Source: Endomicrobiia bacterium (GTDB lineage Bacteria; Elusimicrobiota; Endomicrobiia; DTEH01). From it: 64,000 nucleotides of DNA. The position numbers and the translations under genes were made by a program. The notes below the pieces were generated by a model, which did not search any database, was not told the origin of the DNA, and was given only the letters and a program-made list of their open reading frames with translations. Positions 1 through 64,000 of this stretch are shown here, piece after piece (within the stretch, counting starts at the first letter, position 1; each line of letters begins with the position of its first letter). The stretch lies in the NCBI GenBank assembly GCA_039630545.1, contig JBCNUU010000004.1, forward strand, positions 32,001 to 96,000, in the 5' to 3' direction.

Positions 1-761
1 TATGGAATCCTAACTAAAAGTATTTTTTTACCTATAATTTTAGAAAGGATATCTCTTAATTCAAAAATACTATAGCATTTTTCTTCAGCAACAAAAAATA
101 CTTCTGATTTAAATTTATTAAAGTTTTCAAGTATTTTTTTTATAACCTTTATCAGATCTTTAATGTAAGTAAACTGAATGCTAAAATTTTTACTAAAGTA
201 AGGCAAAATCCCACTTTTTGCCAACTTAAAGTATAAAAACATGTCCTTATCATACGGTCCGTATACCGCTGAAGGTCTAAGTATTATAGTAGTTATTTTA
301 TCTTTACATCTTAAGACTTCTTTTTCTGCTAATAATTTACTTTTTCCATAAAAAGAAACTGGATTCTCTTCTGATGTTTTGACTGAGGTATAAATTGTTG
401 ATGGCCCAAATGCCGCTAGAGATGAAATGTAAATTATACCTTTAATATTTTTTCCGTGTTGTAAAATAACATCTACCAGATTTTTTGTACCAACATGATT
501 TACTTCAAAGTAGGTAGTATTTTTTATACATCTTAACACTGCTGCTGTATGAATAACGATATCAGAATCTTTAATAGGTTCTACTAAGGTTTCTTTAAAT
601 CTAATATCACCATAATAAACTTTTGTTTTATTTATAACATTACTTATTTTTTCAACATTACTTGTTTTTCTTATCAGTATATTTATTTTATAATCTTCTG
701 TTAAATATTTTACTAAACTGCTTCCTATAAATCCATTTGCTCCTGTGATTAGAATTTTCAT
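1..761 (-). CDS. NAD-dependent epimerase/dehydratase (extended SDR), runs off the window edge
   Basis: Not in the ORF track. Manual translation from ATG at 761 gives MKILITGANGFIGSSLVKYL (GxxGxxG), later YISSLAAFGP, PVSFYGKSKL (YxxxK) and LRPSAVYGP. ATGA overlap with the recX stop. Confidence 0.9.
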   Translation of the reverse strand, partial: MKILITGANGFIGSSLVKYLTEDYKINILIRKTSNVEKISNVINKTKVYYGDIRFKETLVEPIKDSDIVIHTAAVLRCIKNTTYFEVNHVGTKNLVDVILQHGKNIKGIIYISSLAAFGPSTIYTSVKTSEENPVSFYGKSKLLAEKEVLRCKDKITTIILRPSAVYGPYDKDMFLYFKLAKSGILPYFSKNFSIQFTYIKDLIKVIKKILENFNKFKSEVFFVAEEKCYSIFELRDILSKIIGKKILLVRIP

Positions 762-1213
762 GTTTGATTCTTGATATTAGATATTATTATCTCTATATCA
801 GACAAATCAAATCCTCGATTTAAAAGAAATCTAATTACTTTCTGCTGATCAAAATTTTTAAATTTATTCTTTACAAATTTTTTAAGAAATTCCATCTGAA
901 GTTTTTTATAAAAAGAAACATCTATTTCAGAAAGATATTCTTTTTTAATTTCAAATATCTCCTTTAATTCGTAGATAATTAAATCTATACTTTTAGGCTT
1001 ATAAAGATTTTTTTCTATATAATTGACTGCAAATCTTTTATCATCAAGATATAGATTTTTTTTTAATTTTTCTATGACCTGTAAAACTATATTTTCTTTA
1101 AATCCTTTGTCCAAAAGTTTCTTAGTTACTTCATTTTCCGATCTGTCACGTATTTTTAATAATCTACAGCTATACTCATAAGCTTTTTGAAAATCATCTT
1201 CTTTAGTCATCAT
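758..1213 (-). CDS. recX: Regulatory protein RecX
   Basis: RLLKIRDRSENEV..KL, YLDDKRFA, RFLLNRGF match the RecX pattern. Confidence 0.85.
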   Translation of the reverse strand: MMTKEDDFQKAYEYSCRLLKIRDRSENEVTKKLLDKGFKENIVLQVIEKLKKNLYLDDKRFAVNYIEKNLYKPKSIDLIIYELKEIFEIKKEYLSEIDVSFYKKLQMEFLKKFVKNKFKNFDQQKVIRFLLNRGFDLSDIEIIISNIKNQT

Positions 1214-2406
1214 GTCTTATACATAGAGTTAATTTCTACATATTTTTTTGAAAGATCTGTTGTATAAAAAGTATAGGCATTATTTTGATTTTTTGTTTTT
1301 TTAAAATCAATAATTATACTGTAGAACTTTTTTTGCATTTCTTTTCTTATATATTTATCAGGTATATGATTTGAGTTCCCATTTTTTACAACTTGATATT
1401 TTCCTATCCATATACTAATTTTGTTTATGTCAAAATCAACACCACTTCTGCCACACACAGACAAAATTCTTCCCCAGTTTGGATCTGCTCCATGAATTGC
1501 TGTTTTAACTAACAGGGAGCTTGAAATTGAATTAAATACAGTAAGTGATTCTTTCAAAGAAAGATTTTTTATAATAAGTTTTATAACTTTTGTAACTCCT
1601 TCTCCATCAAATAATAGTTTTAAAATAATTTTTTCACAGATTTCTTTTATATTTCTTATAAAAGTTTTTATGTTTGCGTATGTTAGATTTATATCTATAA
1701 AACCATTTGACAAAAAAAATATTGTGTCATTAGGAGAAGTATCACCATCTATAGAAAAAGAGTTAAAATCAGGAATTATTATCTTCTTCATAATTTTGGA
1801 CATCAAAGAATACGGAAGTTTAAGATCCGTCAACAAGAAAACTAACATAGTAGCATGCTTGTTGAATTCTAACTTTGGCGCAATCATTCCAGCACCTTTA
1901 GCAAAACATAAAATATTTATTTTTTTACCATCCAAAACAAAAGTTTTATGTATAAATTTGGGTTTGGTGTCTGTAGTCATAATGGATCTTGAAAAACTTA
2001 AGATTGAGTTTTTGTCGTTAGACATGGAATTGATAAGAGTATCTAAATTAAAAATTATTTTATCTGTGGGTAATGGTTCTCCAATTACACCTGTAGATGC
2101 AATCAAGATTTCTTCTTTTTTGAAGTTTAATTTTTTTGCTAAGATACTACAAATTTCTTCAGTATTTTTAATGCCATTTATACCACAAGCAGTATTCGCA
2201 CATCCAGAATTAACTATTATACCTCTTATATGATTTGTTTTTTTTAAGTGATTCTTTGAAACTATAATAGAATTTGATTTAAGTAAATTTTTAGTAAAAG
2301 CAGCAACACATAATGCTGGCTTTTCAGAATAAATAAAACCTAAATCAAAACCATCTTTCTTGATACCTGCTTTTATTCCGCTAAATTTATAACCATTTAT
2401 ATTCAT
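1210..2406 (-). CDS. argJ: Ornithine acetyltransferase / N-acetylglutamate synthase
   Basis: GIKAGIK, VNSGCAN, STGVIG, IMTTDT, KGAGMI, ATML, DGDTSPND, DGEG, DPNWGR. Confidence 0.95.
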   Translation of the reverse strand: MNINGYKFSGIKAGIKKDGFDLGFIYSEKPALCVAAFTKNLLKSNSIIVSKNHLKKTNHIRGIIVNSGCANTACGINGIKNTEEICSILAKKLNFKKEEILIASTGVIGEPLPTDKIIFNLDTLINSMSNDKNSILSFSRSIMTTDTKPKFIHKTFVLDGKKINILCFAKGAGMIAPKLEFNKHATMLVFLLTDLKLPYSLMSKIMKKIIIPDFNSFSIDGDTSPNDTIFFLSNGFIDINLTYANIKTFIRNIKEICEKIILKLLFDGEGVTKVIKLIIKNLSLKESLTVFNSISSSLLVKTAIHGADPNWGRILSVCGRSGVDFDINKISIWIGKYQVVKNGNSNHIPDKYIRKEMQKKFYSIIIDFKKTKNQNNAYTFYTTDLSKKYVEINSMYKT

Positions 2407-3461
2407 ATGTTGATTAATCCTTCTGTTTCATCAAAACCAAACATTAAATTCATATTCTGAACAGCTTGACCAACAGCTCCTTTTATTAAGTTATCGATTG
2501 CTACAAAAATTTTAATCCAATCCGAATTATCCTCCTTAGCAAAAGATATTTCACAAAAATTTGTTTTTATCACATTTTTTGTTTGAGGAAGCTTTCCCAA
2601 AGGAAGTATTTTTATAAACGGAGAACTATTATAGTAACTCCTGTACATCTCCTCTAAAGTTTCTAAATCTAAACTTTCAGCAGCTTTTATGTAAATAGTG
2701 GTAAGCATTCCTTGATATTGAGGAACTACATATGGAGTAAATAAAAAATTGATTTCTTTTTTAGAAATCTCTAAAAGTTGTTCTTTAATCTCTGGAATAT
2801 GTCTATGTTTTCCATATACATTATAAGGATAAGTATTATTCCCACCATATCCCTCATACTCTTCTACCAGTTTTTTACCTCCTCCAGAATAACCACTTTT
2901 TGCATCTATTATTATTTCCTTAATATCATAGTTTGAAACGATTGGAGATAATCCTAAAATTGCAGTAGTAGGATAACATCCAGGATTAGCAATAAACTTT
3001 GAAGAAATAATTTTTTGTTTTCTTGCAGGTTCTGCTTCAGGAAGTCCATATACAAATTTTTCAAGCAACTCAGACAATATATGTTTGCATCCATAAAATT
3101 CTTCGTACAACTTTATATTTTTAATCCTGAAATCAGCACTTAAATCAATTATCCCTGGAAGTTTTTCTTCTCCATATAGGTCTAAAAAAACTTTAAGAAA
3201 CTCCATTGAAATTTTATGAGGAAGACATAAAAAAAGTAAATCCACATCGTTATTTGTTATTTCTTTATAAAAATTATTATCTGAGGTAGATAAGAATTTA
3301 GCTTTTTTTAACCCGTAGGCATTTTTAAAATGTTCAAATTCTTGAAAAGAAGCAGAAGAGCTCAACAAATATTCTACTTCTACTTTTGAGTGAAAAGATA
3401 AAATTTTTATAAGTTCTACAGATGTAACCCCAGAAATCCCTACTATTCCTATTTTTTTCAT
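2403..3461 (-). CDS. argC: N-acetyl-gamma-glutamyl-phosphate reductase
   Basis: IDLSADFR, YGLPE, IANPGCYPT, DAKSGYSG, HRHIPE, DNLIKGAVGQAVQNMN. Confidence 0.95.
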   Translation of the reverse strand: MKKIGIVGISGVTSVELIKILSFHSKVEVEYLLSSSASFQEFEHFKNAYGLKKAKFLSTSDNNFYKEITNNDVDLLFLCLPHKISMEFLKVFLDLYGEEKLPGIIDLSADFRIKNIKLYEEFYGCKHILSELLEKFVYGLPEAEPARKQKIISSKFIANPGCYPTTAILGLSPIVSNYDIKEIIIDAKSGYSGGGKKLVEEYEGYGGNNTYPYNVYGKHRHIPEIKEQLLEISKKEINFLFTPYVVPQYQGMLTTIYIKAAESLDLETLEEMYRSYYNSSPFIKILPLGKLPQTKNVIKTNFCEISFAKEDNSDWIKIFVAIDNLIKGAVGQAVQNMNLMFGFDETEGLINI

Positions 3462-3468
3462 TTGAACT

Positions 3469-4167
3469 TCACTCTATATAAAAACTTCCTACTACTTCTC
3501 CTTTAAGTTGAATTTCGTTTAATTTCATATAAAGCTCTTTGAGTTCTCCACGAATGAATTCTTCGAAAATTTTTGTTATTTCTCTACCAATCACACATTT
3601 AGTAGACGAAGGAAAAATTTCAATTAGAATTTCTAATGTTTTTTTAATTCTTTTAGGCGATTCATAAAATACCACTGTAATATCTTTTAAACTTTTTATT
3701 TCATTAAAAATTTTTTTTATTTTCCCGGCTTTTTTAGGAATAAATCCTATGAATAAAACTTTATCCATAGGTAGACCAGAAGCAACCAGCATCGCAACAA
3801 AAGCTGTTGGACCAGGTACAGGTATGACTTTAATATTTTCGTTGATACATTCTTTTATGATAAGAAATCCCGGATCTGAAATTCCAGGCGTACCACTATC
3901 TGAAACTAACGCTACATTGTGAGATTGTTTTATATAGGGAATTATTTCTTTTATTCTTTTTTTTTCTATGTAACTATAATAACTTTTAAGTGGCTTATTT
4001 ATATTATAGTAATCACACAAAATCTTAGTTCTTCTTGTATCTTCACACAATATCAAATCAACAGAATTTAAAACTTTAACAGCTCGATATGTTATATCTT
4101 CCAAATTTCCTATCGGAGTAGAAACTACATATAATGCACCATATTGTTCTTTCATTAATCTATTCAA
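3469..4167 (-). CDS. rsmI: 16S rRNA C1402 2'-O-methyltransferase
   Basis: LYVVSTPIGNLEDITYRA, CEDTR, SDSGTPGISDPG, YESPKR, REITKIFEE. Confidence 0.95.
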   Translation of the reverse strand: MNRLMKEQYGALYVVSTPIGNLEDITYRAVKVLNSVDLILCEDTRRTKILCDYYNINKPLKSYYSYIEKKRIKEIIPYIKQSHNVALVSDSGTPGISDPGFLIIKECINENIKVIPVPGPTAFVAMLVASGLPMDKVLFIGFIPKKAGKIKKIFNEIKSLKDITVVFYESPKRIKKTLEILIEIFPSSTKCVIGREITKIFEEFIRGELKELYMKLNEIQLKGEVVGSFYIE

Positions 4168-5023
4168 TAATTTCTAAAGTGAAATCTATATCCTTGGCAG
4201 AATGAGTTATACTACCTATAGAAACAAAATCTATATCTAAAGAAAGCAATTTTTTTATTTTATCTTCAGTGATTTTACCTGAAACTTCTATTTTAGTATT
4301 TGGAAGTTTTTGTCTTATTATTTTTATTGCTTTTTTGAGTTGTTCGTATTTCATATTATCTAACATGATTATATCTGGTTTTATCTTCAAAGCAAGTTTC
4401 AACTCTTTAAAATTACAACATTCAATCTCAACATCAGTAGTATAATCCAACCTTTGTCTTACACGATAAAGAATCTCCTCTATTGGAAGTTTTTTTAACT
4501 CACACAATCTAATATGATTATCCTTTACAAGAACCATATCGTCAAGACGAAATCTATGATTTTTACCTTTACCACAAACCACAGCATATTTTTCAAGATA
4601 TCTTAACCCTGGATGAGTTTTTCTTGTATCATATATATCAAATTTGCCTTTGGAAAGTTTAACAAATCTATAAGTTAAGGTTGCTATTCCACTTAAATGT
4701 TGTAAAAAATTTAAAGCTACTCTTTCACCGGTAAGAATTGCTCTTGCAGAACCTTTTATCCGTGCTACTTCTTTGTTAGGTTTTACAAAATCACCATCAG
4801 AAACACTTGCACGCCAGTTACATTTTCTATCTAACATTTTAAAAACTTCTTTTACTATTTGAAGACCACAAACTACGCATTTTTCCTTAGCTATAATTTT
4901 TGCTGTAGCTTTTAGTGTAGGAGGAATTATATTTTCTGTAGTAATATCGCCTCTACCTATGTCTTCTTCTAATGCAAGTTTTATAATTGGCAAAAAGTTT
5001 TTTCTGTCAAGTTTTATTTTCAT
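4160..5023 (-). CDS. nadC: Quinolinate phosphoribosyltransferase
   Basis: GDITT, ERVALNFLQHLSGIAT, DTRKTHPGLR, KDNH, IMLDNM. Confidence 0.95.
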   Translation of the reverse strand: MKIKLDRKNFLPIIKLALEEDIGRGDITTENIIPPTLKATAKIIAKEKCVVCGLQIVKEVFKMLDRKCNWRASVSDGDFVKPNKEVARIKGSARAILTGERVALNFLQHLSGIATLTYRFVKLSKGKFDIYDTRKTHPGLRYLEKYAVVCGKGKNHRFRLDDMVLVKDNHIRLCELKKLPIEEILYRVRQRLDYTTDVEIECCNFKELKLALKIKPDIIMLDNMKYEQLKKAIKIIRQKLPNTKIEVSGKITEDKIKKLLSLDIDFVSIGSITHSAKDIDFTLEIIE

Positions 5024-7010
5024 TCACCAACTTTATTTTCATATCCTTTATCTGTTTTATTCTTTCTCTATACATAATTGCAGTTTCGAAATCAAGGAGT
5101 TCAGCAGATTTTTTCATCTCTTCTTCAAGCATCTTTATTACTTTGTCTATATTCTCTTTTGTAATATATTGAACATCTACATCTTTTATCTCTGGAATAT
5201 GCTTGCTTCTTGCAATATGTTGAAATTCTTCTAATTCTCTTACTGCTTTTACTATACTTTTGGGTGTTATTTTATGTTTCTTGTTATATTCAAGCTGTTT
5301 TTTTCTTCTTCTTTCCATTTCTTTAATAGCTGATTTGATAGAATTTGTAATTTTATCCGCATAAAGTATTATTCTACCATTGATATTCCTTGCTGCTCTT
5401 CCAGCAAGTTGAATCAAGGTTGTCTCATTTCTTAAGAATCCTTCCTTATCGGCATCAAAAATCGCAACTAGAGAAACCTCTGGAAGATCAAGTCCTTCTC
5501 TTAATAAATTTACCCCTACTAATACATCAAATTCTCCTTTTCTTAAGTCTTTTATTATATTTATTCTTGTCAATGCATCTATGTCTGAATGAATATACTT
5601 TACTTTATATTTTTGAGAAATTAAGTACTCTGTTAAATCTTCGGCAGTGCGTTTTGTTAATGTATTCACTAAAACACGCTCTTTGTTTTTAATTACCATA
5701 TTTATTTCTTTTTTAACATCTTCTACTTGCTTTTTAGCAGGACGGACAAAAACTGGAGGATCTACAAGACCTGTGGGCCTTACTATTTGTTCGACTATTC
5801 TATTTTTAGAAATTTGTATTTCCCATTTACCTGGAGTAGCTGAAGAATAAATCACATAGTTTAGCAGTCCTAAAAATTCATCAAACTTTAAAGGTCTGTT
5901 ATCTAAAGCAGATGGTAGTCTAAATCCATAGTCTACCAAGGTTTGTTTTCTTGATCTATCACCTTCATACATACCATAGAGTTGAGGAATACTAACATGC
6001 GATTCATCTATTATGCATAAAAAGTCTTTCGGGAAATAATCAATTAAACATCCTGGACGTTCACCAGGTTTTCTACCAGAAAGATGTCTTGAATAATTCT
6101 CAATACCATGACAAAATCCAGTTGTCTGTAAAAGCTCTAAATCGTTCATCGTGCGTCTATATATCCTTTCTGCTTCAAGTAATTTCCCTTGTGATTTGAA
6201 ATACTCTACTCTTTCTTTAAGTTCTTCTTTAATGTTTTTGAGTGCTTCTTCAAACTTGGGAGGTGTAGTAACAAAATGACTTGCAGGATATATGTAGAAT
6301 TTCTCATGTTCATGTATAACTTCGTTTGTTAAAGGTTTTATTTCCTTTATATACACTACCTCATCGTCTTCAATTTTTATCCTAATAAAATTTTCTAGAT
6401 AAGATGGCCATACATCAATAATGTTACCTTGATATCTGAATTTATTACGAGTAAAATCAATATTATTTCTTTCATACCTAATTTTCACAAGTTCTGAGGT
6501 AAGAAACTCGATTGAAACTCTTTTTCCTACTTCAAGATATACACATAAATTTTTAAAATCTTCTGGAGATCCGATATTATATATACAAGAAACAGAAGCT
6601 ACAACAATCACATCCTCTCTTGAAATTAAACTTGTAGTGGCTTTTAGTCTAAGTCTGTCAATCTGTTCATTAATTGAAGCATCTTTGTCTATATAGGTAT
6701 CTGTCTCTGGAATATAAGCTTCTGGTTGATAATAATCATAATAAGATATAAAATACTCCACAGCATTATGAGGAAAAAATTCTTTAAACTCAGAATAAAG
6801 TTGTGCTGCTAAGGTTTTGTTGTGAGAAATAATTAAAGTTGGTTTGTTAATTTTTGCGATTACATTTGCCAAAGTAAATGTCTTACCAGAACCTGTTACA
6901 CCTAACAATACCTGATGCTTATAACCTTTTTTTATACCTTCTACAAGTTTAGCTATAGCTTTTGGCTGATCTCCAGCAGGTTTAAATTTTGAGAAGAGTC
7001 GAAATTTCAT
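5007..7010 (-). CDS. uvrB: Excinuclease ABC subunit B
   Basis: GDQPKAI, GVTGSGKT, YYDYYQPEAY, DESH, GFRLPSALDNRPL, C-terminal UVR domain. Confidence 0.98.
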   Translation of the reverse strand: MKFRLFSKFKPAGDQPKAIAKLVEGIKKGYKHQVLLGVTGSGKTFTLANVIAKINKPTLIISHNKTLAAQLYSEFKEFFPHNAVEYFISYYDYYQPEAYIPETDTYIDKDASINEQIDRLRLKATTSLISREDVIVVASVSCIYNIGSPEDFKNLCVYLEVGKRVSIEFLTSELVKIRYERNNIDFTRNKFRYQGNIIDVWPSYLENFIRIKIEDDEVVYIKEIKPLTNEVIHEHEKFYIYPASHFVTTPPKFEEALKNIKEELKERVEYFKSQGKLLEAERIYRRTMNDLELLQTTGFCHGIENYSRHLSGRKPGERPGCLIDYFPKDFLCIIDESHVSIPQLYGMYEGDRSRKQTLVDYGFRLPSALDNRPLKFDEFLGLLNYVIYSSATPGKWEIQISKNRIVEQIVRPTGLVDPPVFVRPAKKQVEDVKKEINMVIKNKERVLVNTLTKRTAEDLTEYLISQKYKVKYIHSDIDALTRINIIKDLRKGEFDVLVGVNLLREGLDLPEVSLVAIFDADKEGFLRNETTLIQLAGRAARNINGRIILYADKITNSIKSAIKEMERRRKKQLEYNKKHKITPKSIVKAVRELEEFQHIARSKHIPEIKDVDVQYITKENIDKVIKMLEEEMKKSAELLDFETAIMYRERIKQIKDMKIKLVNENKT

Positions 7011-7783
7011 TTTTTAATTTTGAAATTCTTAAAAAATTCTTTTAATGTTTCAAGTTGATTATAATCAGTTATATCAAATGTTAAGGGAGTAATTGAAATA
7101 TAACCATTTTCAACAGAAGAAATATCAGATGAAAAACTTCTTTGAGGTAGGTTTTTAATTAATTTACTTTTTAGCCAATAATAAGGTATTCCAATTGGAT
7201 CTTTTTTTTTGAAAACTATATCTTCGTATTTTCTCTCCCCTAAAGAAGTTATTCTCACATCTTTTGGTATATTTTTGGGGAAGTTTATATTAAGAAAAAA
7301 ATTTTTTTCTTTTGTTTTATATCTAAGAATGTGCTCTACTATCTGTCTAGTAAATTTTGCAACTGAAGAATAATTGCTACCTAAAGTAGAAACAGCTATT
7401 CCAGAAGTATTTAGGAATATCGCCTCTCTTGCAGCAGCAACAGTTCCTGAGTAATTCACATCCTGACCTAAATTTGGACCTTGATTTATACCAGAAACAA
7501 CTATATCTGTCTTAAATTTCTGTAATTCTATAATTCCTAATCTTACACAATCAGCAGGAGTTCCTGTTACTAATTTTATCTTTTGACCATTTATTTTTAC
7601 TTCTTTTATCCTTACGGGACTACACAAAGTAAGAGAGTGACTTACAGCAGACATTTCTTTCTCAGGCACAATGGCACACACATCAGCAATTTTCTTCATT
7701 TCTTTTATTAATGGAAACAATCCATCACTGAATAATCCGTCATCATTAGTAATAAGAATTTTATATTTTTTTTTATTTAGCAT
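7007..7783 (-). CDS. surE: 5'/3'-nucleotidase SurE
   Basis: [33 protein letters not shown]. Confidence 0.95.
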
Positions 7784-9323
7784 AATCCTCCACTCTTACT
7801 TCCCGTATAACCACTATCTTTATCTGCCCGGGATAATCCACTTCGTCTTCTATTTTTTTCGCAATATCCCTTGCTAAAATACTAACTTGTGAATCATTAA
7901 CTTTGTCCGATTCCACCAGTACTCTGAGTTCTCTTCCAGCGTAAATTGCATATGCATTTTCTACTCCTCTAAACGATTTAGCTATTTGTTCTATCTTTTC
8001 TACCCTCTTTATGTAATGTTCTACAGTATCTTGTCTTGCACCCGGTCTTGAAGCCGAAATAGCATCTGCTACTGATAAAATAAATGCTTCTAAACTTTGT
8101 GGTTCTGTAATCCCTTCATGATGTGATAAAATTGCATTTATCATTTTCTCTGATTCTCCATATTTTTTTGCTATATCAGCAGAAATTTGATGATGTGAAC
8201 CCTCAACTTCATGACTTACTGCTTTTCCTATATCATGTAACAATCCTGCTCTTTTACAAAAATTAACATCAGCTCCTAACTCACCAGCAATAGCTCCTGC
8301 AATTATAGCCACCTCTTTTGTATGCTGAAGCTGATTTTGCCCATAAGAAGTTCTAAATTTTAATTTTCCCAAAAGTTTAAGAATTTCGGGATCTAACCCA
8401 AAAATCCCTAACTCTATCGCCACATCTTCTCCTATTTTTTTAACATATTCTTCAAATTCTAACTTTGTTTTATTAACAATATCTTCAATTCTGGCTGGGT
8501 GAATTCTGCTGTCTTGTATAAGCTTTTCCATAGCAATCTTTGCTATTTCACGTCTTACAGGATCAAAAGAAGAAATTACCAACGTTTCCGGTGTATCATC
8601 TACTATTACATCTACACCTGTAAGTTGCTCAAAAACTCTGATATTTCTTCCTTCCCTTCCTATAATTCTCCCTTTCAACTCATCAGGTACAGAAATTATA
8701 GTAGTAGTATTATCAACAGCCACTTCAGAAGCTACTCTTTGCATAGCAGTAACTAATATTTCTTTGGCTTTCTTTTCTGCATTCTCTTTAAATTCATCTT
8801 CATATTTTTTAAGTTTTAAAGCAAATTCATTTTTAACATCTTCTTCTAAACTTTGAAGCAAAATTTTTTTTGCTTCCTCTTGAGTCAAACCAGAAATTTT
8901 TTCAAGGATTTGTCTTTGTTTTTCTTGTTGTTGTAAAAGATGCTTTTTTTCTTCTTCTAATTTCATATATTCCTGTCTTATTTTATTTTCTTTTTCGTAT
9001 AATTCTTTTGTCCTTTTATCTATAATTTCATATTTTCTATCTATAGTTTCTTCTTTACTTCTTAATTTTCTTTCCCATGCAAGAAGTTCCTGTCTGTGTT
9101 CTCTATTGATGCGCTCTAATTCATTTTTTTCTTTTTCTATAATGTATTTTGCTTCTTGCTTTGCTTTCCTTATTTCTTCATCATAAAACTTTTTTGCTTC
9201 TTCTATTATTTTTTTTGCTTGCATCTCTAAAGAATTAAGATTTTTTTTAGCATAAAGGTATCTTAATAAATAACCTAAAACAACTCCTGAAACTAAAAAT
9301 ATAATTACCATTAGCCAGTTCAT
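7773..9323 (-). CDS. rny: Ribonuclease Y
   Basis: N-terminal TM helix, coiled coil, KH domain ([13 protein letters not shown]), HD domain (LLHDIGK), [12 protein letters not shown]. Confidence 0.97.
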
Positions 9324-9351
9324 TTTAACAAATCTCCTTTCTTAATAAACT

Positions 9352-9924
9352 CTAAACTTTAATAAAATATGTTTCAGAAATTACATAATCAACATAAGTG
9401 TCAAACTTAGATACTGGCAAACAATCCAATATTTGAAAATCGTAACCAACACCACAACTTAAAGTCTTTGTTTTTTTTAATAGCTTATCATAATAACCTC
9501 CTCCGTACCCCAATCTATATCCTTTTTTATCAAAAGCTATACCTGGAACTAATATAAAATCAATGATTTCAAAAATATTTGGAATCTCACTATGTTGAGT
9601 TTCTTTTGGTTCATAGATACCAAATTTATTTTTAACAAATTCTCCATTATATTTTCTTATCAAAAGTTCCTTTTTTTCAAAATCTACTACAGGAAAAAAG
9701 AAATTTTTGCTTCTGTCATCCATCAATTTTAAGATGTTCACTTCTTTTTTAAAAGGGTAATAAATTAAAACATTTTTTGCTAATTTAAATCTCTCTAATT
9801 TAGCAATATTTTCAATAATTATTTGACTTTTTTTTTCTACTTCTTTCTCAGACAAACTTTCTCTTATTTCTAAAATTTTCTTTCTTAAAATTCGTTTTTT
9901 TTCTGTGATTTCATCTGTCGCCAT
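9352..9924 (-). CDS. 5-formyltetrahydrofolate cyclo-ligase
   Basis: FGIYEP, VPGIAFDKKGYRLGYGGGYYD. Confidence 0.93.
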   Translation of the reverse strand: MATDEITEKKRILRKKILEIRESLSEKEVEKKSQIIIENIAKLERFKLAKNVLIYYPFKKEVNILKLMDDRSKNFFFPVVDFEKKELLIRKYNGEFVKNKFGIYEPKETQHSEIPNIFEIIDFILVPGIAFDKKGYRLGYGGGYYDKLLKKTKTLSCGVGYDFQILDCLPVSKFDTYVDYVISETYFIKV

Positions 9925-11201
9925 TTCTCTAACCTTTGTTTTATTTCTTTTTCTTTACCTATATCTTTAGGAAAATAAAACCATTTGTCTATATTTATAT
10001 ATTTTTGTACAACAAAACCTTCTTTATAATCATGAGGATAAAGATAACCTTGACCATGTCCTAAAGATTTTTCATCTCTATGACCATCTTTAAGATGGTC
10101 AGGTACCTCTTCAATTACACCTTTATTTATTTCTTCTTTTACTTTATTTAAAGCCTCATAACTTGCATTTGACTTTTCAGCACAAGCTAAATAACACACA
10201 ACCTGCGCAAGAATTATCTCCATCTCAGGCATTCCTACAAATTCAGCAGCCTGCAAAGCCGATGTGCTTAAAACTAAAGCATACGGATCAGCGTTTCCTA
10301 TATCTTCCGAAGCTAAAATTACAAGTCTTCTTATTATATAGCGAGGATCTTCTCCTGACAACAGCATTTTTTCCATCCAGTAAAGTGCAGCATCTGGATC
10401 TGAACCACGAATAGATTTAATTAAAGCTGAAATATGGTCGTAGTGATAATCCGAGTTTTTATCATATCTAAATGACACAGAAGGAATACATTGTTTTATT
10501 ATATCTAAAGTTATTTTATTTTTATCTAAACCTATTAAATAAGAAGAAACTATATCTATAACATTTAGTGCCTTCCTTGCATCACCATCTGCATACTTTA
10601 TAATGTATTCTATAGCATCTGGTTCTATCATAAATTGATATTTACCCAACCCCTGCTCTTTATCAGAAAGAGCCTTATTTATAATAGTTTTTATATTTTC
10701 AGCAGAAAGTTTTTTAAACTCAGCAACAAATGATCTGGAAATCAAAGCCTGATTAACATAGTAATACGGGTTTTCTGTCGTTAAACCTATAAGTATAATG
10801 TTCCCATGCTCAATTTCTGGTAATAATATATCTTGCTGATATCTATTAAAATGATGGATTTCATCTAAAATTACAACTAATCTTTCATTATATGACTTAT
10901 ATCTATTTATCATTTCTTTCAATTCAGAAATACCTACTAAAGTAGCATTTGTTTCTAACACCTCTGCTTTTGTTTTTTTAGCAATAAGTTTTGCCAATGC
11001 TGTTTTGCCTGTCCCAGATGGTCCAAATAAAATTAAAGAGAAAAGTTTATCTTGTTCTATTAAATTTCTCAAAACGGAATTTTTACTTAAAAGATGCTCT
11101 TGACCTACAAATTCTTCAAAATCTTTGGGTAGAAGTTTGCTAGCTAAAGGTATATTTTTTTGTTTTTCAACATTAAATAGATTCATAAAAATAAAAAACA
11201 T
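9885..11201 (-). CDS. rarA: Replication-associated recombination protein A (start may be ATG at 11186)
   Basis: GQEHL, GPSGTGKT, DEIHHFN, TTENP, SALIKSIRGSDPDAA, SEDIGNADP, YLYPHDY. Confidence 0.95.
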   Translation of the reverse strand: MFFIFMNLFNVEKQKNIPLASKLLPKDFEEFVGQEHLLSKNSVLRNLIEQDKLFSLILFGPSGTGKTALAKLIAKKTKAEVLETNATLVGISELKEMINRYKSYNERLVVILDEIHHFNRYQQDILLPEIEHGNIILIGLTTENPYYYVNQALISRSFVAEFKKLSAENIKTIINKALSDKEQGLGKYQFMIEPDAIEYIIKYADGDARKALNVIDIVSSYLIGLDKNKITLDIIKQCIPSVSFRYDKNSDYHYDHISALIKSIRGSDPDAALYWMEKMLLSGEDPRYIIRRLVILASEDIGNADPYALVLSTSALQAAEFVGMPEMEIILAQVVCYLACAEKSNASYEALNKVKEEINKGVIEEVPDHLKDGHRDEKSLGHGQGYLYPHDYKEGFVVQKYINIDKWFYFPKDIGKEKEIKQRLEKWRQMKSQKKNEF

Positions 11202-11224
11202 AAATTAAATTACAGTTTTTTTAG

Positions 11225-11263
11225 AATATATATAAAGGAGTGAAATTAGGAAAGTTTTATGGT
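11225..11263. repeat. Left arm of the inverted repeat flanking zapA
   Basis: AATATATATAAAGGAGTgAAATTAGGAAAgTTTTATGGT equals the reverse complement of 11577-11613 except for two extra G (lower case). Confidence 0.95.
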
Positions 11264-11269
11264 TAGAGC

Positions 11270-11581
11270 TTAATTAGTATTTTCTTTTAAATATTTATCT
11301 ATCTCTTCTATAAGAGAATTTATTTTAAGTTCTAAATTTATTAATTTCTCTTCAGCTTTTTTTTCTAAACTGAATTTTTCTTTTGCTATTTCTAAAGAAG
11401 TATATGCGTAACTTCTCATCGTATCAATTTGATGTTGTTTTACTTCATTTAACTTTTTGTTAACCTGATCTGCTACAAGTTCAAAAAACATTTTTTCTAC
11501 AGGAGATTTAATGTCTAAAAAAATTTCCTGTGTGCCTATTTTTACTGAAAATTTCTCAATAATTTCTTGTTTATTTACCAT
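11270..11581 (-). CDS. zapA: Cell division protein ZapA
   Basis: 103 aa: N-terminal beta segment (FSVKIGTQ), helix ADQVNKKLNEV, SLEIAKE, C-terminal coiled coil. Synteny with a coiled-coil gene, 5-FTHF cyclo-ligase and rny. Confidence 0.75.
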   Translation of the reverse strand: MVNKQEIIEKFSVKIGTQEIFLDIKSPVEKMFFELVADQVNKKLNEVKQHQIDTMRSYAYTSLEIAKEKFSLEKKAEEKLINLELKINSLIEEIDKYLKENTN

Positions 11582-11613
11582 AAAATTTCCTAATTTACTC
11601 CTTTATATATATT
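11577..11613. repeat. Right arm of the inverted repeat flanking zapA (5' UTR, SD and ATG of zapA)
   Basis: ACCATAAAATTTCCTAATTTACTCCTTTATATATATT, 37 nt, complementary to 11225-11263. Confidence 0.95.
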
Positions 11614-11619
11614 TTTTAA

Positions 11620-11648
11620 AATATATATTATTAAAACCCTAAAGTCAA
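11620..11648 (-). promoter_or_regulatory. Predicted sigma70-type promoter of zapA
   Basis: TTGACT-N17-TATATT on the minus strand; predicted start about 11613. Confidence 0.6.
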
Positions 11649-11665
11649 TATTTATAAAAACATTA

Positions 11666-11935
11666 CTATATTTCAGAAATTTTTTCTATCAATTTTTTAA
11701 TCTTCTGTTTAACAACACCTGTCTTTGACTGAAGATGCAAGTACTCTTTATAGAAACTTTGCAGCTTTTTATTTTCTTCTTTGAGAAGATTTATATCTTG
11801 ATTAAGACGTGTATTTTCTGCTTTAAGAAGTTCAATCTGCTTTACAAATTCTTTTATCTTCTTTTCTAACAATGAAATCTGACTTTCTAAATTTTCTAAT
11901 TTGTTTAACAGACTGCTATGATTTAACTGCTCCAT
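11666..11935 (-). CDS. Small coiled-coil protein, ZapB-like
   Basis: 89 aa of continuous heptads, directly upstream of zapA. Confidence 0.55.
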   Translation of the reverse strand: MEQLNHSSLLNKLENLESQISLLEKKIKEFVKQIELLKAENTRLNQDINLLKEENKKLQSFYKEYLHLQSKTGVVKQKIKKLIEKISEI

Positions 11936-12573
11936 TATTTATTTAAATTATATCCATATTCATCAAATAACAGTGACCTTCTTCTACATTTTGGGCATAA
12001 AATTTCATAAAGATTTTCTCTTTGAGCAAACTGGACAAACTTTTTAGGACTCACATATGAACCCATTTCTTCATTTATAATCTGTATTAAATTTATATTT
12101 CCAAATGCTTTATGACCAAGTTTTTTAACAATGTATAATAGATGCGATTTCGTAGAAATTATACTATTACAAAAAGAACATACTACTAACTGATGTTTTA
12201 TTTCTTGAGATTTAAGAGTTGCTCTATCTGTGGTAGCTAAATCAAACTCTTTTGACATTACAACACCGGGTATCTTTTCATTTCTTGTTGTGCAAATCCT
12301 CGCACATTGTCCACAAAAAACACACTCATCATAATACCAGATCAAAGTTCTTTGAGCAGTTAAAGCTTCTATTTCATCTTTAAGTTTAATTGCACCAGCA
12401 GGGCATACTTCAGCACAAGCACCACAACCAATACATCCATCCTGCGAAGGTTGGGGTTTCCCACGAAAACTTTCAGGAGGAGTATGAGGTTCAAAAGGAT
12501 ATTTTGTAGTAAAAGGTCCCTTTATTAACGCTTTTATTGCTTCTTTTAATTCTCTTAATTTTGGATATTTCAT
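11935..12573 (-). CDS. NuoI/MbhN-like 4Fe-4S subunit of the membrane hydrogenase
   Basis: FTTKYPF, FRGKP, CIGCGACAEVCP, CVFCGQCARIC, extra CxxC pairs near the C terminus. Confidence 0.88.
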   Translation of the reverse strand: MKYPKLRELKEAIKALIKGPFTTKYPFEPHTPPESFRGKPQPSQDGCIGCGACAEVCPAGAIKLKDEIEALTAQRTLIWYYDECVFCGQCARICTTRNEKIPGVVMSKEFDLATTDRATLKSQEIKHQLVVCSFCNSIISTKSHLLYIVKKLGHKAFGNINLIQIINEEMGSYVSPKKFVQFAQRENLYEILCPKCRRRSLLFDEYGYNLNK

Positions 12574-12588
12574 TGGATTAAGTATATC

Positions 12589-12918
12589 CTAATTTTTATT
12601 TTTATATTCATCACATACTGAACTACTACACATCTTTACACCAGATTTATAAGCAGCTTTAGCTAATGCATGTGATGATACTGGAGAAGTCAAAAATACA
12701 AAAAACATTACCAACAAAGCTTTTAAAGCTAAATTTGTGAAAAACCCAGAGTAAACAAATATACCAAAAAATATACCACAAGTCCCCAAAGTTACACATT
12801 TAGTAGAAGCTTGTAATCTAGTATATACATCAGGAAATCTTACTAAACCTATACATCCAATGACGTCGGCTGTTATACCTATAGAGATTATTAAAAATCC
12901 TATTATTTCATTCATCAA
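12589..12918 (-). CDS. MrpG/MnhG (MbhC-like) antiporter subunit
   Basis: GLVRFPDVYTRLQASTK..TLG, LTSPVSSHALAKAAY. Confidence 0.92.
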   Translation of the reverse strand: MMNEIIGFLIISIGITADVIGCIGLVRFPDVYTRLQASTKCVTLGTCGIFFGIFVYSGFFTNLALKALLVMFFVFLTSPVSSHALAKAAYKSGVKMCSSSVCDEYKNKN

Positions 12919-13243
12919 ATCTTTTACCCTCCAAATATTTTGCTAACGCTAAATTTCCAATAAAAGATTGAAGCGCCCAGGCAATTGCTATGTCTATAAA
13001 AAATGAAGCTTTTGTAAAAATAGAAAGAATACCACAGATTCCAACTATAATAAGACCCAATATGTCCGTAGCAACAGCTCTATCTGCAGGAGTTGGACCT
13101 AAAAAGATTCTGTAAAGACACAAAATTAAACTCAAAATCATAGGAGATATAAATTTAAAAACTAAATCCATTTTAATCAATGCATTGATCACAATAAATC
13201 CAATTATGAGTAGTAATCCTAATATATATCTTGTTGTCCTCAT
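12908..13243 (-). CDS. MrpF/MnhF (MbhB-like) antiporter subunit
   Basis: RIFLGPTPADRAVATD, FIGNLALAKYL. Confidence 0.9.
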   Translation of the reverse strand: MRTTRYILGLLLIIGFIVINALIKMDLVFKFISPMILSLILCLYRIFLGPTPADRAVATDILGLIIVGICGILSIFTKASFFIDIAIAWALQSFIGNLALAKYLEGKRFDE

Positions 13244-13249
13244 ATATAT

Positions 13250-13750
13250 TTAAGAAAAAATCTTTTCTAAAATATTCTCAAACTTTTTTACTATCCTTTT
13301 AGTCGCTTCTTCTGAATCCAAACTTCTTACATAAATCCAATGCACATATATATATCCATTTTCTCTATCCACATCAACACTTAAAGTTCCAGGCGTCAAA
13401 GTTATAGAGTTAGCAAGCATTGTCAATCCAGCATCTGATTTAAGCTTTGTTTTAACCTTTACAATACCTGGTTTTATTGGCATATCAGGTAGTATAATTC
13501 TATATGCTACATCGATATTTGCCTTTATTACTTCATATAAAAAAATTATAAAATAATAAATAAACCAAAGATATCTAACCGGTTTTTTGAAACTCCATTC
13601 ATTTTGAAGATTGATATCTCCAAATAATAAAACTATCAAAAAACTACATAGTATACCTACTAATATACTATATATATCAAAACCAGACAAAATAGACCAA
13701 ATTAAGAAAATAAACAAGAATAAAAAAACTCTATTATAGAGGTATTTCAT
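13250..13750 (-). CDS. MrpE/MnhE (MbhA-like) antiporter subunit
   Basis: ANIDVA, PGIVKV, LANSITLTPGTL, YVHW. Confidence 0.93.
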   Translation of the reverse strand: MKYLYNRVFLFLFIFLIWSILSGFDIYSILVGILCSFLIVLLFGDINLQNEWSFKKPVRYLWFIYYFIIFLYEVIKANIDVAYRIILPDMPIKPGIVKVKTKLKSDAGLTMLANSITLTPGTLSVDVDRENGYIYVHWIYVRSLDSEEATKRIVKKFENILEKIFS

Positions 13751-15237
13751 TTTAGAATTGTCTTATAATAAAGCGAACCTTCATATATTGTACTTTTAAT
13801 TTTAGAAAGTAACAAATCATTTATGTTTGGATATAGCAATATACCTAAAATAATACATAAAATAGCAAGTGACAACATAGAAAATTGCATAGGAAAAGGA
13901 ACCTCTTTTTTATTTTCACTGAATTTAGTATTATCCTCAATACTATAAAATCCATATTTCAATACTTTCAGAAAACTTGCTAAAGTTAAAACACTTACCG
14001 CAACCGCAACTATAGCAGCTAAAATATTTTTTGTTTCTATACAAGCAACAATAATTAGCAACTTAGACCAAAAACCATTAAAAGGAGGAACTCCTGCTAT
14101 TGATAAACTCCCAACTACTGCTGAAAATGTAGTATTTGGCATTATTTTATTTACACAACAATATTTTTTAAGGTCCCGTGTATAAAAATTGTATTCTAAA
14201 GCTCCACTAGTTAAAAAAAGTAAAGACTTAAAAATAGAATGATTCAACATATGAAACATTCCTCCTACTATTCCTGTTGGAGATCCTAATCCGATCCCGA
14301 GCAACATATATCCCACCTGACTTATTGAATGATAAGCAAGCAATCTTTTGTAATCCCATTGATATAGGGCTAGAATTACTCCAATTATCATTGACAAAAT
14401 CCCAAGATAAAAAATTATATTCAATATCTCCTGATTTTTAGGAAATACGTTAAAAATGAACCTTACTATTAGATATATACCAAGTGTTTTTATAAGAACT
14501 CCTGACAACATTGCAGAAATTGGAGCAGGAGCAGAAGGATGTGCATCTGGTAACCACCAGTGAAAAGGTACTACTGCAGCTTTTACACTAAAACCTATAA
14601 TGAATAAAAAAAGAATAATTTTGAGTATAAAACTTCTATCAAACTCTATTGTTTTAGCTATATCTGCTAAGTTAAGAGTAGATGTATAACTGTAAGTCAA
14701 AACTATTCCCAGCAAAATCAATCCTGTAGAGATAGAACCTAAAATTATATATTTAAAAGATGCCTCTAATTCGTCTTTACCTATACCATAAGCAACCAAA
14801 GCATAAGAAGAAATTGAAGCTATTTCTAAAAACACAAATATATTGAATAAATCACCACTTATTATTACTCCATTCATACCTGCAATCATAAGCTCAAACA
14901 AAGAATAAAATCCCCAACTTTCAGTATAACTTTTCATATAAGAGATCGAATATATTCCTACAAAAAATCCTACAACATTTACTAACAAAAGCATAAATAC
15001 AGTCAATGAGTCCATTACAAGAGTTATTCCATATGGTATAACCCATCCCCCAACTTGGTACACCAAAGTTATATTTTCTGATGTGTTGATATAAAATAAA
15101 CTTACAAAACTCAAAACAACAAGTAAAAAATTAACTATATTGATAAAGATCTCAGAAAAATTTTTAACAAATCTCCCTAATAGTGAGTTAATAAAAACAC
15201 CTAATAATGGCAAAATTACAAAAAATGTTATTATCAT
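13747..15237 (-). CDS. MrpD/MbhH-like proton-conducting subunit
   Basis: GDLFNIFVFLE, EASFKY, PFHWWLPDAHPSAP, KRLLAYHSISQVGY, PPFNGFWSK. Confidence 0.92.
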   Translation of the reverse strand: MIITFFVILPLLGVFINSLLGRFVKNFSEIFINIVNFLLVVLSFVSLFYINTSENITLVYQVGGWVIPYGITLVMDSLTVFMLLLVNVVGFFVGIYSISYMKSYTESWGFYSLFELMIAGMNGVIISGDLFNIFVFLEIASISSYALVAYGIGKDELEASFKYIILGSISTGLILLGIVLTYSYTSTLNLADIAKTIEFDRSFILKIILFLFIIGFSVKAAVVPFHWWLPDAHPSAPAPISAMLSGVLIKTLGIYLIVRFIFNVFPKNQEILNIIFYLGILSMIIGVILALYQWDYKRLLAYHSISQVGYMLLGIGLGSPTGIVGGMFHMLNHSIFKSLLFLTSGALEYNFYTRDLKKYCCVNKIMPNTTFSAVVGSLSIAGVPPFNGFWSKLLIIVACIETKNILAAIVAVAVSVLTLASFLKVLKYGFYSIEDNTKFSENKKEVPFPMQFSMLSLAILCIILGILLYPNINDLLLSKIKSTIYEGSLYYKTILK

Positions 15238-15244
15238 AGAAAAT

Positions 15245-15586
15245 TTAACCTTTTAAATTTTTAATTTCTGTAATATCAAATGTCTTATGTTTTTCATAAA
15301 TACGTAAAGCAATAGCAACCATTAAAATAGTTACAGAGAGTCCTATTACTATAGAGGTTAAAACTAATGCCTGCGGAACAGGATCTACCATTGGTTGCGT
15401 AGTTGAGTGAGTTTTTAAAAATATTGGGAAAATACCATCTTTTCTATATCCTACTACTATAAAGAACAAGTTAAGGGAGTTGTCCATTATAATAAAAGAA
15501 ATTATTATTTTTAACAAATTTTTTTTAGTTATTAAACCATATAGTCCAACAAAAAACATTGTTAAACACAAAACATATACTAACAT
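15245..15586 (-). CDS. MrpC/MnhC (MbhG-like) subunit
   Basis: KKNLLKII, DPVPQALVLTSIVIG. Confidence 0.93.
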   Translation of the reverse strand: MLVYVLCLTMFFVGLYGLITKKNLLKIIISFIIMDNSLNLFFIVVGYRKDGIFPIFLKTHSTTQPMVDPVPQALVLTSIVIGLSVTILMVAIALRIYEKHKTFDITEIKNLKG

Positions 15587-15588
15587 AT

Positions 15589-16053
15589 TTACTCTCCCTT
15601 ATGTAAAGAAAAAAGAATAAGACACAAAAATGCACTAAGCATACCAAAACCAACCTTAAGCATAATAGCAACATTAGCAGGCAAAATAATTCCACCAGAA
15701 AACAAACTAAAAATTTTACCCTGCCCTAAAAAGTCTTTAAAAAAAATACCAGTAGCAAATCCTAAAATCGCTATAGATAAAAACATCAAACCCCCTGTTG
15801 TTTCTAAAATGGAAGCTAAATACTCATTAATCCTTCTTACTACAAAATCTTTACCATAAGCAAGAATAATATGGATAAAAGACAAAACAACAATCACACC
15901 ACCCGCAAAACCACCACCTGGACCAAGATGCCCAAAAAATGTTATATATAAACCATATAAAATAATCAATAAAATTGTCCATCTTGTAACAGTTTTTACT
16001 ATTAAAGACATTCCTGAATTATTTTTACTATTCTTTTTCATTAGATTTACCAA
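15589..16053 (-). CDS. MrpB/MnhB (MbhF-like) subunit
   Basis: GHLGPGGGFAGG, LFSGGII, LKVG. Confidence 0.9.
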   Translation of the reverse strand: MVNLMKKNSKNNSGMSLIVKTVTRWTILLIILYGLYITFFGHLGPGGGFAGGVIVVLSFIHIILAYGKDFVVRRINEYLASILETTGGLMFLSIAILGFATGIFFKDFLGQGKIFSLFSGGIILPANVAIMLKVGFGMLSAFLCLILFSLHKGE

Positions 16054-16555
16054 TTTTTCTTAGAATTAATACAGCACCTAAAATTGCTGTAAATAAAACT
16101 ACAACTTCCCCTAATGTATCATAAGCTCTATAATTTAAAATTATCGCCGAAACTACATCCACAGCACCAGTATCTTTTATAGTATTATTAACATAATATT
16201 CAGCCAATTTATATTTAGGCTTTCCAAAAGAAGGAAGATCCTTAAATGAGAACCCTACAATAGTTAAAAATACAAAAACAAAAAATATTATAGGTAGTCT
16301 TAAGAAAAAACTCTTTTTATTATAAATCGTTTCATCTCTTACAACAGTCGCTCTTATTAATATTACTAAAGACAAAATTTCAACTACAAATTGAACTATA
16401 GCAACATCAGGTGCTTGAAGTAATAAAAACAAAAGCGTTAAAATCAATCCTACTGCTCCTAAGCTTACAACTGAAGAAAGTAAATCTTTTATCTCTAAAG
16501 ATATTATAGCAGCAATTATCATTAAAAATATAAGAAGTGTAATAATGCCTTCCAT
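16028..16555 (-). CDS. MbhD/MbhE-like fusion (C-terminal MrpA domains)
   Basis: LQAPDVAIVQ and VVSAIILNYRAYDTLGE. Confidence 0.85.
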   Translation of the reverse strand: MEGIITLLIFLMIIAAIISLEIKDLLSSVVSLGAVGLILTLLFLLLQAPDVAIVQFVVEILSLVILIRATVVRDETIYNKKSFFLRLPIIFFVFVFLTIVGFSFKDLPSFGKPKYKLAEYYVNNTIKDTGAVDVVSAIILNYRAYDTLGEVVVLFTAILGAVLILRKIGKSNEKE

Positions 16556-16562
16556 AAATTAA

Positions 16563-18437
16563 TTAAAATATAAACAATATAATTAAAATTAAAATTCCTA
16601 AAAAAACCCAAGAAATATACGAATGCAAGTTCCCATTATGTAATTTTGACAAAAAATCACCAGTTTTAAAAATAAGTTTTTTCCCAAGCAGATATACATC
16701 TAAAAATTCTAATTGAATTACTGTTTTCACTAACGAAGCTAATAAAGATAAAATACCGTAGAACCAATTATAAAAATCTAATAATCTTTGTTGTGCAAAG
16801 TTATATAAAATATAAAAAGGATATGTTTCAACAATTGTAAGATAAAAATCTGTTGCAGGTATGGTGGTGTTATTTAATTTATTCTCTTCGCCTAACATAT
16901 ATACTTTTACTTTTCGTGGTTTATCTACAAATAGCATATAGATTAAACTGCCAATAATAAGACCTGTTATTAAAAGATAAAAAGCTACTTTTGCATTCCA
17001 TTCACCTGACAATTTAAAACTATAAATATTAACCATTTTACTAACTAAACTTATAGGAACTTCATAAGCAAAAACTCCAAATATTACACATAATATAGAT
17101 AACATTCCCATAGATAAAATACAGTTAAATTTTTCTATTTTTCTAGGTGAAATTTCATTTTTTTGTGTTCCAGAAAGAAATAATGAATGGAGCACTTTTA
17201 CAAAAGATGCTAAAGTCAAAGCACTTCCGAATATTGCACTTATTAATACAAACATGACAACAACTGATTTCGTAGAACCAATACTTAAAATAAGAGATTG
17301 GTATATCATCCATTTAGATACAAAACCATTAAAAGGTGGTATTCCTGCAATAGATACCGCAGCTATTAAAGTAAACAAAAAAGTGTACGGTAAAACTTTA
17401 GATAAGTTTTTAGGTTTAGAAAGTTCTACATCTTCAGCATTTTTTTCTACCATATCCGCAGATAGAAAAAGTAATGTTTTATATATTATATTATTTATCA
17501 TGTGAAAAACTCCAGCAATCATACCTATAGTAGTGCCAGTAGAAATACCTACTATCATATATCCAACTTGAGATATCGCATGATAGGACAAAAGCTTTTT
17601 CAAATTGTGTTGGTGTAAAGCCATAAAAACAGCAATTAGTATAGTTAACGCCCCTAAAAACATTAAAAATAAATGAGTTTTTAATACAAATATATCTTTT
17701 GTTACTCTTACAAACCAATAAATACCTATTATTTTATCTATAGCACCAACAACATAAGCTGAAACATTTGCAGGTAAGCTGCAGGAAGCTTCTGGTATCC
17801 AGTTGTGAAAAGGAACACTTCCTAATTTGCCTAAAGCCGCTATTATTAATAGAGTAAAAATAAGAGAATTATTTGTTACATCTAAGTTAAAACTTTCTGT
17901 TAATATATATCTTCCTGTTTTAACAATTAACAAAATAATACCTACAAAAAGACAAAAATCAGTTATAGCAATTGTTACTAGTGACTTTGTAGCTACCTTA
18001 TAGTTATCTTCTTGTGTAACGAATCTTATCATTAAATAAATTATTAATCCTAAAATTTCCCATGATATCAAAATTATTAGTAGATTTTTCGAAAAAATAA
18101 GTAGATTAGAAAAAGAAAGTATAAGGAATATAAAAGAAAAGTATGTGTTTTCTTTTCCATATGAAACTAATTCTTTAGAAAAAATAACAATAATAAATGT
18201 AAAGAAACAACATAAGATCACATTTATTGTAGAAGTAAGATCATTCGATAAAGCAATATCAAATTGTTTAACCCAAGGTAAAACAATTTCGTATTTTGAA
18301 AATAATAAATAAAAAGCACTCACCAAGCATAAAAATGAACCAACAACACTTATCCAGTAATTTTTTGTTTTTTTAAAAAACAAATTAAGTACACCTAAAG
18401 TCAAGGGTAACAAAATTGTCAATAATAAGTAGTTCAT
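16563..18437 (-). CDS. NuoL/MrpA-like antiporter-like subunit with C-terminal extension
   Basis: SWE, KLGSVPFHNWIP, KKLLSYHAISQVGY, PPFNGFVSKW, C-terminal HNGNLHSY. Confidence 0.88.
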   Translation of the reverse strand: MNYLLLTILLPLTLGVLNLFFKKTKNYWISVVGSFLCLVSAFYLLFSKYEIVLPWVKQFDIALSNDLTSTINVILCCFFTFIIVIFSKELVSYGKENTYFSFIFLILSFSNLLIFSKNLLIILISWEILGLIIYLMIRFVTQEDNYKVATKSLVTIAITDFCLFVGIILLIVKTGRYILTESFNLDVTNNSLIFTLLIIAALGKLGSVPFHNWIPEASCSLPANVSAYVVGAIDKIIGIYWFVRVTKDIFVLKTHLFLMFLGALTILIAVFMALHQHNLKKLLSYHAISQVGYMIVGISTGTTIGMIAGVFHMINNIIYKTLLFLSADMVEKNAEDVELSKPKNLSKVLPYTFLFTLIAAVSIAGIPPFNGFVSKWMIYQSLILSIGSTKSVVVMFVLISAIFGSALTLASFVKVLHSLFLSGTQKNEISPRKIEKFNCILSMGMLSILCVIFGVFAYEVPISLVSKMVNIYSFKLSGEWNAKVAFYLLITGLIIGSLIYMLFVDKPRKVKVYMLGEENKLNNTTIPATDFYLTIVETYPFYILYNFAQQRLLDFYNWFYGILSLLASLVKTVIQLEFLDVYLLGKKLIFKTGDFLSKLHNGNLHSYISWVFLGILILIILFIF

Positions 18438-18441
18438 ACTA

Positions 18442-19839
18442 TTAAATTTTAATTAACTTTAAAATCATTTCTGGAAATAATCCAACCACTACAGAAAAAA
18501 GTGTAAGCAAGACAATCACCAAAACCATAGATAATGTTTTTTCTTTAATCTCAAATTTTTTCTTACCCAAGAATACAGAGTTGTACAATCTCATCAAATA
18601 TAGCAGAGTTAAAATTGAACCTGCAACAGCTACAAAAGCTACAAAAATTCTCTGTGTCTCTAAAGCACCTTTTAATATAAAAAATTTACCCCAGAATCCA
18701 CTGAAAATAGGAAAACCTATTATTGAAAAACTACATATTAAAAAACAAATAGAAGTTACAGGCATTGTTTGGATTAATCCACCTAATTTACTAATATCTC
18801 TTTCATTTACATTATGTTCTACTATACCCGCTGATAAAAATAGTCCTGCTTTAGATAAAGCATGACTTAAAATATAAAATATAGCTCCTTTAATACTATC
18901 TGTTATATTTATTACAAAACCTAAAAATACATAACTCAACTGAGATATAGTAGAATACGCTAAAATTCTTTTAATATCTGTCTCAATCAAAGCCATAAAA
19001 CCTGCTATTAATATTGTTGACAAAAATATAACAAGTGTAAATTCCTGAAATCTCTGTGAAATTTCAAAAGTAAAGTTAAAGATTCTACCAAAACTATATA
19101 TTCCAATTTTAACTAAAACAGCTGCATGTAATAATGCCGTTACAGGTGTAGGAGCAACTCCTGCTTCAGGTAGCCACACATGAAAAGGAAACTGTGCAGA
19201 TTTAGCTATCATTCCTGATAGCAAAAATAAAGCTGTTGTATCAGAAATTTGTTTATTTTTTAGTTCATAAATATTTGCACTACCATATTCTACATAAAGT
19301 ATACAAATTCCAACTAACATCAAAGCTGAACCCAAAAGGGTCATAAGAAAAGATTTATTTGCTTTAGATAAATGTACATTTCCTCTATAAAAACCTATCA
19401 GCTGCCATGAACAAATAGATGTCAGTTCCCAACAAATATACATAATTATAAGGTTTCCACTAAAAGTTAAACCTAACATTGAAGTTACAAATAATGTAAC
19501 ATAAAAATAGTATATGCTTTGATTTTCATAATGTGACATATAATCAAATGAATAAATAACTATTAATGTGGCTATTATAATTGAAGTTAATGCCATTATT
19601 AAAGCATAACTATCTAATATAAATATATCCCAATTTTTAAATTTTAACATTAAAAAATCACTTTCTATATTGGAAAAATATCTAAACGACAAACTGATTA
19701 TTCCAAATAGTCCCAAAACCAAAGCTATCAAAGAGGAAATTCTTGAGATTTTTTCATAAGTTGAAATTCTGGCTAAAAAAGTTCCAACTAATAAAACACT
19801 AAAAGAAAATAAAATTATAAAACTATTTGTAATAATCAT
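18442..19839 (-). CDS. NuoL/M/MrpD-family antiporter-like subunit
   Basis: WELTS, KSAQFPFHVWLPEAGVAPTPVTALLHAA, KRILAYSTISQL. Confidence 0.9.
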   Translation of the reverse strand: MIITNSFIILFSFSVLLVGTFLARISTYEKISRISSLIALVLGLFGIISLSFRYFSNIESDFLMLKFKNWDIFILDSYALIMALTSIIIATLIVIYSFDYMSHYENQSIYYFYVTLFVTSMLGLTFSGNLIIMYICWELTSICSWQLIGFYRGNVHLSKANKSFLMTLLGSALMLVGICILYVEYGSANIYELKNKQISDTTALFLLSGMIAKSAQFPFHVWLPEAGVAPTPVTALLHAAVLVKIGIYSFGRIFNFTFEISQRFQEFTLVIFLSTILIAGFMALIETDIKRILAYSTISQLSYVFLGFVINITDSIKGAIFYILSHALSKAGLFLSAGIVEHNVNERDISKLGGLIQTMPVTSICFLICSFSIIGFPIFSGFWGKFFILKGALETQRIFVAFVAVAGSILTLLYLMRLYNSVFLGKKKFEIKEKTLSMVLVIVLLTLFSVVVGLFPEMILKLIKI

Positions 19840-21020
19840 ATATGTTTTTTAATCCACTCCGTTTTTTGTTGAGATAACTTAATTAAATCATTCCATGTTA
19901 AAATTTCTTTTTTAGTATTTACATCTATAGCAACGGTTCTTTCTGTACAACAATAACACGGATCTACAGAAGCTAAGGTAATGGCAGCATCAGAGATTGT
20001 TTGTCCTACAGCTGCAACTTTATTTGAAGCTATATTTACATAAGACGGAGCACGAATTTTATGTCTTACGGGTCTATTGGAACCATCTGACCTTATATAG
20101 TGGAAAACTTCTCCACGCGGAGCTTCGTGTCTGCCTATCCCTTCACCTGGTGGTATAAAGTCAACCTTAACTTCAATATTACCTTCTGGTTCTTTTTTTA
20201 ATTTATCTAAACATTGTTTTATTATTCTAATAGATTCATACATTTCAAGAATTCTAATTACTGCCTTGTCAAAAACATCTCCATTATACAACACAGGCAC
20301 ATTAAATTGAACCTCTCCATATGCTGCATAAGGATCGTCTCGCCTTACATCTATATCTATACCACTTGCACGGGCAGTTGGGCCTACAACACAGTATTTA
20401 ATAGCATCCTCTTTGGTAAGTACTCCAACACCCTTAAGGCGCGCATGAATTACAGGGTCATCCATTACAGCACCTTTAAACATATCAACTACAGGAACTA
20501 AATCATCACACATTTTCTCTATTTGTGGTATTATCTCTTTCGGTATATCTTTTCTTACACCTCCAACTTTAAACATAGAATAGTGTTGCCGATTACCAGA
20601 AATAACTTCTAATATATCACAAACATTCTCCCTATATTTCCACGACCACATCCAGATGGTGTTGTAACCAATAAAATGTCCTGCTAAACCAAGCCATAAT
20701 AAGTGTGAATGTAATCTTTCAAGTTCTCCTATTGTACTTCTTATATATTTTGCTCTGGTTGGAATATCAATACCAAGTAAATCCTCCACAGCATTAACAT
20801 ATGCAAAAGGATGACTTGTAGAACATATACCACAAATACGTTCAACTAAAAATGTAACTTGGTCATAATGTTTTGTAGTAGAAAGCTGTTCAACACCACG
20901 ATGGTTATAACCAATCTCAATTTCAATATCTACAACTTTTTCACCGTCAACATATAACTTGAAAAATTCAGGTTCTTCCTGTAGTGGATGGTAAGGACCT
21001 ATCGGTATTATTTTTTTCAT
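19836..21020 (-). CDS. Group 4 [NiFe]-hydrogenase large subunit (MbhL/EchE-like)
   Basis: GPYHP, GYNHRGVE, L1 motif ERICGICSTSH, EAPRGE, L2 motif DPCYCCTER followed by a C-terminal extension. Confidence 0.9.
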   Translation of the reverse strand: MKKIIPIGPYHPLQEEPEFFKLYVDGEKVVDIEIEIGYNHRGVEQLSTTKHYDQVTFLVERICGICSTSHPFAYVNAVEDLLGIDIPTRAKYIRSTIGELERLHSHLLWLGLAGHFIGYNTIWMWSWKYRENVCDILEVISGNRQHYSMFKVGGVRKDIPKEIIPQIEKMCDDLVPVVDMFKGAVMDDPVIHARLKGVGVLTKEDAIKYCVVGPTARASGIDIDVRRDDPYAAYGEVQFNVPVLYNGDVFDKAVIRILEMYESIRIIKQCLDKLKKEPEGNIEVKVDFIPPGEGIGRHEAPRGEVFHYIRSDGSNRPVRHKIRAPSYVNIASNKVAAVGQTISDAAITLASVDPCYCCTERTVAIDVNTKKEILTWNDLIKLSQQKTEWIKKHI

Positions 21021-21460
21021 ATAACATCCTCTCTTAGAGGATATTTACCCTCTGGCCAATCTTCAGGTAATAATAGATGCTTAAGATTAGGATGACCTAT
21101 GAAGTTTACTCCTACCATCTCCCATATTTCTCTTTCTATCCACTCAGCAGCAGAAAAAACTTTTGTTAAACTTTCTATTTCAGGTTGATTTTTATCAAGC
21201 TTTACTTTTAAAGACACTATCTCTCCTGTTTTGTCATAACTAAAGTGATAAAGTATTTCTATATTATTTTCACAATCTATCCCTGTTGCCGTAGAAAATC
21301 TAAAACCAAAGTCTTCAAATAAAACTTTAACACATTCTATAATATTCTGTTTATTGATTTCTATATAATACCTTTTGTCATTTTTCCTAAAAAAATCCAC
21401 AATTTTATCTTTAAGTTTATTTTTTACTTCATCAATTATTTTTTCTTTCATATTCATCAA
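21017..21460 (-). CDS. NuoC/MbhK-like subunit
   Basis: EILYHF, AEWIEREIWEMVGVNFIGHP, YPLR. Confidence 0.92.
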   Translation of the reverse strand: MMNMKEKIIDEVKNKLKDKIVDFFRKNDKRYYIEINKQNIIECVKVLFEDFGFRFSTATGIDCENNIEILYHFSYDKTGEIVSLKVKLDKNQPEIESLTKVFSAAEWIEREIWEMVGVNFIGHPNLKHLLLPEDWPEGKYPLREDVI

Positions 21461-21909
21461 AGATAAGTTGTTATTTTTTTTCTTAATGTATCAATTAACT
21501 TTACAATACCACCAATTATAGCTTCTGGTTTTGGTGGACATCCAGGAATATATGCTGAAACAGGGACAATCTCATCAACATTACATGGAGTATTAAAAGA
21601 ATCTTTAAAAACACCTCTACCGCACGCACAAGTTCCAACTGCTACCACAAAACAAGGTTTGGGTGTTTGTTCATATAAGTACTTTAATTTTTGCCAGTTT
21701 TTATAATTAGGCACGCCTGTAACCAGTAGTATATCGGCATGTCTAATAGAACCAACTAACTGAATACCAAATCTTTCTAAATCGTATCTGGGCGTTAATG
21801 TATCTAATATTTCTATATCACAATTGTTACATGGAGATAAAGGTAAATGAAAAACCCACAATGATTTTAAAAGAGACTTTTTAATCAAACCCATCTTTTT
21901 ATTCCACAA
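21457..21909 (-). CDS. Hydrogenase small subunit (MbhJ/NuoB-like)
   Basis: CNNCDIE (CxxC as in hydrogenases, not the CC of NuoB), RHADILLVTG, GTCA, IPGCPP. Confidence 0.92.
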   Translation of the reverse strand: MWNKKMGLIKKSLLKSLWVFHLPLSPCNNCDIEILDTLTPRYDLERFGIQLVGSIRHADILLVTGVPNYKNWQKLKYLYEQTPKPCFVVAVGTCACGRGVFKDSFNTPCNVDEIVPVSAYIPGCPPKPEAIIGGIVKLIDTLRKKITTYL

Positions 21910-21912
21910 GTT

Positions 21913-22824
21913 TTATTTAAAACTTATTTTAAAAATTAAAGAAAGAATTGAATTCAACAAACTAATAGGAAAAATCCAGAACCAGAAAAACTTTAAAACT
22001 TGATCAATTTTTAACCTGGGATTTGTATTTTTGATCATTATGATTATTATCAAAACTAATAAATATTCAATAAAAAACAATATTAAGTTTCTACCACCAT
22101 TAAAGTATAACAACACTAAAAACGCAGGCACAATTGATAACAAAATTTGTTTTGTTAACTTTATCAATCCTAATAACAAACCAGAATATTCTATTAAAAT
22201 ACCTCCTGCTAACTCAGTCTCTGCCTCTTGAGCATCAAATGGAACAAAATTTAACTTAGCATGTAATATAATTAATGTAATAAGAAACGATATAAAACTA
22301 AATACGGTTAGATAATTATTTTGCATTATATCTAACAATTTTATACTCTTAGATTGAATAATCGGCACTAACAAAGATGTAATAAATGGCAACTCATAAG
22401 ATAAAAGCATTTTCATTTCTCTTGCAACACCTACAGAAGCTATAGCATTACCAGAAGAAGAAGCTCCTAGTATTAACATTAAAGATGGTATAGTCATAAT
22501 ATATATCAAAACAATGATATCACCCACAAAACTTTTTTTAAAGAATATAACCAACCATAAAATTGTAGCAGATAATATTATACAAGCAAAGCTTATAAAT
22601 GGTGCTATCAAAAACATAAAATTTGCATTTTCAGGAATAGTAACTTCTTTTAATAAGAGTTTAAAAAAGTCATATAAATTCTGCATAATAGAAGGTCCTT
22701 TTCTATATTGCAGTCTCGCTGTAAGTTTTCTATCTATATATCCCACAAATATTGACAAAACAAAAGAAAAAAGAAATCCCGGAAAAACAATATAAAAAAA
22801 TAATGAATTTATTATTTCAGTCAT
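21913..22824 (-). CDS. NuoH/MbhM-like membrane subunit
   Basis: DRKLTARLQYRKGP, DFFKLLLKE, PFDAQEAETELAGG..EYSG, PRLKIDQ. Confidence 0.92.
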   Translation of the reverse strand: MTEIINSLFFYIVFPGFLFSFVLSIFVGYIDRKLTARLQYRKGPSIMQNLYDFFKLLLKEVTIPENANFMFLIAPFISFACIILSATILWLVIFFKKSFVGDIIVLIYIMTIPSLMLILGASSSGNAIASVGVAREMKMLLSYELPFITSLLVPIIQSKSIKLLDIMQNNYLTVFSFISFLITLIILHAKLNFVPFDAQEAETELAGGILIEYSGLLLGLIKLTKQILLSIVPAFLVLLYFNGGRNLILFFIEYLLVLIIIIMIKNTNPRLKIDQVLKFFWFWIFPISLLNSILSLIFKISFK

Positions 22825-22827
22825 GGG

Positions 22828-23343
22828 TTATTCATTAACTATCCATTTAATAACTTTAACAACAAGATTCTGGTTTATTTCATAGATATTTTCTTTTTCG
22901 TTTGGCAATATTTCTGTATATTTTATAGCCCCTTCAGGACAGGTAACACTGCACACTGGTGGATTTTCCTCAGAAGCTCTACTGAGACAGAAATCACATT
23001 GAGAACTCTTATATTCTAATACATCTTTATAAATTGTACCAAATGGACAAGCTACTAAACAACTTTTACACGATGTACATTTAAATAAACTTCTGTGTAA
23101 AATTCCATCTTTATCTTTAAACAAAGCTTCATTAGGACAACTGTTTATACAAAAAGCATCTTCACATTTTCTACAGATAAAATATTGCAAAATTTTTGAA
23201 AAAAATTTTTCAAATCCTCTATTTAACGATTTCTCTTTAGGAAGATCTCTATAAAAATGAGAATGTTTATAAAAATATGAACATTCAGCTTTACATTCTT
23301 TGCAACTATAACACTTTTCTATATCTACAAAAATTCTTTTCAT
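22828..23343 (-). CDS. 4Fe-4S dicluster electron-transfer protein (CooF/HycB-like)
   Basis: CYSCKECKAEC, CRKCEDAFCINSCP, CTSCKSCLVACPFG, CDFC...CSVTCPEGA. Confidence 0.85.
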   Translation of the reverse strand: MKRIFVDIEKCYSCKECKAECSYFYKHSHFYRDLPKEKSLNRGFEKFFSKILQYFICRKCEDAFCINSCPNEALFKDKDGILHRSLFKCTSCKSCLVACPFGTIYKDVLEYKSSQCDFCLSRASEENPPVCSVTCPEGAIKYTEILPNEKENIYEINQNLVVKVIKWIVNE

Positions 23344-23348
23344 TTTTA

Positions 23349-24170
23349 TTATTCAAATGGTTCAGGTATATCCTTAATTTGTTCCCAACTAAAAACAGGA
23401 CCATCTTTGCAAATAAAATAACTTCCAATCTGACAATGTCCACATTTTCCTAACCCGCAACTCATATTTCTTTCCATTGAGAGATATATTTGGTGAGGTT
23501 TAAATTTCATATCTATAAGTTTAAGAGTCGTAAATTTCATCATTACAGGAGGACCACATACTACAGCCACTGAGTTTCCAACATCTACTTTCACCTTATC
23601 TAAAAGACAGGTAACCACACCTACCGTCTCATTCCATTCACCAGGTTGACACTTATCCACTGAACGAAGAATCTCCAATCTTTCAATTTTGGACCATTCA
23701 GGAAAAAGATATTTATAAACAATATCTTGTGGAGTTCTTGCTCCATAACATAGTATTATTTTTTTAAATTCATTTATTCTTTCAAACAAAGTAAACAACA
23801 GAGATCTCAAAGGAGCAAGTCCAACACCACCACCTATTATCAATACTTCTTTACCTTTAAAACTATCCACAGGATATCCCTTCCCATAAGGACCTCTTAT
23901 TCCTACAATCTCACCTTCTTTCATAGAATGTAAAACTTCTGTCATTCTTCCAACACGCATAATTGTAACATCTATTGTCTCAGTTTTATAAGGAGAAGAA
24001 GAAGGAGTAAATGGCGCTTCTCCAACTCCATACACTGTAAGTTCTATAAATTGTCCTGTCTCAAATGAAAATTTATCACCATTTAATGGTTTAAGCGTAA
24101 AAGTTTTTATATTTGAAGTTTCCTGGATGATTTTAATAATTTTAAAATTTTTGGGTCGATATATATTCAT
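23349..24170 (-). CDS. FAD/NAD(P)-binding protein, sulfhydrogenase gamma (HydG)/AsrB family
   Basis: GQF, GVGEAPF, RGPYG, GGGVGLAPLRS, CGPPVMM, ERNMSCGLGKCGHC..CKDGP. Confidence 0.9.
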   Translation of the reverse strand: MNIYRPKNFKIIKIIQETSNIKTFTLKPLNGDKFSFETGQFIELTVYGVGEAPFTPSSSPYKTETIDVTIMRVGRMTEVLHSMKEGEIVGIRGPYGKGYPVDSFKGKEVLIIGGGVGLAPLRSLLFTLFERINEFKKIILCYGARTPQDIVYKYLFPEWSKIERLEILRSVDKCQPGEWNETVGVVTCLLDKVKVDVGNSVAVVCGPPVMMKFTTLKLIDMKFKPHQIYLSMERNMSCGLGKCGHCQIGSYFICKDGPVFSWEQIKDIPEPFE

Positions 24171-25216
24171 TGTTCAAACTTTAGAACTTTCTCACCTTTT
24201 GCTAAAACCAGATTTCTTATTACTTTTCTTATGTCAATTTTAGCAGGACACACTTCAATGCATCTGCCACATCCACTACATGCATACATTTTAAAGTTTT
24301 CATATCTATATACAAATTTGCACTGATATCTATTTCTAAACCTCTGGTATTTATATTTTCTAGGATTAGCCCCACCAGCTACACGAGCATAACCTGTAAA
24401 GTGACACACATCCCAGACTTTATCTCTATACTGGTTTACAACTGAAACAGATGCTTCTCTTATCAAAAAACAATAACAACTTGGACAGATAAAGTTGCAA
24501 CCTCCACACTGAACACATTTTTCTGATTCTTTTTTCCATGTATCTTTTATATCGTAGGTATTTTTAAGCGCAAGATAATATTTGGTTTTATTTTTTTCTT
24601 CTTTAATAAATTCTTTATTAAATTCTATTATTTTTCTTTCAGCTACTTTTCTTACACTGTCTCTTTTTAAAATTTCACTCTCAGTAGGTGGCTCAAATTC
24701 ACTAAAATTTTCTTTTAAAAATTTTTCTCCTTTTAGAGAAAATGCTTCTAATATTAAGTTATTTTCATCTACAAAAGAAATATTTATGTCACTACCATCT
24801 TCTTTTTCTACATATGGTTTTCCTCCGACTATGCTACAAAAACAACTCTCTTTAGGACTTACACAATCAGAACTAATGATGAATGTATTATCTTTGTAAG
24901 TTTTATACTGTTCGTCTATATAATCTTTTAAAAACATATTATCTAAAATCTTTAATGCTTTTAAATCACAAAATTTTACATCTATCAGTAATACATTTTC
25001 TACCTCAAAAGAAATATCTGATATGGGATCTTTTGGTTTAAAAAAGAAAATTTTAGGTGGTGTTAATGTTCTAATATTTAACAACGCTAAATTTTTTATC
25101 TCATCAGTATTTACTATCTTTTTATAAGTTTGATCAAAACAATGCTGAATTATCTTAAAATTAGATAATTTTGCAACAACTGATAAAAGGTCAGAATAAT
25201 TGACGCTTTTTTTCAT
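24167..25216 (-). CDS. 4Fe-4S protein, sulfhydrogenase beta (HydB)/AsrA family
   Basis: CDLKA, C..P..SCFC, CVQCGGCNFICPSCYCF, WDVC, CSGCGRCIEVCPAKID. Confidence 0.88.
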   Translation of the reverse strand: MKKSVNYSDLLSVVAKLSNFKIIQHCFDQTYKKIVNTDEIKNLALLNIRTLTPPKIFFFKPKDPISDISFEVENVLLIDVKFCDLKALKILDNMFLKDYIDEQYKTYKDNTFIISSDCVSPKESCFCSIVGGKPYVEKEDGSDINISFVDENNLILEAFSLKGEKFLKENFSEFEPPTESEILKRDSVRKVAERKIIEFNKEFIKEEKNKTKYYLALKNTYDIKDTWKKESEKCVQCGGCNFICPSCYCFLIREASVSVVNQYRDKVWDVCHFTGYARVAGGANPRKYKYQRFRNRYQCKFVYRYENFKMYACSGCGRCIEVCPAKIDIRKVIRNLVLAKGEKVLKFEQ

Positions 25217-25226
25217 AATTTTTATT

Positions 25227-25244
25227 TAGTGAAATTTTTCACAA
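25227..25244. promoter_or_regulatory. Rex-type operator upstream of the hydrogenase operon
   Basis: TAGTGAA-ATTT-TTCACAA, one mismatch to TTGTGAA-N4-TTCACAA, 10 bp from the start codon. Confidence 0.75.
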
Positions 25245-25260
25245 TTTATTTTTTAAAAAT

Positions 25261-25288
25261 AATATAAAATAAAAAATAATTTTTTCAA
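25261..25288 (-). promoter_or_regulatory. Predicted promoter of the hydrogenase operon
   Basis: TTGAAA-N16-TATATT on the minus strand; AT-rich context weakens the call. Confidence 0.4.
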
Positions 25289-25320
25289 GAATTTGATATA
25301 ATTATTATTCAATATTCAAT

Positions 25321-25746
25321 TTAAGACATCTCATTTATTTTCTGACATTTTATACAAAGATCTGTCCAGGGTAAAGCGTTTAATCTTTTTTTAGGAATTT
25401 TTTTTCCGCATTTGCTACAAAAACCATATTCGCCTTTTTCTATTTTTTCTAAAGCAATATTTATTAAATTTAAAAGATTTATCTGAGTGTCAGAAAGTTC
25501 TCTACGAACTTCTTTCCCTAAGTTATGCTCCGCAATATCTATTTCATCACCTATTTCTAATGGAAGTTCTATATTATTGTTTTTTTGTAATTTTAAAATT
25601 TCATTATATTTTTCCAAAAGTTTCTTTTTATAAAAATCTAAATCTTTTTTTGAAATTTTTAATTTTCTAGAAGAGGTTTCCTTAACTTCTTTTTTTCTTA
25701 ATTTTCTGAATTTATCTATTTTTTTTACAGTTTTTTTCTTTTTCAT
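25321..25746 (-). CDS. DksA/TraR C4 zinc-finger protein
   Basis: GDEIDIA (DxxDxA), YGFCSKCG, RLNALP, CIKC. Confidence 0.9.
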   Translation of the reverse strand: MKKKKTVKKIDKFRKLRKKEVKETSSRKLKISKKDLDFYKKKLLEKYNEILKLQKNNNIELPLEIGDEIDIAEHNLGKEVRRELSDTQINLLNLINIALEKIEKGEYGFCSKCGKKIPKKRLNALPWTDLCIKCQKINEMS

Positions 25747-25755
25747 AATATTAAA

Positions 25756-27210
25756 CTACCTTATCACCTTAATAGTTTTTAAATTTTCACTTTCCTGACC
25801 GCTAATTCTAACTGTATATGAAGATAACTCTTGAAGATATTCTACAGTATCTTTAGTTATTCTTTCTCCTGGAGTTAAGATAGGTAATCCTGGCGGATAC
25901 GGAGTCAAAGTTTGTGCTGAAATATAACCCACTGCTTTTTTTAAAGGAACTCTTTTCGTATTGGTGGAAAAGAATGCATCTCTAGGCAACATTACTACTT
26001 CTGTAGATAAAGGGGGAATCTGAAGCTTATGCATCTCAGCTTCTCCAGAATATTTTTTAGAAATATCCACAACTGCTTCTACTAATCTATCCATGTCTTC
26101 CTTAGAAGTTCCATATCCAGTAATAGCTACTAAATTAAACATATCAGCACAATCTACCTGTATTTTATATTCCTTAGCAAGAATTTCTTCTATTTTGTAT
26201 CCAGTAAGACCTGTCTTTGTTACATTTATTGTTAATTTTGTTAAATCTAAATCATAAAACTCTGATTTTATTTCTTTTCTCGTCAATGCAAATATATTAG
26301 GCAACTTATTAATTTCATCTCTTACTTTTTCGCAATATGAAATAATTTTACTAAAAACTTTATTCCCATTTTTAACAACCTGCATTCTTGCAGCATCTAT
26401 TGAAGCTAAAATAAAATAATTAGGACTTGTAGTCTGTAACATAGAGACCACCCTTTTTACTCTACTTATATCAATTTTAGAAGAATTAAAGTGTAAAACA
26501 GAAGCTTGACTTAAAGCTGAAAGTACTTTATGGATTGAGTGGACACACATATCCGCACCTACTTCTACAGCAGAAACAGGTAAATCCGGATGAAATTTCA
26601 AATGCGGACCATGTGCTTCATCAACTAATAAAATTTTGTTGTATTTTTTGCATACTTCTTGAATTTTTATTAGATTCGGACATATACCATTGTAATTCGG
26701 AGAAGTAACAAACACAGCTTTAGCTTCCGGGTAGTTGTTTATATATTCCTCTATCTCTCGGGAAGATACTTCATATATAATATCTCTCTGTTGGTCGACT
26801 ACAGGTTTTGCCCATATGGGCCAAACTCCAGCAAGAATTATTCCAGCTAAAACAGATTTATGACAGGTTCTTGATAGTATTACGGAATCACCAGGATCAC
26901 AAGCAGCTAATAACATCGCAATATTTCCTACTGTTGATCCATTTACTAAGAAAAAAGAACTTTTAACATTATATGCTTTAGCTGTAAGATCCTGTGCTAA
27001 CTTTATACAACTAACTGGATCATGTAAAGAATCAACTTCTGGAAATACTGTAACATCTAAATAATAAACATTCCGTTTTGTAAATTCTTTAAGTTTGGGT
27101 AGAATCCCAGCACCATTTTTGTGACCAGGCGTATGAAAAGATGTTATTTTATTTTTAGCATGATTAAGTAAAACATCTAAAAGAGGTGTTGAATTTTGTG
27201 TTATTTTCAT
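25756..27210 (-). CDS. PLP-dependent Orn/Lys/Arg decarboxylase, probably arginine decarboxylase (ATG at 27210 preferred over TTG at 27249)
   Basis: FHTPGHK, FLVNGST, DEAHG, HSIHK, TTSPNY, PYPPGLP; adjacent to polyamine genes. Confidence 0.85.
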   Translation of the reverse strand: MKITQNSTPLLDVLLNHAKNKITSFHTPGHKNGAGILPKLKEFTKRNVYYLDVTVFPEVDSLHDPVSCIKLAQDLTAKAYNVKSSFFLVNGSTVGNIAMLLAACDPGDSVILSRTCHKSVLAGIILAGVWPIWAKPVVDQQRDIIYEVSSREIEEYINNYPEAKAVFVTSPNYNGICPNLIKIQEVCKKYNKILLVDEAHGPHLKFHPDLPVSAVEVGADMCVHSIHKVLSALSQASVLHFNSSKIDISRVKRVVSMLQTTSPNYFILASIDAARMQVVKNGNKVFSKIISYCEKVRDEINKLPNIFALTRKEIKSEFYDLDLTKLTINVTKTGLTGYKIEEILAKEYKIQVDCADMFNLVAITGYGTSKEDMDRLVEAVVDISKKYSGEAEMHKLQIPPLSTEVVMLPRDAFFSTNTKRVPLKKAVGYISAQTLTPYPPGLPILTPGERITKDTVEYLQELSSYTVRISGQESENLKTIKVIR

Positions 27211-27220
27211 TTTTTGTTTA

Positions 27221-27249
27221 AGTTTATATTTTTTTCTTTTTTTTGTCAA
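27221..27249 (-). promoter_or_regulatory. Predicted promoter of the decarboxylase gene
   Basis: TTGACA-N17-TAAACT; the -10 box ends 10 nt before the ATG. Confidence 0.6.
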
Positions 27250-27314
27250 TATTTATAAATAAAAATTTTATGATGTTGATTTTTTTTTTATTATTTTATA
27301 ATGATAAAACCATT

Positions 27315-28424
27315 ATGAATATAAAAATAGAAACTCCATATTATTTTATTGACGAAAAAAAAATAGTTAGAAATCTAAAAAAATTATTTTGGCTTAAAGA
27401 AAAAACCGGTATTAAAATTGTCCTTGCTTTAAAGTGTTTCTCAACATGGAGTGTATTTGGACTGATGCGTGAATATTTAGATGGGACCACAAGTAGTTCT
27501 TTATATGAAACAAGATTAGGATATGAAAAGTTTGGAAAAGAAACTCATGCATATTGTGTTGGTTACACTTTAGAAGAAATAAAAGAAGTAAAAAAATATT
27601 CAAATATAATTATTTTTAATTCTATAAGTCAACTTAAAAGATTTTATAAAGAAGTAAAAGAGCTAAGTATTGGTATAAGAATAAATCCAAAAGTAAGTTA
27701 TTCACAATATGACTTAGCAGATCCTGCAAGAAAGTTTTCAAGATTAGGGGTGATAGATAAAAATGAAGTAAAAAAAGTTCTTAATTTAATTGATGGTGTT
27801 ATGTTCCATTTCAACTGTGAAAATGATAACTTTGAAAATTTTTCACAAAATCTAGATTATATCTCTGAAACATATAAAGAGATCTTGCCTAAACTCAAAT
27901 GGGTCAGTCTAGGAGGTGGAATTTATTTAACAAAAAAAGGTTATCCTCTTAATAAATTTGCTAAAAAAATAAAATCATTTAGTAAAAGATTTAAACTCCA
28001 AATCTACTTAGAACCAGGTGAGGCAGTAATTACTGAAACCGCAGAGTTAATTACAAAAGTAGTAGATATTGTACATAACGAAATTGATATAGCAATAGTA
28101 GACGCCTCTACCGAAGCTCATATGTTAGATTTACTTATTTACAGGACACCTGCAAAAATCAAATCATACCCTGAAGGAAAATATAAATACATGATTGCAG
28201 GAAGATCATGCTTGGCGGGAGATATTTTTGGAATATATAATTTTAGAAAAAGATTAAAAGTTGGAGACATTATACGAATTCAAGATGCTGCTGGATATAC
28301 AATGGTTAAAAAAAATTGGTTTAACGGTTTGCAAATGCCTTCTATTGTAGTAAAAAGATTAAATGGAAACATAGAAATAGTAAGAAAATTTACATACGAA
28401 GATTATTTGTATAGCTTATCTTAG
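27315..28424 (+). CDS. nspC: Carboxy(nor)spermidine decarboxylase (start at ATG 27315)
   Basis: TPYY, LALKCFS, TSSSLYE, DPARKFSRLG, MFHFNCE, SLGGG, EPGE, SCLAGD, YTMVKKNWFNG. Confidence 0.93.
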   Translation: MNIKIETPYYFIDEKKIVRNLKKLFWLKEKTGIKIVLALKCFSTWSVFGLMREYLDGTTSSSLYETRLGYEKFGKETHAYCVGYTLEEIKEVKKYSNIIIFNSISQLKRFYKEVKELSIGIRINPKVSYSQYDLADPARKFSRLGVIDKNEVKKVLNLIDGVMFHFNCENDNFENFSQNLDYISETYKEILPKLKWVSLGGGIYLTKKGYPLNKFAKKIKSFSKRFKLQIYLEPGEAVITETAELITKVVDIVHNEIDIAIVDASTEAHMLDLLIYRTPAKIKSYPEGKYKYMIAGRSCLAGDIFGIYNFRKRLKVGDIIRIQDAAGYTMVKKNWFNGLQMPSIVVKRLNGNIEIVRKFTYEDYLYSLS

Positions 28425-28463
28425 AGATTCTTTAACTTTTTAAGAAAGGAGGTGAAAGATAAC

Positions 28464-29705
28464 ATGACAAGAAAAAATGTCTTGTTAATAGGTGCAGGAG
28501 GGGTAGCACATGTAGCTGCACATAAAATTGCCATGAATAATGACATTTTAGGAGATTTATGTATAGCTTCTAGGACACAAAGTAAATGTGATAAAATAAT
28601 TGAAAGTATAAAAAGAAAAGGCAATATAAAAGATTCTTCAAAGAAAATCTACTCTAGACAAATAGATGCTTTAAATGTAAAAGCTTTAATTGAATTAATA
28701 AAAGAAACCAATTCTGAGTTAGTGATTAACTTGGGACAGTCTTATGTAAATATGTCTGTTCTTGAAGCCTGTATAGAAACAGGGGCAGCTTATTTTGATA
28801 CAGCCATTCATGAAGAACCAGATAAAGTCTGTGAAGATCCACCATGGTATGCTAACTATGAGTGGAAAAGAAAAGACCGTTGTGCGCAAAAAGGAATAAC
28901 AGCTATTCTTTCTGTGGGTGCTGATCCTGGAATTGTAAATGCTTATACAGCATATGCCCAAAAACACTATTTTGACGAAATCACAACAGTTGACATCGTC
29001 GATGTAAATGCTGGCAATCACGGTAAATTTTTCGCAACAAATTTTGATCCAGAAATTAACTTTAGAGAATTTGTAAAAGCATGGGTATGGATAGATAAAA
29101 AATGGGTTGCAGAACCCGTCCATACAATTAAAAGAGAATTCGATTTACCAGGTCTTGGAAGGTACACTGTATATCTAAATGGTCATGATGAAATTCATTC
29201 TCTTTCTCAAAATATGGACATAAATACTATAAGGTTCTGGATGTATTTTTCAGATCATTATTTGAACGTATTTAATGTATTAAAAAATATAGGTTTAACA
29301 TCCCATCTTCCAGTAAAAACTCATGATGGAAGAGAAGTAATACCTCTAAGACTTCTCAAAGCTCTTTTCCCAGATCCCGCATCTTTAGCTGGGCCTAACT
29401 ATACAGGTGTGGAATGGATAGGAAATTTTATAATTGGCAAAAAAAACGGAAAAGACAGAGAAATGGTAATTTATTTAATATGTGACCACCAGGAAGTCTG
29501 GAAGGAAGTAGAATCACATGCTATATGTTACACCGCTGGAGTTCCACCTGTAGTAGCTGCAATTTTAGTAGCAAAAGGTATCTGGGATGTCAAAAAGATG
29601 GTAAATGTTGAAGAATTAGATCCTGATCCATTTTTAGAATTACTTTCAAAAAACGGACTAAAAACCCATATAGAAGTAAAAGAATACGAAAGGAAAACAA
29701 TTTAA
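28464..29705 (+). CDS. Carboxy(nor)spermidine dehydrogenase/synthase (saccharopine dehydrogenase family)
   Basis: IGAGGVAHV, DTAIHE, GADPG, FATNFDPEINFRE, YTAGVPP, NVEELDPDPF; AGGAGGT SD precedes ATG 28464; follows nspC. Confidence 0.9.
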   Translation: MTRKNVLLIGAGGVAHVAAHKIAMNNDILGDLCIASRTQSKCDKIIESIKRKGNIKDSSKKIYSRQIDALNVKALIELIKETNSELVINLGQSYVNMSVLEACIETGAAYFDTAIHEEPDKVCEDPPWYANYEWKRKDRCAQKGITAILSVGADPGIVNAYTAYAQKHYFDEITTVDIVDVNAGNHGKFFATNFDPEINFREFVKAWVWIDKKWVAEPVHTIKREFDLPGLGRYTVYLNGHDEIHSLSQNMDINTIRFWMYFSDHYLNVFNVLKNIGLTSHLPVKTHDGREVIPLRLLKALFPDPASLAGPNYTGVEWIGNFIIGKKNGKDREMVIYLICDHQEVWKEVESHAICYTAGVPPVVAAILVAKGIWDVKKMVNVEELDPDPFLELLSKNGLKTHIEVKEYERKTI

Positions 29706-29709
29706 AAAA

Positions 29710-30234
29710 CTAATTAAGTGTTCTTATGTAATTTCTAAGTTTTAGCCTTGCGATTGCTAATTTTATTTTTTGTGATTTATCCTTTAACTTTTTTTTAAGA
29801 ATTGATACTTTTTGACGAAGTAAAGGATGAATTAAATTTTTAGAAATTTCAACTAAAGGGTATAATACAAACTTTCTGTATTGAATTTTTGGATGAGGTA
29901 TAGACAAATTTTTCTTACTAATAATTTTTTTTCCATAAAATAAAATATCAATGTCTATTACTCTTGGTTGATATCTTTTATTATTTGATTTTCTTCCCAT
30001 TCTTTTTTCAATTTCTTTCAATTTTTTTAATAATCCAGTAGGTAATAGATCTGTATTTACTTTTACCACACAGTTATAAAATTCAGGTTGATTAGAATTT
30101 TCTAAAGGAGAAGTAAGATATATAGAAGAAGAATCAATAATTTTACAAAATTTTGACAAATAAAATAAAGCTTTTTTTATATTATTATATTTGTTACCTA
30201 AATTTGTACCAATGGAAAGATAAACTACTACCAT
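29710..30234 (-). CDS. folK: HPPK, 6-hydroxymethyl-7,8-dihydropterin pyrophosphokinase
   Basis: YLSIGTNLG, PRVIDIDIL, IPHP, RKFVLYPL; TAATG overlap with the dapL stop. Confidence 0.93.
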   Translation of the reverse strand: MVVVYLSIGTNLGNKYNNIKKALFYLSKFCKIIDSSSIYLTSPLENSNQPEFYNCVVKVNTDLLPTGLLKKLKEIEKRMGRKSNNKRYQPRVIDIDILFYGKKIISKKNLSIPHPKIQYRKFVLYPLVEISKNLIHPLLRQKVSILKKKLKDKSQKIKLAIARLKLRNYIRTLN

Positions 30235-31418
30235 TAAAGACAATCGCAAGCTTTTTTTATTCTTTCTATAGCTTCTTGAATCCTCTCTTTTGAAACGGTT
30301 AATGCAAATCTAACGTACCCTTCACCACTTTGACCCATACCTATACCTGGAGTAGATACCACACCAACATTTAGAAGTTTGTCAGCAAAAGACATAGAAG
30401 TTTCTCCTTCAGGAACTTTGCACCATATATAAAAAGTAGCTTTGGGCAATTCAACCTCTAAACCAATTTTTCTTAATCCTCCATAAAGCAGATCTCTTCT
30501 TTCTTTGTATATTCTTCTTATATTCTCCACACAATCTTGAGATCCCTCTAATGCAACAACAGCAGCATGTTGTATCGCGTTAAATACTCCAGAATCATAA
30601 TTATCTTTTACTTTTGCTAAACCTGCAATAATATCTTTGTTGCCCACAGCAAAACCCACTCTCCATCCAGTCATATTATAAGTTTTAGAAAGCGAATGAA
30701 ATTCAATTCCTATATCTTTAGCACCTTTCACTGAAAGAAAGCTAATAGGAGGAATTTCGTCAGTTCCCTTATCATCAAAATATATCTCAGAATAGGCACA
30801 GTCATGTGCTACTATAATATTATTCTCTTTTGCAAATTCAACCACTTTTTCAAAAAATTTTTTAGTAGCAACTTGTGTTGTAGGATTATTTGGATAATTA
30901 ATAAACATCAACTTTGTTTTTTTAAGAATTTCCTTTGGTATATCTTCTAAAACAGGCAAAAAACTATTTTCTTTTTTTAAAGACATGTAATAAATCTTAC
31001 CACCAGCTAAAATTACAGATGATTGATAAACCGGATATCCTGGTTCCGGTACTAATACATAGTCATCTTTATCTATAAAAGCCAAAGGAAGATGTGCTAT
31101 ACCTTCCTTTGATCCAATTAAAGAATGAATTTCTGTCTCGTAATCCAATTCAACATCAAACCTTTTTTTGTACCAATTAGCAACTGCTTTACGAAATTTT
31201 TCTAATCCTCTTCCAAAAGGATACTGATGATTTTTAGGATCTTCTACTGCTTTTTTCATTGCTTCAACAATATGATTAGGTGTAGGTATATCTGGATCTC
31301 CCACTCCTAAAGAAATTATATCTACACCTTTTTGTTGTAATTCTTTTTTCTTTCTATCAAGTTCAATAAATAAGTATGGTGGTAGTTTCATTAATTTTTC
31401 ACTATATTTTATTTCCAT
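30234..31418 (-). CDS. dapL: LL-diaminopimelate aminotransferase
   Basis: LPPYLF, LGVGDPD, LIGSKEG, NYPNNPT, EFHSLSKTYNMTGWRVG. Confidence 0.85.
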   Translation of the reverse strand: MEIKYSEKLMKLPPYLFIELDRKKKELQQKGVDIISLGVGDPDIPTPNHIVEAMKKAVEDPKNHQYPFGRGLEKFRKAVANWYKKRFDVELDYETEIHSLIGSKEGIAHLPLAFIDKDDYVLVPEPGYPVYQSSVILAGGKIYYMSLKKENSFLPVLEDIPKEILKKTKLMFINYPNNPTTQVATKKFFEKVVEFAKENNIIVAHDCAYSEIYFDDKGTDEIPPISFLSVKGAKDIGIEFHSLSKTYNMTGWRVGFAVGNKDIIAGLAKVKDNYDSGVFNAIQHAAVVALEGSQDCVENIRRIYKERRDLLYGGLRKIGLEVELPKATFYIWCKVPEGETSMSFADKLLNVGVVSTPGIGMGQSGEGYVRFALTVSKERIQEAIERIKKACDCL

Positions 31419-31429
31419 AGTTTACCCCT

Positions 31430-31897
31430 TCATTTTTTAAAGTTTTTAACCATAATCAGAGCATCTTCTTTATCTGGATAAAAACTTTTTTTTATTTTAA
31501 ACTCATTAAACCCAAACTTTCTATAAAAAGAAACAGCTCTAATATTACTTAATCTAACTTCTAAAATTACTGTCTCTATCCCACTTAAAATTAAATCATC
31601 AAGTAAATATTTTAAAAGTTTACTTCCTACTCCTTTGTTTTGATATTCTTTTTTGACTGAAATATTATAAATATGAGCAAGTCTATCTGACAATCCGCAC
31701 ACTACATAACCTATTACAATATCTTCAAGTCTAGCTACATAAAATCTTCTTATGTTTTTTGAAAGCTGAAAATTAAAATAGATAAAATTTTTATCCCATG
31801 GAAATTTAAAATTTTCTTTTTCTATCAAATAAATCTGATGTAGATCTTTAAGTGTAGCTTCTTCAATAATTAAATTATCTAAAACCAAATCTGTCAT
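31430..31897 (-). CDS. rimI: Ribosomal-protein N-acetyltransferase (GNAT)
   Basis: FPW, HIYNISV, QNKGVG, LEVRLSN..A..FY, EDALIM. Confidence 0.85.
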   Translation of the reverse strand: MTDLVLDNLIIEEATLKDLHQIYLIEKENFKFPWDKNFIYFNFQLSKNIRRFYVARLEDIVIGYVVCGLSDRLAHIYNISVKKEYQNKGVGSKLLKYLLDDLILSGIETVILEVRLSNIRAVSFYRKFGFNEFKIKKSFYPDKEDALIMVKNFKK

Positions 31898-32933
31898 TTT
31901 TAATAAACTCTATAAGCTTCTTTAAAGATAAAACAGAACCAGATACATCAACTTTTTCTTTTAATGCTATATCAGACGCCGGGCCATGTCCAGGGGATAC
32001 TCTTATAAAAGGCAACCCAACAGTGATGTTTGTAATATTATATCCACATAATAATTTTAATGGAACCATTGCCTGATCATGATAATTAGCTACTATTAGG
32101 CATTCTTTGTTATTTTTTGCGTAAATAAAAGCATCTGAAGCCTGAAGTGGTGGATGAATTTTTAAATTTAATTTTTTTTCTAATAATTTTGCAGCTCTAA
32201 ATAAAATTTTTTTTTCTTCAGTTCCAATTTTTCCTTCCTCACCACCATGCGGATTTAAATTACACAAAACAATTTCTTTTATTTTTTTTTGTTCCCACTT
32301 ATTAATAAAATTTACAACATTCTTTACCTGATTTAAAATATAACTTATATTCAACTTTTTAGGGACTTCTTTAAGTGGTATGTGTCTGGTAAGAAGTAAA
32401 ACTCTGTATGGATTTCCATCGTTATCTTCTGCTTCCATCAACATGCTTACATTATCAGGATCAATATTAAATTTGTTAGAAAAATATTCTGTATGTCCAG
32501 TAAAATTTTTATAAAATTTATTTATTTTCTCCTTTGATACAGGCATAGTAAAAACAAAAAAATCAATTTTGTTTCTCAAAAAAAATCTAATTACCTCACA
32601 CATAACCTCTAAACTCAAAAATGAAATTTTACCAACATAATTTTTTATCTTTTGAAGTTTAATCTGGGGAAGAATGTCCATCACTAAACAATGACATTCT
32701 GCTATATTAAACAATTCCATGGATGAAAGTATATCTAGATTTACCTTGAAAGGAAAAAATTTAAATTTATATTTGTAAGACACATATCTTAAATATTCTA
32801 AGCTGCCAACTACCAGCGGGTTAAATTGGTAAGTTAAATAATTATATGAAGAACACAAAAGTTTTAATGTCAGTTCATAACCAACACCATCTACATCTCC
32901 ACAACTTATTATAAGCCATTTTTTGTTTAACAT
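31875..32933 (-). CDS. pdxA: 4-hydroxythreonine-4-phosphate dehydrogenase family protein (divergent)
   Basis: GHTE, HIPL, NPHGGE, YHDQ, GLPFIRVSPGHG; follows a SurA-like gene. Confidence 0.8.
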   Translation of the reverse strand: MLNKKWLIISCGDVDGVGYELTLKLLCSSYNYLTYQFNPLVVGSLEYLRYVSYKYKFKFFPFKVNLDILSSMELFNIAECHCLVMDILPQIKLQKIKNYVGKISFLSLEVMCEVIRFFLRNKIDFFVFTMPVSKEKINKFYKNFTGHTEYFSNKFNIDPDNVSMLMEAEDNDGNPYRVLLLTRHIPLKEVPKKLNISYILNQVKNVVNFINKWEQKKIKEIVLCNLNPHGGEEGKIGTEEKKILFRAAKLLEKKLNLKIHPPLQASDAFIYAKNNKECLIVANYHDQAMVPLKLLCGYNITNITVGLPFIRVSPGHGPASDIALKEKVDVSGSVLSLKKLIEFIKNDRFGFR

Positions 32934-32936
32934 AAC

Positions 32937-33980
32937 TCATTTTATTATCTCTAAATACTGAATTTTTGCTTTGCTTTTAAGCTGTGATACAAACTGTTCA
33001 TAATATCTTTCAGCATTTCTTCTAGCTACATACTGAAGTAAATCATCTTTTATCTGTTCGAAATCGGGTTTCCTTTTAGCTCTATGTTCTATTTTTTTTG
33101 CTATATGATAGCCAAATTTTGTCTCAAATATATCACTCATCTCTCCTTCTTTTAAGGAAAACACTACTTTCTCAAATTCTTCCACAGTATCTCCTCTTGC
33201 TATAAAACCTAAATCACCTCCTTTATCTTTGCTACCAGGATCTTCTGAGTATTTCTGAGCTAAAGTTGCAAAATCTTCCCCTTTTTCTAACTTTGATTTT
33301 ATTTCCTTTATTTTTTTCAAAGCTTCCTCTTTTTTTTCTTTTGAAGCATTTGGATCAACTCTTATAAGAATATGTCTTACTCTTACCTGTTCACTAAAAA
33401 ATCTTTCTACTAGCTGTGCTAGAAGTTTCAGCTCATTTTTTTCTTCTTCAGGAATTTTTATGTCTTTTTTTTCTATTATTTTTATAACTTTATCAAACAC
33501 TTCTTTTGCCTCAGCTTCAGTAGGTTCTTTTAGATTTTTTTTAATTTCTTCATCAAGTAACTTTAAAACCATTATTTGCTCTTCTATTTTTTTTTCAAAC
33601 TCCTTTTGAGTTAAGTTTTCTTTTTTTAACTCTTGTTGGAACATTAAATCAGAAGGAAACCTGGATTTTACAGTTTTTACACCTTCTTCTATTTCCCTTT
33701 TTGTCACCTTTATATTTCTTCTTTTAGCTTCCTGTAGAAGTAATTTATCAGCTATAAGTTGTTCTAAAACCTTTTGTTTCACCTGTTTAATATCCTCTTC
33801 TGAAAGTTCTTTTGTTGAAAGCTGTTTTAGTTGTTCTATCGTAGCATTTAGAAGTTTTTCATATTCAGATTTCATTAAATTTTCATTGTTTACTTTTACT
33901 ATTACTTTATCAACAACAGACGTATTAACAATTGATGTCATTAGACAAAATAGTATAAAGTAATAAAATCTTCTTTTCAT
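32937..33980 (-). CDS. Exported parvulin-type PPIase (SurA/PrsA-like)
   Basis: Signal peptide, SurA-like N-domain, VRHILI, FATLAQKYSEDPGS..GGDLG, FGYHI. Confidence 0.9.
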   Translation of the reverse strand: MKRRFYYFILFCLMTSIVNTSVVDKVIVKVNNENLMKSEYEKLLNATIEQLKQLSTKELSEEDIKQVKQKVLEQLIADKLLLQEAKRRNIKVTKREIEEGVKTVKSRFPSDLMFQQELKKENLTQKEFEKKIEEQIMVLKLLDEEIKKNLKEPTEAEAKEVFDKVIKIIEKKDIKIPEEEKNELKLLAQLVERFFSEQVRVRHILIRVDPNASKEKKEEALKKIKEIKSKLEKGEDFATLAQKYSEDPGSKDKGGDLGFIARGDTVEEFEKVVFSLKEGEMSDIFETKFGYHIAKKIEHRAKRKPDFEQIKDDLLQYVARRNAERYYEQFVSQLKSKAKIQYLEIIK

Positions 33981-34018
33981 TATTCTTTCCCCTTTTTGAA
34001 TAAAAAATTTTCAGTAAG

Positions 34019-34047
34019 AATATACAAAATTATATTGCAATTGTAAA
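34019..34047 (-). promoter_or_regulatory. Predicted promoter of the PPIase-pdxA-rimI-dapL-folK run
   Basis: TTTACA-N17-TATATT. Confidence 0.45.
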
Positions 34048-34068
34048 CAGAAAAGAAAAAATTAAATG

Positions 34069-34797
34069 CTATTCTTTTAAAACTGTTTTAATAAAAATTT
34101 CCTCCAGGGGAGTTTTTTGCCATTCTTTGTTGTGTACTATATGTAAAATTTCTCCTTTATGAATTATAGCAACTCTATCACATACTTTTTCAAGTTCTGA
34201 AATAAGGTGTGAAGAAAAGAAAATTGTTTTTCCTTGGGATTTAAGCTGCAATATGAAATCTCTCATCTCTTTTATACCTAATGGGTCAAGTCCACTTGTA
34301 GGTTCATCAAATATTAAAACTTCTGGATTATGAATTATAGCCTGTGCCAATCCTAACCTTTGAAGCATGCCTTTAGAATATTCTGAAGTTTTTCTTTCAA
34401 TACTATCTGAAAGTTTTACAAAATCAATCACTTCTTTTATTCTATCGTTAGGTATACCACCTACTAAACTGGCGTAGAATTTCAATAACTCCATGCCAGT
34501 AAAATTTTTATTAAAACTTACTAACTCTGGAAGGTATCCGATATGTTTGTTTATCTTCCAATTTGGTATTTTGTTTTTTAAAATATATATTTCTCCATCG
34601 TCGGGGAATAAAAGTCCTAAAATAAGTTTTATTGTTGTAGTTTTGCCTGAACCATTTAAACCTAAAAGTCCAAAAATTTCATTCCTGTAAACATCAAGAT
34701 TAATTTTATTTACTCCTACTATATTTTGAGTTGTTAAAAACTTATATTTTTTGTATACCTTTGTTAAATTTTTTATTTCTATTATTTTATCGTTCAT
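34069..34797 (-). CDS. ABC transporter ATP-binding protein (ABC-2 type)
   Basis: GLNGSGKTT, YSKGMLQR, DEPTSGLDP, SSH. Confidence 0.93.
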   Translation of the reverse strand: MNDKIIEIKNLTKVYKKYKFLTTQNIVGVNKINLDVYRNEIFGLLGLNGSGKTTTIKLILGLLFPDDGEIYILKNKIPNWKINKHIGYLPELVSFNKNFTGMELLKFYASLVGGIPNDRIKEVIDFVKLSDSIERKTSEYSKGMLQRLGLAQAIIHNPEVLIFDEPTSGLDPLGIKEMRDFILQLKSQGKTIFFSSHLISELEKVCDRVAIIHKGEILHIVHNKEWQKTPLEEIFIKTVLKE

Positions 34798-36386
34798 AAA
34801 TTTATAAACTTAACCATTTTTACTCCAGCAACTTCATTCAAAGAAGACAACACTTCCTGTGGTACTTCATCATCTACATTAATAAAAGTTAAAGCATCGC
34901 CTCCTTGAACCTTTCTTGCGACAAACATTTTTGCTATGTTTATATTGTTGTTTCCTAGGATGGTACCTATTTTACCTATTATTCCTGGTTTATCTACATT
35001 AGAGACTATAATTATATTCCCTTGAGGTTCCAAATCGGCATCCATGCCATCAATTTCTACTATCCGACAACTTTTATCTGAAATCAAAGTTCCAGAAATA
35101 TAATGGGAAGATTTAGCAGTAATAACTTTTACAGTAATAATCTCCTTAAATTCTTTTGACTCCTGAGATTTAGACTCTTTTATGGTGATACCTCTTTCTT
35201 TCGCAATAATATGAGAATTTACAAAGTTAAGTTGAATATCCACAAAATTTGATAAAAAACTTTTTACATAAGCAGAAGTCAAAATATATGTATTTATATT
35301 ATTAAAAACTTCACCTGTATATTGAACTTCTATCTGTTTGATAGCTTCTGAAACAAGATGGCTGTGAAGTGCCCCCATCTTTTCTACTAATACAATATAG
35401 GGTTTTAGTTTCTCGTACATCTGAAAATCAACCGAAGGAATGTTTACTGCATTTTTTATAACTCCTTTTGTGAAAAAATCAATTAACATAGAAGAAACTT
35501 CGTGAGCAATTTTAATCTGAGCCTCTTCAGTTGAAGCTCCTAAATGAGGAGTAACAACCACATTATCTAAACTAAACAAAGCTAAAGAACTATCCGGAGG
35601 TTCCTTTTCATAAACATCCAATGCAGCTGAAGATACCTTTCCAGATTTCAAAGCTTCATATAAATCCGATTCATTTATAATTCCTCCACGAGCACAATTT
35701 ACTATTTTAACCCCATCTTTCATTTTCGCAATAGTTTCTTTATTTATTAAATTCTTTGTAGCTTCGGTTTTTGGTACATGTAGACTTATAATATCTGACT
35801 CTTTTAAAAGAGCATCCAATGATTTAAGTTCTACACCAAGCTGCTCTGCATATTCTTCGGAAACATAAGGATCATATGCAATTACCTTCATCTCAAATGC
35901 CTTCATCCTTTTAGCCACTTCTGAACCAATTCTACCTAAACCTATAAGTCCAAGAGTTTTTCCTTGCAGTTCATTACCAATAAACTTTTCTCTTTCCCAT
36001 TTTCCTGTTTTTAAAGAATTATGAGCTTGTGGTATATTTCGCATCATTGCTAAAATAAGACCTATAGTATGTTCACAGGCTGAAATAGTATTTCCTCCAG
36101 GAACATTCATTACAACAATCCCCTTTTTGTTAGCAGCTTGAATATCTACATTATCAACTCCTGTACCTGCTCTACATATAACTTTTAACCTATCTGCTTT
36201 ATCTATTATATCTTTCGTAATTTTTACTTCTGAGCGGATAAGTAGCCCATCATAGTCTTTTATTAAATTTATAAGCTCTTCCTGAGAGGGTTTAGGTTTA
36301 ATATCTAACTGAAAATCTGGATGGTTTACCAAAGACTCTAATCCTTCTAAACTTTTATAAGTCATCAAAATTTTATATTTTTTCAT
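34794..36386 (-). CDS. serA: D-3-phosphoglycerate dehydrogenase, long type with ASB and ACT domains
   Basis: RAGTGVDNVD, GLGRIG, NCARGG, TPHLGASTEEAQ, DKPGIIG..LGNNNINIA. Confidence 0.9.
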   Translation of the reverse strand: MKKYKILMTYKSLEGLESLVNHPDFQLDIKPKPSQEELINLIKDYDGLLIRSEVKITKDIIDKADRLKVICRAGTGVDNVDIQAANKKGIVVMNVPGGNTISACEHTIGLILAMMRNIPQAHNSLKTGKWEREKFIGNELQGKTLGLIGLGRIGSEVAKRMKAFEMKVIAYDPYVSEEYAEQLGVELKSLDALLKESDIISLHVPKTEATKNLINKETIAKMKDGVKIVNCARGGIINESDLYEALKSGKVSSAALDVYEKEPPDSSLALFSLDNVVVTPHLGASTEEAQIKIAHEVSSMLIDFFTKGVIKNAVNIPSVDFQMYEKLKPYIVLVEKMGALHSHLVSEAIKQIEVQYTGEVFNNINTYILTSAYVKSFLSNFVDIQLNFVNSHIIAKERGITIKESKSQESKEFKEIITVKVITAKSSHYISGTLISDKSCRIVEIDGMDADLEPQGNIIIVSNVDKPGIIGKIGTILGNNNINIAKMFVARKVQGGDALTFINVDDEVPQEVLSSLNEVAGVKMVKFINL

Positions 36387-36401
36387 TATTTTATACCTCT
36401 T

Positions 36402-37545
36402 TTATAAACTATTCAGCTTCTCCTGAAATACTTTTACAGCATTACCTAAAGATATTTTAAAACCAAATTTATTCAAAACTACTTCTAAACCTGAAAGAGC
36501 TACAATTAAGTCAAATTTATCAATATAACCCATATGAGCAATACGAACAATTTTACCTTTAAGTCTATCCTGACCACCAGCAATTGAAATACCAAAATCT
36601 TCTCTTAAAACTCTTACTATTTTTTGACCATCAATTCCTTCAGGCATAGAAATAGGTGTCACTATATTACTTATATGAGCTTCATCGCAGAATATCCTAA
36701 GACCCATAGCTTTTATTGCCTCTCTTGTGGCAACGGCTAATTTTTCAGTATCTTGCCAGATCTTTTCTAATGTTTTTTCTTTAATCATTTCTATAGCTTT
36801 ATGAAGTGCTACAACTAAACTTACAGCTGGTGTGAAAGGTGTCTCTTTATTCTCAATTGATTTTCTCATTTTTTTGAAATCTAAATAAAATTTTGGCAAA
36901 TTAGAATTTTCAACTAATTTCCAGGCTTTATTGCTTACTGTAACAAAAGATAATCCTGGTGGACACATCAGTCCTTTTTGCGAACCAGTCACTGCAACAT
37001 CAACACTCCATTCATCATTTAAAAATTTTTGATTTACAAGTCCACTTACAGTATCTACTACTAAAACCGCGTGTGTTTGTCTTACTATTTCTCCTATAGT
37101 CTTAATATCGTTTACTATACCTGTAGATGTTTCCGTATGAGTAGTAAACACAACTTTTATGTTTTTGTTTTGTTTTAAAAATTTATCTATATCTTCAGGA
37201 TCTATAGCTTTTCCCCATTCAACTGAAATTTTATTAACTTTTAAACCATATGCTTGACAAATTTTTTCCCATCTGTCTCCAAAATTTCCACAGGAAGCAA
37301 CCAAAACCTCATCGCCAAAAGATAATAGATTCACAACAGATGCTTCCATAGCAGCTGTTCCAGAACCAGTTACCATTAGAACATCGTTTTTAGTTTGAAA
37401 AACATATTTCATCCCCTCTATTACTTCAACAAAAATTTTACCAAATTCAGAGGTTCTATGATGAAGAATCGGTCTTGCTTCTGCTTGTGCTACTTCAGGA
37501 GGAACTGGTTGTTGGCCCTGGCGTAAGCAAAAAATATTTTTTCAT
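36402..37545 (-). pseudogene. Class V aminotransferase (serine-pyruvate/phosphoserine type) with a 1-nt frameshift near codon 13; may be a sequencing error
   Basis: AAGGAG SD and ATG at 37545 give MKKYFLLTPGPT then TSSS-stop. Removing one base at 37509-37510 gives PVPPEVAQAEARPILHHRTSEF, in frame with ORF 36402..37412 (SGTAAME, HTETSTG, GSQKGLMCPPG). Confidence 0.85.
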
Positions 37546-37563
37546 ATTTTTCTCCTTTCGATA

Positions 37564-37581
37564 TTGTGAAATTTTTCACAA
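37564..37581. promoter_or_regulatory. Perfect Rex-type operator upstream of the aminotransferase-serA operon
   Basis: TTGTGAA-ATTT-TTCACAA; an extended -10 (TGT-TAAAAT, minus strand 37593-37601) lies just upstream. Confidence 0.8.
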
Positions 37582-37620
37582 AAAATACAAAAATTTTAAC
37601 ATAAAAATCAAGAGGTGGAA

Positions 37621-38160
37621 TTATTTTATTTTTATTATTTTTGAAATAACACCAAAAATACCTCCACCTATATGATGAATTGTTTTAGCTTTGTTGGGCT
37701 GAAGATAACTATCATACACACTTTCTTCTACTGCACAATATACGACTTTACCCACAAATAATTTAACTCCATCATATTCTTTTTTATCAAAGAGTTTTGC
37801 TTCTATAAAACCTACACAGTTTTTAAGATGAACCACATCAACTTCAAAACCATCTTCATAAAGTATATTAAACTTCTTAAATTTATCTTCTTTTCTGCCA
37901 GATATTTTACCTGTAAACTTTATCAAATCTAACATTTCAACTGAAGGAATATTTATTACAAATTCTTTATATTTTTCTATCAATTCAGATGTGTAATGAG
38001 CGGAAGCTACACATATTACTACCAACGGTGGTTCATCATTTAAAGGAGTGAGCCAGGCTACAGGAGCTATATTTTTTAGCTGTTTGTTGCCTGAAGTTAT
38101 CAAACAACATGGTCCATGGTTGATTAAATGATAAAATTCATAAAGTTTTATTTTTTTCAT
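37621..38160 (-). CDS. Flavin reductase-like (flavoredoxin) protein
   Basis: GPCCLITS, NIAPVAW, EFVINIP, SGRKEDKF, HHIGG. Confidence 0.85.
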   Translation of the reverse strand: MKKIKLYEFYHLINHGPCCLITSGNKQLKNIAPVAWLTPLNDEPPLVVICVASAHYTSELIEKYKEFVINIPSVEMLDLIKFTGKISGRKEDKFKKFNILYEDGFEVDVVHLKNCVGFIEAKLFDKKEYDGVKLFVGKVVYCAVEESVYDSYLQPNKAKTIHHIGGGIFGVISKIIKIK

Positions 38161-38171
38161 GAAAATCTCCT

Positions 38172-40052
38172 CTATATCAAAGGATTGTGTTGAACATAAA
38201 TTAAAGGTGATGTTTCTGTAGTTTTATATTTGCCAATTTCTAACATTATTTTTTCAACTAATGACATTTTTGTTTCTAGTATTTTTAAAATAATTATACT
38301 GCTATAACCATTATAGTCTTTTTCAATATCTTTTTCAACAAAAATTTCAATGTTGTTTTCTTTTTTAAAAACTTCTAAAATTTTTTCTTTAAAATCTAAA
38401 ACTACATTTTCTTTTTTATCTAAAATTTGCAATTTAACTAAATACACAAATGGTGGATACTTTAACATTTTTCTTACCTTTAACTCCTCCCTATAAAAAT
38501 TTTTATAATCAATGTTTAAAATATTCTCTTTGTTTCTTGTTTCAATATAAACTTCTATAACCTTGTCTTTAGAAATTAAAGATTCAAAAATTTTAATAAT
38601 TCTATAAAAATTTTCATAGTTTAAATAATTAGGCTTTTGAAAAAACTCATCTGCTGAGACAAAATAAATGCTTCCTATAAAAGAAAAATTTAGTCTATAG
38701 ATATAATTTAAAATATCTAAATTGCTAACCAGTACATCTATCTTTCTGTTGTTAAATTCTTCTATTTTTTTATTCTGCAATAAAGCATTATAAGAAGTTA
38801 ATTCCTGAATATTTGCTATTTTTATTTTTGATGATAAAAAACTTACTATTTTTTTAACAGCAGAAAAATGTTCTTTATAATATGTACTTCCACAATCAGG
38901 ACATATATAGGTATGTTTTATCTTAAATTCTTTTTTTAATTTTCTTTTTGAAAAAATTTTTTTACATATCAAACATTTGTAATATCCTGTTGAACCTCTA
39001 TATGGAAAAATTATTAATGCTTGTTTAAATTTATAAACATCTTTCAAGATAACTTTTGTTAAATCTTTTGTCACTATATTTATCTTTATTAAGTTTTTAT
39101 TTATACTTAAATTTTTTTTACTGGATACCAAGGGATAATTATATAAATGAGTAACTGAAGGAAAAAAACTACTATATATTAGCCTGCAATTGTAACTTTT
39201 TATTCTCTTCTCTAAAATAAGCAAACAATCATACATAGGTACCTCTGGATTTTTATACCCTAAAGCATCGGGTTCATCTACTACTATGTAGGAGATGTTA
39301 TTAAAAGGCAAGAATACACCAATCTTTGTAGAAATTATCACATTTATAAACTTATTTCTTATAAAAAACCAAATTTTATATCTTTCCTCTAATGGTGTCT
39401 CTCCAGTGTATAAAACTATTTTCTTTGTTATTTGTTCATTATTAAATAGATTATTTTGTTTTAAAACCAACTCAGAAAAACTTTGAATATAGTTACTATT
39501 TGGAAAAAGTAACAACAACTGTGTATCGTTTTTAATTACATATGATATTAAACTTTTATAAAAATCAAATTTCTCTTCTAAGTTTGACGGTACAAATAAA
39601 CTTATTTTATGAGCGTTTATTTTTTTAAAAATTTTAAGATATTTGTTTTTACTTTCAATATCATCTAAAGTTAAAGTTCCATTTTTTTTAACAAGTATCG
39701 CTTCTTTTAATGTAAATTTATTTTCTAAAGGAAAAAATTGATTTAAAAAATAACCAAAAGAAACAAGATAAATTTTAGAAAGCCATTCCCCAGTAGATAA
39801 CTGTTCTTTGTCAAAAAAATATGTCTGGTCTATTACGGATTTTATAGGTTTTATATTAGTTAAATCAATTTCTGAATTATTGGACTTGCCAACTATAACA
39901 CCTATTTTGTTTATTTCTTTTCCAAAATCTACTTCAACTCTTGTTCCAATTATATCTTCTTTTATCAATTCTTTAGAGATATAATAAGTATACTTTTTAT
40001 TTAACGGTATAGGAAATACCACATCACACAAAATATAATTATTTTTTTTCAT
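38172..40052 (-). CDS. priA: Primosomal protein N' homologue with degenerate helicase motifs
   Basis: N-terminal YTY..GTRVEVDFG..KPI, ERYKIW, FLPFNNISYIVVDE, FYREELKVRKMLKYPPF. Confidence 0.8.
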   Translation of the reverse strand: MKKNNYILCDVVFPIPLNKKYTYYISKELIKEDIIGTRVEVDFGKEINKIGVIVGKSNNSEIDLTNIKPIKSVIDQTYFFDKEQLSTGEWLSKIYLVSFGYFLNQFFPLENKFTLKEAILVKKNGTLTLDDIESKNKYLKIFKKINAHKISLFVPSNLEEKFDFYKSLISYVIKNDTQLLLLFPNSNYIQSFSELVLKQNNLFNNEQITKKIVLYTGETPLEERYKIWFFIRNKFINVIISTKIGVFLPFNNISYIVVDEPDALGYKNPEVPMYDCLLILEKRIKSYNCRLIYSSFFPSVTHLYNYPLVSSKKNLSINKNLIKINIVTKDLTKVILKDVYKFKQALIIFPYRGSTGYYKCLICKKIFSKRKLKKEFKIKHTYICPDCGSTYYKEHFSAVKKIVSFLSSKIKIANIQELTSYNALLQNKKIEEFNNRKIDVLVSNLDILNYIYRLNFSFIGSIYFVSADEFFQKPNYLNYENFYRIIKIFESLISKDKVIEVYIETRNKENILNIDYKNFYREELKVRKMLKYPPFVYLVKLQILDKKENVVLDFKEKILEVFKKENNIEIFVEKDIEKDYNGYSSIIILKILETKMSLVEKIMLEIGKYKTTETSPLIYVQHNPLI

Positions 40053-40764
40053 GGATACCCAAAATTTTCATTATTAATTTCATATCCTTCCACACATATG
40101 GTTTTAACGAAGGATTTCTTAAAAGAGCTGCTGGATGATATGTAGGAATTACTTTTATATCTAAACCAGAATATTTATATTCAAATATTTTTCCCCTCAA
40201 CTCTGATATAGGAACATCATTACCAGTAAGAGTCTTAGCAGCTATGGAACCTAAACAACATATAACTTTTGGAGAAATTATTTCTATCTGGTGATGTAAG
40301 TAGTTTATGCATGCTTTAATTTCTTCAAGAGTTGGAGGTCTGTCGTTATTTCTAAGTTGTGGATCTGGAATTTCTACAGGATGACATTTCACAACATTTG
40401 TAATATAAACTTCTTCTCTGTTTAAATTCATAGCTTGAATAATCTTGTTTAAAAGCTCGCCTGCTTTTCCAACAAAAGGTCTTGCTTGTTTGTCTTCCTC
40501 ATATCCAGGTGCCTCTCCTATAAACATAAGCTCTGCATTTATGTTGCCTTCTCCAAATACTACATTGGTTCTGGTTTGGTAAAGATTGCAGTTTCTACAT
40601 TTTTTGACTTCTAATTTTAACTTCTCTAATTTTTTGAATTTATCATCTGGATTGTTATCATTAAAAAGATTTTTTGAGATATCTATATATAAACCATCTA
40701 AAGAATATAAAATTGAAGCAAGTTTAAAAAGTTGTGTTAACTTTTTCTTGTTTTCTTCTTTCAT
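40039..40764 (-). CDS. Uracil-DNA glycosylase, family 4
   Basis: [34 protein letters not shown]. Confidence 0.93.
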
Positions 40765-41405
40765 TTTTTACTAATTAACTTTTCTAACCAATTAAGTAAT
40801 ATTTTCACAAACGCTTTCTTCTTTAGTTTTTTGTACTTTTTTATTACTCCATTTCTAAAAATTAATGTAGGAGTAATCCAGTCACTCCCAAAGCTATCAG
40901 GATAGTTTAAAACAATTAGATCCAGATTCTTTTTTAACAATTTATTAATAGCATATTTTATAGAGTTTTTTCTATCTGTTTCAAGAGCAAAACCTATTAA
41001 AATCTGATCGTTTTTTTTATTTAAGCCACAATACTCAAGGATATCTTTTGTATTGATTAATTTTATTAATCTATATTTTTTAGTCTTTTTTAATTTATTC
41101 TTATATAATTTTAAAGGTTTAAAATCACAGACAGCAGCACATGAAATTATAGCATCAACTTTATTTAAAAATTTTTTCACCAGTTTAAACATTTCGTCAG
41201 AGGTTTCTATATAACAGATATCTACATTCTTAGGAGGCTTCAAGTTTACAGGTCCACTAATAAGGGTAATTTTGTATTTTTTAGAAAATTCTTCGGCTAT
41301 TTGATAACCAAGTTTTCCGGAAGAACGGTTAGATATAAATCTTACAGGATCTATATATTCGCGTGTAGGGCCCGCTGTGATTAGAATATGTTTTTTTTGT
41401 TGCAT
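40761..41405 (-). CDS. coaB: Phosphopantothenate-cysteine ligase (stand-alone)
   Basis: LITAGPTREYIDPVRFISNRSSGKLG, AAVCDF, GFALET. Confidence 0.9.
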   Translation of the reverse strand: MQQKKHILITAGPTREYIDPVRFISNRSSGKLGYQIAEEFSKKYKITLISGPVNLKPPKNVDICYIETSDEMFKLVKKFLNKVDAIISCAAVCDFKPLKLYKNKLKKTKKYRLIKLINTKDILEYCGLNKKNDQILIGFALETDRKNSIKYAINKLLKKNLDLIVLNYPDSFGSDWITPTLIFRNGVIKKYKKLKKKAFVKILLNWLEKLISKK

Positions 41406-41412
41406 TCATTTA

Positions 41413-41958
41413 TTATTTTTTTAACATTTTTTTAATATAATCAAAAATCTCCTCTACCTCTGGAAGTCTACCTTCTCCTTCTTTACCACATAATAATTTT
41501 CCTTTTTGAGGTTCTAAAATATTATAACCTATCTTTTTAAGTATGGAAATATTTTTTTGTGTAACAGGGTGTTTCCACATGTTAACATTCATTGAAGGAC
41601 ATAATAAAACTTTAGTTTTTTCTCTATCTATAGCATAGATAGTTGCAGTTAAAAGGTCTTCTGTTTTAGCTATGGCTAATTTTGAAATAGTATTACAACT
41701 GCAAGGAACAACTACCACCAAATCCGCCCATTGAGATAAAGATATATGTGTAGGTAGATATTCTGTTTGAGAAAACATATCTATGTATACTTTATCTTGA
41801 GCTAGCTCTTGTAATAACATAGGAGATATCAATTTTGTAGCATTTTCTGTCATTATACACTTTACGGTGTAGTTTTCATTTTTTAATTTTCTTATAAGAT
41901 CACATACTTTATACAGAGCAATTCCTGCTGTTATACCTATTAGTATATTTTTACTCAT
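41413..41958 (-). CDS. coaC: Phosphopantothenoylcysteine decarboxylase (stand-alone)
   Basis: GITAGIA, HISLSQWAD, PSMNVNM, LCGKEGEGRLP. Confidence 0.9.
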   Translation of the reverse strand: MSKNILIGITAGIALYKVCDLIRKLKNENYTVKCIMTENATKLISPMLLQELAQDKVYIDMFSQTEYLPTHISLSQWADLVVVVPCSCNTISKLAIAKTEDLLTATIYAIDREKTKVLLCPSMNVNMWKHPVTQKNISILKKIGYNILEPQKGKLLCGKEGEGRLPEVEEIFDYIKKMLKK

Positions 41959-42288
41959 TTATTTTCTTTTTTTAGATTTTTTATTTGTCTCTTTTTCAGT
42001 TGTTTCTTCTTCTCCAATAGAAGATTCCATCAATATGCTTAACTTTTTTCTGGTTTCTAGTGGCCCCAATTTTTTTATATCTTCAATAGTAACTTTACCT
42101 GTCAAAATATCATGAATAGCAATGTTGATTCTTTCACTATCTAAAAGATCTTTATATTCTTCTTTATATTTAAGTTCTGCAGCCCAGCGGGCTATATAAG
42201 GAACCAATTTATATTTATCATATTTTGAAGAGAGTATTATTTTGTGAATTTCTTTATGAATTTTTTCTATATCTTCTTTTATTCCCAT
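41959..42288 (-). CDS. rpoZ: Probable RNA polymerase omega subunit (divergent)
   Basis: KYKLV..IARWAAEL and IAIHDILTGKV resemble omega motifs; sits at the usual rpoZ position before coaBC. Confidence 0.6.
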   Translation of the reverse strand: MGIKEDIEKIHKEIHKIILSSKYDKYKLVPYIARWAAELKYKEEYKDLLDSERINIAIHDILTGKVTIEDIKKLGPLETRKKLSILMESSIGEEETTEKETNKKSKKRK

Positions 42289-43133
42289 ATTTGTTCTCCT
42301 TTTTGGTTAGAATTTTCGTTTATAATTTTATATATTTCTATACATTTTTCAAGAATTCCTTCTAAATATTCTAGTTTAAGCATACTGGAAGCATCGCATA
42401 ATGCTTCCTGAGGACAAGGATGTGTTTCTATAAACAATCCATTTGCACCTGCTGCAATTGAAGCATAACAATAAGTAGATATAAACTGTGGTTGTCCTCC
42501 TGATGCTTCTTTTGAAGTAGGTCCAGGAATTCTAACTATATGTGTAACATCTACTATCACAGGATATCCAATTTGCTGCATAATGGGAATACTTCTTAAA
42601 TCAAAAATCATATTGTTGTACCCGAAAATACTTCCCCTTTCGGTCAACAAAATTCTATCATTATCAGTAGACAGTACTTTTGACACAACTTTTTTCATAT
42701 CCCATGGTGCTAAAAATTGACCTTTTTTGAGATTTATAACTTTTTGTGTTTTTGCTGCTTCTACCACAATATCTGTTTGCATACAAAGAAAAGCTGGAAT
42801 CTGTATCACATCCAGAACTTCTTTAACATAGGGAATTTCTGTTTTACAGTGCACATCAGATAACACAGGAACTTCTATTTCTTTTTTAACTTTTTCTAAA
42901 ATTCTAAGCCCTTCTTTCAAACCCGGGCCACGATAACTATCCACTGACGATCTATTAGACTTATCATAGGAAGCTTTAAAAATATAAGAAATTTTAAACT
43001 TCTCTGTAATTTTTTTTATTTCCTCAGCTATTTTTAAAGTCATCTTCTCTGTCTCTATTACACAAGGACCAGCTATAAGCAATAATGGACAATTTTTTCC
43101 TACTTTTATATTACCAATTTCAACTGTTTTCAT
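42279..43133 (-). CDS. kdsA: KDO-8-phosphate synthase
   Basis: IAGPCVIE, KASYDKSNRSS, QIPAFLC, KKGQFLAP, ERGSIFGYNN. Confidence 0.95.
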   Translation of the reverse strand: MKTVEIGNIKVGKNCPLLLIAGPCVIETEKMTLKIAEEIKKITEKFKISYIFKASYDKSNRSSVDSYRGPGLKEGLRILEKVKKEIEVPVLSDVHCKTEIPYVKEVLDVIQIPAFLCMQTDIVVEAAKTQKVINLKKGQFLAPWDMKKVVSKVLSTDNDRILLTERGSIFGYNNMIFDLRSIPIMQQIGYPVIVDVTHIVRIPGPTSKEASGGQPQFISTYCYASIAAGANGLFIETHPCPQEALCDASSMLKLEYLEGILEKCIEIYKIINENSNQKGEQIWE

Positions 43134-43939
43134 ATTGTATTTTTAAAAATTTTTCTAATTTTCTTTAAATCTTCAGGTGTATCTACAGGAAATGGATTTT
43201 CATTGACTAATACTGTTTTAATTTTATATCCATATTCAAGTATTCTTAGTTGTTCTAACTTTTCTAACATTTCTAGTTTGCCAACAGGCATATCCAAAAA
43301 CTTAAATAAAAAATTTCTTTTGAATCCATAAACTCCTATATGCCTATAAAATCTATAATTTTTTAATAAATCTTGTTTTATATCCAAATAAAACTTTAAG
43401 TTGTCTGTTTTAAATTTATCTCTTATAAACGGTATTACAGATCTACTAAAATATAAAGCATATCCTTTTTTATCTGTAACCACTTTCACAAAGTTGATAT
43501 TAAACAACTCACTAAAATAAGAGATTCTGCATATTGGAGTCACAACATTTAGTTTTGGTTCCTTTTTAAATTCCAGTATGATTTTTTTTAAAATCTCAGG
43601 GCTAATCATCGGTTCATCACCTTGGACATTTAATACTATATTACACGGAATCCTTCTTGCCACTTCGGCAACTCTATCAGACCCACTTTTATGATGTCTG
43701 GAAGTCATCATCACCTCTCCACCAAAATTTTTTACTATATCATATATCCTTTTATCGTCTGTAGCTACTACAACCTTATCTATTAGTTCACATTTTTTAA
43801 CATTTTCATAGACCCATTGAATCATTGGTTTGCCTTCTATTAAAGCCAGAGGCTTGCCAGGTAATCTTTTTGAATTATATCTTGCCGGTATAACTGCTAA
43901 AACTTTAACAAACTTTCTATTATTGTTTTTTTTGTTCAT
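43130..43939 (-). CDS. kdsB: CMP-KDO synthetase
   Basis: IPARYNSKRLPGKPL, NVQGDEP, ALYFSR, EKLEQLR. Confidence 0.95.
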   Translation of the reverse strand: MNKKNNNRKFVKVLAVIPARYNSKRLPGKPLALIEGKPMIQWVYENVKKCELIDKVVVATDDKRIYDIVKNFGGEVMMTSRHHKSGSDRVAEVARRIPCNIVLNVQGDEPMISPEILKKIILEFKKEPKLNVVTPICRISYFSELFNINFVKVVTDKKGYALYFSRSVIPFIRDKFKTDNLKFYLDIKQDLLKNYRFYRHIGVYGFKRNFLFKFLDMPVGKLEMLEKLEQLRILEYGYKIKTVLVNENPFPVDTPEDLKKIRKIFKNTI

Positions 43940-44967
43940 TTTTTAAATATTCTTAATATATCACTATATGTAGCAAACATTAATAAAAATAACAAAAAAG
44001 TTAACCCGATCAAATTAGATACCTCAAACAACTTTTTGGATGGAAGCTTTCTCGTAATTGCTTCAAAAATACAAAACATTATATGACCTCCATCAAGAAT
44101 AGGAACAGGGAATAAATTAAATAAAGCAAGCATAGAAGAAATAACTCCTACTGTATATAGAAAATTTTCAAAACCACTCTTTGCAGCTTTAGATAAAACT
44201 TCAACTATTCCAATAGGACCTGCTATTTCTGGCTTTTGAAGTTTAATTATTTTTTCTAAAAGATATCTTAATGAAAATACACTTAAAATTACAGGTTGAG
44301 TTATCGCTGTTTTTAAGGAACCTATTAAATTAAGTCTTTCTTTTTTATATCCTGGAACAATACCAATTATGCCACGTTGACTTGCAGGATCTTCTGTTGG
44401 AATTATTTCAAAATAAAGTGTAGTGTTTTCTCTTAATACTTCTAAATAAATTTTTTTATTAGCTGAATTGTGAATTTTTTGAGCCATTTCTTCCCAGGAA
44501 TTTACTGGTACATTATCTATCTTTAGAATTCTGTCATTTCGTTTTAACCCTACTAAATGCGCTGGTTTTCCTTCAATAACATTTCCTATTACAGGTTCAT
44601 TTGAAATTACAGTTAAACCAAAAAAATACAGCAGAATAAAAAAAATAATCACAGCTAACACATAATTCATCAAAGGACCCATAATCACAACTAACATTCT
44701 CTGATACCATTTTTTCCCAAAAAAACTATCGGCTTCTGTATCCAGTTCTTCTATATTCTCCCCTTTAAGTTTTACAGCGCCACCAATTGGTAGTAAAGAT
44801 ATAGAGTATCTTGTCCCGCCTATAGTTTTACCAATAATTTCTTTTCCCAAGCCAAAACTAAACTCCAATATCTTTATTTTCAAAATTTTGGCCATTAAAA
44901 AGTGTCCAAATTCATGAAAAAAAATCAATAATCCAAAAGCAAAAATTATAAGTATTGCTATTAACAT
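43936..44967 (-). CDS. rseP: RIP metalloprotease RseP
   Basis: HEFGH, PDZ domain, NLFPVPILDGG. Confidence 0.93.
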   Translation of the reverse strand: MLIAILIIFAFGLLIFFHEFGHFLMAKILKIKILEFSFGLGKEIIGKTIGGTRYSISLLPIGGAVKLKGENIEELDTEADSFFGKKWYQRMLVVIMGPLMNYVLAVIIFFILLYFFGLTVISNEPVIGNVIEGKPAHLVGLKRNDRILKIDNVPVNSWEEMAQKIHNSANKKIYLEVLRENTTLYFEIIPTEDPASQRGIIGIVPGYKKERLNLIGSLKTAITQPVILSVFSLRYLLEKIIKLQKPEIAGPIGIVEVLSKAAKSGFENFLYTVGVISSMLALFNLFPVPILDGGHIMFCIFEAITRKLPSKKLFEVSNLIGLTFLLFLLMFATYSDILRIFKK

Positions 44968-44971
44968 TTTA

Positions 44972-46111
44972 TTAATTCCTTTCTTTTAAAAAATTATTAT
45001 TAATATAATCTTTTGTATATTTATCTAAATGAAAAATTTCATCTAAAGATGAAATTTCAAAAGGCTCATGTTTTTCTATTACCTTCTTTAATATTCTATA
45101 AATATCTTCAAATTTAATTTTTCTGTTCAAAAATTTCTCAACCAGTAACTCATTTGCAGCATTAAAAACGACAAGATAACTCTGTTTTTCTTTTTTAGAT
45201 ATATCTAAAATTAGTTTTAACAGGGGAAATTTTTTATAATCTATATTGTAAAATTTTATTTTATTTAAGTCTTTAGTTGAAAGATTTTTAAAAGACCCAT
45301 TAATTCTTTTCCCTATACACATACCTAAAGCATAAGAAATTGGAATTCTCATGTCAGGATAAAAAAGCACAGCCTTGATATTTCCATCTATAAATTCTAC
45401 CATTGAATGAATTAAAGATTGAGGATGAATCACTATATCTATATTTTGATAGGGCACATCAAACAAAAAATGTGCTTCTATGTATTCAAAACCTTTATTA
45501 ACTAAGGTAGCTGAATCTACAGAAATTTTTTTACCCATCTTCCAGACAGGATGAGTTATAATTTTTTCTGGTGTTTTATTTTTAATTTTTTTTCTAAATA
45601 GAGGTCCTCCTGAAGCAGTTAAAATTATCTTTTTTATACTTTCTTTTTTTTCATTGTTTAAACATTGCAAGATTGCAACATGTTCACTATCTACAGGCAC
45701 AAGGAATATATTGTTTTTTCTCACTTCTCTCATTAAAATATCACCAGCTACTACTAAAGTTTCTTTATTCGCTAAAGCTATATTTTTTATTTTCTTTCTA
45801 ATAGCAAAAAAAGTAGGCTTAAGTCCACCTATTCCAACTATAGCATTCACTAATATATCAGGATTTGTCTTATCTATTAACTCTAAAAGTCCTTCTTCTC
45901 CCCAAAAAATTTTTTTTCCAAAAAATTTTTTTCTACTTTTATCTACTATGCAAACATATGGAACTTTGAACTCTTTTGCTTGTAGCTGTAATAACTCTAC
46001 ATTACTTTTTGAAGCTAACCCTACTACCTCAAATTGATCTCTATTTGCCGAAATTACATCTAATACACTTCTACCAATCGAACCAGAAGAACCTAAAATT
46101 AAAACTTTCAT
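44972..46111 (-). CDS. dxr: DXP reductoisomerase
   Basis: LGSSGSIG, LANKE, PVDSEH, TASGGP, DSATLVNKGFE. Confidence 0.95.
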   Translation of the reverse strand: MKVLILGSSGSIGRSVLDVISANRDQFEVVGLASKSNVELLQLQAKEFKVPYVCIVDKSRKKFFGKKIFWGEEGLLELIDKTNPDILVNAIVGIGGLKPTFFAIRKKIKNIALANKETLVVAGDILMREVRKNNIFLVPVDSEHVAILQCLNNEKKESIKKIILTASGGPLFRKKIKNKTPEKIITHPVWKMGKKISVDSATLVNKGFEYIEAHFLFDVPYQNIDIVIHPQSLIHSMVEFIDGNIKAVLFYPDMRIPISYALGMCIGKRINGSFKNLSTKDLNKIKFYNIDYKKFPLLKLILDISKKEKQSYLVVFNAANELLVEKFLNRKIKFEDIYRILKKVIEKHEPFEISSLDEIFHLDKYTKDYINNNFLKERN

Positions 46112-46113
46112 TT

Positions 46114-46938
46114 TTATTTTAAAAAAAACAGAATTAAGTAATAAAAAATTGGCCCTGTAAACAGAAAACTATCAAATCTATCCATCATACCACCATGTCC
46201 AAATAATAAATTATCTGAATCTTTAAACCCACAATCTCTTTTTATAAGAGATTCAGTAAGATCAGACAAAGTGGCAAGGGGTGTAATTATTAAACTTAAA
46301 ATTATTAAATCTCTAAATTTAATAGTTGTATCTATTTGAAAAATTCTGCTAAAAAATAAAAAAGCTAATATCCCAGAAATAATACTACTTGTAAATCCAA
46401 CAACAGTTTTTTTAGGACTTATTATTGAAGCTAACTTTCTTCTACCAAATAATGAACCAAAAAAATAAGCTGAGTTATCTGCTATCCATATAGTGAAAAA
46501 TAAAATATATGTTAATTTCATACCATAATTTTTAATATCCCTTATAAGATAAAGATGGGCTAAACTCCAGGCAAACAAAAATGGAAACAAAAACCCAACA
46601 CTTATCCTTCCAACAGCTCCTAGAGGTTTTTGTTTTAAAATTTCTAAAAAACATATCAAAATTAATATCAAAGTAATATTTGCTGAGGTGAAATATAAAG
46701 AAAACTTAGTAAAAACAATAGGTTCAAATATTATAGACAAAAATATAATTATGCCTACAAAAAATATAACAATCTTTGAAACTTGGTAACCTACTTTATT
46801 TACCATATAAGTAAATTCTTTCAAGATGTAAAATAAAATAACTAATAATAAAAATAAAAATAAAAAATTTCCATAATAAATACTAATAACTACTATTGGA
46901 ATTCCAAAAATTCCGGTTAATATTCTGGGTAATAACAT
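46114..46938 (-). CDS. cdsA: Phosphatidate cytidylyltransferase
   Basis: ISPKKT, DLTESLIKR, KDS, GHGGMMDRFDS. Confidence 0.93.
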   Translation of the reverse strand: MLLPRILTGIFGIPIVVISIYYGNFLFLFLLLVILFYILKEFTYMVNKVGYQVSKIVIFFVGIIIFLSIIFEPIVFTKFSLYFTSANITLILILICFLEILKQKPLGAVGRISVGFLFPFLFAWSLAHLYLIRDIKNYGMKLTYILFFTIWIADNSAYFFGSLFGRRKLASIISPKKTVVGFTSSIISGILAFLFFSRIFQIDTTIKFRDLIILSLIITPLATLSDLTESLIKRDCGFKDSDNLLFGHGGMMDRFDSFLFTGPIFYYLILFFLK

Positions 46939-46960
46939 ATTTATTTAATTATGTAATCAC

Positions 46961-47680
46961 TTAAGAACTTGTTATTTTACCAAATCTTCTTTCTCTACTT
47001 TGAAATTCTTTTATTGCTAAAACAAATTCTTTAGGTGTAAAATCAGGCCAAAGTGTTTCTGTGAAATAAAGCTCAGTATATGCTATCTGCCATAACATAA
47101 AATTTGAAATTCTTAACTCTCCTGAAGTGCGAATTAAAAAATCAAGTGGCGGCAAATCTTTGGTATATAAAAATTTCTCAAATTTCTCTTCATCAATTTT
47201 TGTCATACCAGACTTTAAAATTTTATTCACAGCACGAATAATTTCTGAACGTCCACTGTAATTGATACATAAATTAAGTATCAAACCCGTATTATTTTTA
47301 AGCTGATTTACCAAAGTTTCTAACATTTTTTTTGTTTTATCTTCAAGCTGAGAAATATCTCCACTGACTACTAACTTTATATTATTTTTGATTAAGTTTT
47401 TTTTTTCTCTTATTATATAATATTTCAATAAATTAAATAAACCTTCAACTTCCTGCTTTGGCCGCTGCCAATTTTCTGTGGAAAAAGCAAAAAGTGATAA
47501 ACATTTTATCCCTAACTTCGCTGAGGTTTCAATTATTGATTTTACTACTTTTGCACCAGCTTTGTGCCCAAAAATCCTAGGTAATCCTCTTTTTTGAGCC
47601 CATCGTCCATTTCCATCCATTATGATACCTACATGTTTAGGAATCTTTTTTTCGTCTAGTTCTATATTCAAAAATTTCAT
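46961..47680 (-). CDS. uppS: Undecaprenyl diphosphate synthase
   Basis: IMDGNGRWA, FSTENW, RTSGELRISNF. Confidence 0.95.
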   Translation of the reverse strand: MKFLNIELDEKKIPKHVGIIMDGNGRWAQKRGLPRIFGHKAGAKVVKSIIETSAKLGIKCLSLFAFSTENWQRPKQEVEGLFNLLKYYIIREKKNLIKNNIKLVVSGDISQLEDKTKKMLETLVNQLKNNTGLILNLCINYSGRSEIIRAVNKILKSGMTKIDEEKFEKFLYTKDLPPLDFLIRTSGELRISNFMLWQIAYTELYFTETLWPDFTPKEFVLAIKEFQSRERRFGKITSS

Positions 47681-47685
47681 TACAG

Positions 47686-48243
47686 TTAATTCTCCAGAAT
47701 CTCTTTTGTTTTTTGCTTTAATAATTCATCTATCTTGCTTATATATGCCTCTGTAATTTTTTGGATTTGTTGTTCTGCTTGTCTTTCTTCATCTTCGGAA
47801 ATTTTCTTATCTTTTTTTAGTTGACGAAGAGATTCTATGGCTGTTCTTCTTTCATTTCTTATTGCAACTCGAAAGTCCTCAGCCAACTTATTTACCTGTC
47901 GGATTAATTCCTGGCGCCTTTCATCGGTAAGAGCAGGAACCGTAATCTTTATGGCTTTTCCATCATTAATAGGAGTAAGTCCTAGTGGCGAATTTAAAAT
48001 AGCCTTTTCTATACTTACTAAATTTTTATTGTCCCACGGTCTTATTTCTATAATTTTTCCGTCTATTACATTAATATTACCAATTTGATTTAATTTCATC
48101 TTAGTACCATAACATTCTACTTCTATGTTCTCCACCAAACTTATAGATGCTCTACCTGTCCTTATACTTAAAAATTCACTTTTGCATTTTTCTACTGTTT
48201 TTTTCATTAAATCTTCTGTTTTAGCAAAAATTTCTTTTATCAT
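47686..48243 (-). CDS. frr: Ribosome recycling factor (ATG 48243 after GGAGG)
   Basis: IRTGRA, PALTDERR, AIRNERR. Confidence 0.95.
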   Translation of the reverse strand: MIKEIFAKTEDLMKKTVEKCKSEFLSIRTGRASISLVENIEVECYGTKMKLNQIGNINVIDGKIIEIRPWDNKNLVSIEKAILNSPLGLTPINDGKAIKITVPALTDERRQELIRQVNKLAEDFRVAIRNERRTAIESLRQLKKDKKISEDEERQAEQQIQKITEAYISKIDELLKQKTKEILEN

Positions 48244-48271
48244 ATAAAATTCCAACCTCCATCAATAAAAA

Positions 48272-48973
48272 TTAAATAATGGTGGTCCCAACTTCTTCAC
48301 CTTTTATAGCTCTTAAAAGATTCCCTTTTTTATACAAATTAAAAACTTTTACTGGTAGATTATTTTCCATACATAACGAAAATGCAGTTGTATCCATTAT
48401 TTTTAAACCCTTATTAATAGCTTCTATAAATGTAAGTTTTTTGTATCTTTTAGCTTTTGGATTCTTTTTAGGATCATCGTCATAAACTCCATCTACTTGT
48501 GTTGCTTTTAATAATACTTCAGCATTTATCTCTATAGCCCTTAAAGCTGCTGTAGTATCTGTGGTAAAATAAGGATTACCAGTCCCTGCAGCAAAAATCA
48601 CAATCCTTCCTTTCTCAAGATGACGAATAGCTCTTCTTCTTATATATGGTTCTGCTATTTTAGGCATCTCAATTGCTGACATTACCCTTGTGTGAAGCCC
48701 TATAGATTCTAATACTGATTGTAGTGCTAATGCATTTATTACTGTAGCCAACATTCCCATATAATCTGCTGTAGTACGTTCTATAAAACTTACATTTTTC
48801 CCTCTTAAAATATTACCAGCACCTACTACTATCCCAAGCTGGACTTTATACTTTTCTACTGCTGTTTTTATTTCATCTGCAAGTTCATTTAAAGAAGTTT
48901 CTGAAATACCAAAATTAGAAGACTTTTCACCAATACTTTCACCTGAAATTTTGAGCATTATTCTTCTATACAT
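48272..48973 (-). CDS. pyrH: UMP kinase
   Basis: KISGE, DYMGMLAT, GTGNPYFTTDT, MDTTA. Confidence 0.96.
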   Translation of the reverse strand: MYRRIMLKISGESIGEKSSNFGISETSLNELADEIKTAVEKYKVQLGIVVGAGNILRGKNVSFIERTTADYMGMLATVINALALQSVLESIGLHTRVMSAIEMPKIAEPYIRRRAIRHLEKGRIVIFAAGTGNPYFTTDTTAALRAIEINAEVLLKATQVDGVYDDDPKKNPKAKRYKKLTFIEAINKGLKIMDTTAFSLCMENNLPVKVFNLYKKGNLLRAIKGEEVGTTII

Positions 48974-49056
48974 AAAATCTCTCCTCTTTTAAAAAGATTT
49001 ACTTCATTGACAAGAACTAAAAGGAAAGAAATTATGGTTATCTTCTACCATTATTT

Positions 49057-49692
49057 TTAATTTAATTCTTCACCTAATACATATCTAACAAATCTACGAA
49101 TGGTAATGTTTTCTTGAAGTTTTGATATTGTTTGAAGTAATAAATCTTTTACTTTTTGTTTTCCCTGAGGATCTCTAATATAAGGTTGTTCTAAAAGACA
49201 TGTTTCCTCATAAAACTTTGTCAGTTTTCCCTCAATAACTTTCTCTAATACACTCTCAGGTTTATCTTTATATTTTTCTTCAGTAAGTAGTTGTTTTTTA
49301 TATATCTCTTTTTCCCTTTCTAATACCTCTTGTGGAACATCTTCTTTTTTAATCCACTTAGGGCCACAAGCAGCAATTTGCATACAGATTTCTTTAGCTA
49401 AGTTTCTGAATTCTTCAGTTCTAGCAACAAAATCAGTCTCACAATTTATTTCAAGCATTACACCTATTCTATCACCAGGATGAATATAGGATATAATAAT
49501 TCCATTATTTCCTGGTTTACTTGCAGACTTTGATAATGCTTTAACTATCCCTCGTTCTCTTAATAGAGTTATTGCTTTTTCTATATCATAGTTTGTTTCT
49601 TCTAAAACCTTTTTACAATCTAAAATTCCTGCTCCTGTAGCGCTCCTCAGTTTCTGCAGAAGTTTAATTTGTTCTACATTATTACTTGCCAT
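49057..49692 (-). CDS. tsf: Elongation factor Ts (short form)
   Basis: LRSATGAGILDCKK, EINCETDFVA. Confidence 0.96.
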   Translation of the reverse strand: MASNNVEQIKLLQKLRSATGAGILDCKKVLEETNYDIEKAITLLRERGIVKALSKSASKPGNNGIIISYIHPGDRIGVMLEINCETDFVARTEEFRNLAKEICMQIAACGPKWIKKEDVPQEVLEREKEIYKKQLLTEEKYKDKPESVLEKVIEGKLTKFYEETCLLEQPYIRDPQGKQKVKDLLLQTISKLQENITIRRFVRYVLGEELN

Positions 49693-49694
49693 AT

Positions 49695-50486
49695 CTATCC
49701 TCCCTGAATATCTTCTTTTGATAAATCAATTTCTTTAGAAATTTCTTCTTCTGATAATGGCTCAGATACAGGTATCTCTTCAGCTGATGTAGTCTGCTGT
49801 AATAGTTTTTTATTGCCTTCAATTACTGCATCTGCTATAGTAGAACATACAAGTTTAATTGACCTTATTGCGTCGTCGTTTGCAGGAATAGGATACTCTA
49901 TTAAATCGGGATCAGCATCTGTATCACATATTCCAACAATTGGTATTTTCATTCTTTTTGCTTCCTTTACAGCAATTTGTTCATATACAACATCCACAAT
50001 AAAAACTATATCAGGAAGTTTTTCCATGTTTCTTATACCTTCTAACATTTTTTGTAATTTTAACATCTTTTTTAGCATCATCTTTGCTTCTTTCTTTTTT
50101 AACTTTTCAAACAATCCCTCTTTCTGCATCTTTTCAAGTTCTTCTAATTTCTTAACGGATTTTCTAATAGTTTCAAAATTTGTCAATATGCCTGGAAGCC
50201 ATTTGTAATTTACAAAATAAGCACCACATCTTTCTGCCTCCTGCTTTAGAGTCTGTTGCGCTTGGGGCTTCGTACCTACAAAGAGTATTTTTTTTCCTTC
50301 AGCAATTGAGTCTTTCACAAAACTATAGGCTCTTCTTATTTCCCTTACAGTTTTTTGTAAGTCAAGAATATGAATTTTGTTTCTTGCACCAAAAATATAT
50401 GGTTTCATTTTGGGATTCCACTTCCTTGTTTGATGCCCAAAATGAACACCTGCTTCCAATAATGTTTTTAAAGTAACATTTACCAT
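49695..50486 (-). CDS. rpsB: 30S ribosomal protein S2
   Basis: LEAGVHFGHQTRKWNPKM, PANDDAIRS. Confidence 0.98.
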   Translation of the reverse strand: MVNVTLKTLLEAGVHFGHQTRKWNPKMKPYIFGARNKIHILDLQKTVREIRRAYSFVKDSIAEGKKILFVGTKPQAQQTLKQEAERCGAYFVNYKWLPGILTNFETIRKSVKKLEELEKMQKEGLFEKLKKKEAKMMLKKMLKLQKMLEGIRNMEKLPDIVFIVDVVYEQIAVKEAKRMKIPIVGICDTDADPDLIEYPIPANDDAIRSIKLVCSTIADAVIEGNKKLLQQTTSAEEIPVSEPLSEEEISKEIDLSKEDIQGG

Positions 50487-50546
50487 TTTTTTCTCCTTTT
50501 GTAAAAAATATTAAAAATATTATAAATTTAAGTATAAAATTATAAA

Positions 50547-51392
50547 CTACTTTTCAATAGTTAGTTGAAATTTTTCAATTTCTTTTTTCTTTTCAAGGGG
50601 AAATTTTGAATCAATACTTTTGGTTGGACATTTTAGTTTGCAAACTCCACAGTTATTACAATTTGTATATTTCATTATAGCTAAATTTTCTTCTAAATAT
50701 ATATCAGAAACAGGACATGATTTTACGCATATCCCGCAACCTATACATCCAACAGAACAAATCTGTCTTACTACTATACCCTTGTCTTTTGAACTACAAA
50801 GTATGTGAACATAATAATTGCATGGTACTAATTTTATTAGCTTATTAGGACAAACCCTCACACATAATCCACATCCAGTGCATTTAAGAGGATCAACCTC
50901 TGCTACATTGTTTTTAATAAAAATAGCATCAAAAGGACATACTTCTACACAATCCCCAAAACCTAAACATCCATATTTACACATTTTTTGACCATCAAAA
51001 TACTTATCAGCTATATCACATCTTTTAATTCCTTTATATATAAATTCATCCTTTGCGAAATTTCCTCCTTTGCATAGAACTACAGCTACTGTCCTTTGAA
51101 GATTTTCAACTTCTTTACCTAAAATATTTGCTATTTTTTTGCTCACATCAGGACCACCCGGTTTACATAAAGTGATCTCTACGCTATCTTTCAAGATTGC
51201 CTCAGCATATTGTTCACATCCTGGATAACCACAAGCACCACAGTTAACACCAGGAAGGACTAAAACTATCTGTTCTTTTAGAGGATCTTCTTCAACTTTA
51301 AACTTTTTTGCAGCAACACTAAGTAGCATACCTATAACTACACTTGTGGTTCCCATTACTAATAAAGATTGTATTATAATAGATTCATTCAT
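50547..51392 (-). CDS. rnfB: Rnf complex subunit B
   Basis: LPGVNCGACGYPGC, multiple 4Fe-4S motifs. Confidence 0.93.
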   Translation of the reverse strand: MNESIIIQSLLVMGTTSVVIGMLLSVAAKKFKVEEDPLKEQIVLVLPGVNCGACGYPGCEQYAEAILKDSVEITLCKPGGPDVSKKIANILGKEVENLQRTVAVVLCKGGNFAKDEFIYKGIKRCDIADKYFDGQKMCKYGCLGFGDCVEVCPFDAIFIKNNVAEVDPLKCTGCGLCVRVCPNKLIKLVPCNYYVHILCSSKDKGIVVRQICSVGCIGCGICVKSCPVSDIYLEENLAIMKYTNCNNCGVCKLKCPTKSIDSKFPLEKKKEIEKFQLTIEK

Positions 51393-51395
51393 AAC

Positions 51396-51983
51396 CTAAA
51401 ACCCAAATAATCCTATTAAACCCATAAATGACAAAGACATCAAAGCTGAAGTAACAAAAACTATACCGTAACCTTTTGCTGCATTAGGTAAAGGTGCTAA
51501 TTCTATTCTTTCTCTTATTGATGAAAAAAGAATAATTGCTAAAGTATAACCTATTGCTGTACCAGAAGAAAAAACAATTGTTTGAAGAAGTGAATACTGA
51601 TAATCTACCACAAGAAAAGCCACAGCTAATATAGCACAATTAGTAGTAATCAATGGTAAATATATCCCCAGAGCTTTAAATAAACCTGGTAAAAACTTTT
51701 TCATAAATAATTCTACAAGTTGAACAAGTGAAGAAATTATCAATATGAAAACAATTATTTTCAAAAATTCAAGATTTAATGGTAACAACACAAAATAATA
51801 AAGAAACCACGAAACAACAGCTGCTAGATTCATAACAAAAAACACTGCAGCCGACATTCCTAGTGCAGAAGACAATTTATTTGAAACACCAAAAAATGAA
51901 CATAATCCTAAAAATTTCATTAAAATTATATTATTTACAAAGATAGATGAAATAAAAATTCCTAATAGAGAAATATTATTCAT
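51396..51983 (-). CDS. rnfA: Rnf complex subunit A
   Basis: FLGLC, LVQLVE, LPLITTNC. Confidence 0.93.
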   Translation of the reverse strand: MNNISLLGIFISSIFVNNIILMKFLGLCSFFGVSNKLSSALGMSAAVFFVMNLAAVVSWFLYYFVLLPLNLEFLKIIVFILIISSLVQLVELFMKKFLPGLFKALGIYLPLITTNCAILAVAFLVVDYQYSLLQTIVFSSGTAIGYTLAIILFSSIRERIELAPLPNAAKGYGIVFVTSALMSLSFMGLIGLFGF

Positions 51984-52657
51984 TTGTTCTTAAGAAACTC
52001 CATACATGTGGATTTTAAGCTACAACCTTCACATGATGAAGGAAGGTTACTTATAATTTTTGTTTTTTTAATTAACTTGTTTTCTATATACTTTGTAATA
52101 GTAATTACCACACCTGCAGCTAAAAATCCTCCTGGTGGTAAAACCATTATAACTGCTGGATAAGAAAACAATTCTTTTGAACCAAAAATTGTTCCTGAAC
52201 CTAAAAGTTCTCTTATTATTCCTAAAATGACTATTGCTAAAAAAAAGCCTCCACCCATACTAATACCATCTACAAATGAATAAAAAATGTTATTCTTAGA
52301 GGCAAAAGCTTCAGCTCTTGCTAAAATTATACAATTAACCACTATTAATGGAATAAAAACGCCTAAACTTTCTGAAAGAGTAGGAAAGTAGGCTTTTATT
52401 GTATAATCAACTATGGTGGTAAATGTAGCTATTACTACTATAAAAATAGGTATTCTAATATTATGCGGGATTATCCTCCTTATAAGTGAAATCAAAATAT
52501 TCGAACAAGTAAGAACAAATGTAGCTGCTAACCCCATACCTACAGCATCATTAGCTGTAGTTGAACATGCTAAAAAGGGACAAAGTCCTATCATCATTAT
52601 AAGAACAGGATTTTCTTTTAGAATACCTCTTAGTATTATTTCAAAAATTTTTCTCAT
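51980..52657 (-). CDS. rnfE: Rnf complex subunit E
   Basis: ENP, GLCP, IRIP, FIPLIVVNC, PPGGF. Confidence 0.93.
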   Translation of the reverse strand: MRKIFEIILRGILKENPVLIMMIGLCPFLACSTTANDAVGMGLAATFVLTCSNILISLIRRIIPHNIRIPIFIVVIATFTTIVDYTIKAYFPTLSESLGVFIPLIVVNCIILARAEAFASKNNIFYSFVDGISMGGGFFLAIVILGIIRELLGSGTIFGSKELFSYPAVIMVLPPGGFLAAGVVITITKYIENKLIKKTKIISNLPSSCEGCSLKSTCMEFLKNK

Positions 52658-53343
52658 TGTTGTGGTTGTATTTCTTGTTGAAGATATGTTGTAGTTAACT
52701 GCTCTAAAACAGCAGAAAATGAACTTTTTTTAGTATTTGATTGCATGCGTTGCGGTTTTATCTGTAAACTATAATGTTCCTGTTGAACCTTTGACAATGA
52801 CAAAATATATTTATTTAACTCCTCATCTAAAAGTAATTCCTGTAAAGAATTAGTAATTGCTTTTGAGGTTATAGTAGCACCTGTGATAGCATCAATTTTT
52901 CCTTGAACATTATCTTTCTTAAGTACTAATTCTTGAGGTACTTTATCAATAAATTGTGACAAAAATTTATCTTTTGCAACATTTGCACCTAAACCTGGTG
53001 TTTCTTTATGTGAAAGTACTTTAATACCTATTATTTTTAAAGGAACTTCAGGTTTTATTCCCACCAGATACTCTATGGGCCCACCATATCCTTTACAAGA
53101 ATTTTTTACTAAAATACCTATAAGAGTATTTTTTTCATCGAAACATTCTTCTATATTAAGTTTTTCTAAACTTTTCACAACAAAATTTTCCATATGTGGT
53201 ATTATTTGTTTTTTAAGTTTTACTTCTTTTTGTACTTTATTTAACTGAATGCGAGGTTGAGTTTTAACATATAAAAAAGATAAACTTACAGCAGAAAAAC
53301 AACATACAATAAATAACACTATTATCATGTTAAGTGTTTTCAT
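52654..53343 (-). CDS. rnfG: Rnf complex subunit G
   Basis: GYGG, ETPGLG, DAITGATITS (FMN site). Confidence 0.93.
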   Translation of the reverse strand: MKTLNMIIVLFIVCCFSAVSLSFLYVKTQPRIQLNKVQKEVKLKKQIIPHMENFVVKSLEKLNIEECFDEKNTLIGILVKNSCKGYGGPIEYLVGIKPEVPLKIIGIKVLSHKETPGLGANVAKDKFLSQFIDKVPQELVLKKDNVQGKIDAITGATITSKAITNSLQELLLDEELNKYILSLSKVQQEHYSLQIKPQRMQSNTKKSSFSAVLEQLTTTYLQQEIQPQQ

Positions 53344-54278
53344 TTTTTATTATACCCAAATTTTTTACGGATGGTACTTTCATCTATCAACGGTGTAAAA
53401 AGATTCATAAATAATATTGAAAAACATACTCCTTCTGGATAACTTCCCCAAAAACGAATAATACATGTAAGGATTCCGCAAAGTAAAGCAAATATTATTT
53501 TCCCTTTGGGAGTTACAGGAGTAGTAACAGGATCAGTTATCATAAAAATCCCACCTAAAAAAATTCCGCCAGAAAATAAATAAATCCACAGATGTCTTAA
53601 ATCAACTATTGCTGTAAACAAAGCAATAACTAATATATAAAAAACAGGTACAAAAGGATTTATATGTCTTCTAGCAACAAGATATAAGTAACCTAAAAGT
53701 AATAAAATTACAGAAGTCTCTCCAATACATCCTGGATAATTACCTAAAATTAATGTTTTAATCTCTGGCAAAGAATTTATTTGTTCAGGAAAATGTTTTA
53801 AAACAGTAAGAGGGGTTGCAGAAGTAATTCCGTCAATACTAAAATTCCCCATATGCTGAGGAAACGCAATATGAACAAAAGCTCTTCCTATTAGTGCCGG
53901 ATTAAACGGATTATATCCTAAACCTCCATAAAAATGTTTAGCAAATACAATAGCTATAAAACATCCAATTGCAACAATCCATATAGGAATTTTAGGTGGA
54001 AGTGTATAAGCAAAAAGTATACCTGTAATAACACAACTTAAATCATAAATTGTAGTTTTCTGTTTTCTTAAAAAATTTACAAATAATTCAAATAAAATTG
54101 AAAAAACTACCGAAGCCAGTATAACTAAAGCAACATAGTATCCAAAAAATATCACCGCACCGATCCCAGCTGGAATTAAGGCAAATATGGTGTCTCTCAT
54201 CATTGTAGAAATAGTGTGGGTGGCTCTTACATGAGGAGCTGGAGTGATATAATATTCTTTTTCGTTTTGTGTTTGCAT
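53340..54278 (-). CDS. rnfD: Rnf complex subunit D
   Basis: GGLGYNPFNPA, TSATPL, GETS, TDPVT, PEGV. Confidence 0.93.
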   Translation of the reverse strand: MQTQNEKEYYITPAPHVRATHTISTMMRDTIFALIPAGIGAVIFFGYYVALVILASVVFSILFELFVNFLRKQKTTIYDLSCVITGILFAYTLPPKIPIWIVAIGCFIAIVFAKHFYGGLGYNPFNPALIGRAFVHIAFPQHMGNFSIDGITSATPLTVLKHFPEQINSLPEIKTLILGNYPGCIGETSVILLLLGYLYLVARRHINPFVPVFYILVIALFTAIVDLRHLWIYLFSGGIFLGGIFMITDPVTTPVTPKGKIIFALLCGILTCIIRFWGSYPEGVCFSILFMNLFTPLIDESTIRKKFGYNKK

Positions 54279-54286
54279 GAAAATAT

Positions 54287-55591
54287 TTATCTGTTTATAT
54301 TTTGTATCTTTAAAAATTCTTTTGCATATTTTATCTGAGATACTATTGGTCTTTTAGCAACACATATATAAGAACAACATCCACATTCAATACAATCATA
54401 TAATGAATATTTCTGTAATTTTTCCCATTTTTTGTGCTCTATGTAAACACTTAAAAAATTAGGCATAAGTTTCATAGGACAAACAGATATACATTTAGCA
54501 CACCTTATACATTGGAAGTAAAAATCATCAATCTGATTTGTTAAAAAAATTATACCCGAAGTACCTTTAATAACAGGTGTATCTAATGTTTTCTGTGCAA
54601 TACCCATCATTGGACCACCCATTATTATTTTGTTTATATCTGTAAGATCAATATTTAAAATATGTACTATATCTTTAATAGAAATTCCTATTGGAAGTAT
54701 AAAATTTCCTATTCTATTTATATTTCCGGAAATAGTGACTGCTCTTTCTATAAGAGGTATTCCTTTTGTAATACATCTATATATTGCTACTAAAGTAGAA
54801 ACATTATGTACTATAACACCAACATCCATCGGCAAACCACCTGACGGAACTTCTCTGTTAAGTACTGTTTTTATAAGTTGTTTTTCTGCCCCTTGAGGAT
54901 ATCTAGTTTTTACAACTTTCACTTCTACATTTGGAACTTTTTCAACTTTCTGTTTAATTTTATAAATTGCTTCGGGTTTGTTATCTTCTATTACTACTAT
55001 ACCTTTCATAGCATCAACTATATACATAACTATTCTTAAACCTTCTACCACTTCATCATAGTATTCCTGCATAACTCTATCATCGACTGTTAAATAAGGC
55101 TCACACTCACATCCATTTGCAATAACATAATCTATTAGTTTATCTTTAGGAGGATTTAATTTAATATGTGTAGGAAACATAGCACCACCTAAACCAACAA
55201 CTCCACTTTCTTTAATATGGTTGACAAGTTCTTCTTTTGGAAATCTATGATAGTCTTTATATTTAGAAGAAAATTCAACAGATGTATTTTTACCATCATT
55301 TTCTATTATTATAGCGGGCATTTTTCTACACAAAGTGGGATGATAAATTTCTTTTATATCTATGACCTTTCCAGAAACCGGAGAGTGTAAATTTGAAGAT
55401 ATTAAACCATCTGCTTCAGCTATTTTTTGACCTTTTAAAACATAATCTCCTGTCTTAACTAGAGGTTTCGATATCTTGCCTGCATGTTGCTGAAGATGCA
55501 AATATAAATACTGAGGTAAAGGCAGAGTTTCAAATCTGTAATGTCTCGATTTTTTTTCTTCTTTTGGATGTAAACCTCCATAAAATCCCAT
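54287..55591 (-). CDS. rnfC: Rnf complex subunit C
   Basis: GVVGLGGAMFPTHIK, ECEPYLT, YPQGAEK, GGPMMG, CIRCAKC, CIECGCC. Confidence 0.95.
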   Translation of the reverse strand: MGFYGGLHPKEEKKSRHYRFETLPLPQYLYLHLQQHAGKISKPLVKTGDYVLKGQKIAEADGLISSNLHSPVSGKVIDIKEIYHPTLCRKMPAIIIENDGKNTSVEFSSKYKDYHRFPKEELVNHIKESGVVGLGGAMFPTHIKLNPPKDKLIDYVIANGCECEPYLTVDDRVMQEYYDEVVEGLRIVMYIVDAMKGIVVIEDNKPEAIYKIKQKVEKVPNVEVKVVKTRYPQGAEKQLIKTVLNREVPSGGLPMDVGVIVHNVSTLVAIYRCITKGIPLIERAVTISGNINRIGNFILPIGISIKDIVHILNIDLTDINKIIMGGPMMGIAQKTLDTPVIKGTSGIIFLTNQIDDFYFQCIRCAKCISVCPMKLMPNFLSVYIEHKKWEKLQKYSLYDCIECGCCSYICVAKRPIVSQIKYAKEFLKIQNINR

Positions 55592-55604
55592 ATTAATTAA
55601 GCCT

Positions 55605-56495
55605 CTAGTTACTTTTTTCTAATATTTGATACTTTTCAACATTAACTTTAATAAAATCTTCCCAGATTTGAAGTAAATGTTTATTTTCTTCCTGAAATAA
55701 GTGTTGAAATCTTTTTTGAAGTTTCAAAAATTCCTCTATTGGTTTTAATTCTTTAAGTTTCTTTACTTTCGTTAAAACTCCATTTTCATATTCTATTAAT
55801 GGGAAAAGACCAGTTTCTACTGCTAATTCCGCAATTTTTATAGACAAACTTGGATCATATCCCCAACCTAATGGACATGGAGCAAAAATATAAATAAATT
55901 TAGCACCTTTTATCTTTATGGCTTTCTTAACTTTATTTTGTAAATCCACAGGATAACATATAGTGGCTGTAGCTATGTAACTACACCTATGCGCTAAAGC
56001 AATATCAATCAAATTTTTTTTCCATGTGATATTCCCATACGAATTTCTACCTACAGGAGATGTACCTGTATTTGCCCCAACAGGAGAAGTTCCACTTCTT
56101 TGAATTCCAGTGTTCATGTAAGCTTCATTATCGTAACATATACTTAACACATTGTGACCTCTTTCCCATAGACCTGAAAAAGCTTGAAATCCAATATCTG
56201 CAAAACCACCATCTCCTGCCTGCGCTATTACATTAACATCAGTTTTACCTAAATACTTTAAAGCTTTTTCTATACCAGAAGCTACAGCAGCTGCATTTTC
56301 AAAAAGAGAATGGATAAAAGGAACCCTCCACGAAGTATAAGGATAACCTGTGGAAAATACTTCCAGACACCCTGTGTTATTCACCACTATAGTATTAGGT
56401 CCTGCAGCATCTATTACTAACCTTGCCGCTAATGATTGCCCACATCCCGCACATGCTGTATGACCTGGTGTAAATAAAATTTTTTCGTCAATCAT
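55605..56495 (-). CDS. porB: Pyruvate/2-oxoacid:ferredoxin oxidoreductase beta subunit
   Basis: CAGCG, TGCLEV, GDGG, YDNEAYMNTGIQRS, PCPLGW. Confidence 0.9.
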   Translation of the reverse strand: MIDEKILFTPGHTACAGCGQSLAARLVIDAAGPNTIVVNNTGCLEVFSTGYPYTSWRVPFIHSLFENAAAVASGIEKALKYLGKTDVNVIAQAGDGGFADIGFQAFSGLWERGHNVLSICYDNEAYMNTGIQRSGTSPVGANTGTSPVGRNSYGNITWKKNLIDIALAHRCSYIATATICYPVDLQNKVKKAIKIKGAKFIYIFAPCPLGWGYDPSLSIKIAELAVETGLFPLIEYENGVLTKVKKLKELKPIEEFLKLQKRFQHLFQEENKHLLQIWEDFIKVNVEKYQILEKSN

Positions 56496-56506
56496 ATATC
56501 CTCCAG

Positions 56507-57694
56507 TTAGATATAACTTCCTAAATTTTTTTCATTTATTCCTATAAATTTAGAAGAAAAAATTTCTTTTTCTGTATAAAGTTGTTCTATCTCTTCCAAT
56601 GAAACGTCTCTTCCGCCAAGCCCACAGATATATCCTGAAATCTTTGGTAGCTTAGAAATGCCACTATTTTGAGCATAATTATAAACAGATGTCACTATGT
56701 CGCTATACAATCCACCTGTATGTCCTAAAGATATATCTTTTTCTAAAACTATTACTCTATTAAACTTTGATAAAATTCTACCAATTTCTGCAGGAAATGG
56801 TCTGTAGGTAATTATTCGTAAAAGACCAACTTTTTCGTTTTTTTCTCTTAGTCTATCAATTGTGTCTTTTATAGGTCCTGATAAAGAACCAAAGGTTACA
56901 TACACTGTATCAGCGTCTTCTAAGTAGTATTCTTCATAAAATCCATAAGATTTTCTTCCAAACATTTTTGTGAATTCTTCCGCAATTTTCGGAATTTTGC
57001 TTTTAACTTCATTAAGCATTGTATGATGAATTGCATATCTTGTCTCCATATACCATTCTGGACCAACTAATGCTCCAAATGTAAGAGGGTTTTCTGGATC
57101 AAGCTTATAGATAGGATTATATGGAGGCAAAAACTTGTCTACCAACTCTTGGGAAGGCAACTCTACTGCCTCATAACCATGACTTAAAACAAATCCATCG
57201 ATATTTACTATAACGGGAAGCATAACTTCTGGATCTTCGGCTAGTTTAAAAGCTTGAATATGAAGATCACAAGCTTCCTGAATATTTTCAGCAAAAAATA
57301 AAATTGCTCCAGAATCTCTTACACTCATAATATCCTGTTGATCATTCCAGATATTAATCGGTGCTGAAACTGCTCTGTTTACACAACACATTACTACAGG
57401 CAACCTTAAACCAGCTATATTAAATATAACCTCTGCCATAAGCAACAAACCTTGAGAAGAAGTAGAACTATATACTCTAACTCCGGTAGCTGATGCACCC
57501 AGAATACAACTCGCAGCAGAATGTTCAGATTCTACATTCACAATTTCAGCTTTTAATTCTCCATTTGCAATAAGGGAAGAAAGTTCTTCAGGAATATGTG
57601 TTTGAGGAGTAATAGGATAAGCAGCAATTACTCCGGGTCTGCATAGAGCTACGGTTTTTGCTATTGAAGTTGCCCCTTCTAAAAATTGTTTCAT
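56507..57694 (-). CDS. porA: Pyruvate/2-oxoacid:ferredoxin oxidoreductase alpha subunit (ATG 57694 after GGGAG)
   Basis: AYPITPQT, VESEHSA, TSSQGL, RPFP, GLGGRD. Confidence 0.92.
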   Translation of the reverse strand: MKQFLEGATSIAKTVALCRPGVIAAYPITPQTHIPEELSSLIANGELKAEIVNVESEHSAASCILGASATGVRVYSSTSSQGLLLMAEVIFNIAGLRLPVVMCCVNRAVSAPINIWNDQQDIMSVRDSGAILFFAENIQEACDLHIQAFKLAEDPEVMLPVIVNIDGFVLSHGYEAVELPSQELVDKFLPPYNPIYKLDPENPLTFGALVGPEWYMETRYAIHHTMLNEVKSKIPKIAEEFTKMFGRKSYGFYEEYYLEDADTVYVTFGSLSGPIKDTIDRLREKNEKVGLLRIITYRPFPAEIGRILSKFNRVIVLEKDISLGHTGGLYSDIVTSVYNYAQNSGISKLPKISGYICGLGGRDVSLEEIEQLYTEKEIFSSKFIGINEKNLGSYI

Positions 57695-57719
57695 AATTAT
57701 TCTCCCTGCAATAAAAAAA

Positions 57720-57968
57720 CTATTCCTCAACCATTATTATATCTTTTACTGGACATATCTCAACGCACATTCCACAACCTTTACAATAGTCTAAATTTGC
57801 ATCATAATTTTTTTTAGAGCCACTTACACACCCCTCTGGACATATTAAATAACACATCCTACATCCTGTACAATTTTTGTGTAAAAATTTTGGTTTTTTA
57901 CCCATTCTCCAGCTTCCAGTTTTATTTTTTAATCCAGTGGCTGAAGGTAATATCATTTTAGCAAACAT
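57720..57968 (-). CDS. porD: 2-oxoacid:ferredoxin oxidoreductase delta subunit
   Basis: KTGSWR, CTGCRMCYLICPEG, YCKGCGMCVEICP. Confidence 0.92.
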   Translation of the reverse strand: MFAKMILPSATGLKNKTGSWRMGKKPKFLHKNCTGCRMCYLICPEGCVSGSKKNYDANLDYCKGCGMCVEICPVKDIIMVEE

Positions 57969-57983
57969 ATTATTCCTCCATAC

Positions 57984-58523
57984 TTAAACCGACACGTTAT
58001 CTTTAGCCCAATTATACCCTGCTTCGGCTAATTTTAAATTTGCTTCCAAAACTTTTCCTTTAAATCTTTCTTTTATTGCCTCATAAAGTATCTCTATTTT
58101 AATATCTGAATCAACCACACAAAAAGCGCCCAAAAGAACTGTGTTTGCAAAAATTTTTCCAGTAATTTCTTGAGAAATTCTGTTTGCAGGTATAGAAATA
58201 ATTTTTTTTCCATAAGGTGTGTAATCTTTTTGAGAATTTATTATACAAATAGCTTTTTCTTTCAAGCTATTTACCACATTTTGGCTTTCAAAAAGTGTCT
58301 CATCTACCACTATTGCATAGTCAGCTATCTTTATTCTTGTTCTTAACCTTATAGGCTTGTCGCCATATCTCAAAAAAGCATTCATTGGTGCTCCCATTCT
58401 TGCAGCTCCAAAATGAGGAAAGGCATATGCGTGTTTACCTATTTTTACCAACGCAGAGCCCAAGATTTGTGCTGTGGTAATTGCTCCTTGACCTGCTCTT
58501 GCAAAAATTATTATCTCTTTCAT
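57984..58523 (-). CDS. porC: 2-oxoacid:ferredoxin oxidoreductase gamma subunit
   Basis: RAGQGAIT, FPHFGAARMGAP, NTVLLGA. Confidence 0.9.
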   Translation of the reverse strand: MKEIIIFARAGQGAITTAQILGSALVKIGKHAYAFPHFGAARMGAPMNAFLRYGDKPIRLRTRIKIADYAIVVDETLFESQNVVNSLKEKAICIINSQKDYTPYGKKIISIPANRISQEITGKIFANTVLLGAFCVVDSDIKIEILYEAIKERFKGKVLEANLKLAEAGYNWAKDNVSV

Positions 58524-58550
58524 AATTTTTAGATAGATTATTATTCATTA

Positions 58551-58736
58551 TTATTCTATTATAATAGCTTCTGTAGGACAATTCTCAGCAGCTTCTTTTA
58601 CTTTATCTTCATATTCTACCGGTACAACATCGGTTTTTACTATTGCAGAATCTTCACCCATTTCAAATACTTCTGGACAGGTATCAGCACATAGCCCACA
58701 AGCGGTGCACAAATCTTTATCTATTTTTACTTTCAT
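58551..58736 (-). CDS. Monocluster ferredoxin
   Basis: CTACGLC...CPTEAI, 61 aa, acidic; AAGGAGG SD. Confidence 0.93.
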   Translation of the reverse strand: MKVKIDKDLCTACGLCADTCPEVFEMGEDSAIVKTDVVPVEYEDKVKEAAENCPTEAIIIE

Positions 58737-58768
58737 ATCATAGCCCTCCTTTTAAAAAATTAGAGATA

Positions 58769-58797
58769 AATTTATAAAATTATAAAATTTTTGTCAA
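58769..58797 (-). promoter_or_regulatory. Predicted promoter of the ferredoxin-por-rnf operon
   Basis: TTGACA-N17-TAAATT. Confidence 0.6.
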
Positions 58798-59957
58798 CAA
58801 TAAAGAGCAACATATTTTTCTATAATTTTTTCTATAGATAACGAATTTATATCAAAATTTTTGTTTATGCATTTTTTATAATTTTCTGGATTGTAATCTA
58901 AATAAAACTCTAAAATTTTAAAAGTAAATTCAGAGATTATTTTATTTCTTTTATTTTCAAGAGAGACTATATAATTTTTATCTAAATAATCAGATACCCC
59001 CTCAACACCTGTAGAAATCACAGGTTTTTTAAAATAAATAGATTCTAAAACCACATTTGGAGAACCTTCCCACCAGGAAGTAAGCAAAACTAAGTCAGAA
59101 GCATTTATGTAGTCATAGACATTTTCTTTATATCCTATGAATTTAACATTATTTTCCACATTAAGTTTTTTAGCATAATTTTTAAGAAAAACCATCATTT
59201 CTCCATCTCCAACTACTATAAAAATAAAATCTCTATTATATTTTTTCAATTGTATATATTCTGCAAAACTTTTTATCACTTCCAACAAAAGATCGTATCC
59301 TTTCTGAATGTGTAATCTTCCTACAGAGAGTACTAAGAAAGTGTCTTTTTTTATCCCTAAAGAAGACCTTATCTGTTGTGGAGAAAAAATAACCTTGAAT
59401 TCTTCTTTTAACAGAGCATTAGGAATTATTTCTATTTTATAGGGAGGAATTTTTTGTGAGGAAATTATAAAACTTTTAAGTTCATTAGAATTCACAGTAA
59501 TTTTATCAACAAAAAAATTGCTGAACCTTAACAAAAACTTCTGCCATTTTTTTTGTTTTTCTGCTACTCTTTCAGAACAAATTAGCTTTGTTTTCCATCT
59601 TAAAAGTTTTAAAAATCTGGCAAAAATATTTGCCTGAAATAAAAAACTATGAATTATTTCTGGCTTCTGTTTAAAAAATAAAAAAATAAGTTTTATTAAA
59701 GCAAAAGGAAAAAATAAAAAATTTAATAGAAAAAAGTCATGAAGTGACAAATCGTAAACTGGGATTTGGAGTTTTTCAAATTTTTTCCTGAATCTTCCTT
59801 TTCTTTTTAAAGATATTAAAAATATTTTATAACTGTAATTCTTTTTAAGAGTTTTTAAAAGAATATAAAGCTGCCTCTGAGTCCCACCATAATCAAGGGA
59901 AGTTATAATGTAAAATATAACTTTATTTTTTACTTTCAACTCTTTCAATGTATTCAC
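58794..59957 (-). CDS. Glycosyltransferase, family 4 (GT-B)
   Basis: GGTQRQL, VGRLHIQKG, EGSPNVVLES (EX7E). Confidence 0.9.
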   Translation of the reverse strand: MNTLKELKVKNKVIFYIITSLDYGGTQRQLYILLKTLKKNYSYKIFLISLKRKGRFRKKFEKLQIPVYDLSLHDFFLLNFLFFPFALIKLIFLFFKQKPEIIHSFLFQANIFARFLKLLRWKTKLICSERVAEKQKKWQKFLLRFSNFFVDKITVNSNELKSFIISSQKIPPYKIEIIPNALLKEEFKVIFSPQQIRSSLGIKKDTFLVLSVGRLHIQKGYDLLLEVIKSFAEYIQLKKYNRDFIFIVVGDGEMMVFLKNYAKKLNVENNVKFIGYKENVYDYINASDLVLLTSWWEGSPNVVLESIYFKKPVISTGVEGVSDYLDKNYIVSLENKRNKIISEFTFKILEFYLDYNPENYKKCINKNFDINSLSIEKIIEKYVALYC

Positions 59958-60498
59958 CAGTTCTAGTATCTACTTTTACTACATCTCCTACCTCTACAAA
60001 CAAAGGAACCAATATCTCAACTCCTGTTTCCAATGTGGCTGGCTTCATCACATTACTCACACTATCTCCGCGAATTCCTGGAACAGTATGAATAACTTTA
60101 AGTTCTACTGCAATAGGAAGTTCTACTCCTAAAAATTCCTCGTTAAGGTATAGACCTTCTACCTCTAAGTTTTCTTTTAAAAACTTAGCTGCTTCGCCAA
60201 GCTGTTTTTTAGGAATTTGAATTTCTTCAAAAGTTTCCATGTCCATAAAGACAAAATTATCTCCTGCTTGATACATGTATTGTTTCTTTTTTCTTACAAG
60301 ATCAACTGTTTCAAATTTTTCTCCTGATTTAAATGTTCTTTCTATTATGCTGCCTGTCCTAATGTTTCTTAACTTAGTTCTCATTACAGCACCACCCTTA
60401 CCTGGCTTGTGATGCTGATACCACAAAATAGAATAAATCTCGTTATCAACCTTAATACACAAACCTTCCTTAAACTCAGAAGTGTCAATTGTAACCAT
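59923..60498 (-). CDS. efp: Elongation factor P
   Basis: KPGKGGA, FMDMETFE, KPATLETG, VDTRTGEY. Confidence 0.97.
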   Translation of the reverse strand: MVTIDTSEFKEGLCIKVDNEIYSILWYQHHKPGKGGAVMRTKLRNIRTGSIIERTFKSGEKFETVDLVRKKKQYMYQAGDNFVFMDMETFEEIQIPKKQLGEAAKFLKENLEVEGLYLNEEFLGVELPIAVELKVIHTVPGIRGDSVSNVMKPATLETGVEILVPLFVEVGDVVKVDTRTGEYIERVESKK

Positions 60499-60645
60499 AA
60501 TTCATCACCTCCTTTTATTCAAGGAACATTCAATGTTTTTTTAAAAAATATAAAAAGAGAAATTTGATATCAACTATTTTAAAAACTTATATAAAGAACT
60601 GTTAAGTTTTAATTCTATAAAAGTTAAAGTTGGGAGATAAATAAA

Positions 60646-61668
60646 TTATACAATATAAGAAGATAAAATTTCATAGTAATTTTCTTTACAAAGAATATCA
60701 TCTTCTATTCTTAAACCAAATTTATTATTAAAGTATATACCTGGTTCTATAGTTACAACCATACCTTCTTTAAGAATGCTTTCATCTTTTGAAGATATCC
60801 TAGGTGACTCATGAACTTCAATGCCAATTCCATGACCTGTGGAATGTAAATAATTTTTTTCTAAACCTATTTTCCTAAAATATTCCTTTGCGAATATATC
60901 TATGTCTTTTACTTTGGTTCCTTTTTTACACATAGAAATTAAGTTTTGTTGTAAGAATTTTAATTTAAAATACAACTCTTTAATTTTCGGATGTTTATCT
61001 AAATTATACATTCTGGTTATATCACAACAATAACCATTATATTTACATCCAATATCTATTAGTATAATGCTTTCTTTTTTAAATTTCTTGTTGGTTGGAA
61101 TATGGTGTGGATAAGAAGTGTTGCTATCAAAGGCTACTATCGGATCAAATGCTGGCTCTACATTATTTTCTATAAATTTCTTTAATATAAAATTTTTTAC
61201 TTCAACTTCTTTTACACCTACTTTTATAAATTCTTTTACCTCTTTTAAAATTTTTTGTGTAATTTTTAGTGCCTGTTTTATGTTTTTTATCTCCTCCTCA
61301 CTTTTTATTTTTCTTAGATTAATTATTATATCACTAAACACAACATTAAAATGTTTTCTTAAAATTTTGTAATCTTTAACTGGAATATTATCAGTGTCTA
61401 AAAGCAACAGTTTATTTTTTATATCAAGATTCAAAACCTGTTTTACCAGATTTTCGCCTATAACTATGTGGTTTTGATTAAAAATTTTCTTTATCTGTCC
61501 ATAAAACATCTCAGATGTTAAAACTTTAACAGAATTTTTAGAAATTGCTAAACAATAACCATTATAATTTTTACCAGTTAAATAAAATAAATTATTGTTA
61601 TTTAATACTAACAGAACATTATTATTATCAAGAAGTTTCTGGATTGAACTTATTTTTTCTGTAACCAT
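60646..61668 (-). CDS. Xaa-Pro peptidase (M24B)
   Basis: PHH, DIG..YCCDITR, HSTGHGIGIEVHE, EPGIY, RIEDD. Confidence 0.92.
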   Translation of the reverse strand: MVTEKISSIQKLLDNNNVLLVLNNNNLFYLTGKNYNGYCLAISKNSVKVLTSEMFYGQIKKIFNQNHIVIGENLVKQVLNLDIKNKLLLLDTDNIPVKDYKILRKHFNVVFSDIIINLRKIKSEEEIKNIKQALKITQKILKEVKEFIKVGVKEVEVKNFILKKFIENNVEPAFDPIVAFDSNTSYPHHIPTNKKFKKESIILIDIGCKYNGYCCDITRMYNLDKHPKIKELYFKLKFLQQNLISMCKKGTKVKDIDIFAKEYFRKIGLEKNYLHSTGHGIGIEVHESPRISSKDESILKEGMVVTIEPGIYFNNKFGLRIEDDILCKENYYEILSSYIV

Positions 61669-62753
61669 TGTTTAAGAAAAGAAATACTTTCAAGAATATC
61701 TTCCTGTGAAATATTCTCAAATGTTTTTACTTCTCCTATTCTAATAGGTAAAACAAATCTATAATTTTTTTGATAAACTTTTTTATCAAATTTAATAAAT
61801 TTAAATACTTCTCTTTCAGGAATGTTCAACAAATTATTATTAAATTTTTGATTTTTTGTGTAAGTATTAATTAACTCCAGAATCATATCGAAATCTTTCT
61901 TGGGTAAAATTTTAAGTCTGAAAGATAGATAGCTTTCTGCAATTAAACCTAAAATAACAGCTTCACCATGAGAATAAATTTTGTAACGATTTGAAGCTTC
62001 TATAGCATGGGCGATGGTATGTCCTAAGTTTAACTTTTCTCTTATTGTTGTTTTTTCCTTTTCATCTTTTTTAACAATTTCAAGTTTTGTTTTTATACAT
62101 TCAAAAATTAAATCTTTAGAAAAAGTTTCAAACTTAATTATTAGTTCGCCAAAAAAAATTTCTTTTTTAGAATTTAGAAGATCAAAAATTTTTTTGTTCA
62201 AAATTGAGTATTTCAAAACTTCTCCAAGACCATTATATATTTCCTTTAATGGCAGACTCTTTAATAAACTGACATCACAAAAAATAATTCTTGGTTGATA
62301 AAAACTGCCAACTAAATTTTTCCCATATTTTAAGTTTATAGCTGTCTTTCCTCCAATTGAAGAATCTACCATCGCAAGAAGAGTGGTAGGAATCTGAATA
62401 TATTCTATACCTCGCATATAAATCGAAGACACAAAACCCACAAGATCTCCTAAAACACCTCCACCAAATATTAAGACTAAACTTTTTCTGTCTACCTTAA
62501 AGTTTAAAAATTTATAAAGTACTAACTCAACGAATTTTAAAGATTTTATTTTTTCTCCCTCTGGCAAAAATAATACCTTACAGTCAAAATTAGTAAACTT
62601 ATTTTTATATAAATCCCATAATTTCTTATGAGTAACCAATAACAAATTTGTATAATTAAGGTTTTCTTTTTTTATTACATAAGGAAGCTGCTCTAAGCAT
62701 TCCAAATAAACAGATATATCTTTTGTATCTTTAAGTTTTATCTCTGTTTTCAT
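61650..62753 (-). CDS. aroB: 3-dehydroquinate synthase
   Basis: GGGVLGDL, PTTLLAMVDSSIGGKT, LNLGHT, HGEAV. Confidence 0.95.
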   Translation of the reverse strand: MKTEIKLKDTKDISVYLECLEQLPYVIKKENLNYTNLLLVTHKKLWDLYKNKFTNFDCKVLFLPEGEKIKSLKFVELVLYKFLNFKVDRKSLVLIFGGGVLGDLVGFVSSIYMRGIEYIQIPTTLLAMVDSSIGGKTAINLKYGKNLVGSFYQPRIIFCDVSLLKSLPLKEIYNGLGEVLKYSILNKKIFDLLNSKKEIFFGELIIKFETFSKDLIFECIKTKLEIVKKDEKEKTTIREKLNLGHTIAHAIEASNRYKIYSHGEAVILGLIAESYLSFRLKILPKKDFDMILELINTYTKNQKFNNNLLNIPEREVFKFIKFDKKVYQKNYRFVLPIRIGEVKTFENISQEDILESISFLKQWLQKK

Positions 62754-62755
62754 TT

Positions 62756-63268
62756 TTAAAGTCTGGTGCGAAGATATTCAAAAATATTATTTACTACTTC
62801 TTGTATTGACAAGTTATCTGTATTTATTCTAAAATCACAATTCTTATAATATTCTTCTCTCTGATTAAGAAGTCTTTTTATTTCTTCTAAAGGGTTAGGT
62901 TTATTAAGTAATGGCCTTATTCCTGGTTGTTTTTTTAGTCTTTCATATATCACTTCAGGACTTGCATATAGGTTAATAACTATTCCGTTTCTTCTTAAAT
63001 TTTCCATATTTTCTTTTCTTATAACCACTCCTCCACCTGTAGAGATAACGGTTTTGTCTCTTTCGGACACTTCTTTTACTACATCTGATTCCACATCTCT
63101 AAAATAATTTTCACCAAACTTATTAAAAATTTCTGAAATTGTAAGTCCTAGCTTTTTTTCAATAATTTCATCTGTATCAACATAATCATATCCAAGAATG
63201 TCTTTAAGTCTTGTTCCTACAGAAGTTTTTCCACTACACATGAAACCTGTAAGAACTATATTGACCAT
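62756..63268 (-). CDS. aroK: Shikimate kinase
   Basis: GFMCSGKTS, GENYFR, TGGG, RPLL. Confidence 0.95.
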   Translation of the reverse strand: MVNIVLTGFMCSGKTSVGTRLKDILGYDYVDTDEIIEKKLGLTISEIFNKFGENYFRDVESDVVKEVSERDKTVISTGGGVVIRKENMENLRRNGIVINLYASPEVIYERLKKQPGIRPLLNKPNPLEEIKRLLNQREEYYKNCDFRINTDNLSIQEVVNNIFEYLRTRL

Positions 63269-63875
63269 CTATTGCTCCTGTGGCTTTTAAAAATTCTAAA
63301 GCAATAACAAAATGTCCCTGCAAAGTAGGATGAATACCATCTGCAGCCCAGTATTCAGGTGACTTTATTTTTGATAACTTTTCAAATATGCTGTAGAGTG
63401 GAACAACTATTCCGTTATATTTTTTTGACAAAAATTTAACTATCTCACATTTTTCTTCAACAGATTTTTTAATCTTTCTGTGATATTTATCTATCTCTAA
63501 AATGAAAGGTTCCATCAGGATAAAGTATGGATTTTTTAATTTTTGTTTTGATAATTTTAAAATTTCTTCATAACTTTTAAGGTAATCATCATTAGATATA
63601 TTTTTGTTACAATCATTTATACCTATAAGAATAGATATCACATCCGCACCTAAATCTATACAATCATCTACCCAACGATTTTTAAGATCTAAAACAGTAT
63701 CACCAGATATACCTCTGTTAAAAAATTCTAATTCTAACTGTGGATAAATCGCCTTTAACCATGCAGCAACTATAAAAACATAACCTTCTCCCAACCCAGA
63801 ACTGCTATAATTCCTGTTTGAATCTGTGATGCTATCTCCCTGGAATAAAATTTTTTGTTTATACTTAAATATCAT
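63234..63875 (-). CDS. SGNH/GDSL hydrolase
   Basis: GDSIT, NRGISG, GIND, DGIHP. Confidence 0.92.
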   Translation of the reverse strand: MIFKYKQKILFQGDSITDSNRNYSSSGLGEGYVFIVAAWLKAIYPQLELEFFNRGISGDTVLDLKNRWVDDCIDLGADVISILIGINDCNKNISNDDYLKSYEEILKLSKQKLKNPYFILMEPFILEIDKYHRKIKKSVEEKCEIVKFLSKKYNGIVVPLYSIFEKLSKIKSPEYWAADGIHPTLQGHFVIALEFLKATGAIDGQYSSYRFHV

Positions 63876-64000
63876 AGTTTTGATATTAATTTACAAAAGT
63901 TGTTAAAATTAATGATAGTTTCTTTAAGAGAGTCTCCACCAAATTTTTCAAGAAATTCTTCAGCTAAACAAATAGCCAACATAGCTTCAGCTATTACACT
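63872..64000 (-). CDS. aroC: Chorismate synthase, 3' end only
   Basis: Manual translation SVIAEAMLAICLAEEFLEKFGGDSLKE...KL-stop; upstream of aroK and aroB. Confidence 0.85.
   Translation of the reverse strand, partial: SVIAEAMLAICLAEEFLEKFGGDSLKETIINFNNFCKLISKL

Follow-up and report, generated by a model that had tools for sequence, protein, structure and literature searches.

A conserved 5′–3′ complementarity enclosing zapA in a family of Endomicrobiia, most likely an mRNA fold-back over the ribosome-binding site

To our knowledge, experiments on bacterial mRNAs whose two ends pair with each other cover only a handful of cases, each in a single species or genus. The hok mRNA, which encodes a type I toxin under the control of an antisense RNA, shows fold-back inhibition (fbi), in which the two termini of the message are paired; the full-length form is translationally inert, activation occurs by 3′ trimming, and the nascent and processed forms behave differently. 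In rRNA operons, the leader and trailer sequences on either side of a unit form a long helix that encloses the whole unit and can be cleaved by RNase III. In the icaR mRNA of Staphylococcus aureus, as reported, a 3′-UTR motif pairs with the Shine-Dalgarno (SD) sequence, blocks the initiation complex and creates a substrate for RNase III (PMC3868564). For hbs of Bacillus subtilis, the report describes a 14-bp interaction linking the 5′ UTR with the 3′ UTR and modulating cleavage by RNase Y, with RNA species of about 380 nt (PMC5737220). Also in B. subtilis, a 2025 preprint describes pyrimidine-rich octamers resembling the anti-SD, located hundreds of nt downstream, that pair with the ribosome-binding site (RBS), inhibit initiation and promote decay (PMC12697547).

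The DNA analyzed here, referred to as the window, is a 64,000 nt stretch of a genome contig from an Endomicrobiia bacterium. The zapA ORF (11270..11581, minus strand) encodes a protein of 103 aa, and was assigned by a combination of PF05164 and the zapB-zapA synteny; the window protein itself scores 23.7 bits against the Pfam ZapA family (PF05164), just under the cut-off of 23.8, while nine of ten ZapA orthologs match this family (best E 2e-8). A profile search of PDB sequences with the ZapA alignment gave no match at E up to 0.01. Upstream and co-directional is a zapB-like gene (11666..11935, minus strand, 89 aa), which matches PF06005 with 32.9 bits against a cut-off of 31.5. Downstream, and also co-directional, is a gene for an AAA+ ATPase of the rarA/mgsA type (9885..11201, minus strand) that has no SD-like motif in front of it. 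The candidate start codons of rarA are the ATG at 11201 and the ATG at 11186, and the second is more likely to be used, since the corresponding sequences of relatives open with ATG AAT TT/CT, as the second ATG does. A ygfA-type cyclo-ligase gene comes next after rarA, an RNase Y gene lies three genes downstream of zapA, and a gene for RNase III is present in the genome. The order and direction of zapB-zapA-rarA are constant in all 16 loci that were compared (see later). An Rfam scan of positions 9000-13000 of the window returned nothing at E up to 1.

The zapA ORF lies between the two arms of a long inverted repeat. The 5′ arm (11577..11613, minus strand, 37 nt), read on the minus strand from 11613 to 11577, is AATATATATAAAGGAGTAAATTAGGAAATTTTATGGT, and includes the 5′ UTR with the motifs AAGGAG (11603-11598) and AGGA (11591-11588), the ATG start codon (11581-11579) and two nt of codon 2. 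The 3′ or anti-RBS arm (11225..11263, minus strand, 39 nt) begins 6 nt beyond the zapA stop codon (11272-11270), as the original prediction had placed it. Printed side by side, the 5′ arm and the reverse complement of the 3′ arm are identical once two additional bases of the 3′ arm are set aside (both C when read as mRNA, and bulged relative to the 5′ arm), so that the claim of an enclosing 37-bp repeat with two single-base insertions and an otherwise exact complement is borne out. When both arms were compared with the whole 1.6-Mb genome by BLAST, they matched each other (39 columns, 94.9% identity, E 5e-7) and gave no other alignment longer than 20 nt. The 28-nt core has a single occurrence in the window (0 matches in 100 shuffles), and likewise in the genome. 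The SD had also been placed inside the arm, and this stands, as AAGGAG and AGGA are both within it, but AAGGAG is 16 nt upstream of the AUG, which is too far for a normal SD; AGGA, 6 nt upstream of the AUG, is the better-placed SD. Mis-assembly had been raised as something that would undo the finding. The locus occurs in three DNA runs, from two samples of one hot-springs metagenome study (one of the runs may be the source of the window), and in the contigs of all three, positions 10800-12000 form one unbroken piece in which no gap and no joint was seen. An assembly artefact does not account for the repeat.

Folding of the zapA region, which had been proposed as a check, gave for the 421-nt RNA a predicted energy of −87.6 kcal/mol (z −7.3; none of 100 shuffles did as well), and a 37-bp stem closes the ORF in both the minimum free energy (MFE) and the centroid structures. 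A duplex score was then calculated for every ORF as the best pairing of its 5′ region (−70 to +12) with its 3′ region (stop to +110). By this measure zapA ranks first among the 73 ORFs of the window (−47.7, against a mean of −20.5 and sd of 6.7), and, with slightly shorter flanks, first among 1,470 genome-wide (−45.6; mean −16.2, sd 5.0). The second-best duplex of the window, that of ORF 29710-30249, was dropped, as the pairing is interrupted and messy, and the next-ranked duplexes of the genome are either false ORFs in rRNA or CRISPR repeats, or similarly messy, interrupted pairings. The 5′/3′ complementarity of zapA is beyond chance.

Relatives were available as uncultured Endomicrobia/Elusimicrobia MAGs. 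A ZapA homolog was found in all nine other genomes of the family (seven of the same genus and two of other genera), with identities ranging from 87% down to 42%. An enclosing duplex is present in all 10 family loci, at −30.4 to −47.7 kcal/mol, and is reached by 0 of 100 mononucleotide shuffles; likewise, 0 of 100 shuffles attained the observed energy at any of six metagenome loci. These six loci represent four distinct sequences, two of them new lineages and two repeating genomes already in the set, and the total across genomes and metagenome loci is 16 loci and 13 distinct lineages. The arm sequences vary between genomes yet agree within each genome. The sequence TTAGGAAA is common to both arms of the window, TTAAGGAAGG to both arms of one relative (G003) and TTAGGGAAAGGAAA to both arms of another (G005), while in a third (G009) the coding-sequence ATGGTAGGTAG is paired with its complement. 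Lineage-specific changes, insertions included, are present in both arms of the same genome.

Because MAFFT put the AT-rich UTRs out of register and misaligned the start codons, swap and shuffle tests that require no alignment were used. Exchanging arms among the 10 genomes gave a mean of −37.6 kcal/mol for a genome's own arms versus −22.6 for swapped arms, and the own partner ranked first in 9 of 10 rows and in 9 of 10 columns; the cases where it did not concern the near-identical lineages L007 and L008, and one column of L006. A test of arm identity was modest in outcome, the own 3′ arm being nearer than any foreign 5′ arm in 7 of 13 cases, tied in 3 and less near in 3. Absence of the repeat from relatives, or a lack of covariation, had been named as evidence that would speak against the original prediction; the repeat is present in 10 of 10 genomes and own arms pair best. 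That the two arms have been selected to pair is well supported by these comparisons. The complementarity enclosing zapA is real, statistically exceptional and phylogenetically conserved, and its likeliest explanation is an RNA fold-back that covers the RBS. The phylogenetic signal is unusually clean, with one gene of 1,470 enclosed, across three genera, and with changes matched in both arms. The arms of the 13 lineages provide a ready, natural set of compensatory mutants with which to ask if a helix that closes a whole ORF confines translation to the nascent transcript.

The core helices of the 13 lineages are 17–42 bp in length, and on the 5′ side they end at positions from −11 to +10, counted from the AUG. 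On the 3′ side, the first paired base falls in a range from 2 nt ahead of the stop codon's end to 14 nt past it in 12 of the 13, and lies 35 nt past it in L010. The SD-like motif is covered by the helix in every lineage and the AUG in six; in five others (L004, L006, L007, L008 and L052) the helix ends 7–11 nt short of the AUG. A promoter-like sequence, TTGACT-N17-TATATT (11620..11648, minus strand, 10/12 consensus matches), was recovered by scanning at the site where it had been proposed, and its predicted start at about 11612-11614 coincides with the outer end of the 5′ arm. All 11 distinct sequences of the window's genus carry a site of the form TTGA[CT]N-N17-TA... at this position, which neither of the two other genera does, and in all 11 the predicted transcript start is no more than 6 nt from the outer end of the helix. 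Given this coincidence, pairing in the window's genus would cover the whole 5′ UTR and end at the promoter. In the other two genera the 5′ arm lies within the 24–33 nt gap between zapB and zapA or overlaps the end of zapB, and since this gap is so short, the arm is probably internal to a zapB-zapA transcript. No intrinsic terminator was predicted in positions 10900-12100, so the zapA transcript should carry the 3′ arm and may continue into rarA.

Among the described systems, icaR is similar in that a 3′ segment is complementary to the SD region of its own message, which is the case for zapA in all 13 lineages. It differs in relying on a short motif, UCCCCUG, within a 3′ UTR of more than 100 nt and far from the stop codon (PMC3868564), whereas the predicted zapA helix is 17–42 bp long, lies at most 14 nt from the stop codon in all but one of the 13 lineages, extends as far as the predicted 5′ end, encloses the ORF and co-varies across the family. 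The hbs mRNA resembles zapA as a short message of a small, abundant protein, with 5′ and 3′ UTRs paired over a long range, but the interaction reportedly modulates cleavage of the leader by RNase Y rather than hiding the SD (PMC5737220). Sequences resembling the anti-SD are depleted from B. subtilis genes by selection, according to the preprint (PMC12697547), whereas at zapA such a sequence has been conserved and extended.

The original prediction had cited hok as the established precedent. The two are similar in form. The zapA helix starts no more than 6 nt from the predicted transcript start in all 11 sequences of the window's genus, although these ends are predicted and the transcript may read into rarA. 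Closer precedents are in print, namely icaR (PMC3868564) and hbs (PMC5737220). Unlike hok, zapA encodes a division protein, and its helix directly covers the RBS. A partner acting in trans or antisense, of the hok/Sok type, was looked for as a second copy of either arm in the genome, and none was found. The likeness to rRNA processing stalks is that the zapA unit is enclosed by a helix of its flanks, with a longer precursor being plausible in two genera, but leader-trailer helices enclose rRNA and not a protein-coding ORF, and no RBS is involved. The zapA case differs from its precedents in size, in the exact enclosure of the ORF, in family-wide co-variation and in gene class. No 5′–3′ fold-back of zapA was found in the literature on zapA UTRs and post-transcriptional control, or on zapA and 6S RNA; for the neighboring gene, control of zapB by RyhB is mentioned in one paper (PMC11584013).

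The accessibility of the RBS was calculated as the probability of being unpaired, P(unpaired), over positions −14 to +2, for the nascent transcript ending at the stop codon and for the full transcript with the 3′ arm. In all 13 lineages the RBS is predicted to be more open in the nascent form, with means for nascent versus full transcripts of 0.46 vs 0.19 at 37 °C and 0.71 vs 0.29 at 65 °C. The effect is strong in the window, where the AUG is inside the helix and P(unpaired) falls from 0.46 to 0.01 on completion of the transcript. In L004, L006, L007, L008 and L052, between 0.28 and 0.37 of the RBS region is still predicted to be unpaired once the transcript is complete (37 °C), and occlusion in these five lineages would be partial because the helix ends before the AUG.

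A 5′–3′ fold-back of the zapA mRNA over its RBS is the best-supported reading of these data and, on balance, the one we hold to be probable. The part of the original prediction that proposed a fold-back hiding the RBS is supported by complementarity that encloses the ORF and covers the RBS in 10/10 genomes and 6/6 metagenome loci, with own arms pairing best, but not in every particular, as the 5′ arm is not at the transcript start in the two other genera. While zapA is being transcribed, the RBS would be free and usable. Once made, the 3′ arm beyond the stop codon would zip onto the 5′ UTR and the SD, and also onto the AUG in roughly half of the lineages. The closed helix would turn the whole ORF into a loop and end further initiation by blocking the binding of the 30S subunit, and the long duplex would be a plausible substrate for RNase III. 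The net effect would be a ceiling on the output of ZapA per transcript, with dosage control as the presumed benefit under selection. We infer all of these elements, that is, the formation of the RNA duplex in the cell, the block to 30S binding, the cut by RNase III and the advantage in ZapA dosage. Overproduction of ZapA leads to filamentation in Escherichia coli, as noted in a paper that cites Galli and Gerdes 2012 (PMC11584013). If the fold-back is true, control by end pairing would extend to a cell-division protein whose excess filaments E. coli. An SD-like motif was found for only about 30% of the long ORFs of the genome (352/1,174), and this was weighed against the fold-back.

The base pairs of the arms bear on whether the complementarity is a matter of RNA or of DNA. 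The 13 core helices contain 348 Watson-Crick pairs, 3 G.U, 2 A.C and 3 other 1x1 mismatches. Bulges and internal loops account for a further 53 unpaired bases, of which the 5′ arm has 17 and the 3′ arm 36. With 3 G.U versus 2 A.C, the core does not identify the sense strand. When wider flanks are included, it is the antisense strand that folds better, in 8 of 10 loci, with 21 G.U on the antisense strand versus 2 on the sense strand. The earlier argument that bulges rather than mismatches favor an RNA duplex thus fails as stated, since wobble pairs are uninformative in the core and the flanks lean antisense. The scarcity of G.U amid 53 tolerated unpaired bases is unusual for an RNA helix under point-wise compensation. 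As G.U is very rare and insertions are matched in both arms, copying between the arms at the level of DNA is suggested, and the matching changes may arise through such a step, for example template switching or conversion. This counts against upkeep of the complementarity purely at the RNA level, although selection would still be needed. The arms are not continuously homogenized, since the close relatives L007/L008 and L054/L055 differ in loops or by one-sided indels. A rival explanation is a DNA-level feature that has no function in RNA, either a repeat whose arms stay matched through template switching or gene conversion, or two sites bound by protein; alternatively, the RNA concerned could be an antisense transcript. 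Such a feature would fit the almost purely Watson-Crick arms with their very few G.U, the matched insertions and the more stable antisense fold in 8 of 10 loci, but a neutral repeat should decay, and this one has been kept across three genera while ZapA identity has fallen to 42%. The differences within L007/L008 and L054/L055 also speak against it, as does the halt of pairing at the predicted transcript start, short of the promoter. Operator sites would be expected to be conserved between genomes and not to co-vary, and the best antisense promoter-like site is weak (9/12 matches) and some 190 nt away. A DNA-level feature of this kind is improbable. The alternative put forward with the original prediction, inversion of the DNA segment as a switch that turns zapA around with respect to an outside promoter, draws on the arrangement of a promoter-less gene between inverted repeats, the inverted state of which would give antisense zapA. 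It finds no support and is very improbable: zapB, zapA and rarA all run in one direction in 16/16 loci, there are no joints in the contigs of 3/3 runs (contigs do, however, drop rare variants), the arms differ by indels, and the genome has no serine recombinase and four tyrosine-recombinase matches, all of them on other contigs, leaving no recombinase gene nearby.

The main rival at the RNA level is a stalk for processing or stability, which is compatible with the fold-back over the RBS and is unlikely, though not negligibly so, to be the whole explanation. RNase III would free zapA from a zapB-zapA-rarA transcript, or, at high temperature, the paired ends would protect a short mRNA against RNase Y, RNase J and 3′ exonucleases. 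On this view, that the RBS is covered would be incidental to the very short UTRs. There is no predicted terminator between zapA and rarA, the latter starting 24 nt (ATG 11201) or 39 nt (ATG 11186) past the 3′ arm, the 5′ arm lies inside a probable zapB-zapA transcript in two genera, genes for RNase III and RNase Y are present, and the helix encloses exactly the ORF, all of which would suit a stalk. The hbs mRNA adds an example in which 14 bp of pairing between the UTRs modulates cleavage by RNase Y (PMC5737220). Against this, the SD-like motif is always under the 5′ arm, and the AUG too in 6 of 13 lineages, although a 5′ UTR of about 30 nt offers little else to pair with, and stalk and fold-back are indistinguishable by sequence alone. 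A further variant is self-coupled translation, in which ribosomes that terminate would loosen the helix at its inner end and uncover the RBS again, so that active messages stay open and idle ones are locked. In its favor, 12 of 13 lineages have the 3′ arm pairing from near the stop codon onward, and it is the SD/AUG side that forms the inner helix end. A ribosome at a stop codon should unwind only about 7–9 nt beyond it, however, and in the window this would free just 1–3 of the 37 bp and not the SD; the adjacency can also be explained by the short intergenic spacing of a 1.6-Mb genome. Coupling of this kind is improbable.

A ZapB-ZapA-SsrS(6S)-(YgfA) array has been described for beta- and gamma-proteobacteria (PMC7641849), and the window has zapB, zapA and the ygfA-type cyclo-ligase gene, but no detectable 6S RNA after zapA. 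In other families of the Endomicrobiia, an enclosing duplex was found at none of 19 scored zapA loci (z −1.5 to +1.4; one locus was skipped). A 6S RNA lies directly downstream of zapA in 8 of the 11 loci scanned in sister families, two of them above the Rfam gathering score and six below it (E 1e-5 to 6e-4). A clade-specific 6S model (R1) was built from those eight loci, and as a control it was run on five further sister-family genomes, none of which had been used in building it; in four of them it placed 6S no more than about 40 nt from zapA. The ancient linkage of zapA and 6S RNA is thereby shown to reach the Endomicrobiia. In the window's family the Rfam 6S model was matched at 0/9 loci and in 0/10 genomes, the same genome search being positive in only 5 of 14 control genomes, and R1 found nothing in 10 genomes that are 77–98% complete and in which a strongly diverged 6S could escape it. 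On these searches, the family appears to have lost 6S RNA or to have changed it beyond recognition, and the position held by 6S in the sister families is occupied by the anti-RBS arm and then rarA. Could the closed zapA RNA be a 6S in derived form? This was rejected, as there was no match by sequence or model, and its 313-nt coding loop lacks the rod shape of a 6S RNA. A mimic of the 3′ tail of 16S rRNA was also considered for the 3′ arm and rejected; the assembly is without a 16S 3′ end, and two 19-nt near-matches (contigs C68 and C10) proved to be a CRISPR spacer, matching at 18 of 19 nt with the rest of the spacer unmatched.

Taking the fold-back over the RBS together with the 6S data, one may speculate, with the outcome being doubtful, that zapA is a self-closing message for a single burst of translation. 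Ribosomes would load only during transcription of the roughly 313-nt ORF, or while terminating ribosomes fray the helix, and the output of ZapA would count transcription events rather than mRNA lifetime. Such a message would have arisen in a lineage where 6S left its ancient position after zapA, and it may replace the growth-phase coupling that a zapA-6S co-transcript provides elsewhere.

The temperature at which these organisms live affects how the length of the helix should be read. A growth optimum of about 64 °C was estimated from proteome composition by formula, as a rough value, and a partial 16S fragment has 54–56% G+C while the genome has 29%. Given the hot-spring origin and this estimate, the striking length of the helix may give only moderate working stability, and at high temperature this may be comparable with that of much shorter helices in mesophiles. 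The window duplex alone is predicted to have −43 kcal/mol at 37 °C and −15.7 at 70 °C, and the RBS is predicted to be paired at 70 °C with P 0.87.

In the sister Endomicrobiia families, zapA is followed directly by a 6S RNA gene at 8 of 11 loci (L030, L031, L033, L034, L036, L040, L042 and L043), and a clade-specific 6S model built from these eight loci placed 6S RNA in the same position, directly after zapA, in four of five additional sister-family genomes. Within the window's own family, no 6S RNA was detected in any of the ten genomes (G000-G009), either with the Rfam model RF00013 or with the clade-specific model, and the gene may have been lost, relocated or strongly diverged in this lineage.

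A natural variant of the 5' arm is found in two closely related metagenome loci, L054 and L055, which are separated by a one-base deletion (GGAATAAATT versus GAATAAATT). Their 3' arms are identical despite this deletion, so that the change in the 5' arm is uncompensated.

Downstream of zapA, the 3' arm lies only 24-39 nt from rarA/mgsA, depending on which of the two candidate starts (11201 or 11186, minus strand) is taken. The stretch at 11184-11224 (minus strand) has no SD-like motif before either start; genome-wide, an SD-like 4-mer at positions -18 to -5 precedes only 352 of 1,174 long ORFs, compared to 103 for a control window of positions. A promoter-like sequence, TTGATA-N17-TATACT (10/12 matches), is present inside zapA at 11399-11427 on the minus strand, and could give rise to a transcript carrying a free 3' arm together with rarA. 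The site overlaps the conserved zapA codons VDTM..YAYT, and its conservation among relatives is inseparable from protein-coding constraint. On the other side of the locus, upstream of zapB, are genes for an iron-sulfur protein (212 aa) and then Mrp-type antiporter-like membrane subunits (11935-15237 and beyond, minus strand).

A CRISPR spacer in the window's own genome (G000) matches the 3' arm at 18 of 19 nt. It is found in CRISPR arrays on two contigs (C68:436-454 and C10:4150-4168), and since the remainder of the spacer is without a match, the likeness was judged to be due to chance. CRISPR repeats were also the source of false high scores (contigs C18, C35 and C37) in the genome-wide scan for pairing between the 5' and 3' flanks of each ORF. 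Within the window, the second-best 5'/3' duplex, at 29710-30249 on the minus strand (-37.3 kcal/mol), showed interrupted, messy pairing.

What the first reader, a model, noticed from the sequence alone, without database searches (positions are those of the whole stretch)
11935..25216. Mrp/Mbh-type [NiFe]-hydrogenase operon headed by a sulfhydrogenase-type NAD(P)H module
Seen: one tightly packed 17-gene run. HydB/AsrA-like Fe-S, HydG/AsrB-like FAD/NAD(P) and CooF-like Fe-S genes come first, followed by NuoH-, B-, C-like genes, the large subunit, antiporter-like genes, an Mrp set and a NuoI-like gene. No group 3b alpha/delta subunits or AsrC occur in the window. Established: characterised Mbh/Ech enzymes use ferredoxin, CO or formate modules, whereas HydB/G is the NAD(P)H module of soluble group 3b enzymes. 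Inference: an ion-translocating NAD(P)H:H+ oxidoreductase, either pumping ions during H2 to NAD(P)+ transfer or spending ion-motive force to dispose of NAD(P)H as H2. The Rex-type box fits the latter. Similar operons may already be catalogued from genomes (for example as group 4g), but I know of no biochemical description.
Basis: partly seen in the sequence, partly recalled or inferred. Interest (0 to 1): 0.72.

Follow-up and report, generated by a model that had tools for sequence, protein, structure and literature searches.

The report
Hun membrane hydrogenase, likely NADH-fed
This 17-gene operon encodes a membrane-bound nickel-iron hydrogenase of the already named 'Hun' type, for which no biochemical study was found; it likely draws electrons from NADH rather than from ferredoxin as published, which would make it a hydrogen-producing cousin of respiratory complex I.

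Summary
The 17-gene run is real and intact (- strand, 25216 to 11935; gaps -26 to +15 bp). It is a copy of the 'Hun' [NiFe]-hydrogenase/Mrp operon described from genomes (Glass et al., bioRxiv 10.1101/536078; CGIC/CYCC signature met), with one extra antiporter subunit found in 28 of 80 relatives. This scan reported Hun on other genomes at least eight times. The published model feeds it from ferredoxin; my tests favour NADH. HunA/B match sulfhydrogenase beta/gamma. HunB keeps an Asp at the NAD/NADP-discriminating position (63 of 63). No group 3b alpha or AsrC was found in the genome. hunAB sits in 57 of 58 informative loci. A Rex box precedes hunA here and in 10 of 54 loci, all ten in rex-bearing genomes (0 of 30 without rex). 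Rex also controls ferredoxin-type Ech, so this is not proof. I favour NADH-to-H2 with ion export at very low H2 (0.4). Known kind; electron donor and direction untested.

The parts
25227..25244 (-). Rex-type operator, 1 mismatch to TTGTGAAN4TTCACAA, ending 10 bp before the hunA start
   Evidence: same position (-28 to -53) in 9 of 21 Elusimicrobiota relatives
25261..25288 (-). sigma-70-like promoter candidate just upstream of the box (weak: scan found 91 sites, 91.4 expected)
24167..25216 (-). HunA, sulfhydrogenase-beta/AsrA-like Fe-S protein, 349 aa
   Evidence: NF040829 E 3.5e-49; 9nez_B E 2.6e-43; 15 Cys at 98-100% in 60 sequences
23349..24170 (-). HunB, sulfhydrogenase-gamma/AsrB-like FAD/NAD/2Fe-2S protein, 273 aa, invariant Asp172
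   Evidence: AlphaFold model pLDDT 92.7, TM 0.91 to 9nf0_C
22828..23343 (-). HunC, CooF/HycB-like protein with four 4Fe-4S motifs, 171 aa (likely adaptor)
21913..22824 (-). HunD, NuoH-like membrane anchor, 303 aa
   Evidence: PF00146 E 4e-60
21457..21909 (-). HunE, NuoB-like small subunit (CNNC), 150 aa
21017..21460 (-). HunF, NuoC-like, 147 aa
   Evidence: PF00329
19836..21020 (-). HunG, [NiFe] large subunit, CGIC/CYCC, HycE-like C-terminal extension, 394 aa
   Evidence: motifs in 79 of 79
18442..19839 (-). extra NuoL/MrpA-like antiporter subunit, 465 aa (absent from the 16-gene form)
   Evidence: best PDB hit NuoL 3rko_L E 1e-60; in 28 of 80 loci; E138, K213, K385 invariant
16563..18437 (-). 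HunH, long antiporter-like subunit, 624 aa (length like MbsH'); TM5 Glu present here, Gly in 51 of 71 sequences
16028..16555 (-). MbhD/E-like (MrpA C-terminus), 175 aa
15589..16053 (-). MnhB-like, 154 aa
15245..15586 (-). MnhC-like, 113 aa
13747..15237 (-). MnhD/MbhH-like antiporter subunit, 496 aa, pump residues conserved in 48-49 of 49
   Evidence: 6cfw_H E 3e-79
13250..13750 (-). MnhE-like, 166 aa
12908..13243 (-). MnhF-like, 111 aa
12589..12918 (-). MnhG-like, 109 aa
11935..12573 (-). HunP, NuoI/HycF-like, two 4Fe-4S motifs plus four further conserved Cys, 212 aa

Best explanation
The operon encodes a Hun-type membrane [NiFe]-hydrogenase that likely oxidises NADH at HunB, likely passes the electrons through HunA, HunC, HunP and HunE to the nickel-iron site to make H2, and would export Na+/H+ through its Mrp-like arm only when H2 is held very low. 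Shown: gene set and order, intact Ni and Fe-S ligands, maturation genes, NAD-type nucleotide site, Rex operator. Inferred: assembly into one complex, NADH as physiological donor, direction toward H2 (from derepression by Rex when NADH is high), and conserved coupling polarity. With Rnf (ferredoxin to NAD+), present in 44 of 51 hun genomes, it would form a two-step chain from ferredoxin through NADH to H2, feeding a V-type ATPase that likely uses Na+. At higher H2 the cell's HydABC-type [FeFe] enzyme would be the outlet.
For: HunA/HunB are sulfhydrogenase beta/gamma homologues; the HunB model superposes on NADPH-bound SHI gamma at TM 0.91. HunB is the most conserved soluble accessory subunit aligned (mean column identity 63% against 41, 42 and 47% for A, C, P). 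Its GGxG, GA[RK]T, CGPP and 2Fe-2S motifs are kept. Asp172 is invariant (63 of 63; 24 of 25 further loci, one not located). It aligns with Asp in NADH enzymes (NqrF, corn nitrate reductase, PyrK, an NfnA homologue) and with Thr-Arg in NADPH-using SHI gamma. Asp/Thr/Ser swaps switch NAD/NADP use in this fold (PMC5817062 table; positional equivalence recalled). hunAB precedes hunC in 57 of 58 informative loci. AsrC-like matches occur in 3 of 50 hun genomes, none over cut-off, and group 3 alpha-like matches in 10 of 50; neither occurs in this genome. A Rex box lies upstream of hunA in 10 of 54 loci, all in rex-bearing genomes, against 0 of 30 genomes without a rex match. rex stands directly upstream of hunA in 6 loci. 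The genome has two rex genes, HypD and a HycI protease. NADH to H2 gives -10 to -16 kJ/mol at 1 to 0.1 Pa H2 with NAD+/NADH = 1, about one ion.
Against: NADH to H2 is endergonic above about 100 Pa H2 at NAD+/NADH = 1 and above about 10 Pa at a ratio of 10, and this copy has three antiporter subunits with intact charged residues, more than such a small span could drive if all pumped outward. Rex also controls ferredoxin-dependent Ech in C. bescii. Ten of 20 rex-bearing genomes show no box directly before hunA (one, L020, has it before an overlapping rex gene), including the two closest large-subunit relatives L001 and L002. Box-bearing loci are kin in part (4 label changes on a quick tree), so the Fisher p of 2e-5 overstates. 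The genome already has a HydABC-type NADH outlet. L078 has hunC-G without hunAB.
Confidence: 0.4

Rival explanations
1. Published Hun model: reduced ferredoxin drives H2 evolution and ion export as in Mbh; HunABC only relay electrons, and the NAD site is a side port.
For: Energetics are comfortable (-18 to -45 kJ/mol at 1000 to 1 Pa). A PFOR operon lies in the window. HunC is a CooF-like four-cluster protein that could dock ferredoxin. Rex also controls Ech. Proposed by Glass et al. and for group 4g in HydDB.
Against: An invariant NAD-type binding site and the high conservation of HunB are unexplained. Mbh itself needs no flavoprotein. Rnf, which competes for the same ferredoxin, occurs in 44 of 51 hun genomes, and a free NAD port would short-circuit it.
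Confidence: 0.2
2. H2 uptake with normal polarity: ion influx pulls electrons from trace H2 onto NAD+, supplying NADH (for example to the methyl branch of the Wood-Ljungdahl pathway), as Ech, Eha and Ehb do for ferredoxin.
For: Needs no new coupling. Several antiporter subunits give ample drive. Acetyl-CoA synthase occurs in 17 of 51 hun genomes and in 9 of the 10 Rex-box genomes. Group 4e is listed as reversible.
Against: Rex derepresses when NADH is already high (passage). This genome has a broken CODH gene and no molybdopterin FDH match, and it has HydABC for H2 uptake.
Confidence: 0.15
3. One reading: inverted coupling, so that ion-motive force is spent to push NADH to H2, or ions are pumped during H2 to NAD+.
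For: NADH to H2 costs +7 to +27 kJ/mol at 1 kPa to 1 bar, one to two ions. Rex control fits NADH disposal. The TM5 Glu of HunH is lost in most relatives, so the membrane arm is not a plain MBS copy.
Against: No group 4 enzyme with inverted polarity is known to me (recalled). The core is closest to Mbh and FHL, and Mbh, MBS and complex I share coupling elements.
Confidence: 0.12
4. Confurcation: NADH and reduced ferredoxin are oxidised together to 2 H2 with ion export, a membrane-bound counterpart of HydABC.
For: The summed energy is -15 to -27 kJ per 2 H2 at 1000 to 100 Pa with Fd at -500 mV. It fits Rex, the NAD site and normal polarity. Some Omnitrophota with a Wood-Ljungdahl pathway have a group 4g enzyme as sole hydrogenase.
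Against: HunB is of the FNR/PyrK/NfnA fold, whose flavin is not the bifurcating one in Nfn (recalled). No HdrA-, NfnB- or EtfAB-type subunit is in the operon.
Confidence: 0.1
5. HunA and HunB act apart from the hydrogenase, with another enzyme or as a free diaphorase.
For: L078 lacks hunAB. Group 3 alpha-like genes exist in 10 of 50 hun genomes.
Against: Overlapping or 3-5 bp gaps join A-B-C-D; the linkage holds in 57 of 58 loci across many phyla; no partner was found in this genome.
Confidence: 0.03

Closest known systems
Hun supercomplex (hunA-P), Glass et al., bioRxiv 10.1101/536078; HydDB group 4g
   Same: Gene set and order, AsrAB-like head without AsrC, CooF-like HunC, CGIC-CYCC motifs, Mrp set, NuoI-like last gene; reported there from Elusimicrobia among other phyla.
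   Different: One extra NuoL/MrpA-like subunit (17 genes; the paper's figure and Table S5 were not seen and may show it). The paper assigns ferredoxin as donor; its Hun section does not mention Rex or NADH as donor.
'Enigmatic' group 4 hydrogenase of Saganbacteria RX5A (PMC6349859) and 'Mbh-Mrp-oxidoreductase type' of Elusimicrobia (bioRxiv 10.1101/765248)
   Same: Group 4 core, Mrp subunits, asrA, asrB, cooF. Supplementary Note 5 notes the FAD/NAD domain and likens asrA/B to nuoE/F. Function called unknown.
   Different: The Saganbacteria form has a molybdopterin-like gene, absent from this genome.
Pyrococcus furiosus MBH (group 4d, PDB 6CFW)
   Same: Best structural relative of the large subunit (E 7e-93) and of the MnhD-like subunit (E 3e-79); Na+ module.
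   Different: MBH has 14 subunits, one pump and no flavoprotein; its L2 motif is CLSC, here CYCC.
P. furiosus MBS (PDB 6U8Y)
   Same: Two antiporter subunits, one about 620 aa.
   Different: MBS reduces polysulfide rather than protons and lacks the NiFe site (recalled); this operon keeps all four Ni-ligating Cys.
Group 3b sulfhydrogenase SHI/SHII (PDB 9NEZ, 9NF0); AsrAB; FlxAB (recalled)
   Same: HunA/HunB fold and cofactor ligands.
   Different: No alpha/delta or AsrC partner; Asp rather than Thr-Arg at the 2'-phosphate position.
Respiratory complex I
   Same: Works like it under the best reading: NADH flavoprotein, Fe-S wire, NuoBCDHI core, antiporter arm.
   Different: FNR-type FAD module instead of NuoEFG; protons instead of quinone as acceptor; Mrp Na+ module.

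Membership tests
Hun complex | 16 genes hunA-P in conserved order | tested here: met
   All present in order, plus one extra antiporter gene; letters mapped from the paper's text
Hun complex | L1/L2 motifs CGIC-CYCC | tested here: met
   Window and 79 of 79 aligned large subunits
Hun complex | AsrAB-like genes without AsrC | tested here: met
Hun complex | Clusters with the paper's reference HunG (RXG63129) | not tested
   Reference not fetched; the tree holds only loci
HydDB group 4g | HydDB classifier assignment of the large subunit | not testable with these tools
   Glass et al. report HunG as 4g
Mbh, group 4d | NiFe large subunit with Mrp Na+ module | tested here: met
Mbh, group 4d | One antiporter pump, no flavoprotein module | tested here: not met
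   Three antiporter genes and HunAB
MBS/Mbx/Ehr | Loss of NiFe-binding cysteines | tested here: not met
   C63, C66, C355, C358 present; HypD and HycI in the genome
Group 3b sulfhydrogenase | beta and gamma subunits | tested here: met
   Homologous but below the equivalog cut-offs
Group 3b sulfhydrogenase | alpha and delta subunits, soluble | tested here: not met
   Only one NiFe large subunit in the genome, group 4 type
Formate- or CO-coupled group 4a/4b/4c | FDH or CODH input module | tested here: not met
   None in the operon; no PF00384 and no TIGR01702 match in the 95.5% complete genome
Rex regulon | Operator near the promoter and rex gene in the genome | tested here: met
   no CRP-type domain over cut-off
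Rex regulon | NADH-sensitive binding of Rex to the site | not testable with these tools
   Needs EMSA

The most novel reading that the evidence does not exclude
Hun is an NADH:H+ oxidoreductase, a 'proton-respiring complex I': it conserves energy on the span from NADH to H2 and, in series with Rnf, forms a quinone-free two-pump chain in low-energy anaerobes of many phyla, switched on by Rex when NADH accumulates. Genome models that treat these group 4g enzymes as ferredoxin-driven would then need revising.
Probability: 0.3. Interest if true: 0.75.

Novelty: new member of a known kind. Interest (0 to 1): 0.4.

Why it matters
Group 4g is listed as of undetermined role in HydDB. Hun is widespread in uncultured anaerobes: 570 candidate stretches in one capped scan, and 9 of 9 genomes of this family carry a close HunB. 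If it takes NADH, it is an ion-coupled hydrogenase linked to the NAD pool, a missing functional neighbour of complex I and a route for energy conservation near the thermodynamic limit. The operon itself is not new. What this study adds is two testable handles, Asp172 and the Rex operator, and the polarity argument that separates the possible mechanisms.

Tried and rejected
Complex prediction of HunA with HunC: no verdict (score 0.00, mark 0.32); not used either way. RNA runs: no RNA holder listed. Promoter/terminator scan: counts at chance level (91 against 91.4; 4 against 4.0). CRP as owner of the box (same TGTGA-N6-TCACA core, recalled): disfavoured, because there is no cNMP domain over cut-off, the boxes keep the Rex flanks, and they track rex. 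NADPH as nucleotide: disfavoured by Asp172. Mbx/Ehr-type non-hydrogenase: rejected, Ni ligands intact. Formate or CO input in this organism: no FDH match and a broken CODH gene. The HunG tree is the quick tree only; L032 and L072 (split large subunits) were left out, and it was not used for origin claims. The rex search covered 50 of the 54 loci (L075, L076, L077, L080 left out; none has a box). One search for a paper on the SHI structure found nothing. The journal version of the Elusimicrobia paper is not held; the preprint was read instead. Searches for a biochemical study or an NADH/Rex reading of Hun found none in the held library, which lacks most subscription papers.
Full report
Observation. 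The run is as described: 17 ORFs on the minus strand from 25216 to 11935, separated by -26 to +15 bp. Pfam and NCBIfam give in order: sulfhydrogenase-beta/AsrA-like, sulfhydrogenase-gamma/AsrB-like, CooF-like, NuoH, NuoB, NuoC, large subunit, two antiporter-like proteins (465 and 624 aa), MbhD/E, MnhB, MnhC, MnhD, MnhE, MnhF, MnhG, NuoI-like. The large subunit is closest to MbhL and HycE among solved structures and keeps both Ni motifs. The genome (1.6 Mb, 95.5% complete) has HypD and a HycI-type protease, so a matured enzyme is plausible. The closest large subunits (88-89%) are from MAGs titled Endomicrobi(i)a, phylum Elusimicrobiota.

What it is. Glass et al. (bioRxiv 10.1101/536078; passages and the whole Hun section read; figures and supplements not available) named a 16-subunit operon 'Hun': AsrAB-like HunAB without AsrC, HunC, a group 4g large subunit with CGIC-CYCC motifs, Mrp genes. 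The window meets the gene set, order and motifs; CGIC and CYCC hold in 79 of 79 aligned large subunits. Matheus Carnevali et al. (PMC6349859; main-text passages; passages of supplementary file 11; files 13-29 not searched) described the same arrangement in Saganbacteria, noted the FAD/NAD domain and likened asrA/B to nuoE/F. Meheust et al. (bioRxiv 10.1101/765248; passages) list an 'Mbh-Mrp-oxidoreductase type' of unknown function in Elusimicrobia. Williams et al. (PMC8542988, PMC9324843; passages) and HydDB (PMC5037454; passages) treat group 4g as putatively ferredoxin-coupled. Earlier notes of this scan report Hun on other genomes eight times in one look-up; I had reached the Hun, Rex and NADH readings before that call (notes). 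The 17th gene, a NuoL/MrpA-like subunit, occurs in 28 of the 80 loci fetched, so it is a common variant.

Do the first genes belong to the hydrogenase? Of the best 80 loci of 570 candidates, 58 had hunC with at least 2 kb upstream, and 57 carried hunA and hunB; L078 did not. In 25 further loci around HunB, hunA was present in all 25 (one is the window's own and at least two repeat earlier loci). Alternative partners are scarce: AsrC-like matches in 3 of 50 genomes, none over cut-off, and group 3 alpha-like matches in 10 of 50. This genome has one NiFe large subunit, no NIR_SIR and no molybdopterin match. Physical assembly is inferred from gene linkage only.

Which nucleotide? HunA and HunB match P. 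furiosus SHI beta and gamma (E 2.6e-43 and 1.5e-52). An AlphaFold model of HunB (pLDDT 92.7) fits NADPH-bound SHI gamma at TM 0.91. The Fe-S cysteines and nucleotide motifs are conserved. HunB is more conserved (63% mean column identity) than HunA, HunC or HunP (41, 42, 47%), which is hard to square with an idle NAD site. Asp172 is invariant in 63 of 63 sequences. In the printed alignments it faces Asp in NqrF, corn and Ulva nitrate reductase, PyrK and an NfnA homologue, and Thr-Arg in SHI gamma. A review table (PMC5817062; passages) lists D239T in cytochrome b5 reductase, S920D in nitrate reductase and S223D in FNR as NAD/NADP switches; that these are the same position is my recall. NADH is therefore likely.

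Rex. The site at 25227-25244 has one mismatch to the consensus given in PMC5317091 (passages) and is one of four such sites in the genome. A perfect box at window 37564-37581 precedes a class V aminotransferase and serA, the pair that is Rex-controlled in C. bescii (PMC6391272; passages); this is a useful internal control. Upstream of hunA, 10 of 54 loci have a box with at most two mismatches. Among the 50 of these searched for rex, 20 have it: all 10 box loci, against 0 of 30 without a rex match. rex lies directly upstream of hunA in L007, L008, L010, L011, L015 and L020; L020 has a perfect box before rex, and L017 has a one-mismatch box. In Elusimicrobiota, 9 of 21 other loci with upstream sequence have a box at -28 to -53. 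Against: L001 and L002 have rex but no box, the MAGs are incomplete, kin are not independent (four label changes on a quick tree), and Rex also governs the ferredoxin-dependent Ech operon in C. bescii.

How it may work. The genome has PFOR next to rnf, GAPDH, a rex-headed HydABC-type [FeFe] operon and a V-type K subunit; Na+ specificity is read from motifs I recall. RnfC occurs in 44 of 51 hun genomes. With textbook potentials at 25 C, NADH to H2 costs +18 kJ/mol at 1 bar, is near zero at 100 Pa with NAD+/NADH = 1 (10 Pa at a ratio of 10), and yields -10 to -16 kJ/mol at 1 to 0.1 Pa with a ratio of 1. In MBH, MBS and complex I the coupling elements are shared and pump number scales with the energy span (PMC7684303; passages). 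Ion export accompanies electron flow toward the catalytic site (established knowledge). Keeping the polarity leaves three options: NADH to H2 with export at very low H2, ion-driven H2 to NAD+, or co-feeding with ferredoxin. I commit to the first (0.4), because it alone fits the NAD site, Rex and Rnf without new chemistry. Its weak point is the membrane arm. All three antiporter subunits here keep TM5 Glu and the TM7 and TM12 Lys, whereas the long subunit has Gly for the TM5 Glu in 51 of 71 sequences. Mrp-type subunits may carry protons inward for Na+ exchange, so stoichiometry cannot be read from gene count. The published ferredoxin model keeps 0.2, H2 uptake 0.15, inverted coupling 0.12, confurcation 0.1 and independent HunAB 0.03.

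Verdict. A real, intact member of a family named from genomes. Seven library searches found no biochemical study of it, though most subscription papers are not held. The value lies in a testable correction of its electron donor. Interest 0.4; 0.75 if the NADH:H+ pump is shown.

Noticed in passing
G000:C45:31620-47355 (part in L088, L100): Wood-Ljungdahl cluster (acetyl-CoA synthase by PF03598, an RnfC2-like fusion; metV, metF, fhs, acsE, acsD, folD by eye) in which the CODH gene upstream of acsB is a broken remnant; no intact CODH or molybdopterin FDH match in the genome. G002 also has ACS without a CODH match.
   Followed up: partly
window 50547-58523: Tetrameric pyruvate:ferredoxin oxidoreductase genes run directly into rnfCDGEAB and then rpsB-tsf-pyrH-frr on the same strand.
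   Followed up: partly
window 37564-37581: Perfect Rex box 152 bp upstream of a class V aminotransferase and serA, the same pair as in the C. bescii Rex regulon.
   Followed up: partly
G000:C23:25555-34296 (part in L096): rex-hydB-hydA-hydC operon followed by hydG/E/F-like genes; HydB is long (713 aa) with two thioredoxin-like ferredoxin domains by eye; no Rex box with two or fewer mismatches upstream.
   Followed up: partly
L038:6089-7705 and other WOR-3 loci: An FdhF-like protein of about 530 aa is inserted between hunB and hunC; it keeps the N-terminal 4Fe-4S motif but does not align the FDH active-site His, so it may be a NuoG-like scaffold.
   Followed up: partly
L031:1151-5187, L034: A second group 4-like cluster ending in a NuoI-GltD-like fusion (616 aa) lies directly upstream of hunA: two different NAD(P)H modules side by side.
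   Followed up: no
L041, L045, L055, L062, L073: Hun-type large subunits in MAGs titled Rhodospirillaceae, Oceanospirillum, Lysobacterales and Gammaproteobacteria, forming one starred clade; hunABC seen in L041 and L073. Possible route to a culturable host; binning not checked.
   Followed up: no
L008 and L011, upstream of hunA: A molybdopterin oxidoreductase (689 aa), a second hunA-like gene, fdhD and rex precede the hun operon.
   Followed up: no
L043, L053, L054, L067, L046, L040: Reduced membrane arms: the MnhD-like gene is missing in L043, L053, L054 and L067, and most or all small Mrp genes are missing in L040 and L046.
   Followed up: no
window 25321-29705: dksA-like gene and an Orn/Lys/Arg decarboxylase upstream of hunA, divergent from two genes that look like carboxy(nor)spermidine decarboxylase and dehydrogenase (by eye); in L001 and L002 dksA abuts hunA (11-12 bp) and the Rex box is gone.
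   Followed up: partly
window 7773-11935: zapB, zapA, rarA-like ATPase, 5-formyl-THF cyclo-ligase-like and rny-like genes follow hunP on the same strand without a gap after hunP.
   Followed up: no
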